Assembly: GCA_945861095.1 (NCBI GenBank) | Contig: CAMATI010000001.1 | Coordinates: forward strand, 3,131 to 67,130 | DNA from: Asaia bogorensis | GTDB taxonomy: Bacteria; Pseudomonadota; Alphaproteobacteria; Acetobacterales; Acetobacteraceae | Direction: 5' to 3' | Length of the DNA: 64,000 nt | Shown: in pieces, positions 1 through 64,000 of the stretch | How positions within the stretch are numbered: position 1 is the stretch's first letter | Layout: the number at the start of each line of letters is the position of its first letter | Position numbers and translations under genes: made by a program | The notes under the pieces: generated by a model | Database searches by the model: none | What the model was told of the DNA's origin: nothing | Seen by the model: only the letters and a program-made list of their open reading frames with translations

Positions 1-127
1 ACACGATCGCCACCCGCCGATCCTGCAACTGTGGACCGGAGACAAACGGCGTTGACGCAAAGTTCGGGCACGGGATAGCGAGCACCGCGTCCCGCGTCGG
101 TTGTGGAATATCCTCGATACGCGCCAT
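1..127 (-). CDS. 5' part of a glycine/sarcosine/betaine/D-proline reductase protein B (GrdB/PrdB)-like protein, running off the left edge
   Basis: Hand translation from ATG at 127: MARIEDIPQPTRDAVLAIPCPNFASTPFVSGPQLQDRRVAIV. GGGAG Shine-Dalgarno just upstream; 14 nt downstream of the esterase stop. The P-C-P...PF..GP.L..RRVAIV pattern resembles N-termini of this family (recognition from memory, only 42 codons visible). Confidence 0.55.
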   Translation of the reverse strand, partial: MARIEDIPQPTRDAVLAIPCPNFASTPFVSGPQLQDRRVAIV

Positions 128-141
128 GTTTGCTCCCACGG

Positions 142-1221
142 TCAGTCGCCCAGAAACCAGTCCATGACCGCACCGTTCTCGTCGCGCGGATAGGCGTGGG
201 ATAGGTCGGCGATCTCTCGATACCTGACGTCGGCCCCCGCCGCCGTCAAGGCATGCGCCGCACCGCGCCCGACCGAAACCGGAAACATCCAGTCCAGGGC
301 ACCATGCGTCAGCATCACCGGCAGGCCACGGATCCGCGCCGGTTCCGTCATCGTCAGCAGCAGCGGGTGAAAACTGGCGGCAACCGGCGCCAGATGGGTA
401 AAGGGCGATGCCTCATCCAGGCCGGACACGAGCGTGAACGTGCCGCCATCGCTCATGCCGGTCAGCATCCGGCGGGCGGGGTCCAAGGCCCAGCGCTGTC
501 CCACCCGGTCCAGGATCGCGTTCAGATTGGCGATATCGACCTCCGGGTCCATCAGCGACCAGGTGTCGCCGACCGCGGTGGGCGCGATCAGAATAGCGCC
601 CCGGGTCCGCGCTTCCCGCATCCACGACCACAGGAACAGGCGACCATGACCCGCCCCGCCATGCAGCGCCATGATCGCCGGCGCCGGGACGGTCGCATCA
701 TTGTATTCTGGCACATACACCGAGAAGCCACCGCGCGAGCCGGTGTCGTTGTCGGCATGCATCACACCGGTATCGTCGCCGGCCTGCCTCAGACGATCCA
801 GCAGGGCCGCGTCGTTGCGGCGTTCCGGTTCCAGGAAATATTGGCTGACCGTCGGCAGGATGGAGGCCAGCGGATACAGCGCCTCCAACGCCCGGTTCAC
901 ATGCCGCATCGCCCGATAGGCACCGAGCATCGGGTTCGCAGTGCCGAGGGCGACGCGCAGACCCTCGCAGGCCCGCAGCGCATGACCGCCGGCCCGTTCC
1001 GCCTGGTCGCGAAAACCGACCAGATTGTCCGGCCAGGCTACGGCGCGAAATTGTTCCATCGCCTGGGCGAGGTTGATGTCGCGATCTTCCAGGGTTTCCA
1101 CCAGCGCCGCCAGATGCGGCGGATGCATGTGGCGCGCGATGGCCCCCAGCCCGTCCAGCGCGCCAAGCAGACGGCCCAGCAACACCGTGGTCGTATCGAG
1201 GATATCGTCACCGCCTGACAT
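142..1221 (-). CDS. Phospholipase/carboxylesterase family alpha/beta hydrolase with a helical N-terminal extension
   Basis: 359 aa ORF. LHGGAGHG oxyanion region, nucleophile elbow TGMSDGG (GxSxG), Asp in HGALDWMFP and His in DLSHAYP give a complete Ser-Asp-His triad. Confidence 0.85.
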   Translation of the reverse strand: MSGGDDILDTTTVLLGRLLGALDGLGAIARHMHPPHLAALVETLEDRDINLAQAMEQFRAVAWPDNLVGFRDQAERAGGHALRACEGLRVALGTANPMLGAYRAMRHVNRALEALYPLASILPTVSQYFLEPERRNDAALLDRLRQAGDDTGVMHADNDTGSRGGFSVYVPEYNDATVPAPAIMALHGGAGHGRLFLWSWMREARTRGAILIAPTAVGDTWSLMDPEVDIANLNAILDRVGQRWALDPARRMLTGMSDGGTFTLVSGLDEASPFTHLAPVAASFHPLLLTMTEPARIRGLPVMLTHGALDWMFPVSVGRGAAHALTAAGADVRYREIADLSHAYPRDENGAVMDWFLGD

Positions 1222-1686
1222 TGGCTGCCCACCGCCCGTTCGAGCGGAACATTAGAGCGGTTTCACGATGGCTGGAAACGGCAAACCGCGGCGGGAAAAA
1301 CAGGGCTGCGGGACCGGTCCGTCGGTGTGCCCCGACGCCACCTGGGCCAAAGTCGCCCGGCCTTCCAGCTCGCTTCCCCCGCGACGCCACGATGGGCAAG
1401 GCGCTACCGACATCCGCCCCCCTGTCCCTTGTTCCGCATGCCGACACGCGTCCTCATCGCGACTTTCGCGTGTCGGCGTGCGACTTCGATGCGCCAATAG
1501 CGGCTTACGCGGCAAAGACAGTGGGGAAATAAGCGTGGCGCGACGGGCATGGACGGGTTGGCCTGGGTTGAGAGTTTCCCTTCAGGTCTAGGTCGGTCAT
1601 CGCGTTCGCGGCAAGTCAAAACCCGGAAAACCCCTGTTTTCGGCGGTTTCCGACGCATATCGGCGCGCGATCGGCCGGTTCTCCGG

Positions 1687-1707
1687 CGTTAACCTTTATG
1701 GTTAACG
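1687..1707. promoter_or_regulatory. Perfect 8-bp inverted repeat CGTTAACC-N5-GGTTAACG, candidate transcription-factor operator
   Basis: Seen directly, in an AT-enriched patch of the 982-bp gap between divergent genes (starts at 1221 and 2204). Function is inferred. Confidence 0.45.
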
Positions 1708-2203
1708 AAACCGTGTCATTCCTGAGATGCACCGTGACCGCATTTTCCGCGTGGCTGCCGGTCTTCCCGGCCGGTCTGAAGGTCGGGCGTCAGACGGTTG
1801 GAAAATCGCGATTTGTTCGGTCTCCTGAGATATCACTTTAAGTCCGGCGCCGCGGGGCAACCATTCCGGCCAGGCGCCGATCCTGGGGGGTATCGTTACG
1901 ATCAGGCGCGGGAACCGGGGGGTATTGTTGCCCTTCCCGGTGATTAACATTTCGGCGGAGAATGTTCCTATTTCACGAACCATCGCATTTCCGAGACCGT
2001 ACCGCCGACCGACCACCGCCCCCCCCACCCCCATCCCCACCGCCACCGGTAGGTCCGGACACCCCATCGGGATTTGGGGCACCGGATCAGACCCGGCGAT
2101 GCTGTAGGGGGGCATCGTTCCATGGTCACGTCCGTTGGTATGATTGTGCGTCGAGCCGAGGCTGGTAGGTTCGCCGGCGCCAACCGGGAAACGGAGAAAG
2201 CCT

Positions 2204-3538
2204 GTGGCCGACGAGTCGAATATCCAGCCGAATATCCCCCTGGCGGACAGGCTGCTGGCGTTGTGGGACCATCTGGGGCTGCGGCGCGCGCATGTCGCCA
2301 CCCAGGTGCCGGCCGATATCGTCGGTCTGGTGGCCGCCCACCCCGACCGCATCGGCGGCCTTGTCCTATGTGCGCCGGCTCGGCTGGATCCCGCCGGGTT
2401 TGCCGGTGTCAGCAAGCGGCTGCTGATGATCGCGGGCGCCTACGGCCTGACCGCGGACCTGGCGGAACGGGCGGTATCGCGGCTGCCGGGGTCCTCCCGT
2501 GTCACCTTGCAAGGGTATGAGGCGCCGGGCTGGGCCGATGTGGTGGCCGACAAGACCGACGCCATCGTCGGCGCCCTGCACGATTTCCTGCCGGCGCAGG
2601 CCGCGACCACGCTGCATGGATCGGCGCGGACCGGCCTGCATGCCGGGATCAGCTATCGGATCGAGGGTTCCGGACCCGCCCTGGTCCTGCTGCCATTTTT
2701 CCTGGCCCCATCCCAATGGGAGCCGGCGATCGCGCGCCTGGCCCGAGACTTCACCGTGGTAGTGCCGGGCGGGCGTCATCTGGGCGGGATCGCCGCGCTG
2801 GAAGACCGCGCGCGGTCCGAAAGCTACCGCGCCATGGTGCGCAATCTGCTGCATGGGATCGCGCCGTCCCCCGGCCATTCGATCCTGGATGTCGGCTGCG
2901 GATCGGGCGCGCTGGACCGGTTGCTGGTGCGATCCGTCGCCGCCGGCTGCGCCATCACCGCCACCGACCTGAACCCGTTCCTGCTGCGGGAAGCCGCGGC
3001 GCTGGCCGCCGAGGACGGGTTGGCGGACGCCATCACGTTCCAGGAAGCGAATGCCGAAAATCTGCCCTTCGACGATGCCTCCTTCGATCACGCGTTCACG
3101 ATCACGGTCCTGGAGGAATGCGACGCCGACCGCGCCCTGGCCGAGTTGTATCGTGTCGTGCGCCCGGGTGGCCGGGTCGGCGTGATCGTCCGCGCGATCG
3201 ACCTGCCGCAATGGTGGCATCTGTCCTTGCCGGATGCCCTGCGCAAGAAGGCCGAAATCCCCCCCCAGTCCGTCGGCCCGCGAGGCGTTGCCGACGCCAG
3301 CCTGTATCGGCGCATGCGCGATGCCGGGTTTGCCGACCTGGCGTGCTCCCCCACGCTGGTGACGTTCGATCAGCCGGGCGGGCCGATCTGGCGGTATCGG
3401 GAAGACCACATCCTGTCGCTGCTGACGCCCGAGGAAACGGTGACCTGGCGTCAGGCAACGGACGCCGCGCGGGCGGACGGGCTGCTTTTCATGGCCAATC
3501 CACTGCATTGCGTGGTGGGGATGAAGCCTGTTTCGTAA
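2204..3538 (+). CDS. Class I SAM-dependent methyltransferase (UbiE-like C-terminal domain) fused to an N-terminal degenerate alpha/beta-hydrolase-like region
   Basis: Start moved to GTG 2204 (GGAGA SD at 2193-2197). SAM motif ILDVGCGSG, post-I TATDLN, motif II region NAENLPFDDASFDHAF. N-terminal part has LALWDHLGLRRAHV, AAHPDRIGGLVL and ISYRIEGSGPALVLL hydrolase-fold segments. Confidence 0.8.
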   Translation: MADESNIQPNIPLADRLLALWDHLGLRRAHVATQVPADIVGLVAAHPDRIGGLVLCAPARLDPAGFAGVSKRLLMIAGAYGLTADLAERAVSRLPGSSRVTLQGYEAPGWADVVADKTDAIVGALHDFLPAQAATTLHGSARTGLHAGISYRIEGSGPALVLLPFFLAPSQWEPAIARLARDFTVVVPGGRHLGGIAALEDRARSESYRAMVRNLLHGIAPSPGHSILDVGCGSGALDRLLVRSVAAGCAITATDLNPFLLREAAALAAEDGLADAITFQEANAENLPFDDASFDHAFTITVLEECDADRALAELYRVVRPGGRVGVIVRAIDLPQWWHLSLPDALRKKAEIPPQSVGPRGVADASLYRRMRDAGFADLACSPTLVTFDQPGGPIWRYREDHILSLLTPEETVTWRQATDAARADGLLFMANPLHCVVGMKPVS

Positions 3539-3562
3539 TGGAATTACGCCAACCGGCCGGAA

Positions 3563-3594
3563 CAATGACAGGAAGCGCCCCCTTACCGTCATTG
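3563..3594. terminator. Small hairpin (caatgac...gtcattg) just after the methyltransferase stop; possible terminator or decayed copy of the neighbouring palindrome
   Basis: 7-bp inverted repeat with an imperfect inner stem; shares the ccgtcattgc core with the 3684 element. No clear U-tract. Confidence 0.3.
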
Positions 3595-3683
3595 CTTCGG
3601 GCAGTTGGTGTTACCAGGAAACGGTTTGAGCGCGAAGCCCGGGGGGAATAACAGCCGACGAAACCAATGCCCCATCGGTGGCC

Positions 3684-3778
3684 GCCGTCATTGCGAGCGC
3701 AGTGAAGCAATCCAGGGCAACCAAAAGGATCGATCGTGCCAGGCCCCTGGATTACTTCGCCGCGCTCGCAATGACGGC
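3684..3778. repeat. Palindromic intergenic element (REP/RPE-like) with 34-bp arms
   Basis: Left arm gccgtcattgcgagcgcagtgaagcaatccaggg pairs with right arm ccctggattacttcgccgcgctcgcaatgacggc with 3 differences. One frame reads RHCERSEAIQ, typical of alphaproteobacterial palindromic repeats. Lies between convergent genes, so it may also act as a terminator. Confidence 0.75.
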
Positions 3779-3914
3779 GCTGCCCTTTGCATCACTGGTT
3801 CGGTCGGTTGATGTAATCCACCACTACGCCCCCGTCGCCAGGTTTGTTCCTATGTCGGAGCCGTCTACTTTCGGCGTCCGGTGACAACATGTTTCGATCT
3901 CGCAAGAGGACCGG

Positions 3915-4715
3915 CTACTTCCGCCGAGCACGCAAGCGTTCGACAGTCTCGCCGATCATGCGGGTGGGTTCATCGGTTTCGAATGCCCTCGCGATGGAAC
4001 GTATCCCCGCCTGGATGGCGTCGCTGACCGGCATCGCCTCCCACTCCCGGATCAGTTCCTTCTGCAACCGGATGGCGCGCGGCCCGGATTCGACGATCGC
4101 GCCGACCCAGGTTTCCACCGCCGCATCCAACTGCGCCGCCGGAACGACTTTCTCCACCAGCCCCCACTCGCCCGCGGTCGCCGCATCGATGTTGTCGCCG
4201 GTGTACAGCAGCACCTTCGTGCGGCCCCAGCCGATCAGTTGCGGCAACAACGCGGCTTCCACCACCGATGGCAGACCGATCTTGACCTCCGGCATGCCGA
4301 ACATCGCGTTGTCGCTGGCGACCCGCATGTCGCACGCGGCCATCACCTCCAGCCCCGCACCGAGGCACCAGCCGTTGACCCGCGCGATCACCGGCACCGG
4401 CAGATCGCGCAGGACCTTGCTCATGTGATGCACCACGGTCAGGAGCTGGCGTGCCTTGGTGGGATTGAGTTCGGCCAGTTCGAACAGATTGGCACCGCCC
4501 ATGAAGGCGCGGTCGCCCTCCCCCGTGACGATCAATGCCCGCAAATCCGGGTCGGTGCCTAGCTCGGAGACCGCATCGATGAATCCGCGCATCTGCGCCT
4601 CGCCCAGTCGGTTCACCTTGCTGGCATTGTTGATCGACACGGTGGCGACATGTCCGTGCGCGCCGCGGCGGTCGATGCGAACCAGCACGGGTGGGGTGTC
4701 CTGGGTGGCGGTCAT
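3915..4715 (-). CDS. Enoyl-CoA hydratase/isomerase (crotonase) family protein
   Basis: Start moved to ATG 4715 (GGAGA SD upstream). Motifs FMGGANL, IARVNGWCLGAGLE and FGMPEVKIGL, with both catalytic Glu positions present. Confidence 0.9.
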   Translation of the reverse strand: MTATQDTPPVLVRIDRRGAHGHVATVSINNASKVNRLGEAQMRGFIDAVSELGTDPDLRALIVTGEGDRAFMGGANLFELAELNPTKARQLLTVVHHMSKVLRDLPVPVIARVNGWCLGAGLEVMAACDMRVASDNAMFGMPEVKIGLPSVVEAALLPQLIGWGRTKVLLYTGDNIDAATAGEWGLVEKVVPAAQLDAAVETWVGAIVESGPRAIRLQKELIREWEAMPVSDAIQAGIRSIARAFETDEPTRMIGETVERLRARRK

Positions 4716-4839
4716 TGCGATACGTCTCCGTTGATTGTCCCTATCCAGACCGGGTGCCACAATCGCGGGCACCTGACCAGACCGATAGAGATCGCCAACC
4801 GGGCCCGATCCATCCGAACCGGGGGTCGCGTCGGGTGCC

Positions 4840-5901
4840 TTATGGCTCCAGCACGGATTTTCCGAAAACGCGCTGGTCCATCAGTTCCCGCATCGCTTCA
4901 ACATACGCGCCCAGCGGACGGACCGCGTGCACGACCGGGGTCAGGCTTCGGTCGGCCACCATTCGTAACAACGTCGCTTGATCGTCCGCGCTCCAGCCAT
5001 TGGACCCGAGGATTTCGATCTCGAACGACCATACGTATCGCAGATCGGTGGCCACGTCGTATCCCGCGCTCGCGCCACAGGTGACCAGCCGGCCGCCGCG
5101 GCCGAGGCACGCCAGGGACTGCGCCCACCCGTGCCCGCCGAGGAAATCGATGACCACATCCACACCGCCGCCGCCCCAGATCGATGGCTTGCCGAAGCGG
5201 CGAACGACCTCCGCGGCATGATCGTTGCGTTCGGAACTGATCGTGTGATGCGCGCCCAGGGCCTGCAACTTGCGCAGGGCTTCATCGGAACCGGCGCAGG
5301 CAATCACCTCCGCCCCGGCCAGACGCGCGAGTTGCACGCAGCAGGTTCCGACGCCGCCTGATGCACCGAGGATCAGCACACGTTCCCCGCGCATGACCCG
5401 CGCACGGGTTGTCATCATGCGGAACGCGGTTCCATAGGCGGTCGGCAGGCAGGCGGCCTGGATGTAGGACACCGCGTCTGGCAGCGACAGCAGCGCCGCC
5501 TGCGGCACGACGCAATATTGGGCGGCCACGCCGGGCAAGGTTTCGCCCATCATGCCTTCCCCGGGGCGGATCGGGATCACGGTGACGCGTTGGCCGGGTC
5601 GCCACCGCTGGGGGTCCACCTTCGCCCCGACCGCCACGATATCGCCCGCACAATCCGCGCAAGGGATCATCGGCAAAGGGGTCGGCAGCCCCGGAATTCC
5701 GCGCAGAACCATCGGATCGAAGCCGTTCAGCGCGACCGCGCGCACCCGAACCAGCACATCGTCCGGGCCGAGCGCGGGCACCGCCACGGTGTCTATCTGG
5801 ATTTGTTCCAGGCCGCCATGCGCACGAAACACCACCGCCTGCATCGACGCTGGACCGGCCGGTTTCCGGTCAATTTCGTAATCGATTGTAACAGCCTGCA
5901 T
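4840..5901 (-). CDS. MDR-superfamily (zinc-binding dehydrogenase/quinone oxidoreductase-like) NAD(P)H oxidoreductase
   Basis: MQAVVFRAHGG start-like segment, VLVRVRAVALNGFD, AACLPTAYGTA, nucleotide-binding VLILGASGGVG, GGRLVTCGA. Start is ATG 5901 or ATG 5844; the ORF-track start 6141 overlaps the PKS and is rejected. Confidence 0.85.
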   Translation of the reverse strand: MQAVTIDYEIDRKPAGPASMQAVVFRAHGGLEQIQIDTVAVPALGPDDVLVRVRAVALNGFDPMVLRGIPGLPTPLPMIPCADCAGDIVAVGAKVDPQRWRPGQRVTVIPIRPGEGMMGETLPGVAAQYCVVPQAALLSLPDAVSYIQAACLPTAYGTAFRMMTTRARVMRGERVLILGASGGVGTCCVQLARLAGAEVIACAGSDEALRKLQALGAHHTISSERNDHAAEVVRRFGKPSIWGGGGVDVVIDFLGGHGWAQSLACLGRGGRLVTCGASAGYDVATDLRYVWSFEIEILGSNGWSADDQATLLRMVADRSLTPVVHAVRPLGAYVEAMRELMDQRVFGKSVLEP

Positions 5902-5906
5902 GGACT

Positions 5907-5939
5907 GAGTTGACTCTCCAAGGCCTGTCCTGTCAACTC
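5907..5939. promoter_or_regulatory. Inverted repeat GAGTTGAC-N17-GTCAACTC; candidate overlapping divergent promoters/operator for the PKS operon and the MDR-ECH genes
   Basis: Perfect 8-bp arms inside the 109-bp gap. Gives TTGACT on + (5910-5915) and TTGACA on - (5936-5931), each followed after 17 bp by TCAACT. Confidence 0.5.
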
Positions 5940-6010
5940 CGCCGCTCCTGACGGGGGACCGGCCTGAATGCTTGGTTCTCGGTCGCGAACGGCGCCAAAG
6001 TGGGGATAGG

Positions 6011-9000
6011 ATGGGGGCTGTAGCGGTCATCGGTATGGCGTGTAGACTGCCCGGGGCCGAAACCTGTGAGCAGTTTTGGACGAACCTGACAGACCGCAAG
6101 GACTGTATCCGAGAGATTCCGCCGGACCGCTGGGATACCAACCGGTATTATTCCCCAGATGCCGGCCAGGACGGGACATCCAACAGCAAATGGGCCGGAT
6201 TGCTGGACCAGGTCGACCGGTTCGACAATCAATTGTTCGGAATCTCGGCGCGTGAGGCACGCAGCATGGACCCGCAACAGCGGCTGCTGCTGGAAGAAGC
6301 CTGGCACTGCCTGGAAGACGCCGGCATCCCGCATGCGCGCCTGCGGGAAAAAGTGACGGCTGTCTATGTCGGCGCGATGACAATCGACTATCACCAAAAT
6401 GTCACGTCACCGTTCGTCGTGCCAGACAGCTATTCATGTCTTGGGAATTATGTCGGCATTCTGGCCAACCGGCTGTCCAATGTCTTCGGCTGGCGCGGCG
6501 AAAGCTACACGCTGGACGCCGCCTGCGCCGGATCCCTGACCGCGCTGCACCAGGCCAGGCGCGCGCTGCTGCTGGGCGAGTGCGACTACGCCGTGGTGGC
6601 GGGCGTCAGTCTGATCATCAACCCATGGCATTATGTCTCGTTCGGCAAATCCCGAATGCTGAGCCCGACCGGGGCCTGCCGCGCCTTCGATCGCGACGCG
6701 AACGGCTACGTGCCCGGCGAAGGCGTGTCCGTGATGCTGCTGTGCCGGGACGACGTGGCGCGGCAAAACGGATACCGCGTGCACGGCAAAGTGCTGGGCA
6801 CCGCAACGGGCCATGTCGGCGCGTCCGACAGCATCACGGCGCCAAGCGTGGCGGCGCAACGGCGGGTTGTGGAGGATGCGGCGGCCGCGGCTGGCGTCGA
6901 CCTCCACACCATTTCCTACATCGAAGCCCACGGCACCGGCACCCCGCTCGGCGATCCGATCGAAGTCGCGGCGCTGACCGAGGCGCTGACCCGGGAAGGC
7001 CCGCGGACGAGCCCCTGCCTGATCGGGTCGGTGAAGACCAGCATTGGCCATCTGGAAGCCGCCGCCGGCCTGGCTGGCGTCGCCAAAGTTCTGCTGATGA
7101 TGCGTCATCGCACCATCGTGCCCACGCTGAACCTTGCCCATACAAACCCATTGATCGACTTTGAAACCGGCCCGCTGCGTCCCGCATCCAGGATCACGCC
7201 GTGGACCGCGCCCATCATGCGAGCCGGCGTCAGTGGTTTCGGCTTCGGCGGCACCAATGCCCATGCCATTCTTGAAGGTGTCGAGCCGCCAGACGACATG
7301 GTATCCCACGACGAAGTGGCGCTGCCGTTTGTCCTGTCCGCCCGGTCAGCGGTAAGCTTTCAGGCGCTGTGGCTGGCCTGGCGGGATTTCGTTGCGACAC
7401 CGGCCTTCGCGGCGATGTCGTTGCGCGATGCCATCGGCACCCTCGCTTTGGGTCGCGAAGCGCTGCCCTATCGGTGGGCCGCTGTCATAGCGGATAAGGC
7501 CGACCTGCGGCGCATGTTCGCCGACGCCCCACCCGAACCCACGAAGTCGGATGGTGCGCCGAACATCCTGGTGCAGTGCGATCGCACCAATCCCGCGGCC
7601 ATGGAGCAGGTGACCCTGATGCGTCGCCTCGGCGTTCAGGTCGTGGCGATTGAATATACGGGATCGGATGACGGAACCGAACAGGCGAACGTCCATGATC
7701 TGCCGTTGTACACCCGCGCAAGTGGACATCTGCGGCTGCCCTGGGCGTTGGATGCGACCTATCTGGCCGCCCTGCGCGACGAACTGCACGCGCCATCCGG
7801 TGCCGATTTCGACAGTCTGGTCCTGCGTTCCCGCGATTTGATCGGCACAAACTTCACCTTCCGCAACTACCTGACCGACTGGCAGCGTGCGCTTGGGCCG
7901 CACGGGGACCCGTTTGCCTGGCTGGAAACGCCGCCCACGGACCACCTGAGTCGTCGGCTGATGTTGCTGGCCCTGACAGCCGCGCATCGCCGATTGCGCC
8001 GACGCTGGCAACTGCCCGATCATTCCGAGTTCACGTCGGAGGCCGGGGACGAACTCAGCGCCCTGATCGCCGATGAACTTCTGCGAGAGGATGAAGCCGT
8101 CGCCCTTTTGACAGGCGCCGCAAGCGATGCCGCTCGGCTTGCGGTGCTGGCGGCGGGACGCGCCCTGAGCGCATGCCGATCGTTCGACTGCCCAATCCTG
8201 GTTCGCCATTCCGCCGAACGCGCGGGCATCGTTGCCATGACGACACCACCCGGCGACCTGACGATCCCGGTGGCCGGGCGCCGTGTTCTGGGCCTGCTGG
8301 CGGAACTCTGGCAGTCCGGTGCGTCGGTCAACTGGGCGGAGTTGGATGCCTCGCGGCGGGTCGTTTCGTTGCCGTTGTATCCGTTTGACACTAGCCGACA
8401 CTGGATCGATCTGCGCCCCGACCTACCCGTACCCGCGGCAGATGCACCCGCGCCGCCGCTGTCCGATTTCGACCAACTGAATGCCTACGCGGCAAACCTT
8501 GTGTTCTTGGCCCTTACGCGCGCCGGGGCAATCACCGAACTCGGCATCGGCCTGGCCCGATCCGCCATCGTTCAACGGTGCCTGCGGCTGCAGAAGCACC
8601 AACCGTTGCTGGACGCCTGTATCGACATTCTGGCTCGGCATAAACTGGTTTCCCTGGATAGCCAACAGGTGCGCGCGCTGACGAACCACAAGGATGCCGC
8701 GGCCAGCGCGGATGGGCTGCGCCGATCCATTGACTCTTCACCTGATCTGGCCGCCATCGCCCGCATCGTCGAAAACTGCGTCAACCGGCTGCCCGATGTC
8801 CTGGGTGGAGACTTACCCGCGGAAGACGTCCTTTTCCCACAAGGACAGACCGAGACGGTCGAACATTTGCTGACCGCATACCAGGACGCACAGGACGCGC
8901 TGGCGGCGACCGCAAGCGCGGTGCTCGTCGCCGTGACCGACCTCCTGGACAATACCGAGGGCCAACGCCTTCGGATCCTGGAAGTCGGCTCCGGCACCGG

Positions 9001-12000
9001 AATCGCCACGGCCCGCGTTCTTGCCGCGCTTGCACCATTCTCTGGCCGCATCGACTATGTCTGCACGGATTGCTCTGCGTCCCTGCTGACAGAGGCAAGC
9101 CGCCGGCTGTCCGGCTCACCCGAGTTTGTATCCTTCGCGCGGCTTGACCTGACCTCTTCGGAAACCGCCGACGATGCGATTGGACGGTTCGACATCGTAT
9201 TGGCGGTCAACGCTCTGCATGCCGTGTGCCCCATCGATCGCGCATTGGCGCAACTGGCAGGCCGACTTCGCAGCGGTGGACGACTTGTCATCGGCGAACT
9301 GACGCAAGTACATGACTTCCATACCGTAACCCTGGGACTGCTGCCGGACTGGTGGCGGAACGACCCCGCCCGTACGCAGGCGGGCGCGCTATTGTCCGCG
9401 GAACAGTGGCAGACGGCGCTGCGGACACGGTTTGTCGCGATCGAGACGTCGAAATCAGGCACCCACAGCGTGATCGTTGCGCACGCACCACCCGACCGGC
9501 CCGAAAATGCACCCGCTGACCGGACTCTTCTGGACCTGATCCGCAAGACCATCGCCGACACGATCGAAGCCGACATCGCCATCGTCACCGACGACGCCCG
9601 TTTGGTCGATATCGGGGTCGACTCGCTGGCGGCCAACGACCTTGCTCGCCGGTTGGGAGACGCGCTTCACATCAAAGTCCCGCCGCACGTCATCGACGAC
9701 CATCCGACAGCGGGGCGGTTGGCGCGATACCTGGCCGGGACCGCCACGACCGAGGCGATCAAAGCCCCGCCAATCACGGAACCCACGACATCCGTCAATA
9801 CGCTGCTGGAAACCATCCGCGGTGTCGTGGCAACGGTGGCGGAAATCCAACCGGGTGTCATTGACGACACGGTACGGTTCGTGGACCTGGGTGTCGATTC
9901 CATACTGGCAGGCGACGCCGCGACCTTGCTGTCGGCCCGCCTTGGACGCACGGTTGCAATGACGGCCTTCAATGACCATCCGACACCGGCGCGGCTGGCC
10001 CGGTATCTGGGGGCCGCAAGTTCCGACAACGCCGTCGCGCCGCGGACGCCGACACCAGCCGCCCCGCGTGCGCCCGATTTGGGCGGCAACGAGGATTGGG
10101 TCGTTGCGGAACCCGGAAGTCTCGATGCGCTGAAAAAATGTGCGATCATCCGGACCGCCCCAGGGCCAGGCGAGGTCGAGGTCGAAGCCATCGCCACCGG
10201 TCTGAATTTTCGCGACGTGATGGAAGCGTTGGGCCGCATTGGCAACGAACCGCGCCCATTGGGCCTGGAGTTTTCAGGCCGCATCTCCGCCGTCGGTCGC
10301 GATGTTGTCGGGCTGTCGGTCGGCCAGCCCGTGGTCGGTATCGCCATCGGCAGTCTCCGCCGCCATGTCGTGACGCGCGCCAGTCTGATAGCGCCGAAGC
10401 CGCCCAACCTGACCTTCGCGGAAGCGGCATCGCTGCCGATCGTCTTCCTGACGTCTGTATGGACGATGGAGACCCTCGCGCGACTGGGGGGAGGGCAAAC
10501 AGTGCTGGTGCACGCGGCAACCGGCGGCGTTGGCCTGGCCGCCTTCCAGGTGATCGCAGGCGCCGGGGCGACCATGCTCGGGACCGCCGGAAGCCCACAA
10601 AAGCGCGAACACCTCCATAAACTCGGCGTCACCTGCGTGTCCGACTCGCGCAGTATCGCGTTCGCCGAGGCGGTTCAGGAAGCCACGGCCGGCGCCGGGG
10701 TCGATGTCGTGCTGAATTGTTTGGCTGGGCCCATGACCGACGCGGGACTGCGGTTGGTACGCCCGGGCGGGATTTTTATCGAAATCGGCAAGACCGACAT
10801 CCGCACAGCCGAAGACGTGGCCCGCCTTAACCCTCGCATTCGCTATACGGTTTTCGATCTTCTGGGTGAGATCGATCGGAACCCGGATCTGGTGGGGCGC
10901 AAGCTTAACGCGTTGATGGAACGTTTCGCCAACGGTGACCTGACCGCCCTGCCGGTGTCGTCCTTCCGTTTCGATGACACTCCGACTGCGTTGCGTTTTC
11001 TGGCCCGCGCCCGCCACATCGGCAAGGTCGTGCTGACGGATGAAGCCGTGCCCGTGGCAGCCCCGCCGCCGCGGCCAGTGGAGACCAGCATCGAAAAGCC
11101 GGTGTCAGACACAACGTCCGACGCCCTGGCGATCATCGGCATGGCTGGCAGTTTCCCCGGCGCACCGGATGTCGGTGCGTTCTGGCGCCTGTTGCGAGAC
11201 GGAATCGACGCGATCGGCGAAGTCCCCGACCGGCGCTGGACGGACCGGGAATTCGCGGCGTGCGGCGCCGGGGCCGGCCAGGAAGGCCGCCACCGCACCG
11301 GCGGTTTCATCGCCGACGCCGAATACTTCGACGCTGCCTTCTTCGGTATCTCCCCGCGCGAAGCGCTGTTGATGGACCCGCAACAACGGGTTTTGCTGGA
11401 ACAGACCTGGCTCGCCCTGGCCGACGCCGGACTTGCGGGCGACCAAACGCCCGACCGCCGCACGGGCGTGTTCATCGGTGCGAGCGCCTCGGACTACCCT
11501 CTGAAAGCCGCTTTGGCCGGTATTGCCCCGGACCGTCCCTCGCTCGTTGCTCAAATGCCGTCCTCTCTCGCCGCGCGACTTAGTTATGTTTTCAATTTGA
11601 GGGGCCCGTGCCTGACTGTCGATACAGGGTGTGTATCCGCGATCACCGCGCTCAAACTTGCCATCGATGCCCTGAGGTCCGGGGAAATCGACATGGCCAT
11701 CGCGGGCGCCGTCGCGATCCAAAGCACGCCACAACTGGCTTTGATGGCGGATCAGGCCGCCATCCTGTCCGCGGATGGGCGCTGCCACTCCTTCGCCGCC
11801 GACGGCCAGGGACTGACCCTGTCCGAAGGGGTCGGCGTTTTGGTTCTGAAACGTCTATCCGATGCCATTGCCAATGGCGATGCGGTACATGCGGTGATCC
11901 GTGGTGTCGCGGTCAGCCAGAATGGTGCAACCAATGGAATGAACGTGCCATCGGTGACCGCTCAGGTCGAAGTGGCAAGGGCGGCCTTTGCCAGTGCCGG

Positions 12001-15000
12001 CATCTCTCCTGATTCGGTATCCTATATCGAAGGCCACGGCGTCGGCACACGCGCCGGCGACTCCGCGGAAATCGCGGCATTGAGCGAGGTATTTGGCCGC
12101 CAACAGCCGGTCGCGTTGGGATCGGCGAAAAGCAACATCGGCCATACACTTGCCGCCGCGGGCATGGCGGGAATTTTCAAGGTTGTGTTGCAACTCCGGC
12201 ACAAGACGCTGGTGCCGTCCCTGCATGTCGGATCTGGCGTGTTGCCGGATCTGTCGGCGACCGCGTTGGTCGTCAATACCGGCCTGACCCCATGGCGCGC
12301 GGTTGGCGATCAACCGCGCCGAGCGGCGGTCGTTGCGTTTGGTATCAATGGGGGAAATGGGTTTGTTCTGGTAGAACAAGGAAGACCGCCGCCCCCCCGA
12401 TCACGGGACAGTGTGATGCGGCCGACATTGTTTCTGGTTGCGGGGCGTGACGAAGCGGCGCTGCGGGGTCGCCTTCGCGCCCTTGGAGAATGGCTGTCGG
12501 ACGCCGTCGCGCCTCTGATCGACATTGCCGCGGCGCTTCGTTCAACCGCGGCGGAACTGCCGTGGCGCGCGGCATTCGTTGCATCGGACTCCGGATCGCT
12601 CCGGGAACAGATTTTGGCGGCCGCGGATGGCCAGTCCCTGTCTGGCGCATGCCTCGGATCGGCCAGGACGGGCGATCCCGATACCCGGCCGATCTTCACG
12701 TCCCTGGCAGCCCAACTTTGCGCCGACGCGGCGACAGCGACGGATTCCGACGGACGCGCAAAGCTGCTGGCCGCCGGTCAGCTCTTTGTTGACGGCGCGG
12801 ACTTCGTGGTTCCGACCGACCCCAGTGCTCACGCGGTCCGGACCTTGCCGAATCATCGATTTGACCGTCAGCGCTTCTGGATTGGCGACCCGATCAACGC
12901 CACGATTCCGAATGCGCCGACTGTCTCGGAAGATTCGCGTCTGACCACCTTGCGAGCCGCCGCAGCGGCCGTGCTTCGCCTTCCGGAAGGACAACTGTCA
13001 CCACAGTCCGTCCTGCAACGTCTGGGCCTTGATTCGCTGCTGGCGTTTGAGTTGCGCGACGCCCTCAGGCGCATGATGGGTTCGGCACCCGAGCCGGCAG
13101 TCCTGCTGTCTGCCCGCACACTCGCGGACCTGGCCGCGATCCTGCCCACGCAGAAGACGGAGAACGCGGCCGAGCAGGTCCTGGCCGATCCGGGCCAGCG
13201 GTTCGAACCGTTCCCACTGACGGATATTCAAATGGCCTATTGGCTGGGCCGAACATCCAGGTTCGCGTTGGGCGGACCGTGCCATGTCTACTGGGAATTC
13301 ATCGGCAACCCGGATCGAGATCCGGGCCGTCTGGAAGACGCGTTCAACCGTCTGCTTGTCATGCACGACATGTTGCGCGCGGTCGTCGGGGCCGACGGGC
13401 TGCAGCGGGTTCTGCCGTCGGTCGATCGCTATGAAATCGAACGCCATGACTGGAGGAACCGGAACGACCCGGTGGAAGCCCTGGACGCGCTGCGTGCCGG
13501 CATGGCGCGGGAGCGGTTCGATCCTGAACATTGGCCACTGTTCCATGTCGCCTATAGCCAGGACCGCACGTGTTCCCGCATCCACCTCAGCATCGATCTG
13601 CTGATAATAGACGTCCCCAGCCTGGCAGTAATGCTGAAGCAATGGACCGATCTGGAGAGCGACCCGACCCTGGCACTGGCAACACCCGCGATCGGCTACC
13701 GCGACTATGTGTTGCACCAGAAGCAACAGGAGACCACGGCCGGCTACCAGGCGGCTCTGGCTTATTGGAGCAAGCGTGCGCCGACGCTGCCGCCCGCCCC
13801 TATCCTGCCGGAAATGAAGCCCTTGGATGCCCGTTCCGATTGGACATGGCGGCGCCATCACGCGACTCTGGACGCAGACGCCTGGCGGGCATTACTGAGT
13901 CATGCTCGATCAACAGGCGTCACGCCGGTCGTTGCGCTGGTTTCCGCGTTCGGCGAAGTCATCGCTCGGTGGGCCGCCCGTCCACATTTCAGCCTTAACC
14001 TGACGGTGAATGACAGGGACAGAATTCACCCTGACATTCCTTCGGTCATAGGAGACTTCACTTCAACAGTCCTGCTCGGCTTTGATGGTACGCAGACGCT
14101 GGCCTTCGGACCGCGAGCCTTGGCGGTCGGACAGGAGCTTGCGAACCACCTCGGGCATGCCCGGTTTTCCGGTGTGAAGGTGCTGCAACTGCGCCCCGCG
14201 GGCGCCGATCCAACGCTGATGCCGGTTGTATTTACAAGCATGCTTGGCTACGGAGCGCTGTCCGGATCCCTCGGGCGCCTGGACTTCGGTGCAACGCAGA
14301 CACCACAAGTATGGCTGGACGTCCAGGTCATGGAAAGCGATGGTGCCCTGGTCGTCACGTGGGATGCGATCGACGGTCTGTTTCCCGACGGCCTGATCGC
14401 CACGATGTTTGCCGCCTGGGTCGCGGCGTTGAATGCGCTGGCCGAGCAGGGAGAACTTTGGGAAAGGCCTCTGTCTGCCTGGTTGGATCACGCGGAACGG
14501 GCACGTCGGGACCGGCGGAATGCGACGGACTGTCCCGTGGCCGAAGGGTTGTTGCACGAACCGTTCCTGCGCCAGGCGCTTGACCATCCCGACCACATTG
14601 CCGTCGTAGCGCCAGACGCAACGATTACCTACGGCGACCTGCTCCGTCACGCCGAAGCAATTTCTTTGTCTTTGGGCACCGTCGAACCCAATCGTCTGGT
14701 TGCGGTCGTGCTTCCGAAGGGGTGGCAGCAGATTGCCGCGGCAATTGGAATCCTGATGTCAGGTGGTGCCTATCTGCCCATCGATCCCGCCCTCCCGGAG
14801 GCGCGACGACATCATCTGTTGGTCAGAGGCGAGGTCGCCACGGTGCTGACCTCCAGCACAACCGCCGTGTCCTGCCCGACGGGCGTGCGGATCGTAGAGG
14901 TCGATCGCCTGCCGCCGGCGCCGGCATCGGCCGGGATGCCGAAGCGCCGGGCAAGTCCGCATGACCTGGCCTATGTGATATTCACGTCCGGGTCTACCGG

Positions 15001-16435
15001 AGAGCCCAAGGGCGTTATGATCGAGCATCGATCCGCCTTGAATACGGTTATCGACGTCAATGAGCGCTATTCGGTTACGCCGCGTGACCGGGTACTGGGC
15101 CTGTCCGCCCTCGGCTTCGATCTGTCCGTGTATGACATTTTCGGTATATTGGGCGCGGGCGGCGTTCTCGTGCTGCCCACCCAAAAGTCCATCGGTGATC
15201 CCGACCATCTCGCTCGGCTTGTGCTCGATCACAACGTGACGATCTGGAACTCCGTGCCGATGTTCATGCAGTTGTTCGTATCGGCCGAACAGGCGACCGA
15301 AGCGCTGCAAGGACTCCGCCTGGTCATGATGAGCGGCGATTGGATCCCGATAGGGTTGCCCCCTCGCCTGCACCAGGCAAACCCGGCATTGGATGTTGTC
15401 AGTCTGGGTGGCGCAACCGAAGCATCCATATGGTCGATTGCCTATACGGTAGGATCGCAGGATCCGACATGGGCCAGCGTTCCCTACGGGTTTCCGATGC
15501 GAAACCAGAGATTTCACGTGCTGGACGATGATATGGCCGACTGCCTGGATGGCATGTCAGGCGAATTGTATATCGCGGGGGTCGGCTTGGCGCGCGGATA
15601 TTGGCGCGACAAGGACACCACGGACGCACGCTTCGTGCGGCATCCCGTCACCGGAGAGCGCTTGTATCGCACCGGCGACCACGGGCGCTACCGCGACGAC
15701 GGGGTGATCGAATTCCTGGGACGGGTCGACGGGCAAGTCAAACTCGGCGGCTTTCGCATCGAACTCGGAGAGATTGAAGCGTCGCTCGCGCGACATCCCG
15801 GCATTCGACAGGCAGTGGTCGTAGTGCGGGGCGGCCGCACCGATCACAAGTCGCTGGCTGCCTTCTTCGTGAGCGAGGCGGCCAATCCGCCCGATGCGTC
15901 CGACCTGCGCGCCTATCTTGGAACGTCATTGCCCAATTACATGATCCCATCGACCTTCGAACGCCTGACAGCCCTGCCGCTGAACTCCAATGAAAAGGTC
16001 GATCGCAAGACTTTGGCGATGTGGAAGCAACCCGGCGCGGCGGGTTTCCAGGAGATCAGACTGCCGCAGGCGATCGCTGCACCCGCGGTGCGGGCGGCCG
16101 AACTGGAAGAGCGCATATTGGCGATCTGGAAAGAAGTGCTGGGCAATCCGACCCTGCCCGCCGATGGGAAGCTCTTTGAACACGGCGCCCATTCGTTTCA
16201 CGCCGTCGACGCCAATGCCCGTATCAATCGTGCGCTGCGGATCGGATGCACCGTCACCGATATTTTCGAGTTCGCGACCGTACGGGCGCTGGCGGAAGCC
16301 CTGGCGAGCCGTCAAACCTCTCAACCGACGGTCAGCGACGCGCCCGTCGCAGCACAGATCAATGGCCATGCCATGCCACGAAGCCCGTCCCGCGGACAGC
16401 GGCGCCTTCAGTATCGCTCGTCACCGTCGGCCTAG
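6011..16435 (+). CDS. Hybrid PKS-NRPS 1: KS-[AT remnant]-cMT-ACP-ACP-ER-KS-ACP-Cy-A(Cys)-PCP
   Basis: Start ATG 6011 after GGATAGG. KS1 DAACAGS/HGTGT/GHLE (~6017-7290); c[10 protein letters not shown] (~8460-9490); ACPs GVDSL and GVDSI (~9520-10020); ER LNFRDV and HAATGGVG (~10090-11040); KS2 DTGCVS/HGVGT/GHT (~11120-12385); ACP GLDSL (~12940-13145); Cy [34 protein letters not shown] (~13200-14500); A domain [22 protein letters not shown] with hand-read code DLYNMSLIWK (~14540-16030); PCP GAHS (~16110-16310). Confidence 0.92.
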
Positions 16436-16447
16436 GAAACGTTACGT

Positions 16448-19400
16448 ATGACCGCAGACGAAACCGAAACTGGCGTTGACGGCATTGCCATTATTGGCAT
16501 GGCGGCGCGATTGCCTGGCGCCGCCGACGTCGATGCATATTGGAACAATCTGACCAAGGGCATTTCCGCCATTCGCGGAGCCACCGACGGGGAACTGCTG
16601 GCGGCTGGATTCTCGCCGGAAGACCTTGCGAACCCGAATCTCGTTCGCGCCTTCGGGTGGCTCGACGGCGTTGCCAATTTCGATGCGCGATTCTTTGGCT
16701 ATCCGCCGGCCCGAGCAGAAGGTCTGGACCCTCAACAGCGATTGTTGCTTGAAGTCGCCTGGCACGCCTTGGAGCATGCCGGCTACGCACCTGGCACCCA
16801 TGGCGGCACCGTGGGTACATATCTGTCGATTACCCAAAGCACTTACCACCCCGAACAGGAACCCGATCTGGCGGACAGCTTCTTTGCACTGACATCGCGT
16901 GACAAAGACTATGCGGCGTCCCGTATTGCTTACAAACTGGACTTGACCGGCCCAAGCCTGATGATCCAATCCGCATCATCCGGTTCGCTCGCCGCGGTTC
17001 ATGCGGCTGTGGAAGCGCTCCTCAGCGGCCAGTGCGACATCGCTTTGGCTGGTGGCTGTTCAATTTCGCTCCCGCAGGGGGCATATCGACACGCGCCGGG
17101 ATTGATGCTGTCGGCATCCGGCACCTGTCGCGCGTTCGATGCGGGGGCGGATGGAGCGGTTCCCGGCAATGGTCTTGGTATTGTCGTCCTGAAGCCACTG
17201 GCGCAGGCGATGGCCGATTCAGACACGATCTATGCCGTGATTCGCGGTTCGGCGCTGAACAACGATGGCGCACGAAAGTCGGATTATCTGGCACCCAGTG
17301 TCAGTGGTCAGGCGCGGGTTGTCGGCGAAGCCTTGGCTGTCGCTGACATCGATCCAGAAACAGTCGGATATATCGAAACCCATGGCACCGGCACGTTGAT
17401 CGGCGATCCGATAGAGATCCGTGGCCTGGCCCAGGTATTCTCCGGCGGTGCGCCAATCGCCCGCCGCTGCGCCCTGGGTTCCGCGAAACCAAGTATCGGC
17501 CACCTGCACGTCGCCAGTGGTGTCGCCGGACTGATCAAGGCAGCCCTCGCTGTATATCATGGTGTCATCCCCCCGAGCCTGAATTTTCATGAAGGGAACC
17601 CCGAAGCCCAGTTCCAAGCGACGCCGTTTTACGTCAACACGCGTCTGACGGGTTGGCCGTCAGACGGGCCAAGACGAGCCGGGGTCAGTGCGTTCGGTCT
17701 GGGTGGGACGAACGTGCATGTGGTACTGGAACAGGCACCGCCGCTCCTCCCGGCGGTTCCGCCACCGATCCGAATGCCCCTGGCCCTGGTGCTCAGCGCC
17801 AAGACGTCCGCCGCACTGGACCGCATCCGGACTTCCCTGGCGGAGTATCTGCGTTCGACTCCGTCCGCGCGACTTACGGACGTAGCCTGGACGCTGGCGG
17901 CCGGACGCCAACGGTTTGAGCACAGAACGGTGGTTCTGTCCGAGAACCATCAGGATGCGATCGATGCTCTGGACGGGTCCGCAACGATGCCCGATGACTC
18001 GACCGGCCCCATGGCGGATGTCGCGCGGGCATGGCTGGCCGGGCAGGTTGTTGACTGGAAGCCCTTGTTCGCGGGAACCGATCCACGCCGCATCCCACTG
18101 CCGCTTTATCCGTTCGAGCCGGTGGCGCATTGGTCGTCCGCACCGCGCCAGCGGCAGGTTCCAGCCGCTGCACCGCCAGCCCGGGAGATCGAGCCCGCCC
18201 TACTCCCATGGTTGCAGGAACGTGTCGGCGAAGTCCTGCACCAGAGTCCAACCGAGCTCGATCCCGACACGACATACGAGGCCTTCGGCATCGACTCCCT
18301 GCTGGTCAACACCATTACGCAAACATTGCAGAGGCGGTTCCCGAAACTCGCCGCGACGGTCTTGTTTGAGTACAACACGTTACGACGACTGGCAGCCTAT
18401 CTGGCCGGCGCCGAACCGACAGCGTCCATCGGGACCGCCCGCCCGTCCAACCCGGGGTGTGACGGTATCGCGGTGATCGGCATGGCCGGTCGCTACCCGG
18501 GCGGAAATGACATAGAGGCGTTCTGGGAAAACCTTCAACAGGGTCGAAGCGCGATCTCCGAGGTGCCGTCGGACCGATGGGACTGGCGCCAGCATGTCGA
18601 TCCGGATCGGAAAGACCGTAGCTACACGCAGTGGGGCGGCTTCATCACTGACGTGGACAAGTTCGATCCACTTTTTTTCGGTATTTCTCCAAGAGAAGCC
18701 CGGTTTCTGGACCCGCAACAGCGCTTAATTCTGGAAATGGCCTGGTCCGCGATTGAAGATGCCGGTCATACCCGTAAGAGCCTGAAGCGGACCGCCGGTG
18801 GGTCCGGCGATGTCGGGGTGTTTATCGGCGCGATGCACAATGCCTACCGCCTACTAGCGATGGACGCGGTGGCGTCCGGTCAACTGGTGCAGTCCAATCA
18901 CTGGTCTATCGCCAATCGCGTTTCGTATCATTTCGATTTTACAGGGCCAAGTCTGACGGTTGACACCGCATGTTCCGCGTCGCTTTCCGCCATCCATTTG
19001 GCCTGCGAAAGCCTGCGCCGTGGAGAGTGCGGAGCGGCATTGGTTGGCGGCATCAGTCTGATACTGCACCCGCAACAACCTTTGGAATTGTGCCGAGCGG
19101 GCATGTTGTCGAAGGGAACGGATTGCAGCGCATTCGGGGAAGCCGCCGACGGCTTCGTGCAGGGCGAAGGCGTGGGCGTGGTGGTGCTCAAGCCGGTAGC
19201 CGCGGCCATCGCGGACGGGGACCGCATCCTTGCCGTGATCCGTGGGTCGGCCATGAACGCGGGTGGCAAGACATCCGGCTATACAGTGCCGAACCCTCAC
19301 GCCCAGGCATCGGTCGTTGAATCCGCCCTGAGACAGGCTGATTTACCGGCTAGCAGTATCGGGTATGTCGAATGCCACGGCACCGGCACAAGCCTGGGAG

Positions 19401-22400
19401 ACCCGATCGAAATCGCCGGCCTTACGGATGCATTTACGCGTGTCGGCGGGCACGGATTTCGCTGCTCGATCGGCTCGGTCAAGTCGAATATTGGTCACCT
19501 CGAATCCGCCGCTGGGATCGCTGGTCTGACCAAAACCATCCTCCAACTTACCCATCAACAGCTTGTGCCGTCGCTCCACTCCAGCCCGGAGAACCCACGC
19601 ATTGATTTCGGGGATGGTGCGTTTCAGGTGCAACGAACGACAGCCCCTTGGCGCCCCCCCGCGGGAGGTCGCCTACGCGCGGGCGTAAGTTCCTTCGGAG
19701 CCGGCGGTGCGAATGTCCATGTGATTCTGGAACAGGCCCCGGATCCAAACCCTACAGCGCCGTTGGCCGGGCCTTTCCTGGTGCCGCTATCCGCGCGGAC
19801 TCCGGAACAACTTTTGATCATCGCGACAAGGCTTCGACATTGGTTGCAATCGAAACCGGCCGTCATTGCCGACGTTGCCTATACGTTGGCCGTGGGGCGG
19901 GAACCGATGGAGGTCCGCGCCGCGTTGCTGGTCATGGATACCCCTGACCTGCTGAGGCAACTCGGCGATCTCGTCTACCGGCCGACAACCGCTTTCACAG
20001 ACATCGCCGCGGTTGAGCCCGCACTTGCACGCGGAGACCTGCACGCTCTCGCCGATTTCTGGCGTTCCGGCCTTACCATCGACTGGGCTCGGCTTTATCC
20101 CACGCGGGCTCGGCGCCGGCTGGCACTGCCAACCTACCCATTCCTGCGGGAACGCCATTGGCTGCCGGATGTGGGTCCGGCCACACCCAAGCCGTCTTCC
20201 CTGCTGGGTGACGCCATCCCAACTCTTGCCGCGGAAGCCCGATGGCAGGTTCCCCTGGACGCGAGCCAGCCAGTGCTTTCGAACCACGTCGTCGCTGGAC
20301 AGCCGACTCTACCCGGTGTTGCAACCATCGAGTTGGCAGTGGAAGCTGCGATCCGTCTCGGCATGGGGCACCAGCTACAAATCCGCAACCTGACGTGGCT
20401 GCGACCGCTGACGTCTCCCGATCGGTCCCCCGGCCAGTTCGTGATGAGAACGACCAACGGAGCGACCCGGTTCGACTTGCTCCAGGACGCGAAGATCATG
20501 GCGGCGGGAGTGATCGCCCCCATCACGAACGAACCCGATCGATGCAAACCCGATCCATCCGGCAACCCGCGACCCGGCGACCACCTCTATGCTGGGCTTG
20601 AAGCCCGAAGCCTAAGTTATGGACCGGCGTTCCGCACCATCGAAACCTTCGAGGTTCATGGACGGACAGCTGTCGCGGTCGCACGTTCCACCGGTGCTTT
20701 CGAATCCTGTCGGTTGGACCTGGGATTATTGGACGCTGCCCTTCAATTGACAGCCGCGCTGATGGACGACCAGGCGCAAGGACTTACCCTGCCCTTCGCG
20801 GTCGACAGCGTGGACATCATTGCGCGACCGTCCACACCCTGCCGTTTGGTCGCCAGACGTATTGACCACGGAGCCGAACCGGGCGTCGTACGATTTGATT
20901 CGATGATCACCGACATGGAAGGCCGGCCGAGCATCGTCATGCATGGGGTGGCGGGCCGCGTGATACAGCGGCCGACGCAGAGCGGTCCGCCGGTCTATCG
21001 ACCCGTGTGGCAGTTGGGTCCAACCACGGCCGCAATCACGCCGGCATCAGCCCCGCTGATAGTTTCAGGCGATACCGACCCTCTGAGACCGGCCTTGGCC
21101 GCCGCGCTGCCAGGAAGCCAACTGGTCAGGGACCTGATGTCCCGGGACCGCGGTGCCCCGTTGCCGGACCATGTCATTTTCAGTTGCGTGGATGACCCCG
21201 CGTCGGTTGATTTACTGTTCCGCACACTTCAGGCGTTGGCCCGAGAGACAAATGTCAAGCCAGTCGTCTTGACGGTCCTGTCGCTGCGCCCGGATGGACA
21301 GGCGTCACCCTGGTCCGCCGCGGCCATCGGCTTGGCACGGGTTGCCGCGCACGAGTTTCCGTCGTGGTCGGTCCGCTGCCTCACACTCGACTCCCCAACC
21401 GCACTGCCCGCCGCAATCGCGGATCCCGGCGATCCGCTCGGCCGTGAGATTTCATTCCAACGTGGCCGACGGTTTGTCCGCGCGCTGGAACCGATCGGGA
21501 TCGTTGCCAGACCGTCGGTCATTCGACAAGAAGGCGTCTACGTCATACTGGGCGGGGCTGGTGGGATTGGCCTGGAACTGGCGACCCACCTGGCAACCCG
21601 GTATCGCGCCAAAGTAGCCCTGATAGGGCGAAGCCGACCGGACGCGGTCCGGGAAGCCCGCATTGCCGCACTGGACGGCGCCGTCGCGTTCTTTGCCGCC
21701 GATGCATGCGATTCAACCGACATGCGCGAAGCGATTGCCCGGGTTCGCGACCGCTTTGGCCCCATCCAAGGAGCTATCCATTCCGCAATCGTCATGGATG
21801 ACCAGGCGCTCGGCCGCATGACGGATGCGGCTTTCCACGCGGCCCTGGACGTCAAGACTCTAGGGACCATCAACCTGGTCGATGCATTGGCGGACCAACC
21901 GTTGGACTGGCTTGCCCTGTTCTCTTCGGCCAATTCGTTTGCCGCGAATGCCGGACAAGCCAACTACGTCGCGGGTTGCGCATTCAAGGACGCCTACGCG
22001 GAAATCGCCCAGGCCCGCCTCGGTTGCAAAGTCCGCGTGATCAACTGGGGTTTCTGGGGGGAGGTTGGACGCGTTGCCGACCCGACCTATCGGGCGCTGC
22101 TGGAAAAGCGGGGGGTCAACCCCATCGGAACAGCCGAAGGTATTGCCGCTTTCGAGCAAGCTCTGGCCGCCGATGACCCCCAGGTCATGGTACTGAAAGC
22201 GGAAGACCACGTGTTGCGGCAATTGGGTGTCCTGGACGTTTCGTCTCCGTCGCAACCAGTCGAACGGGCCCTGGCGGCGCACGCTGAACTGGATCGCTTT
22301 ACCCGCGCTACCTTGTGCTGTTGGGCAGCCGAAAATAACCTGCGTCCGACTGATATCGCCCCAAAGCACCAACGGGTGTTTTCGGCGCTGTCAGATCTGA

Positions 22401-25369
22401 TCGCGCGCGGACCGTCTCCCGCACCATCCCGCGGGACGACCGCCGCGGCCGAACAGAAGTTCATCCAGGAGCACCCGGATCTTGCTCCACACGCAACGTT
22501 GCTGCGCCGTTGCGTCGACTCCCTCGCCGAGGTCCTGCGCGGAGATCTGCCGGCGACAGATGTTCTGTTCCCGGGATCATCAATGGCCTTGGTGGAAGGC
22601 ATTTATCGCGGCGATCGACTGACCGATCACTGCAACGAACGCGTAGCGAAAGCCGTGGTAGCGGCTGCGGAAAGGCCCAGCGCAACCAAAATCCGCGTGC
22701 TGGAGGTAGGCGCGGGCACAGGCGGCACCAGTGCGACCGTGTTGGCCGCCCTATCGGCGCTGGGGGTAGACCTTGAGTATGTCTACACGGACGTATCGAA
22801 AGCATTCGCGTTGCATGGGGAGCGCCAGTTCGGTGCGCGGTATCCGTTTGCCCGCTTCGGCACGTTGGACCTGAACAGGGATCCGGAACCGCAGGGCCAC
22901 GAACCGGCAAGCTACGACGTGATATTGGGTGCCAATGTCGTCCACGTAACGCCAGACTTGCGCGTTTCCATCGAGCGTCTGAAGCGCCTGTTGAAACCCA
23001 ACGGCATCGCCGTTCTATACGAAATGACCGCGCTGCCTGATTTTGCCACCGCGACCTTCGGCTTGTTGGACGGCTGGTGGACCTTTGCCGACGCTCGCCT
23101 GGCACATGGGCCGCTTGTCGATGCACCAGGTTGGTCCAGGCTGTTTCAGGCTGCCGGTTTCATTGATGTCACAGTCGAGGGCATCGGCGGCGAACGTGAG
23201 CAAGAATTTCGGCATAGCGTTATTTCCGCGCGCCATCCCGCCCCCCCGGCGCTAGCCGATCGGATTGGGACGCCCGACGAAAGTCTGCTCGACACCATTC
23301 GGACGGTGGTTGCTGAAACATTGCAGATGCGGGCGGACCAGTTGCTGCCGGATCGCAATTTCGCCGATTACGGCGCAGATTCGATCATCAGTGTCGAGTT
23401 GATCGGCGCGTTGAATGCGCGCTTCAAAATCACCCTGAAGCCCACGATCCTGTTCAGCCACCCAACGGTCGAACAACTCGCCGACCACCTTGCGTCCCAT
23501 CACGGAATTCGCGTCGACCCAGCCGTGCCCCCGCAACGTCCTCCCGCCGCGTCCACCCCGCCAGCGCCCGTCGCCGAGCCTCGCTCGGGCGCCTGGGCGG
23601 ATGACATCGCGATTATTGGTATGGCGGGACGATTCCCCGGTGCGAATTCCGTCGATGATTTCTGGAGCAACATCGTGAACGGCATCGACAGCGTCGGCCC
23701 GGTGCCGCGCAGCCGCTGGGACCACGCCCAAGTCTATGATCCGGATCCGAACACGCCTGGACGCACGCAGTGTCCGGCTGGCGGATTTCTCGATGACGTG
23801 GAGTCCTTCGATCCGTTGTTCTTCAACATCTCGCCGTCCGAAGCAACGTTGATGGATCCGCAACAACGGCTGTTTCTGCAGGAGGCATGGCGTGCGCTGG
23901 AGGATGCGGGTTATGGCGGCCCACATCCGTCGCATGACCGATGCGGTGTGTTTGTCGGAACGGTGGCCAGCGACTATGATTCGTTGTTGCGTCAGGCCGG
24001 CCGGATGCCCGACGCGCAGCGCTTCATGGGCAACGCGTCGTCCATGCTCGCCGCGAGGATTGCCTACAAGCTAGATCTGCACGGCCCCTGTCTGTCGATT
24101 GATACCGCCTGTTCGTCCTCCCTTGTCGCATTGCATCTTGCCTGCGAAAGCCTGCTGCGGGGCGAATCCGACATGGCCCTGGTCGGCGGCGTCGCGGTTC
24201 TTGCGACCTCGGATTTTTATCTCGCGGCCAGCAACGCCGGCATGCTGTCGCCGACCGGGCGCTGCCATACACTGGATGCGTCCGCGGACGGATTCGTTCC
24301 GGGAGAGGCGGTCGCCGCGGTGGTCTTGAAGCGCCGGACCGACGCGGAACGGGATCGCGACACCATTTACGCCGTGGTGAAGGGGGCCGCGACGAACCAG
24401 GATGGCGCAAGCAATGGAATTACCGCGCCAAGCGGGACGGCACAGACGGCTTTGGAACGGATGGTTTACGATCGGTTTCGGATTGATCCCGCGACGATCG
24501 GCTATGTTGAATTGCACGGTACCGGAACGAAGATCGGCGACCCGATTGAGATGGAAGCCCTCCAAGCCGCCTTTGGCGGCCGCGGGAAGAACTGCGCCGT
24601 GGGTTCGGTGAAGGCGAATATCGGCCATACGCTTCCGGCCGCCGGGTTGGTCGGGGTGATCAAACTGGCACTGGCTCTGCGTCACCAGACCATTCCACCG
24701 GCGGTGCATTTTCATCGATTGAATGACCATATTGATCTGGCTCGCAATCAATTCACCGTTCCATCCGCGCCTCGGGCCTGGATTGCCGACCGCCCCAGAC
24801 GAGGCGCAGTCAGTAGCTTCGGTTTCAGCGGCACAAATGTCCACGCGGTCCTGCAGGAAGCAAGCTCGGTCGCACCGATAGCGCCAATGTCGATAGACTG
24901 CCACCTGGCGGTATTTTCCGCCGACAATGCCGCTGGACTGAAGCGCGTGCTACAACAAATGGAGGCGTGGCTCGCAACGACGCTCACTCGCCCCGCAATC
25001 GGCGATGTTTGCGCAACCCTGGCGCGGGGCCGATCCCATCTGAAGCACCGCGCCGCATTTGCCGTAACGGGGCTGGACGAACTGCGGGCCGCTATCCGCG
25101 ATCCCGCGCGGGCCGCGGCCGGTGCAACCGGTGAAATCGCCGACCTGATGCGAGCTTACCTGTCCGGCGGGGACGTCCGCTGGGACAGGCTTTACCCCGA
25201 TGGCGGTTTCGGACGCATCCCCATTCCGAGCTACCCGTTCGAGCGGCGGCGCTGTTGGCCGACATCAATCCAACCGACCGCCAGTGTTGCGCCCCGCGGA
25301 GAAAGACCCGGCAAGCAAGCGCTGGATGTTTTCGAAGCCGTTATTCGGGATCTGGGAGCGATAACGTGA
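16448..25369 (+). CDS. trans-AT PKS 2: KS(Cys>Ser)-ACP-KS-DH-KR-cMT-ACP-KS
   Basis: KS3 QSASSGS/HGTGT/GHL; ACP GIDSL; KS4 DTACSAS; DH HVVAGQPTLP and LLDAALQ; KR GGAGGIG, HSAIVMDD, GQANY; cMT VLEVGAGTGG; ACP GADSI; KS5 DTACSSS/HGTGT/GHT at the C-terminus. Confidence 0.92.
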   Translation: MTADETETGVDGIAIIGMAARLPGAADVDAYWNNLTKGISAIRGATDGELLAAGFSPEDLANPNLVRAFGWLDGVANFDARFFGYPPARAEGLDPQQRLLLEVAWHALEHAGYAPGTHGGTVGTYLSITQSTYHPEQEPDLADSFFALTSRDKDYAASRIAYKLDLTGPSLMIQSASSGSLAAVHAAVEALLSGQCDIALAGGCSISLPQGAYRHAPGLMLSASGTCRAFDAGADGAVPGNGLGIVVLKPLAQAMADSDTIYAVIRGSALNNDGARKSDYLAPSVSGQARVVGEALAVADIDPETVGYIETHGTGTLIGDPIEIRGLAQVFSGGAPIARRCALGSAKPSIGHLHVASGVAGLIKAALAVYHGVIPPSLNFHEGNPEAQFQATPFYVNTRLTGWPSDGPRRAGVSAFGLGGTNVHVVLEQAPPLLPAVPPPIRMPLALVLSAKTSAALDRIRTSLAEYLRSTPSARLTDVAWTLAAGRQRFEHRTVVLSENHQDAIDALDGSATMPDDSTGPMADVARAWLAGQVVDWKPLFAGTDPRRIPLPLYPFEPVAHWSSAPRQRQVPAAAPPAREIEPALLPWLQERVGEVLHQSPTELDPDTTYEAFGIDSLLVNTITQTLQRRFPKLAATVLFEYNTLRRLAAYLAGAEPTASIGTARPSNPGCDGIAVIGMAGRYPGGNDIEAFWENLQQGRSAISEVPSDRWDWRQHVDPDRKDRSYTQWGGFITDVDKFDPLFFGISPREARFLDPQQRLILEMAWSAIEDAGHTRKSLKRTAGGSGDVGVFIGAMHNAYRLLAMDAVASGQLVQSNHWSIANRVSYHFDFTGPSLTVDTACSASLSAIHLACESLRRGECGAALVGGISLILHPQQPLELCRAGMLSKGTDCSAFGEAADGFVQGEGVGVVVLKPVAAAIADGDRILAVIRGSAMNAGGKTSGYTVPNPHAQASVVESALRQADLPASSIGYVECHGTGTSLGDPIEIAGLTDAFTRVGGHGFRCSIGSVKSNIGHLESAAGIAGLTKTILQLTHQQLVPSLHSSPENPRIDFGDGAFQVQRTTAPWRPPAGGRLRAGVSSFGAGGANVHVILEQAPDPNPTAPLAGPFLVPLSARTPEQLLIIATRLRHWLQSKPAVIADVAYTLAVGREPMEVRAALLVMDTPDLLRQLGDLVYRPTTAFTDIAAVEPALARGDLHALADFWRSGLTIDWARLYPTRARRRLALPTYPFLRERHWLPDVGPATPKPSSLLGDAIPTLAAEARWQVPLDASQPVLSNHVVAGQPTLPGVATIELAVEAAIRLGMGHQLQIRNLTWLRPLTSPDRSPGQFVMRTTNGATRFDLLQDAKIMAAGVIAPITNEPDRCKPDPSGNPRPGDHLYAGLEARSLSYGPAFRTIETFEVHGRTAVAVARSTGAFESCRLDLGLLDAALQLTAALMDDQAQGLTLPFAVDSVDIIARPSTPCRLVARRIDHGAEPGVVRFDSMITDMEGRPSIVMHGVAGRVIQRPTQSGPPVYRPVWQLGPTTAAITPASAPLIVSGDTDPLRPALAAALPGSQLVRDLMSRDRGAPLPDHVIFSCVDDPASVDLLFRTLQALARETNVKPVVLTVLSLRPDGQASPWSAAAIGLARVAAHEFPSWSVRCLTLDSPTALPAAIADPGDPLGREISFQRGRRFVRALEPIGIVARPSVIRQEGVYVILGGAGGIGLELATHLATRYRAKVALIGRSRPDAVREARIAALDGAVAFFAADACDSTDMREAIARVRDRFGPIQGAIHSAIVMDDQALGRMTDAAFHAALDVKTLGTINLVDALADQPLDWLALFSSANSFAANAGQANYVAGCAFKDAYAEIAQARLGCKVRVINWGFWGEVGRVADPTYRALLEKRGVNPIGTAEGIAAFEQALAADDPQVMVLKAEDHVLRQLGVLDVSSPSQPVERALAAHAELDRFTRATLCCWAAENNLRPTDIAPKHQRVFSALSDLIARGPSPAPSRGTTAAAEQKFIQEHPDLAPHATLLRRCVDSLAEVLRGDLPATDVLFPGSSMALVEGIYRGDRLTDHCNERVAKAVVAAAERPSATKIRVLEVGAGTGGTSATVLAALSALGVDLEYVYTDVSKAFALHGERQFGARYPFARFGTLDLNRDPEPQGHEPASYDVILGANVVHVTPDLRVSIERLKRLLKPNGIAVLYEMTALPDFATATFGLLDGWWTFADARLAHGPLVDAPGWSRLFQAAGFIDVTVEGIGGEREQEFRHSVISARHPAPPALADRIGTPDESLLDTIRTVVAETLQMRADQLLPDRNFADYGADSIISVELIGALNARFKITLKPTILFSHPTVEQLADHLASHHGIRVDPAVPPQRPPAASTPPAPVAEPRSGAWADDIAIIGMAGRFPGANSVDDFWSNIVNGIDSVGPVPRSRWDHAQVYDPDPNTPGRTQCPAGGFLDDVESFDPLFFNISPSEATLMDPQQRLFLQEAWRALEDAGYGGPHPSHDRCGVFVGTVASDYDSLLRQAGRMPDAQRFMGNASSMLAARIAYKLDLHGPCLSIDTACSSSLVALHLACESLLRGESDMALVGGVAVLATSDFYLAASNAGMLSPTGRCHTLDASADGFVPGEAVAAVVLKRRTDAERDRDTIYAVVKGAATNQDGASNGITAPSGTAQTALERMVYDRFRIDPATIGYVELHGTGTKIGDPIEMEALQAAFGGRGKNCAVGSVKANIGHTLPAAGLVGVIKLALALRHQTIPPAVHFHRLNDHIDLARNQFTVPSAPRAWIADRPRRGAVSSFGFSGTNVHAVLQEASSVAPIAPMSIDCHLAVFSADNAAGLKRVLQQMEAWLATTLTRPAIGDVCATLARGRSHLKHRAAFAVTGLDELRAAIRDPARAAAGATGEIADLMRAYLSGGDVRWDRLYPDGGFGRIPIPSYPFERRRCWPTSIQPTASVAPRGERPGKQALDVFEAVIRDLGAIT

Positions 25370-28300
25370 CCCGTCGCATCGACCCCTTCACCGCGCTGGA
25401 CCCTTACGCGGTATTGTTACTGCACCAGGCAGTCGGCCAGCAGGACATCGCGGCCCTCGCTCTACCACGCCATCAGCGCCTGGTAAGCGCGTTGAACCGT
25501 TTGTTGCGAGCCGCCCCCTCTAGGTCCGCCCCAGCAGCAGAAATTCGCGCCAACCTGCTTGCCGTCGCTCCCGACCTCGCGCCTCACGTCAGGCTGCTGG
25601 AGCATTGCGCGAACCATCTGATCGCGGTGATTTGTGGGCGCGCGGTGGCAAGCGACGTAATGTTTCCGGCTGGAAGCATGTCGCTGGTGGAGCCAATCTA
25701 CCAAGGCAACCGCTGGACCGATCACTTCAACAACCTCACCGCCATCGCTGTCGTTCGTGCGGTGGCTACATGCGTATCCCGGAATGATACCGGGTTGGTG
25801 CGTATCCTGGAGGTCGGGGCCGGAACCGGCGGCACCAGCGGCGCCGTGCTGGCCGCGTTGGAGCCATATCATGACAGTATTTCCTACGACTATACAGATG
25901 TCTCTCCAGGCTTCATTCAGCATGGCAAGAAGGTCCACGGACATAACCGTCCCTTCCTAACCGCTCGGCTTCTCGATCTGGAACGGCCACCAGGTCCGCA
26001 GGGCTTCGAGGCCGGCAGCTACGATGTGATTGTCGGGACCAACGTGCTGCACGCGACAAGTCGAATCGCCATGTCGCTGGAGCACATCAACGGGCTCCTT
26101 CGCAATGGCGGCCTACTTTTGTTGAACGAGATCACCCGTTCTGGCGCCTTTGCGTCCATGACCTTTGGATTGCTCGACGGATGGTGGGCGTTTCGCGACC
26201 CGGAGGTCCGACTGCCGGACTCACCGGTGCTTTCCGCGGCGGGCTGGCGCCAGATGCTGTCCGGGGTGGGCTTCAACACCCCTGCCACATTCGGCTGGAC
26301 CAATCCGCCCGAAGAATCGTTCCAATGCCTGTTCGTCGCGGCAAAGATCGCCGAGGCCGCCAGCCGCGCCATCCCTTCCCGGGACCTGCGGCCGGTCCTG
26401 GCGGAACATCTCGCCGGGTTGCTTGGCCTGGACCCGACCGAACTCGCAGCGGATCGCCCGTTGGCGGACTACGGTGTTGATTCGATCGTAGCACCTCAGT
26501 TCGTCACGATCTTGAACCAACAACTGGGAAGTCGGCTGGTGCCGACTGATATTTTCAATTGCGCCACGTTGGCGGGCCTGGCCGAACACCTGCGGACGAT
26601 GCCCCTGGCATCGCCAGGTGAAGGGACACTCTGCTCGCCCGAGGCCACCGTGTCTCCAACGCCAACGCCGGAGCCCGCTAGTCGAGATATCGCCGTCATC
26701 GGGTTGTCGTGCCGGTTTCCGGGCGCACGGGATGCCAGCGAGTTCTGGCGGAACCTCGTCGCGGGCAAGTCGTCCATCACCGAAGTGCCGCCCGACCGCT
26801 GGATCACCACGGAGACCGGACGCACGCGGTGGGGCGGATTCCTGGAAGATCACGATTGCTTCGACCCGGAGTTCTTCAACCTTTCTTGGCGTGAAGCCGA
26901 GGCCATGAGCCCGCAGCAGCGCGTGTTCCTCGAACAGGCCTGGAATGCGCTGGAGAATGCAGGATATGGCAAAAAGGGCCTGAGCGGTCAGCGATGCGGC
27001 GTCTATGTCGGTGCCGCCCCTGATGGTTACGGGGTTAACCAGAATGACAGTCTGTCTTCGTTAGGCGGCTCCCTGGCTATCCTGTCAGCCCGGATTTCGT
27101 ACGTGCTCGATCTGAAAGGCCCAAGCCTGCCGCTGGATACCGCGTGCTCGTCGTCATTGGTGGCGGTTCATCTGGCCTGTCAAAGTCTGCTGTCTGGCGA
27201 TTGCGACATGGCTCTCGCCGGTGGGGTGTCGATCCTTATGACGGACCACCGCCTGCATTCGTTTCTGGACGATGCCGGCATGCTGTCGCCCACCGGACAG
27301 TGCCACACATTCGACGCCGCGGCGGACGGCTTCGTGCCAGGCGAAGGCGTGGGAATTGTCGTGCTCAAACGCCTCGATCAGGCTTTGGCCGACCGGGACG
27401 CAATCGTCGGTGTGATCAAGGGGTCAGGCGTCAATCAGGACGGGCGGACCAGCGGCATCACGGCGCCGAGCGGTCCGGCGCAGTCGGCGCTGGAGGAGAT
27501 GGTCTATCAACGGGCAGGGGTCAGCCCATCGGCAATCGGCCTGGTCGAAGCCCATGGCACCGGCACGCAACTTGGGGATCCCATAGAAGTCAACGCACTC
27601 GCCAACACATTCCGTAGGCATACAGACCGCACCGCCTTCTGCGCGCTCGGCTCTGTCAAGACAAATGTCGGCCATACCCTGACCGCGGCAGGGATCGCCG
27701 GGCTGATCAAGATTCTCCTTGCAGTACGGAATGAAACCATTCCGCCTCACCTGAATTATGAGAGCGAAAATCCGGAAGTGGATTTCGCCGCAACGCCGTT
27801 TTTCGTCCCGCGCCAGGCGCTGCCCTGGCACGGTGTCCCACGCTTGGCCGCCGTCAGTTCCTTCGGCTTCAGCGGAACCAACGCACATGTCGTGATCGCC
27901 AATGCGCCCGTCCTGAAGCCACTTCGCGCCCCGGTGACCGGCACGCCCTACCTCATCCTGCTTTCCGCCCGATCGCCAGACGCTCTTGACGCTCGCCGGC
28001 AAGACCTGCTGGACTGGCTGCGGGACAATGCCCCCGATTTGACCGACCTTGCCTATACGCTCTGTCATGGACGCGGACATTTCGAGCACAGACTCGCGCT
28101 GATCGTTGATAGCATCGAGGCGCTGCGGGAATGGCGCGGCACGGTTCTGCAGAGCGAGCCATTGGTTCTGCCGGCCCGCGGCAACCAGGATGCCGAAATG
28201 GCAACGTTGCTGGCCGCCCGATCGCCCGACCTGGGCCTGATCGCGGACTGCTTCATCCGGGGCGGCGATGGCGACTGGTCCAGACTCGCGCAACAGGGGG

Positions 28301-31300
28301 CCAACCGCCTTGCCTTGCCCGGATATCGGTTCTTGCGCCAACGCTTCCAAACGCGGCCCATCTCGGCAACGCCACCGCCGATCGCCGCGACAGAGCAGCC
28401 GGGCGACCTGCATCCATTGCTGCTGGCCAACGTGTCCCGTTTTGGGCAGGTTGCGTTTAGTCTGAAGCTGGATCTCAACGCGGTTTGGTTCCGAGACCAT
28501 CGTTTGCATCAGCAATCCGTCCTGCCGGCGTCCGCTATCATCGAACTGGCGCGGGAAGCGACCAGCCGAGCGACACACAGGCCGGTTAGCGGCGTCATGA
28601 ACTTGCGCTTTCAGCGACCGATCACTGCGACCTCAAACGGGCCTTTCAAAATTGCGCTGGAACCCTGGGGGAACGGCGCCAGCTTTGTCGTGACTGATGC
28701 CCATGAAGTCGTCTATGCGGAAGGCAGGGCGGAAACCGATCCGATGCCCCTGGCGCCATCCGGATTCGACCTGCCGGCACTGCAAGCCCGGCTACGAAGC
28801 CATTTCACCCCCGGCGAGATCTATGCGCGCTTCGGTAGCCTCGGGTTCGACTATGGTTCGGGCTTTCAGGTTATCACCGCGCTCCACGCCAGCACTGACG
28901 AGGTGCTTGCCGAACTGACTTCGCCTTCCCCTGTGGATGACCGCGTTTCGCTTGACCCTGCGTTGCTCGATGGAGCCATTCAGTCGGCTGTCGGCCTGGT
29001 CCTCGTCAAGAACGAAGCGCTCTCCTCCGTTGTGCCCGTGTCCATGGGACAGGTGACGCTCCATGGACAACTCCGCAACGCGTGCCTGGCTTATGTCTTG
29101 TTATTGTCGACGGAAAACGATATCCGGCGACTTAAGATCGCCGTAATGGATACAGACGGGCAGGCCATCGCGACATTGGACGACGTCGCCATTCGGGTCG
29201 TGGCGACCGAACGCCGGGACGACGCGATTCTGACGTTTGTTCCGGGCTGGGAACCGGTTCCTATCCCTGCCGCCGATCCTCCATCCCGGATTGTGTTGTT
29301 CGATCGGGACGAAGGCGTGTGGCGACAACTGGGGCGCGATGCGATCCTGGTCCGCCCTGGCAGTGCATTTTGTCGCCTGGAGCAGCGTTCGTTTGCGATC
29401 GACCCCGCAAACCCGGAAGATTACACGCGATTGCTGGACACTCTGCGGTCGGAAGGACTAGCGGTTCGGACAGCATGGCATTTATGGTCCCGCCAACCGG
29501 TTGCCATCGATCTGCGATCTGCGACAAACGAAGCAATCGGCGTAAGCCTGCGCGACGGATTGCACTCCGTTTTTACTCTCGCCGCCAGCTTGGCAAGGCA
29601 GTCGTCGGGCGATGCCGTTACGCTGTTGCACGTCCATACGGCTGGCCCGACCGCACCATCTTTGCACGCGCCCGTCGCTGCGTTCGGGGCGGCCTTGCGT
29701 CGAGAAAATCCCGCGCTGCACGTTGCATCCGTCAGCCTGTCCAGCCCTGAGATTCCCCACATCATTGCGAACCTGTCAGCGGAAACCGCCCTTGCACTGG
29801 ACGGGATCGACAACGACATCTGTTGGGACATCGCCGGCACGAGGACGGTGCAGCGCCTGCGCCCGTTCGCGCTTCCAACCGCCCAGGCACCAGCACTACG
29901 TAAACAATGCGTCATTCTACTGACCGGAGCGTTGGGCGGCATCGGACACCATATTGCGCGCCACCTTGCCGCTCGCCACCAGGCCCGCCTTGTACTCATG
30001 GGCCGTTCCCCATCTGGCGCGACCGACGAAGCGTTAGTCGCCGCGATCCGCTCGGCCGGTGGGGACGCCTTCTATGTCGCGGGCGACGTCGCTAACGAAA
30101 CTGATGTCAGAACCGCCGTTACACTGGCGAAGTCCCGGTTCGGTGTCTTGCACGGCGTCATTCACGCGGCTGGGGTCACCCGGGATCGCTTTTTGTTGCA
30201 CAAGCACTCGAATGATCTCGATGCGGTGCTGGCGCCCAAGCTTTTCGGCACCCTGGCTCTTGATCGCGCGACCGCGGAGGAGAGACTGGACTTCTTCGTC
30301 TGCTTCTCGTCGTTGGCGGGCAGGTTCGGAAATGCAGGCCAGACCGACTATAGTGCGGCCAACCGGTTCCTTGACGCTTACATGCAACATCGTGCTGGCC
30401 CCGGCCGGTCTCTTTCCATCGGCTGGCCCTATTGGCGCGACGGCGGCCTGGCCGTCGATGACGTGGAACAACGCCGCCGGTCGGAAGCAACGGGAATTCG
30501 AAGCATCGAGACGGCTGAGGCGCTGACGATCTTCGATACGCTCCTGACCATGGCGACCGGTTCCGTGCTTCTGCTGCCCGGTGACCCCGACGCCATCCAG
30601 GCACTGACAAACCAGGCCGCGCCAGGGCCCAGGCCGTTAACCCGAGGGACAACTGATGCGACCGCAATCGATAACGCGGTCGACTATCTGCGGACGTTGC
30701 TGGCGGACGCAACGTCCATACCGGAAGATCGGATCAATCCGGACCGGCCACTGGAACAATATGGGATCGATTCAATCCTGGTCACCAGACTGAACGCGGC
30801 GCTGGAGCAACGGTTTTCCGGCCTGCCCAAGACGCTCTTTTTCGAACATCAGACCTTGCGAGAGGCCGCCTTGTATCTGGCTGCTCGGCACGCCGCGCAA
30901 CTGGCCCCAAAGTTAACCGCGGACTTCGTCCTACCGACCCCCAGCGCGCCGCCGGCCCAGTCCGACGGGATGGCCATCATCGGGATCGCCGGCCGCTATC
31001 CGGGCGCTGATACGCTGGAAGCTTTCTGGGACAACCTGTGTGCCGATCGGGATCTGATCACGGAGATACCCGCGGATCGGTGGGACCAGGCCGCGTGGTT
31101 CGATGCAACACCCGGGACACCTGGACGCTCCTACAGCAAATGGGGCGGCTTTCTGACGGGCGTCGACCAGTTCGATCCGCTCTTCTTCAACATCGCTCCA
31201 GCCGAAGCCGCGAGCATCGACCCGAATGAGCGCCAGTTCCTGGAGGTGTGTTGGGAGGCATTGGAGAACGCCGGCCACACCCGCACGACGCTTGCCAGGG

Positions 31301-34300
31301 ATTCCGCGCGCTCCGTCGGTGTCTATGCAGGCGTCATGTATGGCGAGTATCAGCTTCTGGCAGCCGCGGCGCAGTCCGGGGGGCGTGGTACGGTCGGCGG
31401 AGCGTCGCCCTACTGGTCCGTGGCAAACCGCGTTTCCTACCACCTGGACTTGCACGGCCCAAGTATGGCGGTGGATACAGCGTGTTCTTCGTCGCTGACG
31501 GCCGTGCACCTCGCCTGTCAGGCCCTGGCGAGCGGCGAGTGTTCGCTAGCGATCGCGGGAGGCGTCAACCTAAGTTTGCATCCGCTGAAGTATGTCGGCC
31601 TGAGCCAGGGGCGGTTTGCCGCCAGTGACGGCCATTGTCACAGTTTCACCGCCGGCGGCGACGGCTACGTCCCAGGTGAAGGCGTCGGAGCGGTAATTCT
31701 GAAGCCGCTGTCGGCGGCACTTGCCGACGGCGACTACGTCCACGCGGTCATTCGCGGCTGGTCCACCAACCACGGGGGAAAGACGAATGGCTATACAGTT
31801 CCCAACCCACGTCTCCAAGGCAAGGCGATCGCTGCATCCTTGCGCCGTGGCGGCATCGACCCGGCCACCATCTCCTATATAGAAGCCCACGGTACCGGCA
31901 CCGCGCTAGGGGACCCAATCGAAGTCGCGGGCCTGGCGGCGGCTTTCGACGGCGGGCTCCCGCCGCGGTCATGTGCGCTGGGCTCGGTCAAAGCCAATAT
32001 CGGCCACCTGGAGGCCGCAGCCGGTATAGCCGGTCTGACCCGGGTCGTGCTGCAGATGCAACATCGAACCCTGACGCCGACACGCCGCCATGGCCCGGAC
32101 AATCCGAATATCGATTTTTCCGCAACCCCGTTCCATTTGCAGCATGAGCGCAAAAGCTGGGACCGACCCGAACCGCTTCGAGCCGGGGTAAGTTCGTTCG
32201 GCGCGGGAGGGGCCAACGCCCACCTGATCGTGGAATCGTTTCGGCCAAGCCGCGCCAAGGCAACCGAGACCGGCCCCGCCGTGCTGATCCTTTCCGCACG
32301 GACCGAAGCTCAGTTGAGGGCCTATGCGGAGCGACTGATCCCATTCTTCCGTGCCAGCCCCTTTAGTCTGGCCGATGTCTGTCGAACGCTGCAGGTTGGT
32401 CGCGAACCGATGTCCGTGCGCCTTGCGGTCGTCGTCAGCACATTGGATGCCGCGGCAGGCCATCTGGCCGAGTTCCTGCGGCAGACAAGCGAGACTGTTC
32501 ATTTCGGTACTGTAGACGATGATGCGGTGGATGTGCCGCTTCACGACCAAGCGGGGTTGGAAGACATCGCCCGTGCCTGGGTCTCCGGCACCTCGGTCGA
32601 TTGGGAGACGCAAGCACTGCCTGGTCAACTGGTGCCGGTCCCGCCACATCCGTTCATGCGACGACGCTATTGGCTGGACACGGCCCCGGCGCCGTTGACC
32701 GTCAGCGCTAACGCGACACCGCGCCCGTTCCTTGATCGGTCCGAACCATCGCTCGACGGAGCAGTTTGGGTCAGGCACTTCCTTCCGACGGAGCCTATCG
32801 TCCGCGACCATCTGGTTCAGGGTCGGCTGATGTTGCCAGGCGTCGCTCAACTTGAAATGGCATGGGCGGCCATGGCGGCGATCGTTCGGCCAACGGATGT
32901 ATTGACCGATGTGGTCTGGTCTGCCCCGATGCTGATCGGCGCCAACGGAACCGAGGCAAGAATTACCCTGCGGAACGCCGAAGATGGCATGACCTTCGAA
33001 ATTGTCATCCCCGGCGTCGGGCCAACCTGCCGCGGCCGCTCTGGCCAATCTCATCTCGGCACCACGGCGACGATTGACGTTGTCGGCCTTCGCAATGCCG
33101 CCTCACGGCATCTCCCCGCCACCCAGATCTACGCAACGCTCGGCGTGCTGGGCGTGACTTACGGTCCGAGCCTCCGCTCTCTGACCGACATCTGGATCGG
33201 CGATGGCACCGTCTTGGCTGCACTGAGCCCGATCTCCGCGCCATCCGGAATGACTCTACCACCGTCAGTCCTGGACGGCGCGCTGCAGTCTCTGCTTGGC
33301 TTTGCCGACACCGATACCGACGCCGAACGCCTGTTCATCCCGTTTTCTCTTAACGAAGTCCGCCGGAATGGAGACCTCGACCTTGCTCGCTTTGTCGTAA
33401 GCAGATGTCGGGAAATATCAGGCGAAGTGGCTGTGTTCGACATGAAAATCTGCGACGCGGATGGTAATGTCTTACTGACGCTGGATCGACTCGCCGCCCG
33501 CCCGGGCCCTCGGCGCAAACCGGAAGTCTCGGTGCCTTTGACTATCCGGGAACCCGTCTGGGAAGCGCTCCCTCACGTCGATCGGTTGCCGGCCGGCGCG
33601 ATGGTCGTCGTGGTGCACACATCCAGCGACCAGGCCTTGGCGCGACGGTTTGTCACCGATTTCGACGCCGGGTCGATCCTCCTGACGGACGATGCCGCCG
33701 CGATTGCCCTTGCGGTGTCGAGCGCGACCGACATCGTCTGGATCGCCTCGCCACCGTATGGCGGTACGATATCGGAACAGTCGGAGGACATGGCCTACAA
33801 GCTGCTGAGGGTCATACAGGAACTGGATCGATCTGGCCGCTTGGGCCGCGACCTGCGCCTGCGGATCGTGACGTGCGGATTCCAATCGGTTTCCGCGCGT
33901 GAAAAGCCGGATCCGCGGGCCGCGGCCTTGGTGGGCGTCGCGAAATGTGTGGCCCTGGAGTTCCCGCGCGTGGCGGTCACCCTGACCGACCTTGATGCAA
34001 CGACCAGGGACGCACTGAGCGTCGCTGGGTTGGTGCTGGCTGAGTTTGCCTCGGTACCGGTCCGGGAGGTGGCGTGGCGCACAGGCACGCGACATGTCCT
34101 GGGGACGCGCCCGGTGCGCCTTCCCGACGCCATCCCGCCGGTCCGCCCGGGCTCCGTCGTAATGATTGTCGGCGGCGCCGGTGGCATTGGTTGCGAAATT
34201 GCATCTTGGCTTGCGCGGGATTGTTCCGCTCGCGTCGCATTGATCGGACGGCGTGCGGAGGCTTCCCTGGCCACCCCCGTCCGAGGCCTTTCCAGCGGCG

Positions 34301-37300
34301 CCGGCGAAATCCGCTACTTTCAGGCGGACGCCACCGACATCGACGCCATGAGCGAGGTCGTTGCCTGCTTGCGCGATACCTGGGGCGGGATTGATGCCGC
34401 GATCCACGCGGCTCTGGTGCTGCGAGATCGCACCATCGCACGCATGGATCGCCCGACATTCCATGCCGTCCTGGCCCCCAAGATCGCCGGCAGCCTGGTC
34501 ATGGCCGAGGTCCTGGCGGGCGAGAACCTGCAATTCTTCGCCTTCCTGTCTTCAGTGAACGTCATTTCCGGTTCTCGCGGACAGGCAAGCTACGTCGCGG
34601 CATCCAGTTTCGTTGACGCGTTCGCCCGCCAACTGGCCGCGGAACGACCGTGGCGCGTGATCGTCACCGACTGGGGACTTTGGGGCGACGTCGGCGTCGT
34701 CAGCGACGAGAGTTATCGTTCGCGACTGGCAGCACTGGGCGTGCATCCGATCAGCCCGGCAGACGGAATCGCGACATTCTCGTCTGTATTGGCAGGAAAC
34801 GTAAATCGCGTTGCGATCGTTCGGGCAGATCCGGAAGCCCTGCGCCAACTGGGACTGGCGGAATCCCCCGCCGTCGACGCGGAAGCCGGGCTGGAACAGG
34901 CGGAAGAGGCCTTTGCGCACTTAGAACGATACGGGCGTGTCTGTCTTCGGGAGACTCTGATCCAGATGACCGCCGGCGCGTCCGACAAGGCATGGACACC
35001 GGAAGGCTTGCGCCGCCGCCTGGGGATCTCACAGCGCCGCACGACGCTGTTTGCGGCGTTGCTGGATGCGTTGTCGCGGGACGGCCTGGTTGTTTCAACC
35101 GATGGATTGTGGCGGTTTGGCCCAACGCGCCCGGATCAGGTCAATTCCTCCCGCGCCATGCTGGACACCGCCCAGCGCGCCGCGACATGGCTGGGCGGAC
35201 CGCGGCGGTTGTTGCAGGCTTGCCTCGACGCCTATCCCGGAGTGTTGCGAGGAGAGATCGACCCGGTTGGTGTATTGTTCCCACACGCCTCCATGGAACT
35301 TGTCGAAGCAGCGTATGCAGCCAATCCTATAGCCGATCGTGCCAACCAAGCCGTGGCCGGCGCGGTCAGGGACCTTGTCGCAGCCCGGGCCCACCAGGGT
35401 GTTACACGCATCATCGAACTCGGGGCCGGAACCGGTAGCACAACTGCTGTCGTCCTTGATGCGCTCGGTCCTCTGGCGGAAACCGTCGAGTATCTTGTCA
35501 CCGATGTTTCCCAACGGTTTCTCGCCCATGGCCGGACCCGGTTCGCGGGATGCAACAATATTCGGTTCGCGGTGTATGACGTTGAACGGGACCCGACAGA
35601 GAACGGCCTTGAAGAAGCCGACTTTGACGTCGTCGTAGCGGCAAATGTGTTGCACGCTACGTCCGATCTGCTCGCCACACTGACCCGCACCCGCCGCCTG
35701 CTTGCCCCGACTGGACGGTTGGTGGTTTCGGAAGCGACGCGGGCGCAGGATTTCGGAACAATGGTATTCGGACTGACCCAGGGATGGTGGTTGGCCACCG
35801 ATCGGGACCGGCGCATCCCCTTCTCCCCTCTGGCTACGATCGAACGATGGCGTTTGGCGCTGATCGAAGCAGGTTTCGCCGATACAGATGTCCTGACGGT
35901 CGCGCGGCCCGGCAATGCGCCACCACACGCCGTGCTTTCGGCCCGGAATGCCGGGACGCATGCAACGAACGCCGCGACCGCAAGGCGGGCACCCCTGCCC
36001 AATCCGTCGGCGACCGTTCATGCGCCGCCCACAACCGACCGCCTGCATGACTACCTGCGGACAATTCTCGCGGACGTGCTGAAGGTCGATCCAGATGAAG
36101 TGCGAGTGGCCGAAAGTTTCGATCGATACGGCATGGAGTCGCTGACCGCGCTTGAAATCCGTAATCGCATGGATCGCGACATTCCCGGGCTGCCCGCTAC
36201 TTTGCTGTTTGAACACAACACAATAGCACGCCTTGCGACCTGGCTGACCGAGACGCACCCGAATGCACTGGTTCGGCTGTTCCGCCCTCCCGCGGCCCGG
36301 GACAGCGCACCCAACCCCGTCGAGCAGCCTTCGTTGCCGGTGGCGACCGTCGAACCTGCGACACAAGCAAAGCGCGCCGGCACGGATGAACCGATCGCCA
36401 TCATCGGCTTCGCCGGTCGCTACCCCGGCGGCGCAAATCCCGACCAGTTCTGGCAACTTCTGCGATCGGGCAACAGCGCGATCAAGGAAGTGCCCGCCGA
36501 CAGGTGGTCCGCCCCCGCAATGTTCGACGCCGCCGGCGCCGAGGGTCGGTCGTACACCAAGTGGGCCGGCTTCATCGACGACGTCGACTGTTTCGATCCG
36601 CTATTTTTCAACATTTCCCCGCTTGAAGCCGAGGTGATGGACCCACAGGAACGACTGTTCCTGGAAACTGCCTGGGCAACACTGGAACAAGCGGGCTACA
36701 CGCCCGCGCGCTTGAGGGATCGCGCGGCTGACATTTGTCTGGACGGCGGCGATGTCGGCGTCTTCGTCGGCGCGATGAACGTACCCTATCAATGGTTGGC
36801 CGCGGAGGCCTGGGCGGCCGGACACCCAAATGCCGCGTCCACCAATTACTGGTCGATCGCCAACCGGGTTTCGTTCCTGCTCGATTTTTCGGGCCCGAGC
36901 ATGGTCGTCGATACCGCGTGTTCCGCATCTCTGACGGCAATTCATTTGGCCTGCGAAAGTTTGCGGCGGGGCGAGTGCGGCGCTGCTCTGGCTGGCGGGG
37001 TCAATCTGATCCTGCACCCGAGGCAGTTCGTGAACCTGTCGCAGGCTCGGATGGTGTCGCATGGGGCGGAATGCCGGGCATTTGGTTCAGAAGCGGATGG
37101 TTTCGTGGATGGGGAGGGTGTGGGGGCGGTACTGTTGAAGCCACTCTCGGCGGCGCAACGCGACGGTGACCGGATAGAGGGTGTTATTCTCGGTAGCGCC
37201 GTCAACACAGGCGGACGGACGTCCGGGTTCACGGTGCCCAACCCTCGCGCACAGGCGCGCGTGATCCGTGCCGCGTTGGGCCGAGCGGGCGTGGACCCGT

Positions 37301-40026
37301 CGGACATCACGTATGTAGAGGCTCATGGGACGGGAACCGCGCTGGGTGACCCGATCGAGATCGCGGGATTGACGGAAGTCTTCGCGTCGACCGATCGGTC
37401 CCCCTGCGCGATCGGCGCGGTAAAGGCCAACATTGGGCATCTGGAATCAGCAGCGGGCATTGCCGGTCTTACGAAGGTTTTGCTGCAATTGCGACACCGG
37501 ACCATTTTACCCAACCGACATGCGGCCACACCAAATCCATTGATCGACTTCACTAAGACACCGTTCGTCTTACCCGCGGAACCGATGCAGTGGGAAGCAA
37601 GCACACCGGGCGGATTGCTGACCGCGGGCCTGAGTTCTTTTGGGGCCGGTGGTGCCAACGCACATCTGGTGGTGCAGGCCTATGACCAACCCGGTCCTCC
37701 TCCAACCGCAACGAACGGAGATGACCTCATCGTCCTGTCCGGGAGCGACCCAGATCGGCTCCGCGTCATCGCCACCAACCTGCTCGGCCACCTGCGCCAG
37801 CACTCGACCCCTCTTGCGGATCTTGCCCACACACTGCGCGTTGGGCGACAGGCAATGCCGACTCGATTGGCGATCTTTGCTCGCGAGCAAATCGAATTGG
37901 AGGCGAAGCTGACGGATTGGCTGAATGGTGCGCCCAGAGACGGGGTGATGCATGGCCCGGTTGACGGCAAGCCGACGCGCACCTTGTCCGAAACTGAGGC
38001 AGGTCGGGACGAGATCACCTCATTACTATCCCGTCGGGATCTTCGGCGCCTGGCGGAGCTTTGGGTGCAGGGTGCTGACGTTGACTGGACCTCCTTGCCG
38101 ATGGACCGCGCGCCGCGCCCGGTGGCATTGCCGACCTATCCGTTCCGGCGGGACCGCTATTGGCTTCCGACGCGCCCGGAAGCGACAGCAGCCCCGCCGC
38201 TGGCGGAACCGTCGGCCGAACCAGAGGTCATCGACCAACCCGCTCGGATCCAGTTGTTTTGCCGAACCTGGCAACCCGCACCAGCCCTACCACACCGTCG
38301 CGCGGGGACGGTTTTGGTGCTGTCGCGCGACACCGCGCTCGCGGTATCGCTGGCATCCATTTGGACCGGCAACGTGAAGACGATCCGGGTTGGAAAGGGT
38401 TTCGCGGAACTGGACTCGCATACCCTGCAATTGGACCCGGCGTCGGAAGACGATCACGCCGCGCTGATCGCGTATCTGATCCGCACGGAACCGCGCGGTT
38501 TTGACATCGTGCAAGCGCTGGACTGGCAGGCTGGCGGCGGTTCGGCCGGCGGCGACGGACCGCTCGCCAGCATCCTGCTGGCCCAGGCCGCGCAACGCGG
38601 AGAGGCATCCAACGCCCGTATTCTGCACCTGTTCGGCCAAGCCGACGATCGCCCCTTGGACCAGGCGGTCGGCTCTCTGGCCCGATCCGCGGTCCAGGAA
38701 AGTGACCATTGCCGCCTGCGGGCCGTCGGTATCCTCGGTCCGGTCGACCCCGAACGTGCCGCAACGATTTGCCTTGAGGAGTTGCTTGCCGCCGACGACG
38801 CCCCTGAAGTATCGCATGGTCCAGACGGCCGTCAGTCACCTGGCATCGAACCGGTTTCGGTCGACCCCAAACTCGCAACGATCGGCTTCCGCATCGGCGG
38901 CGCCTATCTGCTGGTCGGCGGCCTGGGGGAAGTCGGCTGCGCGATCGCCGAACGCCTCGGGCGGGACTATCGGGCACGTATCGCCATTATCGGCCGCAGC
39001 GAACCACGCGGACCAGCACTGGAACGATTGCGCAAGCTGCGGGATTCAGGCCTGCAGGTTCATTACGAGGCGTGCAACCTTACCGACCGCCCCGGTCTCC
39101 ACCGGGCCCTGGCATCGATCCGCGGCCAGTTCGGTCGTCTGCACGGGGTTTTGCACCTGGCCCGCACAGTGGAGGACGCCTTGCTTGTCCGCAAATCCGC
39201 CGCCAGTGTCGGACGCGTCATGGCAGCGAAGGTGGACGGCAGCATCGCGCTCGATGCAGCCCTTGCCGGGGAGGAACTGGATTGGTTCGTGCTGTGCTCG
39301 TCCCTGGCTGCGTGGCTTGGTCTGGCCGGTGGCGGCGATTACGCCCTGGCATGTGCCTTCCAGAGCGGGTTTGCCCGCTTGCGCCAGCAAAAGGTCGAAC
39401 GCGGCGAACGTTACGGACGCACGGTTGCAATCTGCTGGCCGCAATGGCGTCATGACAAATATCTCAACGACGCGAAGCTACGCCGTCTGGCGGCCGAGGG
39501 TCTGCAAACAATCGACGCGCGGGACGGGCTTCGCATTATCGAACAGGCGATGCAGGCGGACCGCACAGAGGTCGCCGCCGTCAAGGGCACCGAACGCGCG
39601 TTTCACCGCCTGACATTGGCCTACCGTCAGGACACCGCGCCACTGGTCGCCGCCCCATCGGTCGACCCGGACGACGGGTTCGCCGCCGAATTGGGCCGTC
39701 TGACAGATGCGGAGCTGTCCGCCTATTTGGTGCATCTGAGGCCAGCCGAGCCGGAGCCGGCCGCGCCATCGGAGGACGCCGAACAGGTTGTGCTCGAAAC
39801 CATCTGTGCCTTCCTGAAAGTCCCGGCGGATCGCTTCGACGCCGACGCCGAATTCGCCGCGTTCGGATTGGACTCAATCAAGGCCTTGCATGTCTCGGAA
39901 CGTCTGCAGAAGCGCCTGGGGGTCCAGATTGATCCCGCAATGTTCTATGAATACCCCCGGATTGGCGCTTTCGCTAAAGCCCTTTCAGGTCGTTCGGCGA
40001 TGCCGTCGATGAGGATCCGATCATGA
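25366..40026 (+). CDS. trans-AT PKS 3: cMT-ACP-KS-DH-KR-ACP-KS-DH-KR-cMT-ACP-KS-KR-ACP
   Basis: Start moved to GTG 25366 (GTGA overlap with the previous stop, GGGAG SD). cMTs ILEVGAGTGG and IIELGAGTGS; ACPs GVDSI, GIDSI, GMESL, GLDSI; three KS with DTACS/HGTGT/GH; DHs HRLHQQSVLP and HLVQGRLMLP; KRs GALGGIG, GGAGGIG and GGLGEVG, each with the catalytic Tyr. Confidence 0.92.
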   Translation: MTRRIDPFTALDPYAVLLLHQAVGQQDIAALALPRHQRLVSALNRLLRAAPSRSAPAAEIRANLLAVAPDLAPHVRLLEHCANHLIAVICGRAVASDVMFPAGSMSLVEPIYQGNRWTDHFNNLTAIAVVRAVATCVSRNDTGLVRILEVGAGTGGTSGAVLAALEPYHDSISYDYTDVSPGFIQHGKKVHGHNRPFLTARLLDLERPPGPQGFEAGSYDVIVGTNVLHATSRIAMSLEHINGLLRNGGLLLLNEITRSGAFASMTFGLLDGWWAFRDPEVRLPDSPVLSAAGWRQMLSGVGFNTPATFGWTNPPEESFQCLFVAAKIAEAASRAIPSRDLRPVLAEHLAGLLGLDPTELAADRPLADYGVDSIVAPQFVTILNQQLGSRLVPTDIFNCATLAGLAEHLRTMPLASPGEGTLCSPEATVSPTPTPEPASRDIAVIGLSCRFPGARDASEFWRNLVAGKSSITEVPPDRWITTETGRTRWGGFLEDHDCFDPEFFNLSWREAEAMSPQQRVFLEQAWNALENAGYGKKGLSGQRCGVYVGAAPDGYGVNQNDSLSSLGGSLAILSARISYVLDLKGPSLPLDTACSSSLVAVHLACQSLLSGDCDMALAGGVSILMTDHRLHSFLDDAGMLSPTGQCHTFDAAADGFVPGEGVGIVVLKRLDQALADRDAIVGVIKGSGVNQDGRTSGITAPSGPAQSALEEMVYQRAGVSPSAIGLVEAHGTGTQLGDPIEVNALANTFRRHTDRTAFCALGSVKTNVGHTLTAAGIAGLIKILLAVRNETIPPHLNYESENPEVDFAATPFFVPRQALPWHGVPRLAAVSSFGFSGTNAHVVIANAPVLKPLRAPVTGTPYLILLSARSPDALDARRQDLLDWLRDNAPDLTDLAYTLCHGRGHFEHRLALIVDSIEALREWRGTVLQSEPLVLPARGNQDAEMATLLAARSPDLGLIADCFIRGGDGDWSRLAQQGANRLALPGYRFLRQRFQTRPISATPPPIAATEQPGDLHPLLLANVSRFGQVAFSLKLDLNAVWFRDHRLHQQSVLPASAIIELAREATSRATHRPVSGVMNLRFQRPITATSNGPFKIALEPWGNGASFVVTDAHEVVYAEGRAETDPMPLAPSGFDLPALQARLRSHFTPGEIYARFGSLGFDYGSGFQVITALHASTDEVLAELTSPSPVDDRVSLDPALLDGAIQSAVGLVLVKNEALSSVVPVSMGQVTLHGQLRNACLAYVLLLSTENDIRRLKIAVMDTDGQAIATLDDVAIRVVATERRDDAILTFVPGWEPVPIPAADPPSRIVLFDRDEGVWRQLGRDAILVRPGSAFCRLEQRSFAIDPANPEDYTRLLDTLRSEGLAVRTAWHLWSRQPVAIDLRSATNEAIGVSLRDGLHSVFTLAASLARQSSGDAVTLLHVHTAGPTAPSLHAPVAAFGAALRRENPALHVASVSLSSPEIPHIIANLSAETALALDGIDNDICWDIAGTRTVQRLRPFALPTAQAPALRKQCVILLTGALGGIGHHIARHLAARHQARLVLMGRSPSGATDEALVAAIRSAGGDAFYVAGDVANETDVRTAVTLAKSRFGVLHGVIHAAGVTRDRFLLHKHSNDLDAVLAPKLFGTLALDRATAEERLDFFVCFSSLAGRFGNAGQTDYSAANRFLDAYMQHRAGPGRSLSIGWPYWRDGGLAVDDVEQRRRSEATGIRSIETAEALTIFDTLLTMATGSVLLLPGDPDAIQALTNQAAPGPRPLTRGTTDATAIDNAVDYLRTLLADATSIPEDRINPDRPLEQYGIDSILVTRLNAALEQRFSGLPKTLFFEHQTLREAALYLAARHAAQLAPKLTADFVLPTPSAPPAQSDGMAIIGIAGRYPGADTLEAFWDNLCADRDLITEIPADRWDQAAWFDATPGTPGRSYSKWGGFLTGVDQFDPLFFNIAPAEAASIDPNERQFLEVCWEALENAGHTRTTLARDSARSVGVYAGVMYGEYQLLAAAAQSGGRGTVGGASPYWSVANRVSYHLDLHGPSMAVDTACSSSLTAVHLACQALASGECSLAIAGGVNLSLHPLKYVGLSQGRFAASDGHCHSFTAGGDGYVPGEGVGAVILKPLSAALADGDYVHAVIRGWSTNHGGKTNGYTVPNPRLQGKAIAASLRRGGIDPATISYIEAHGTGTALGDPIEVAGLAAAFDGGLPPRSCALGSVKANIGHLEAAAGIAGLTRVVLQMQHRTLTPTRRHGPDNPNIDFSATPFHLQHERKSWDRPEPLRAGVSSFGAGGANAHLIVESFRPSRAKATETGPAVLILSARTEAQLRAYAERLIPFFRASPFSLADVCRTLQVGREPMSVRLAVVVSTLDAAAGHLAEFLRQTSETVHFGTVDDDAVDVPLHDQAGLEDIARAWVSGTSVDWETQALPGQLVPVPPHPFMRRRYWLDTAPAPLTVSANATPRPFLDRSEPSLDGAVWVRHFLPTEPIVRDHLVQGRLMLPGVAQLEMAWAAMAAIVRPTDVLTDVVWSAPMLIGANGTEARITLRNAEDGMTFEIVIPGVGPTCRGRSGQSHLGTTATIDVVGLRNAASRHLPATQIYATLGVLGVTYGPSLRSLTDIWIGDGTVLAALSPISAPSGMTLPPSVLDGALQSLLGFADTDTDAERLFIPFSLNEVRRNGDLDLARFVVSRCREISGEVAVFDMKICDADGNVLLTLDRLAARPGPRRKPEVSVPLTIREPVWEALPHVDRLPAGAMVVVVHTSSDQALARRFVTDFDAGSILLTDDAAAIALAVSSATDIVWIASPPYGGTISEQSEDMAYKLLRVIQELDRSGRLGRDLRLRIVTCGFQSVSAREKPDPRAAALVGVAKCVALEFPRVAVTLTDLDATTRDALSVAGLVLAEFASVPVREVAWRTGTRHVLGTRPVRLPDAIPPVRPGSVVMIVGGAGGIGCEIASWLARDCSARVALIGRRAEASLATPVRGLSSGAGEIRYFQADATDIDAMSEVVACLRDTWGGIDAAIHAALVLRDRTIARMDRPTFHAVLAPKIAGSLVMAEVLAGENLQFFAFLSSVNVISGSRGQASYVAASSFVDAFARQLAAERPWRVIVTDWGLWGDVGVVSDESYRSRLAALGVHPISPADGIATFSSVLAGNVNRVAIVRADPEALRQLGLAESPAVDAEAGLEQAEEAFAHLERYGRVCLRETLIQMTAGASDKAWTPEGLRRRLGISQRRTTLFAALLDALSRDGLVVSTDGLWRFGPTRPDQVNSSRAMLDTAQRAATWLGGPRRLLQACLDAYPGVLRGEIDPVGVLFPHASMELVEAAYAANPIADRANQAVAGAVRDLVAARAHQGVTRIIELGAGTGSTTAVVLDALGPLAETVEYLVTDVSQRFLAHGRTRFAGCNNIRFAVYDVERDPTENGLEEADFDVVVAANVLHATSDLLATLTRTRRLLAPTGRLVVSEATRAQDFGTMVFGLTQGWWLATDRDRRIPFSPLATIERWRLALIEAGFADTDVLTVARPGNAPPHAVLSARNAGTHATNAATARRAPLPNPSATVHAPPTTDRLHDYLRTILADVLKVDPDEVRVAESFDRYGMESLTALEIRNRMDRDIPGLPATLLFEHNTIARLATWLTETHPNALVRLFRPPAARDSAPNPVEQPSLPVATVEPATQAKRAGTDEPIAIIGFAGRYPGGANPDQFWQLLRSGNSAIKEVPADRWSAPAMFDAAGAEGRSYTKWAGFIDDVDCFDPLFFNISPLEAEVMDPQERLFLETAWATLEQAGYTPARLRDRAADICLDGGDVGVFVGAMNVPYQWLAAEAWAAGHPNAASTNYWSIANRVSFLLDFSGPSMVVDTACSASLTAIHLACESLRRGECGAALAGGVNLILHPRQFVNLSQARMVSHGAECRAFGSEADGFVDGEGVGAVLLKPLSAAQRDGDRIEGVILGSAVNTGGRTSGFTVPNPRAQARVIRAALGRAGVDPSDITYVEAHGTGTALGDPIEIAGLTEVFASTDRSPCAIGAVKANIGHLESAAGIAGLTKVLLQLRHRTILPNRHAATPNPLIDFTKTPFVLPAEPMQWEASTPGGLLTAGLSSFGAGGANAHLVVQAYDQPGPPPTATNGDDLIVLSGSDPDRLRVIATNLLGHLRQHSTPLADLAHTLRVGRQAMPTRLAIFAREQIELEAKLTDWLNGAPRDGVMHGPVDGKPTRTLSETEAGRDEITSLLSRRDLRRLAELWVQGADVDWTSLPMDRAPRPVALPTYPFRRDRYWLPTRPEATAAPPLAEPSAEPEVIDQPARIQLFCRTWQPAPALPHRRAGTVLVLSRDTALAVSLASIWTGNVKTIRVGKGFAELDSHTLQLDPASEDDHAALIAYLIRTEPRGFDIVQALDWQAGGGSAGGDGPLASILLAQAAQRGEASNARILHLFGQADDRPLDQAVGSLARSAVQESDHCRLRAVGILGPVDPERAATICLEELLAADDAPEVSHGPDGRQSPGIEPVSVDPKLATIGFRIGGAYLLVGGLGEVGCAIAERLGRDYRARIAIIGRSEPRGPALERLRKLRDSGLQVHYEACNLTDRPGLHRALASIRGQFGRLHGVLHLARTVEDALLVRKSAASVGRVMAAKVDGSIALDAALAGEELDWFVLCSSLAAWLGLAGGGDYALACAFQSGFARLRQQKVERGERYGRTVAICWPQWRHDKYLNDAKLRRLAAEGLQTIDARDGLRIIEQAMQADRTEVAAVKGTERAFHRLTLAYRQDTAPLVAAPSVDPDDGFAAELGRLTDAELSAYLVHLRPAEPEPAAPSEDAEQVVLETICAFLKVPADRFDADAEFAAFGLDSIKALHVSERLQKRLGVQIDPAMFYEYPRIGAFAKALSGRSAMPSMRIRS

Positions 40027-43000
40027 GCGCGTCACGCAAGGACCTCGAACAAGCGGCGGGTCGCCTGTGGCGCACCAGGCAGGGTGAACATCTGCAACGT
40101 CCTGCCGAATTCGCGGCGGGATTGCGTGCCACGCCCACCTCACCCGCACCCGCACCGGCGCCCACTCCAACCACGATCACCCGTTCGGCTGAACGACTGG
40201 AATTCAGTCTTATGTTTTTTTCGGCCGCCGCGGGAGACGTTGCGCGTCCGGACTTGTATCATCTGGTGCAGCAGGCGGCCCAGTTCGCCGACCAGCGGGG
40301 ATTCTCCGCGGTTTGGCTACCGGAGCGGCATTTTCATCCGTTTGGCGGTCCCTATCCGAACCCGGCGGTGCTGGCGGCATCGCTGGCGACCGTTACCAAT
40401 TCAATCCGCTTGCGGGCTGGCAGCGTGGTGCTTCCGCTTCACCAACCGGCCCATGTGGCCGAAACATGGTCAATGGTCGATAACCTGTCCAACGGTCGGG
40501 TGGAAGTCGCGTTCGGCAGCGGCTGGAACCCCAACGATTTCGTGTTGTCCCCCGATACGTTCGCCGATGCGACGGATGTCTTGCGGCAACGGGTCCAAGA
40601 CGTGCGCGCTTTCTGGCGTGGTGACACGTTGTCATTGCCGAACGGCCGCGGAGAGACGGTTCCGATCCGCATCTATCCCAAGCCGATCCAACCTGACCTA
40701 CCCGTCTGGATATCCACAACGGGGACCCCCGCGTCGTTTGCGTGGGCCGGCGCGTCCGGCTGCAACATCCTGACCATGCTGCTCGGCGGCGAAATCGATG
40801 ATATCGCCCCCAAAATCGCCATCTACCGGGCCGCTCGCCGCGACGCGGGTCTGGACCCCGATGCGGGCAAGGTCGCCCTGATGCTGCACAGCTTCGTGCA
40901 CGAAAGCGGCGACTTCGCACGGGCGACCATTCGCGCCCCGTTCCTGGACTATGTGCGCAACTCCGTCGATGTGCAGCGTCACGGATCGGACGCAGGGCGT
41001 GCCATGACGGAGGCTCAACGAGAACAGGTCATTGGTTACGCGTTCGAACGCTACACAAGATCGGCGGCGCTGTTCGGCTCCCCATCCGAATGTCGCGGTG
41101 TGCTGGATCGCGCGGCCGCGGCCGGAGTCGATGAGATCGCCTGCCTGATTGACTTTGGCGTCGAGGACGGGCTGGTACTGGACGCATTGACCCACCTGGA
41201 CGCGCTGCGTCCAACCCGTCCCGTCGTTGCGGGTCCGTTTGTTGCACCGCCCGCCGCTGTTACGGCTCCGTCGCAAGAGCCGATCGCCATTGTCGGTCTG
41301 AGCGGACGCTTTCCCGGGGCACTGGACGTTGATGCGTTCTGGAACAATCTGCGCATGGGTCGCGCGTCGATGACTGCCCCTCCCCCGGGTCGAGATAGGC
41401 CGGACTTGCCGCCGCTCGGCGGATATATTGACGACCTGGATGGTTTCGACTGCGACCTGTTCGACGTTGCGCCAGCCGAGGCAACCGCCATGGACCCGCA
41501 CCAACGCGTGTTTCTGGAGCAGGTTTGGGCCGCGGTGGAAAACGCCGGATACAGACCCAGCGATCTGCGTGGCACCCCGACCGGCGTGTTCGCGGCCGTC
41601 TATTCCACCAGCCACGAATCGACTTTACGGGCAAAAGGGGAAGCGCTGGACGGATTGTCGGTCGCTGGCGCCGTATTGTCGATGGTGCCGAATCGCACAT
41701 CGTTTCTGTTCGACTGGACCGGCCCCAGCGAGGCCGTGAATACCGCCTGCTCCAGCGGGTTGGTGGCCGTGCATCGGGCGGCCAGCGCATTGCGGGCGGG
41801 TGAATGCGGCATGGCGATTGCCGGCGGCGTCAGCCTGCTGCTGGCCCCGGAGGAAACCGCGGCGCTGGCCCGTCTTGGCGTGCTGTCGCCGGACGGGAAC
41901 TGCCGAGCGTTTGATATGAAAGCGGAAGGACAGGTGAGGGGAGAGGGGGCGGGGGTCGTCGTTTTGAAACGACTGTCCGACGCGGAGCGTGACGGCGATT
42001 TCATCTACGCTCTGATCCGCGGTTCGGCGGTCAATCATGGCGGCGCGCGCGGCAAGTCACTGACCATGCCCAATCCCCGCCTGCAAGCCGCTTGTATGGT
42101 CGACGCGATCAGCCGATCCGGGATTTCGCCAACGCGGATCGGCTATATTGAAGCGCATGGCGCTGGCACATCCATCGGCGATCTGGCGGAACTGAGCGCT
42201 TTCACGCAGGCGTTCGACATCCTGGGGGCGGCGCCGAGCGGCAAGTGCGTGGTCGGCAGCGTGAAGTCCAACATTGGCTCACTGGACGCCGCGGGCGGTA
42301 TTGCCGGGCTGATAAAAGCCGCCCTGGCATTGCATCATCGGACGATACCGGCCACGTTAAACCGTCAGAACGATCCGGACGGCTTCGATCCCGCTGGTCC
42401 ATTGCGTTTTGCCGATGGAACCCATCCCTGGGATCCACCCATCACTGGCGGTCGCGCAGCCGGCGTGCACGCCTACGGTCTTGGCGGCACCAATGCACAC
42501 GTGGTGCTGGATGAATATACGTCCCGTCCCGACATGCCATCCGCGCATGGACCGTCGATCGTGACGATTTCAGCGCGGTCCGCGGCTGGCCTACGAACAA
42601 CGCTCGATCGTCTGGCCGCCTGGCTCGACAATCCACCCCGATCCGCAACGGTGGCCGACATCGCCTACACGCTGGCGTCGGGACGGGAGGCCTTGCCCTG
42701 TCGCTGGTCCACGGTGGCATCCGATCTCCCTGATCTTCGTTCCGCCTTGCGGGATGGCCCCACGGAACGCGCTACGGATACAGCATCTGCGGCCGTCCCC
42801 ACCTCGGGACGTCGCATTCCGCTGCCGGGCACGGCCTTCGAACGAGCATCATCCAGTGTCGTCGGGTCCTTTTATGACAGCGTCACCCGGGCAGAGGAAC
42901 GGGAGGGCGACATCTACCTGACCCTCGCGCCGTTCCCGGACGTGGTGCCCGGCTTTTCATGGACCCGCACCTTCCAGGACCCCGACCACAACCCGGGGCA

Positions 43001-43742
43001 CTGGGCCATGTTGCAGGCGGCCCAAAGGGAAATGCGAGAGGTGCTGTTTTCCGGCGTCGATTTCGCCGCGGTCAGGGCGATGCACGATTTTGGTTGCGGC
43101 ATCGGGACGGACCTCATCGCCCTTGCCCGCGCTCACCCTCATTTGACCGGTACCGGCTACACCATCTCGGCGCGCCAGGCCGGGATCGCCCGGACACGAA
43201 TCAGGGCTTCCGGTCTGGACGACCGCCTGTCCATACACCACCGCGATAGCGCGCGTGATGCTTTCCCGGGATCATTCGATCTTATCTTCGGTTTCGAGGT
43301 CGCGCACCACATTGCCGACAAGACGGCTTTGTTCGCCAACATCGCCTCCCATCTCACGGATGACGGCTATCTGTTACTGGCCGACTGCGCTGCCAACACG
43401 GCGGCCCCGATCAATCTGCCAGACGTGGGATCGTTCACAAGCCCGAAGGAAGACTACGCTGAACTGCTTGCCCGCCAGGAGCTTGAAATCACCGAGTGCG
43501 TCGACCTGTCGCGGGAGGTGGCCAATTTCCTGCACGATCCCGGGCTGGACACAATGCTTGCGGAGGAGGCGTCGCGGGGCGGCGCCAACGTGTCATTGGT
43601 TGCGTCTGTTCAACGGTCCTGGGACGGGTTCGGCCATGCCCTCCGATCTGGGCTGCTGTCCTATCTGCTGATCACCGCTCGCAAGCGGCCCGATGTCTCC
43701 GGGCTGTCGGCACGCAACCGCCGCCAAATGGGGGTCGCATGA
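40023..43742 (+). CDS. Luciferase-like monooxygenase (LLM)-ketosynthase (second His lost)-class I methyltransferase (probable O-MT) tridomain protein
   Basis: LLM FSLMFF, WLPERHF, IRLRAGSVVLP, DEIACLIDFG (~40200-41210). KS9 NTACSSG/HGAGT but GSLD in place of GHLE (~41275-42515). C-terminal MT YLTLAPFPDVVPGFSW, HDFGCGIG, FDLIFGFEVAHH (~42860-43690), unlike the LE(V/I)GAGTG cMTs elsewhere. Confidence 0.85.
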   Translation: MSASRKDLEQAAGRLWRTRQGEHLQRPAEFAAGLRATPTSPAPAPAPTPTTITRSAERLEFSLMFFSAAAGDVARPDLYHLVQQAAQFADQRGFSAVWLPERHFHPFGGPYPNPAVLAASLATVTNSIRLRAGSVVLPLHQPAHVAETWSMVDNLSNGRVEVAFGSGWNPNDFVLSPDTFADATDVLRQRVQDVRAFWRGDTLSLPNGRGETVPIRIYPKPIQPDLPVWISTTGTPASFAWAGASGCNILTMLLGGEIDDIAPKIAIYRAARRDAGLDPDAGKVALMLHSFVHESGDFARATIRAPFLDYVRNSVDVQRHGSDAGRAMTEAQREQVIGYAFERYTRSAALFGSPSECRGVLDRAAAAGVDEIACLIDFGVEDGLVLDALTHLDALRPTRPVVAGPFVAPPAAVTAPSQEPIAIVGLSGRFPGALDVDAFWNNLRMGRASMTAPPPGRDRPDLPPLGGYIDDLDGFDCDLFDVAPAEATAMDPHQRVFLEQVWAAVENAGYRPSDLRGTPTGVFAAVYSTSHESTLRAKGEALDGLSVAGAVLSMVPNRTSFLFDWTGPSEAVNTACSSGLVAVHRAASALRAGECGMAIAGGVSLLLAPEETAALARLGVLSPDGNCRAFDMKAEGQVRGEGAGVVVLKRLSDAERDGDFIYALIRGSAVNHGGARGKSLTMPNPRLQAACMVDAISRSGISPTRIGYIEAHGAGTSIGDLAELSAFTQAFDILGAAPSGKCVVGSVKSNIGSLDAAGGIAGLIKAALALHHRTIPATLNRQNDPDGFDPAGPLRFADGTHPWDPPITGGRAAGVHAYGLGGTNAHVVLDEYTSRPDMPSAHGPSIVTISARSAAGLRTTLDRLAAWLDNPPRSATVADIAYTLASGREALPCRWSTVASDLPDLRSALRDGPTERATDTASAAVPTSGRRIPLPGTAFERASSSVVGSFYDSVTRAEEREGDIYLTLAPFPDVVPGFSWTRTFQDPDHNPGHWAMLQAAQREMREVLFSGVDFAAVRAMHDFGCGIGTDLIALARAHPHLTGTGYTISARQAGIARTRIRASGLDDRLSIHHRDSARDAFPGSFDLIFGFEVAHHIADKTALFANIASHLTDDGYLLLADCAANTAAPINLPDVGSFTSPKEDYAELLARQELEITECVDLSREVANFLHDPGLDTMLAEEASRGGANVSLVASVQRSWDGFGHALRSGLLSYLLITARKRPDVSGLSARNRRQMGVA

Positions 43743-46700
43743 TTACCTACGCACAGAAGCTGCAGACGCTGCGGCGACGCCCGAATCCCGTATCGCCAGG
43801 GGTCGCGGGACCACGGGATCGGATGCTCGACCTGCTCACCAACACATTGGGTGTGCCGAACGATCAGGTGTCCGCCACGACATCGTTCGCCGAACTGGGT
43901 CTGAACTCCCTGTTGGCGGTGCGGTTCCTGGACGCTGTCAACCGCGCCTTCCACCTGAAACTCGGCGTGGAGGTATTGTTCGCGCACGGGTCCGTCTCCA
44001 GCCTTGCCGATCATGTCGCCGCGTTGACGCCCGTGCCACTTCCCGTCCAGTCAGGTGCATCTACATCTGCCGTCAACGACGATATTGCCATCATCGGGAT
44101 GGCCGGGCGGTTCCCCGGCGCGCCTAACCTTGAGCTTTTCTGGCAAGCCCTCGCCGACGGTCGGAACCTGGTCCGGGAAGTCCCAGCGGATCGATGGGCC
44201 GCCGCCGAATTCTACGATCCGGACCCGTCGGCTGTCGGCAAGACTGTCAGCAAATGGGCGGGATTTCTTGACGACATAGATCGTTTTGATGCTAGCTTCT
44301 TCAATATCTCCCCCCGCGAAGCGGCGGCGATCGACCCACAACATCGGCTGTTCCTGGAACAGGCCTGGCTCGCCTTCGAGAACGCGGGCTATACCCCCGA
44401 ACGCCTGGCCGGAACCGCGACAGGTGTTTACGTAGGCGGTTCCGGGTCCGGCTACGAAACGATGCTGTTGCCGGATGCCAAGGCATCGCAATCCTATGGA
44501 TTGACCGGCAATCTCGTATCATTGCTGGCCTCCCGCATCGCCTATTTTCTCGATTTGCGCGGCCCCGCGCTGGTGGTCGACACGGCCTGTTCCGCATCCC
44601 TGGTCGCCCTGGATCTCGCCTGTCAGGCCCTGCAACGCGGCGAGATCGGGATGGCACTCGTCGGCGGCGTAAGCCTGTTCCTGGACGAGAAGCCGTTCCT
44701 TGCCATGACCCGCACTGGGATGCTGTCGCCCGACGGGCGCTGCCACACATTCGATTCGTCCGCCAACGGCATCGCGGTGGGGGAAGCCGCGGCCGCACTG
44801 GTGCTGAAACCCCTGGCCCAGGCCTTGGCGGACGGTGACCGGATCGATGCCGTTATCAAAGCCAGCGGCACCAACCAGGACGGGCGCAGCAACGGCATAA
44901 CCGCGCCGAATCCGCTCGCCCAGGAGGCCTTGCTGCGCGCGGTTCACGCGCGGGCCGGGATCGATCCAGCAACAATCACCTACATCGAAGCTCATGGCAC
45001 CGGAACGCCATTGGGCGATCCGATCGAAATCGCCGCGTTACGATCGGCGCTTGGCGACCGCCCCGTCGACGCCGAACCCTGCGCGATAGGAACGGTCAAA
45101 AGCAACATCGGCCACACGGCGGAAGTCGCTGGCTTGGCCGGTCTGATCAAGACCGTGCTCTGCCTGCGTCATGGGGAATTGGTCCCATCGATCAATTTCA
45201 CCTCGCTGAACCCAAAGATCGACTTTGGAGCGTCGGGTCTTTCCGTGGTCACCAGCCGCCGACCATGGGTCACGGCCCGAAATGCGCCCAGACGTGCCGC
45301 GGTCAGCGCATTCGGACTGAGCGGAACGAACGCGCATGTGGTTTTGCAGGCCCCACCGGATTCTCCCTCTGCTGTTCTCGATCCGCGACCGATGCCACTA
45401 CTGTTGTCTGCCCGTGACGCAGACGCCCTGGTTAGACGGGCCGGGGAACTCGCTGACTGGCTTTCTGGCTCCGGTGCCGGAACAAGTCTCGCGGACGTGG
45501 CTGCCACGCTGGCGAGAGGGCGCTCGCATTACGACCATCGGCTGGCTTTAGTTGCGACGTCTACGGCGGACGCCGCCGGCCGTCTGGCGAACGGTACATA
45601 TCCCACGCGCGTGGCAGGGCGGGATCGTCCGTCGTCCGCGCCTGTCGCATCGCGCGCCGATGACATGGCGCGGGCTTATCTGGACGGTGCCACGCCGGAC
45701 TGGCCCGAATTTGGACCGTCCGCTCGGGCCAATCTGGACCTTCCTGGCTATCCCTTTACCCGCACCGTGCATTGGGCGGCGCGGCGACCCACCCGGCCCC
45801 AGGCATCGCATCCCTTCGCCGATGCAAACGATCCGACCGCTGTCTCCCATCGCTTTACAGCGAACGATCCGGTCGTGCGGGACCACGTCATCGGCGGCGT
45901 GCCATTGCTGCATGGCGCCATTTTCCTGGAAATGGCCAGGATGGCGGGGTCCCGCAAGTCCGGCAGCGACGTGACCGGCTTACGAAGTGTCGCATGGGAA
46001 CAGACCGTCGAGGTGCCCGAAAATGGATTGACGGTCCGTATAGACACGGTGTCCTCCGCCCCGGGCCTGGCGTGCTCTATGTTCGCCGAGAACCGGGACA
46101 AGCCGGCGGCACGATGCGATGTCGTATTTACACCCCCCCCGACACCGCCGTCGATCGATGTGAAATCTGTCAAGGCGTCGGCTGATCGTCACGCGACGCG
46201 CCACGATCTCGACGCGCTCGATCGTGGACCGGTTCGGCTTGGACCTTCTTTCGCCGGGTTCGATGCGTTGTGGCTGGGTGGCGACGCTGCTCTCGCCTGG
46301 GTCGCACCGATCAACGCTGCCGACGGCTGCGGGTTTCCGCCGCGGCTTATGGATGCGGCGATCCAGACGGCCGCGGCGTTGCTGGCGCGCAACGACGGCG
46401 CGACATTGCGGCTTCGCTATCCTTCGACCGTCGCGTCCATAGACATGATCGGCCCCGCACCGCGGGACGGCTGCCATATCCTGGCGCGACAGACCGGCAC
46501 CGATCGCGTGGACATCACCATTGCCGACACCGATGGTACGCCCAGGATTCAGTGGGTCGGGTTCGAAATGCGGACCGCGGTACACCGTGGCGCCACCGGC
46601 GAGACGCCATCCGCGCGAACGCTGCGGCCCGTCTGGATCGCCACAAACCAGGAACCCGGTGACCTGCGGCAGCCGGATGCGATCTTCGGTGACGCCGATC

Positions 46701-49700
46701 TGGCGGATCGCGTGGCGGCAGGGACGTCGATCGTCCCCGTCGCCATCAACAACCTACACGACATCACGCGGGTGGCCGCCGGACTTCGCGACGGTGCCCG
46801 GATTGTCTGGATCGACGACGGGACCGGGGCGGTCGATGGTCTTCTCCACCTCACCAAACGGCTTGCGGCCAACGGCCTGGATCAGTCATCCGTCGAATTG
46901 CGCCTTGTCACCACGAACGTCCATCGGGTTACCGGCCAGGAAAACGGATCCAATCCTCACGGCGCCGTCGTTCAAGGATTGGCCAAGGCCATCGGTCGGG
47001 AGTTTCCGACCTGGCGCGTGATCCTGTTAGACATCGACGGCGCATTACCCGACCCCCGCTCTACGGTGTTGCAGGCCGAACCGACCTTGGATGGAGAACC
47101 CGCCGCGTGGCGAAACGGCATACGTTATGAGCGCGTATTGGAACCGATCGACAGCGGTCGTCACGAACAACCCTTGCGCCACGGCGGCACCTATTTGCTG
47201 ATCGGAGGCATGGGCCGCGTTGGACGCGAGATTGCCCGCCATCTCGCGTCCCGCTACGCCGCCAATCTCATCCTGCTTGGCCGCTCGGCTTTTAACCCCG
47301 ATCGGCTGAAATTCCTGGATGAACTGCGTGCTCTGGGGAGTGACGCGGAGTATCGACAGGTCGACATCACCGAGCCCAGTGTCCTGACGCCTGTCATCAC
47401 GACGGCAAAGGCTCGCTTTGGCGCGTTGCATGGCGTGATCCACGCGGTTGTCGATCCCCTGTTTGCCCGTCTGGAACGGACCGACGAAGCAGCCTTCGCC
47501 TCCGCCCTGCGCCCGAAGGTGCTCGGTCTGACCGAACTGGCCACGGCTACGATGCGGGAGGCCCTGGATTTTCTGGCGATATTTTCCTCCATCGGTGCCT
47601 ATGCGTGCTTTCCCGGCAACGTCGGACAGGCCAGCTACTGCGCGGCGTGCTGCTTCGAAGACGCGTTCGCGGCCCAACTGCACGGCGCGGGACGGAAGGT
47701 GCGCCTGATCCAATGGGGCCTGTGGGACAATGAGGCATTTGCCGGTGACGGGTTAAAGCGCTTGCAGCGACAGGGCACTTATCCGATGCGTGCCGCCGAC
47801 GCGGTGGACGCCTTCGAACGGATCCTCGCGGGTGTCGATAGCCACGTTGTGCATGCCAGTCTCTCAGAGCCGGTCTGGCAATCCATGGGCGCGGTCGCAA
47901 CTGCCGGTCGGCTCTTCACCGAAACGGCATCGGCGCTGCTCGGTTATGGCCGAAACGCCGAGCGGGAGGATGCGTCGTTGCATCTGTTGGTCGATGCATA
48001 CGGGCGGGAGTTGGTTGAGCGGGTTATGCGGCAGCAAGGCTGGGGGGAGGATCGGATTGGGCGGGACGCGTGGTGCGCCAGGTGGAAGGTCCTGCCGCGG
48101 TACCACCGATTGCTGGATGGGTTGCTGGACATGCTGCAACGCCCCCATTCCCCGGCACCCACCCGCGCCGAGTTGCTGTCGCGAGCACCGAGCCTGCGGG
48201 AGCCGTTGGAGCTTCTGGAATTGTGCACCGCCGCGTTGCCAGACGTAATCAGTGGCGAGCGACAGGGGACGGATGTTTTGTTTCCCGGCGGGTCCATGCA
48301 GCGCGTCGAGGCGATCTATCGCAATCAACCCGTGCTCGCCGCGTGCAGCGCGATGCTTGCCGCCGCTGTCGCCGCCGCTCGGCCTTTGCGGGTCCTGGAG
48401 GTCGGTGCCGGCACCGGCGCGACCGCGGATGCTGTGCTCGCGGCGATGCCGGCCGGTTTTGTCTTCGAGTATCATTTCACCGACGTTTCCGCCGGCTTTG
48501 TGCGTCATGCGCGTCAGAGACGGAACGATCCCAGGCTGCGCTTCGGCGTCCTGGACATCGAGCAATCCGCTACCGCCCAAGGCTTCGACGCCGGCGGTTT
48601 CGATTTGGTTATTGCGACGAACGTCTTGCATGCGACGCGTGATATCAACGAGACATTGCGCCATATCGAGGCATTGCTGAAGCCCGGGGGGATGCTGCTG
48701 ATTAACGAAATGACCGTGGCCGAGGATTTTGCCACGCTCACGTTCGGATTGCTGGATGGCTGGTGGCGAGCCCGCGATCAAAATACCCGGTTGCCGCATA
48801 GCCCGTTGCTGGACGTGCAAGGCTGGCGGCGTGAACTGAACCGAGCCGGATTTGGCAACGTAACCGCCGCCGCCGCTCCCGGGTTCGAGGATGTGCAAAC
48901 CTGCCCGCAGGTCGTACTGTTGGCCGCCAAGGCAGCGCTCCGCCCGACCGTTTCGATCCCGCGCCCAGACACCGGGGCAGCACCAAACATCACTACCCAC
49001 GTGGCGACCGCGGCAGGTGGTGTCGAGGCCCTGGTGCGTGGCCTGGTCGCGGCGGGGCTTGACCTGGAGCCGGACGCTATCGACCCGGACGCGCCGTTCG
49101 GAGATCTGGGTGTCGACTCGATCGTCGCGCCACAGATCGCCGAGGACATCAACCGAGCCGCGGGCATTTCGTTGCGGTCAACCGATCTGTACAACTTCGC
49201 GACGGTGCGGGCACTGACTTCCCATATCACCGAGAACTTTCCGGACTGTGCAATCAACCTGTCTCCGCCTCCGATGGCACTCCCGCTGCCGACGCCAGCG
49301 AACCCGACACCGCACTCGGTCGCGGGTGTCGCGCCGGTTCAACCCAGAGCGATCGACGCAATCATCCCAGACCGGGCCGTTGCCATCGTTGGCATGGCGG
49401 GACGTTTCCCGGACGCCCCGAATGTCGATGCTTTCTGGCGCAACATCGCGGCTGGTCGTTCCGCCGTACGGGAAGTGGACCGTTTCGATCTCGCCCCCCA
49501 CTTCTCCCCCGAGCGCGGTCAGTCGGGAAAAACTTACGCCAAATGGGCGGCGTTGCTGGACGACCATGACCGATTCGACCCCCTGTTCTTCGCGATCTCC
49601 CCCGCCGAGGCCGAGGCGATGGACCCGCAACAGCGCCTCTTGCTACAGGAAGCCTGGCACGCGCTGGAAGATGCGGGAGCCACGCCGCAAAGCCTGGATG

Positions 49701-52700
49701 CAACCCGTTGCGGTGTGTTCGTCGGTGCATCGGCCAACTCATACCAATCACCCGCCTCACCCAGCCTCCAGACCCTCGGCGGGTCCATGGCGATCCTATC
49801 CGCGCGGCTTTCATACTTCCTTAACCTGAAGGGACCGACGTTCCCGATCGACACCGGCTGCTCATCTTCCCTCGTCGCCCTCCATCTCGCCTGTCAGAGC
49901 CTGCGGCTCGGCGAATCCGACATGGCGATCGCGGCCGGTGTTTCATGCAATCTGCTGTCTCCACCAATATTCTTCTATCTGTCGGATGCCGGCATGGCCT
50001 CGGCGGAGGGGTTGTGTAAGACATTCGACGATACAGCCGATGGTTTCGTCCCCGGAGAGGGCGTCGGCGTGGTCGTTCTGAAACGTCTGGCCGATGCCGT
50101 ACGTGATGGCGACCGTATCCACGCGGTGGTGCTGGCGACTGGTATCAACCAGGACGGCAAGACCAGCGGCCTGACCGCGCCCAGCGCCACGTCGCAAACT
50201 GAACTTGAACGCGCTGTCTACCAGCAGGCCGGAATCAATCCCGCAACGATTGGGCTGGTAGAGGCACACGGCACCGGAACCCGATTGGGCGATCCGATCG
50301 AGGTCGCCGCGTTGACCGACGCATTCTCTGGATACACGTCGGAGAGGGGCTTCTGCGCCCTGGGATCCGTGAAAACCAACATCGGCCATGCCATGGCCGC
50401 GGCCGGCATTGCGGGGCTTTTGAAGGCCGTGCAGGCCCTGCGTCACCGCACCCTGCCCGCAAGCCTGAATTTTACGACCGCGAACCGCCATATCGATTTT
50501 GGCAACAGCCCATTCGTGGTGAACACGCAAACCCGCCCCTGGACCAGCGCCGACAAGCGCCGAGCGGCCGTCAGTTCGTTCGGGTTCAGCGGGACGAATG
50601 CCCATGTCGTGCTGGAGGAAGGTCCGGCCGCCCCGCCTGACGGCTCCGTCTCCGGACCGTTTCTGTTCGTCGTTTCGGGACGGACCGCATCGGCCCTGGA
50701 ACGACGTGTCCTGGACCTGGTGGACTGGTTGCAGGCCGAACCCGGTGCATCGGCGGCAAACGTCGCCTATACACTCGCGGTGCGGCGGACCCATTTCCGC
50801 TTTCGACGCGCGTTCATTGCGCATTCGCTGTCCGATCTCGCAACCTGGTTGGGGCGGGACGAGGTCGCTGCCGATGCGCCCGCGGGCCTGCGAGATCTGG
50901 CAAACCGTTACATGGCTGGCGAGACGGTTGATTTTGGCTCCATGCAAGGGCGTCTGGTCAGCCTGCCAGGTTACCCATTTGAACGAGAGCGCTTCTGGAA
51001 CCCGGCGACCACCGCTCCGCCCGTCCGTCCCGGTCTGGGCGATCAGGTAGCGGGCTGGCTCACCCGCGATCACGTCATTCGCAGTCGGCGACTGTTGCCC
51101 GGAGCCGCGTTCCTGGAACTGGCCCGCGCGGCCGCCGCGGGGGCCGGATCCGCATGTTCGATGCGAGATATCTGTTGGTCTACGCCCGTGGATGCGACCG
51201 ATGGAGCGTCCGGCTTGATGCTCGACACGGATCGTGTCGCCGATGGGCTTAGATGCACGCTGCGGACTGACGACGTGACCCACGCGACCGCCGTGGTTGT
51301 CCCTATCGATAGGGATAGACCCGCGCGACTGGATCTGGTCGGCGTTGCAGCGCGCTGCCCCAATGTGGTTGACGGCGCAGGAGTCTACTCCACCGCGGAC
51401 CAGCACGGGTTTCATTACGGGGCCGGATACCGGGTCATCACCCAGGTTCGTGTCGGGGACAACGAAGCCCTGGCGCGCCTCGTTCTATCGCATCCCGATG
51501 CGGCTGGTTGGGTGCTGCATCCGGCCCTGCTCGACGGGGCATTGCAGACCGCGGCCTGCATCGGGCTCGGGCAGAACGACCGACCCGCACTCGCCTATGT
51601 GCCATTCGCGCTGGCCGAATTCGACGCCCATGCGCCTCTAACCTCCACTTGCCACGTCCACGCCCGACTTACAGGCTCCAATGCAGCCCTTCTAACCTTC
51701 GACATTGCGATTTGCGCCGATGACGGTTCGGTATTGGCATCGTTCCGGTCGTTGCAGGCCCGCGTTTTGGCGTCCCCGGCGACAGCCGAAACTTTGCTTT
51801 ACACGCCGGATTGGGTATCAGCACCAGCGGTTTTTTCCGCGGATGGGGCCGGGGCCGTGCTTGCATTGGCGTCCGACACAACCATCTCCACTCTGCGCGA
51901 CATATTCCCGGGGCGCCGGATCGTGCAGGTCCGGGCCGCGGACGCATATGCGCTCATCAGCCGCGATTGTTTCGCGGTCAACCCGTCCCGGACCGAGGAC
52001 TTCCAACAGTTGCTGATCGACGCGGCGGTCGGTGCGAACAGCGTCATTGCTCATTTGTGGACCCTCGATGAAGCCGCGCCGGGTCGTGCCGCGACGCTGG
52101 GGTCCGCAATAGAGAACCTCGACCCGGATACGGGCATGCGCGCGCTGTTCCTGGCGACACAAGCCGCCCTGCGCTCGCCCGAGGCGGGCGTCAGCCGGGT
52201 TGTTCATGTATCGCCACCGTCGCCCGGTTTTTCCGCCGCCGCGGCATTCGCGCGCACGGTTAATCTGGAATCGTCGACGATTTCCTGCCGAGCGATTGCG
52301 GTGACGCCGGATGGCGATGTGGGATGGGTGAATGAACTTGATGCATCTGACAAAGTGGCGGAGGTGCTCTACGCCGATGGTGCCAGGAGGGTCCGTACGC
52401 TCCGGCCATGGATCCCGGTAGCGGCCTTGCCGTTGCACGCAGGATCCGTGTTGGTCATCACGGGCGGCGCGGGCGCGATCGGCCTTACCATCGCGCGCCA
52501 CCTTGCCCGGACGTCCCGGCCACGCATCGCGCTGCTGGGCCGAACGCCGTTGAATGATCAGCAACAAGAAGCGCTGGAAGGGATCGAAGCAGAAGGGGCC
52601 GAAATACTCCACCTGACGGCCGACGTGACTTCGGGCAGTGCGCTGCGAGCCGCCTTGGACAAGGTCCGCCGGCGCTTCGGGCCGATCAACGCCGTGATCC

Positions 52701-55700
52701 ACGCCGCTGGCATCCTTCGGGATACGCGGATCAGCAGCCAGGAGTTGGCGGATTTTGATGCGGTAATGGCTCCGAAACTTATCGGCGCCATCGCCCTGGA
52801 TCATTTGACCCGGAACGACCCGTTGGGCGTCTTCGCGGTGTTTTCGTCCACAGCCGCAACGTTCGGTTCGGCCGGACAGGCAGCCTATGCCGCGGCGAAC
52901 GGTTTCCTGGAGGGCTTTGCGGAGTGGCGCACGCAGCACAACCGCCCAGGCCGAACGGTCGCGATCTCCTGGCCATTGTGGGAGACCGGCGGCATGGCGC
53001 CACCCCCCGAAGTCGTTGGCGAACTGGATCGCAAGATGGGCATGACGCCCATGCCGGATCAAGCCGCGCTGGCGGCATTCGATAGCGCATTGGCAGCCAA
53101 TGACGCCCGCGTGATCGCGCTGCATGGACGGGGATCCACGCTGCGCCGGTTCGTCGATGTTTCGCCTTCGCAGGCGGCCGAACCGCCAACCCTCGATTGG
53201 CCAGCGTTGCCAACTGACAGCGACCTGCGTGATCGGATCGAAGCCCATCTCCGCTCCATCCTGAGCGGCGTGACCAAACTGGCACCGGATCGGATCGAAG
53301 CCGAGGAACGCTTCGAGTCGTACGGGATCGACTCGATGATGATCGTCCGCATGAACCAGCAGCTCGAAGAGGATTTCGGTGATCTGCCGAAGACGTTGTT
53401 CTTCGAATATCAGACCGTAAGGGATCTGGCGGAGCGCCTGATCCTGTCCCACAGGGGTGCGTTGGCGAGACGTTTCGGCACCCGACCGGCGGCGTCAATC
53501 GCGTCGGATGATCCGCAGGCGCCACCATTGCCCGCCATCACCCCGATGGCGCCCGCAACCGACGATGCCGTTGCCATCATCGGAATTTCCGGTATCTACC
53601 CAATGGCACGGGATTTGGACCAATTCTGGCACAACCTGCGCGCCGGGCGGGATTGCATTGTCGAAATCCCCCCCGACCGCTGGGCCCTTGATGGCTTCTA
53701 CGACCCCAATCGCGAACGCCCGGAGACCAGCTACAGCAAGTGGGGTGGCTTCATTGACGGTGTCGACAAATTCGACGCCAGATTCTTCAATATTTCTCCG
53801 CGAGAGGCGGATGCCCTGGACCCCCAGACTCGCAAATTCCTGGAAGTCGCTTGGGCAACCATGGAGGACGCGGGGCTGACGCGCGAAACGTTATTCCGTC
53901 GCGAAGCCGATCCGACACAGCGGCTGGCGGGGGTTTTCGTCGGCGTGATGTACGGCGACTATCAATTGTTCGGGCCGGAGGAAGCCGCGCGCGGCAACCT
54001 GATTGCGCCCAACGCCGCCTATTGGAATGTCGCCAACCGGGTCTCGCATTTTCTCGACCTGCACGGCCCCAGTATGGCGATCGACACGGCGTGCTCCTCG
54101 TCCCTGTCAGCGCTTCACATGGCCTGCGCCGCGCTGCGAAACGGCGATTGCACTGTCGCCTTCGCCGGTGGCGTGAATGTAACGGTGCATCCCAGCAAGC
54201 ATTGGATCCTCAGCAAGTCCGGATTTGCCTCCAGCGACGGCCGATGCCGCAGTTTCGGGGAAGGCGGCGACGGGTATGTCCCGGGCGAAGGCGTTGGCGC
54301 GGTGCTACTGAAGCCACTGACCCGGGCCATTGCGGATGGCGATCGTATCCACGCCGTCATCCGATCCAGTGCGCTGAACCATGGCGGCCGCACCAACGGC
54401 TATACCGTGCCGAACCCGGTCGCGCAGGGGAACCTGATCGCGGCGGCAATGAATCGCGGAGGCGTCACACCCGACTCGATTTCCTATGTTGAAGCACACG
54501 GGACCGGCACATCTTTGGGTGACCCGGTGGAAATCGCCGGGCTGGCGCGCGCCTTCGCGGGCGCAACACCGGCGTCCTGCGCCATCGGCTCCGTAAAGTC
54601 GAATATCGGCCATCTGGAATCCGCGGCTGGTATCGCGGCACTCACCAAGGTCGTACTGCAAATGCGGCACGACACATTGGCGGGAAGCCTGCATTCTGAA
54701 AGTCTGAACCCTAATCTCGATCTTTCGGCAACACCCTTTTTCGTGCAGCATGAATCCGCGCCATGGCCAAGACAGCCGGGCGGACTCCGGCGCGCCGGTA
54801 TCAGTTCCTTCGGCGCCGGTGGGGCGAATGCCCATTTGATTATCGAGGACGCTCCGCTGCCGCCAGCGCAGGCCCAGCCATCAGCCGAACCGTTGATCGT
54901 TCCGCTGTCCGGCGCGACGCGGGATGCCCTGACAGAGCAGGCCGTGCGTCTGGCCGACTGGCTGGAAGAAGCTAACCCAGCGGCGGATTTTGCGTCGGTG
55001 GTTCGAACATTGCAGGTCGGGCGCGAACCGATGCGACACCGACATGCGTTCCGCGCCACGACATCGAAGAACTTGATCGAGCAACTGCGGCGGTTCGCAA
55101 ACGGACTGTCGTCGTCAACGGCCGTCGTTCCGAACTGGGTGGACGGCGGCAAGATCGACTGGGATGCGCAGGCCCCCGGTCCGCGACGCCTGGTATCGTT
55201 GCCAACCTATCCCTTTGCCCAGCGCCGATGCTGGGTGACCCTGACCGGTCGAACATCGCCGGCCATTGCGGGTCCACAGACGGTTTCGTGTGCAACCGAT
55301 GATCCGCTGGTGCACGATCACCGACTAGGCGGCGAAACCATCCTATCCGGCGCCTTCCTACTCGAATCCGCTCGGCGGACCGGGTCAGAGTCCTTGAACG
55401 CAACCATCACTGGCATCTCCGATATTCGCTTCGTACGGCCTGTCGCGCCGTCCATGTCGCCCAAGGTCACGGTTGGGCCCGATGGCGCCTTCGCAGTTCG
55501 GGTTGGCGAGAGTGAGCATGCGACCGGTCATCTGCTGACCGACAGGCAGGAATTGTCATCCGACACAGCGGATCTGGACGCTATCATCGCACGGTGCTCG
55601 GCCCGGATTGACCATAACACTGTCTACACAGCCCTCGCCGCCGGCGGCGCGCAGTATGGCGCGGCCTATCGCTTGATCGACGCGGTCTGGCGGGGACAAG

Positions 55701-64000: not shown

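Follow-up and report, generated by a model that had tools for sequence, protein, structure and literature searches.

The oxygenase MupA, which adjoins a non-elongating ketosynthase (KS0), hydroxylates β-ketoacyl-ACP only, ahead of ketoreduction, and patellazole has been cited as an in-cis case of an α-hydroxylation domain placed beside a KS0 (Winter et al. 2023, PMC10952193). The oxygenase domain of PuwE is the proposed installer of the 2-hydroxy group of puwainaphycin (PMC4219810), and the O-methyltransferases StiD and StiE methylate β-hydroxyls via a catalytic Glu (PMC10127204). Within the window, a stretch of 64,000 nucleotides from Asaia bogorensis, domains related to these enzymes are united in one protein of 1239 aa. 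By homology and module layout, this protein is likely a modification subunit of the PtzB type, lacking a carrier domain and belonging to a trans-AT PKS/NRPS line. Together with the upstream KS8-KR-ACP and the downstream ACP, it would constitute an α-hydroxylation/O-methylation bimodule spread over three polypeptides.

Organization of the gene and its flanking modules

40023..43742, + strand: LLM-KS0-OMT gene, PtzB homologue, 1239 aa; open reading frame with an ATGA overlap at each end
40023..40202, + strand: N-terminal ~60 aa, a helix-like conserved segment followed by a Pro/Ala/Thr-rich linker; family consensus MxxxRxxLExxAxRLW, dN/dS 0.12

The start of ORF 40023-43742 (+) overlaps the stop of the upstream ORF 25366-40026, indicating translational coupling, and the true start of the downstream ORF 43739-58945 is the ATG at 43739, which overlaps the stop of our gene. 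A Pfam/TIGR profile search gave the domain order luciferase-like monooxygenase (LLM), KS and methyltransferase, with all domain matches of the protein and its flanks far beyond chance, and the Pfam search of the whole protein revealed no PP-binding domain (ACP). Relative to an 82%-identical orthologue, the reference for the dN/dS values of this protein, purifying selection acts on each of the three domains (dN/dS 0.067 for LLM, 0.11 for KS and 0.13 for OMT), while the linkers are looser (0.37-0.42). The N-terminal ~60 aa probably act as a docking element.

36382..37683, + strand: KS8, final elongating KS in the upstream PKS protein (ORF 25366-40026); Pfam; DTACSA / EAHGTGT / NIGH, full Cys/His/His triad
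38887..39453, + strand: KR of the KS8 module; Pfam KR, GGxGxxG and Tyr motif present
39787..39984, + strand: C-terminal ACP of the upstream protein; PP-binding E 2.2e-17, FGLDSIKAL, Ser codon at 39874
43820..44017, + strand: N-terminal ACP of the downstream PKS protein (ORF 43739-58945); PP-binding E 3.3e-15, Ser57 in LGLNSL, Ser codon at 43907
44078..45199, + strand: KS10, next elongating KS, predicted to take the modified chain onward; Pfam, active-site motifs

The upstream protein ends with KS-KR-ACP, and Pfam found neither DH nor cMT in this KS8 module, so that the α carbon delivered by it should be an unsubstituted CH2. The KR motif SSLAAWLGLAGGGDYALAC of the module is identical in the L003 orthologue. 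Downstream, the ACP is followed directly by KS10, without reductive domains between them (Pfam). Presumably, the upstream ACP carries the β-ketoacyl substrate of the LLM, and the downstream one both receives the chain from KS0 and carries it during the OMT reaction. The Pfam results bear out the original prediction of a protein without ACP, situated between a KS-KR-ACP module lacking DH and a protein starting with a lone ACP.

The monooxygenase domain belongs to the MupA family

40203..41210, + strand: luciferase-like FMN-dependent monooxygenase, MupA/Atu3671 family; TIGR04020, His103 in PERHF at 40329-40331

The LLM (aa 61-396) scores 437.7 bits on TIGR04020, whose cut-off is 244.45, and covers profile positions 1-341 of 341, which agrees with the relationship to MupA-like enzymes supposed beforehand. 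Among solved structures, it is closest to the oxygenase domain of PuwE (6KET; E 1.7e-96, 44% identity). The LLM is the best-conserved part of the protein, with 88% identity to the orthologue, and dozens of its residues, including the PERHF motif, are invariant across 22 family members. In the LLM tree, the PtzB-type LLMs, including this one, form a single clade with a support of 0.996. The 104 kb cluster contig contains no gene for a flavin reductase.

KS9 has lost the second catalytic His

41277..42542, + strand: predicted non-elongating ketosynthase KS0 ('KS9'); Cys576 41748-41750, His712 42156-42158, Ser753 42279-42281
42543..42839, + strand: KS flanking subdomain and linker; Pfam KAsynt_C_assoc, RhiE-like linker, CurL-like C-terminal region; dN/dS 0.37 (relaxed constraint)

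The KS domain proper spans aa 419-780, the flanking linker then running to about aa 910. KS9 retains Cys576 (TACSS) and His712 (EAHGAGT), but the TCA codon at 42279-42281 puts Ser753 in place of the second His, so that the motif reads KSNIGS, in contrast to the NIGH present in all 12 other complete KS domains of the window. The arrangement first described for ORF 40023-43742, an LLM fused to a KS with this His-to-Ser exchange and then to a methyltransferase, is therefore confirmed. The Cys-His-Ser triad occurs in 21 of 22 family members, PtzB among them. Across 120 proteins, the second His is absent from every KS immediately behind an LLM (71/71), being replaced by Ser, Ala, Phe or Thr, and is kept in every KS with an LLM downstream (49/49). 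This universal loss directly behind the LLM is added by the present analysis, and the conservation of the loss across the family upholds, at the sequence level, the predicted KS0 character. Described trans-AT KS0s mostly lose the His of HGTGT, not that of NIGH. Since KS9 differs in this respect, its non-elongation is deduced from general KS enzymology, established with FabB/FabF His mutants, and not from its own clade.

The methyltransferase is of the StiD/StiE type

42840..43739, + strand: PKS-type O-methyltransferase domain; StiE/StiD structures, Glu1092 in GFEV at 43296-43298

A class-I SAM methyltransferase core was located at aa ~977-1134 of the 1239-aa protein. It groups with PKS O-MTs and not with C-MTs: the StiE/StiD O-MT structures 6ECX, 6ECT, 6ECW and 6ECU are matched with E 4e-67 to 1e-56, with 45% identity to StiE. 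At Glu1092, which is the only Glu in the aligned GFEV motif, no variation is seen here. BLASTP revealed no significant similarity to any of the seven C-MT domains of the window (best E 8e-4 over 53 aa), one of which matches the C-MTs of CurJ, DisA and AprA. Judged by these similarities, the domain is a StiD/StiE-type PKS O-MT, unrelated to the seven CurJ-type C-MTs; that it differed in type from them had been correctly anticipated.

Proposed function and alternative readings

The most likely role of the subunit is to decorate the growing chain with a hydroxyl group and an O-methyl group while leaving its length unchanged, by a series of steps that we infer from homology. KS8 would extend the chain to a β-ketoacyl thioester with an unsubstituted α-CH2 on the upstream ACP. 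The LLM would then hydroxylate the α carbon with O2, before ketoreduction as in MupA, using FMNH2 from a flavin reductase whose gene would lie at another site in the genome, and the KR of the KS8 module would reduce the β-keto group. KS0, acylatable since Cys576 is kept, would hand the chain to the ACP opening the next protein, unextended because KS0 lacks the second His that decarboxylative condensation requires. Finally, the O-MT would methylate one hydroxyl with SAM, the retained Glu1092 being the base; by family precedent its target is most likely the β-hydroxyl, giving an α-hydroxy-β-methoxy unit. This hydroxylate-then-methylate reading is the one originally put forward, and all sequence-level tests of it are supportive.

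It is possible, though rather unlikely, that the O-MT acts instead on the new α-hydroxyl to yield an α-methoxy-β-hydroxy unit, which would represent an on-line route to methoxy groups normally derived from methoxymalonyl-ACP. Throughout the PtzB-type clade (53 protein clusters), the OMT and the LLM-KS0 pair are joined in one protein, and the single LLM clade suggests that LLM, KS0 and OMT co-evolved; the Glu base required for hydroxyl methylation is also retained. The absence of methoxymalonyl extender genes, part of the original argument, holds for the 104 kb cluster contig, which carries no FkbH-type gene, but not for the genome, where two FkbH-family genes lie off this contig, so a methoxymalonyl-type extender may serve the organism as a whole. 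Against α-methylation, trans-AT products that bear α-hydroxy-β-methoxy units are known, psymberin being an example. Moreover, StiD and StiE, the characterised members of the O-MT family, all act on the β-oxygen (PMC10127204), and trans-AT lines contain oxygenase-free modules of KS0 plus modifying enzyme (PMC5772238). The LLM could even be catalytically silent, or structural as a docking or scaffold element, leaving an ordinary KS0-OMT-ACP β-O-methylation bimodule. The lack of a flavin reductase in the cluster fits this idea, as do MupA NMR data suggesting that LLM-ACP contacts may also be structural at the module junction (PMC10952193), but the strong purifying selection on the LLM, its full profile match and its invariant residues make it improbable.

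Some LLM-fold enzymes perform Baeyer-Villiger chemistry, namely the diketocamphane monooxygenases and, via a peroxyhemiacetal, luciferase itself, and a β-keto thioester would be the substrate for such oxygen insertion into the chain. This alternative, raised originally, found no support and is very improbable, the LLM falling in the MupA/PuwE family. OocK and the Ox domain written LmbC_OX are class B FAD/NADPH enzymes, not LLMs. They are named as trans-acting PKS BVMOs, not encoded in modules of such bimodule architecture, and the MupA/PuwE family members are characterised or proposed as α-hydroxylases (PMC10952193, PMC4219810). The KS-KR-ACP / KS0 / ACP layout is likewise that of an α-hydroxylation bimodule, as foreseen from the KS0 context (PMC10952193). 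The least probable reading is that KS9 elongates despite Ser753, the protein opening a normal extension module with an extra oxygenase. Its Cys576 and first His (His712, HGAGT) are indeed intact, but among the 71 LLM-adjacent KS the replacements include Ala and Phe, chemically unable to stand in for His, and extension would leave an unprocessed β-keto group beside the OMT, since the acceptor ACP and next KS have no reductive domains between them.

Comparison with the patellazole pathway

The search for the LLM+KS+MT architecture retrieved at least 53 database protein clusters, and the flanks ...KR-ACP / LLM-KS-OMT / ACP-KS... are kept in five relatives. An orthologous cluster occurs, for example, in Marinivivus vitaminiproducens. 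PtzB, of the patellazole trans-AT PKS, is a full-length homologue of the 1239-aa protein (46% identity, 95-96% coverage). Judging by this likeness, the oxygenase-KS0-OMT fusion is not new but already known as PtzB, and its novelty was overrated in the original prediction. PtzA and PtzC are colinear with the neighbouring proteins, each showing 39-40% identity across about 2800 aa, and ptzB/ptzC of Ca. Endolissoclinum faulkneri show the same ATGA coupling as at 43739. The downstream ACP-KS flank also matches that of ptz. The ptz pathway is scattered. The locus described here has, as a whole, the appearance of a patellazole-like cluster that is contiguous, within a genome of 6.4 Mb.

Organization of the LLM-KS-MT protein

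The open reading frame at 40023-43742 (+) encodes 1239 residues, in which Pfam and NCBIfam profiles place a luciferase-like monooxygenase (LLM), a ketosynthase (KS) and a methyltransferase (MT), as had been read in the original prediction. No carrier domain was found in the 1239-aa protein by the same scan, again as predicted.

Domains of the protein encoded at 40023-43742
aa 61-396, + strand, LLM (Pfam and NCBIfam)
aa 419-780, + strand, ketosynthase, then flanking linker to about aa 910 (Pfam/NCBIfam)
about aa 977-1134, + strand, class-I SAM methyltransferase (Pfam/NCBIfam)

The large ORFs were scanned in 650-aa pieces against Pfam, and the window was found to hold seven C-methyltransferase (cMT) domains.

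Gene map around the LLM-KS-MT protein (Pfam)
5972-16435, PKS/NRPS protein, KS-cMT-ACP-ACP-ER-KS-ACP-C-A-PCP
16448-25369, PKS protein, KS-ACP-KS-DH-KR-cMT-ACP-KS
25366-40026, PKS protein, cMT-ACP-KS-DH-KR-ACP-KS-DH-KR-cMT-ACP-KS-KR-ACP
40023-43742, + strand, LLM-KS-MT protein
43739-58945, PKS protein, ACP-KS-DH-KR-cMT-ACP-KS-DH-KR-ACP-KS-DH-KR-cMT-ACP
58938-59744, SDR, 268 aa
from 59746, PKS protein, KS-cMT-ACP-KS...

The start ATG of the 40023-43742 gene overlaps the stop of the upstream gene (ATGA), and the downstream gene has its true start codon at 43739 (ATG), in an ATGA overlap with the stop of the 40023-43742 gene. The predicted surroundings were recovered as well: the upstream module is KS-KR-ACP without a DH, and also without a cMT, and the downstream protein opens with a lone ACP. 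The first ~30 residues of the protein (window 40023-40202) carry a family-wide pattern, MxxxRxxLExxAxRLW...RP, followed by a Pro/Ala/Thr-rich linker, and this N-terminal segment probably forms a helix that docks onto the upstream ACP terminus.

Elsewhere in the map, the first KS of the protein at 16448-25369 (16448-17740) has the active-site sequence IQSASSGSL, in which Cys is replaced by Ser and both His are kept, and it is followed by an ACP only. Two KR domains (38887-39453 and 47500-47600) carry a Cys where the YAAAN motif ends in Asn (GDYALAC and SYCAAC, respectively). Since GDYALAC is identical in the orthologue from L003, the locus of a relative, it is not a sequencing error.

Kinship with PtzB of the patellazole pathway

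On sequence evidence, the LLM-KS-MT protein is a PtzB-type subunit. Homologue searches retrieved PtzB, a 1251-aa protein of the patellazole trans-AT PKS from Candidatus Endolissoclinum faulkneri L2 and L5, with 46% identity at 95-96% coverage (BLASTP alignment of 1231 aa, 1001 bits). The neighbours are related too: the C-terminal 2779 residues of PtzA are colinear with the protein at 16448-25369 (40% identity over 2825 aa), and the first 3334 residues of PtzC with that at 43739-58945 (39% identity over 2806 aa). Furthermore, ptzB and ptzC overlap by ATGA, as 40023-43742 and 43739-58945 do, and PtzC opens with ACP-KS. The design is thus already described and not new; since its architecture and probable role were reportedly described with PtzB by Kwan et al. 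in 2012, the protein is ordinary as a discovery.

The homologue search found the same three-domain order in at least 53 database protein clusters, with sources including Acetobacteraceae MAGs, Marinivivus vitaminiproducens, Methylosinus, Falsiroseomonas, Roseomonas, Azospirillum and Methylogaea. PtzB-type subunits measure ~1.1-1.3 kaa, keep the order LLM-KS-O-MT and have no carrier, a description to which the 1239-aa protein conforms. The junctions ...KR-ACP / LLM-KS-OMT / ACP-KS... and the ATGA overlaps are the same in five relatives. When the C-terminal module of the upstream protein served as the query, long multimodular PKSs dominated the homologues and no PtzE-like partner surfaced; that search confirmed orthologues in the same relatives.

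One candidate for a natural split variant, P0242 (a free LLM of 362 aa with 74% identity, locus L069), was rejected. Since the neighbouring PKS genes of L069 (GCA_024708845.1, contig JAMXTI010035384.1, 1-17089) lie in many small ORFs, P0242 is read as the result of frameshifts or decay. The KS pieces of this locus measure 242, 160 and 93 aa, and such fragmentation could reflect an error-rich assembly or a decaying copy. The assembly holds >35,000 contigs and may be that of a host genome.

The ketosynthase adjoining the LLM lacks its second catalytic histidine

The predicted serine in place of the second catalytic His was confirmed: the codon at 42279-42281 is TCA and encodes Ser753 within KSNIGS. 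The domain keeps Cys576 (TACSS) and His712 (EAHGAGT), and among the 13 complete KS domains of the window, once aligned, the NIGH histidine is missing only from this one, the ninth (KS9). A KS needs both histidines to decarboxylate malonyl and to condense, whereas acylation of its Cys does not require them. Given this enzymology, retention of the Cys with loss of the second His fits a transfer-only, non-elongating ketosynthase (KS0).

The best 120 homologues of 40023-43742 were sorted by domain order and their KS triads were read. All 53 LLM-KS-OMT proteins have Cys-His-X, where X is Ser (49), Ala (3) or Thr (1), and in the aligned family a Ser at this position, within IGSLDAxGG, is found in 21 of 22 members, PtzB included. 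The second His is likewise absent from every other protein with an LLM directly before the KS (18/18; Phe 10, Ala 6, Ser 2); the partners in these proteins include DH and another methyltransferase type, or ACP-TE. Thus, the NIGH His is lost from all 71 LLM-adjacent KS domains (Ser 51, Phe 10, Ala 9, Thr 1), with the Cys and the HGxGx His kept, whereas Cys-His-His is retained in 49 of 49 cases where the LLM lies downstream of a KS-AT-ACP module. Loss of the NIGH His may be a usable sequence signature for LLM-associated KS0s; the usual diagnostic of trans-AT KS0s is loss of the HGTGT motif (PMC5772238). The match of the KS to 7ZMA (549 bits) was rejected as a sign of special kinship, since its score sums two KS stretches of a bimodule construct.

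The oxygenase is of the MupA kind

The MupA-like nature of the LLM could be verified against TIGR04020, the profile of the FMN-dependent MupA/Atu3671 family, which was matched at 437.7 bits (cut-off 244.45) over positions 1-341 of 341. Many free-standing proteins that NCBI assigns by name to the MupA/Atu3671 family share ~50% identity with the domain, whose nearest solved structure is the oxygenase domain of PuwE (PDB 6KET, E 1.7e-96, 44% identity). FMNH2/O2-dependent alpha-hydroxylation of a beta-ketoacyl-ACP has been demonstrated for MupA only, which, given FMN and an added flavin reductase, acts ahead of ketoreduction and beside a non-elongating KS (PMC10952193). By analogy, the LLM would hydroxylate a beta-ketoacyl-ACP at the alpha carbon with FMNH2 and O2. 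A search of the genome found four flavin-reductase family genes, none of them on the cluster contig C1; the reductase would thus work from elsewhere, as in the MupA assays.

In a FastTree phylogeny of 149 LLM domains, the 52 usable PtzB-type LLMs and one truncated member form one clade (support 0.996), which groups the present LLM with that of PtzB. The PtzB architecture thus appears to have been invented once. LLMs from the other LLM-KS0 fusions are dispersed among stand-alone and cis-AT-embedded LLMs, and fusion of an LLM to a KS0 as such may have arisen several times.

The methyltransferase is related to hydroxyl O-methyltransferases

Over its C-terminal 319 residues, the protein matches the O-MT domains crystallised from StiE and StiD (E 4e-67 to 1e-56), with 45% identity to StiE over 278 aligned residues. 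No significant similarity was detected between the MT and any cMT of the window, one of which matches instead the C-MTs of CurJ, DisA and AprA. The original prediction had set this MT apart from the seven cMTs, which is borne out, and comparison with PKS O-MTs assigns it to the StiD/StiE type, distinct from PKS C-MTs.

StiD and StiE methylate beta-hydroxyls of opposite configuration using a catalytic Glu, which is replaced by Gln in the family that methylates beta-keto enols (LynB2/BarF/JamN type) (PMC10127204). The single Glu in the GFEV motif of StiE pairs with Glu1092 in the alignment, a residue that does not vary across 22 family members; the spacing is Glu1092...His1096, compared with Gln186...His190 in LynB2. 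From this alignment we infer that Glu1092 corresponds to the catalytic Glu. The MT is thus an O-MT, and its substrate group should be a hydroxyl. The precedent of the StiD/StiE family makes methylation of the beta-oxygen clearly the more probable, the alpha-oxygen being the minority expectation. Alpha-hydroxy-beta-methoxy units have precedents among trans-AT products.

The original prediction also held that no methoxymalonyl extender genes are involved. This stands for the cluster contig, where the genome search with TIGR01686 found no FkbH-type gene, but not genome-wide, as two FkbH-family matches lie on other contigs (C74:11281-12267 and C207:9438-10397). These genes of the methoxymalonyl/glyceryl-ACP pathway presumably belong to other biosynthetic clusters.

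Proposed mechanism and alternatives

Collectively, these data suggest that the subunit would install a hydroxyl and an O-methyl group on the chain without extending it. KS8 would extend the chain on the upstream protein, the LLM would use FMNH2 and O2 to hydroxylate the beta-ketoacyl-ACP at its unsubstituted alpha carbon, and the KR would reduce the ketone. The KS0 would then load the chain on Cys576 and pass it, without extension, to the ACP of the next protein, the O-MT would methylate one hydroxyl, and KS10 would continue the chain. The functional interpretation offered originally is supported as far as the sequence reaches.

The alternative raised with that interpretation, a Baeyer-Villiger oxygen insertion by the LLM, did not hold up and finds no support. 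The only oxygenase domain of the protein is the LLM (PF00296/TIGR04020), of the MupA/PuwE kind, whereas Baeyer-Villiger enzymes of the OocK type have a class B FAD/NADPH monooxygenase domain, which is not present in the protein. The gene layout, too, is that of a mupirocin/oocydin/calyculin-type bimodule for alpha-hydroxylation (KS-KR-ACP, KS0-ACP and a MupA-like oxygenase), except that the oxygenase is not a separate trans-acting protein but lies in cis with the KS0; the PKS BVMOs named in PMC10952193 are not encoded in modules of such a layout. An LLM that is silent or merely structural is contradicted by the strong constraint on this domain. Compared by the Nei-Gojobori method with the 82%-identical orthologue in L003 (dS ~1, which makes the figures rough), dN/dS is 0.067 for the LLM, 0.11 for the KS, 0.13 for the OMT and 0.37-0.42 for the two linkers; the LLM is the most constrained part of the protein, which argues against its decay. 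Nor is KS9 likely to elongate: relatives carry Ala or Phe at the position of its Ser753, and no processing domains follow the acceptor ACP, both of which contradict such a role.

A further reading goes beyond this transfer-only KS0. The LLM-KS0 pair could be an obligate two-domain hydroxylase, in which loss of the His would be an adaptation that lets the KS0 hold or present the beta-keto/alpha-hydroxy intermediate for the LLM and protect the labile product, the co-evolved O-MT of the PtzB clade capping the new alpha-hydroxyl. We consider this speculative and rather improbable; if true, methoxy groups would be made on-line without methoxymalonyl-ACP.

On-line alpha-hydroxylation is still poorly understood: assays exist for MupA and OocM alone, and the two give conflicting answers as to a need for the KS0. 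As a natural fusion from ordinary-sized, non-reduced genomes, with an orthologue in the named species Marinivivus vitaminiproducens, LLM-KS0-OMT could offer a convenient system in a single protein, with which the cooperation of oxygenase, KS0 and carrier proteins, and the choice of hydroxyl by the O-MT, could be addressed.

A probable contiguous patellazole-like cluster

The window corresponds to C1:3131-67130 in a 6.4 Mb genome (505 contigs, 65% GC, 97% complete). Beyond it, the last PKS protein has 4545 aa and a thioesterase at its end. The genes that follow, read by eye from translations, encode a free-standing KS, HMG-CoA synthase, ECH, P450 and methyltransferase, together with a trans-ER-like protein of 508 aa, two acyltransferases, an MDR reductase and an RND pump. 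The ptz gene list comprises KS, HMGS, two ECH, AT1, AT2, two P450, DCR (804 bp) and ER (1524 bp) (PMC3851785, Table 5), and the accessory set parallels it, the SDR and the ER equalling ptzO and ptzQ in length. The 268-aa SDR at 58938-59744, of the length of ptzO, is tightly packed between two PKS genes, the stops and starts overlapping or lying next to each other; the 804-bp ptzO is annotated as a 2,4-dienoyl-CoA reductase of the patellazole pathway (PMC3851785).

Judged by gene content and sequence, window 5972-63999 together with C1:62876-93400 looks like a contiguous patellazole-like trans-AT PKS/NRPS cluster. The ptz genes are scattered in the symbiont, and an ancestral contiguous cluster was postulated (PMC3851785); the present locus and its relatives look like that arrangement, the sequence comparison covering PtzA, PtzB and PtzC. 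The locus looks like the contiguous counterpart to a pathway that is scattered in an uncultured tunicate endosymbiont, and could give experimental access to this chemistry. Among 36 same-genus genomes (G001-G036), only one other, G029, has a full-length orthologue (74% identity) and a syntenic cluster; the cluster is thus patchy and rare within the genus, by horizontal gain or frequent loss.

Comparison with known systems

In PtzB, too, the three domains follow in this order and there is no ACP; its length is similar (1251 versus 1239 aa), and it has the same Cys-His-Ser KS motif, IGSLDA(A/C)GG. PtzB also shares the downstream ATGA-coupled protein opening with ACP-KS, in a neighbourhood colinear with PtzA and PtzC. 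The host genomes differ, at 6.4 Mb and 65% GC here compared with a reduced genome of 1.48 Mb in the patellazole endosymbiont, and the genes are contiguous here but scattered there (PMC3851785). Unlike in patellazole, the PtzA-like and PtzB-like genes are separated by one for a 4886-aa protein, and the last PKS protein, with its TE, has 4545 aa, whereas the largest ptz gene, ptzD, encodes ~6550 aa. The total assembly-line length differs. That the 4545-aa protein is the PtzD equivalent is only a guess; if so, the product would be related, not identical, to patellazole.

The mupirocin (MmpD KS-KR-ACP / MupA / MmpA KS0-ACP; PMC10952193) and oocydin (OocL/OocM/OocN) systems share the KS-KR-ACP, KS0 and ACP at a protein-protein junction and the MupA-family FMN-dependent LLM. 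However, MupA and OocM are free-standing, whereas the LLM here forms an N-terminal fusion with the KS0, which is followed by an additional O-MT, and the acceptor ACP lies on a third polypeptide. The in-cis oxygenase next to a KS0 in patellazole has been pointed out previously (PMC10952193).

PuwE, from the puwainaphycin PKS/NRPS (6KET), is the closest solved structure of the LLM, and its oxygenase is proposed to place a 2-hydroxy group on a carrier-bound 3-amino acyl chain (PMC4219810). It lies downstream of an elongating cis-AT KS-AT-ACP with the full Cys-His-His (group n=49) and is not fused before a KS0. The stigmatellin enzymes StiD and StiE (PDB 6ECU/6ECW, 6ECT/6ECX) are the best structural relatives of the MT, with the GFEV Glu conserved, but they sit inside cis-AT elongating modules and take beta-hydroxyl substrates without an alpha-hydroxyl; the OMT here follows a KS0 and would meet a 2,3-dihydroxyacyl chain. 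Finally, the KS0 modules of the swinholide/misakinolide family (PMC5772238) likewise pair a non-elongating KS with a modifying enzyme, but have no oxygenase domain and are recognised by loss of HGTGT, a motif retained here as HGAGT, the missing residue being the NIGH His.
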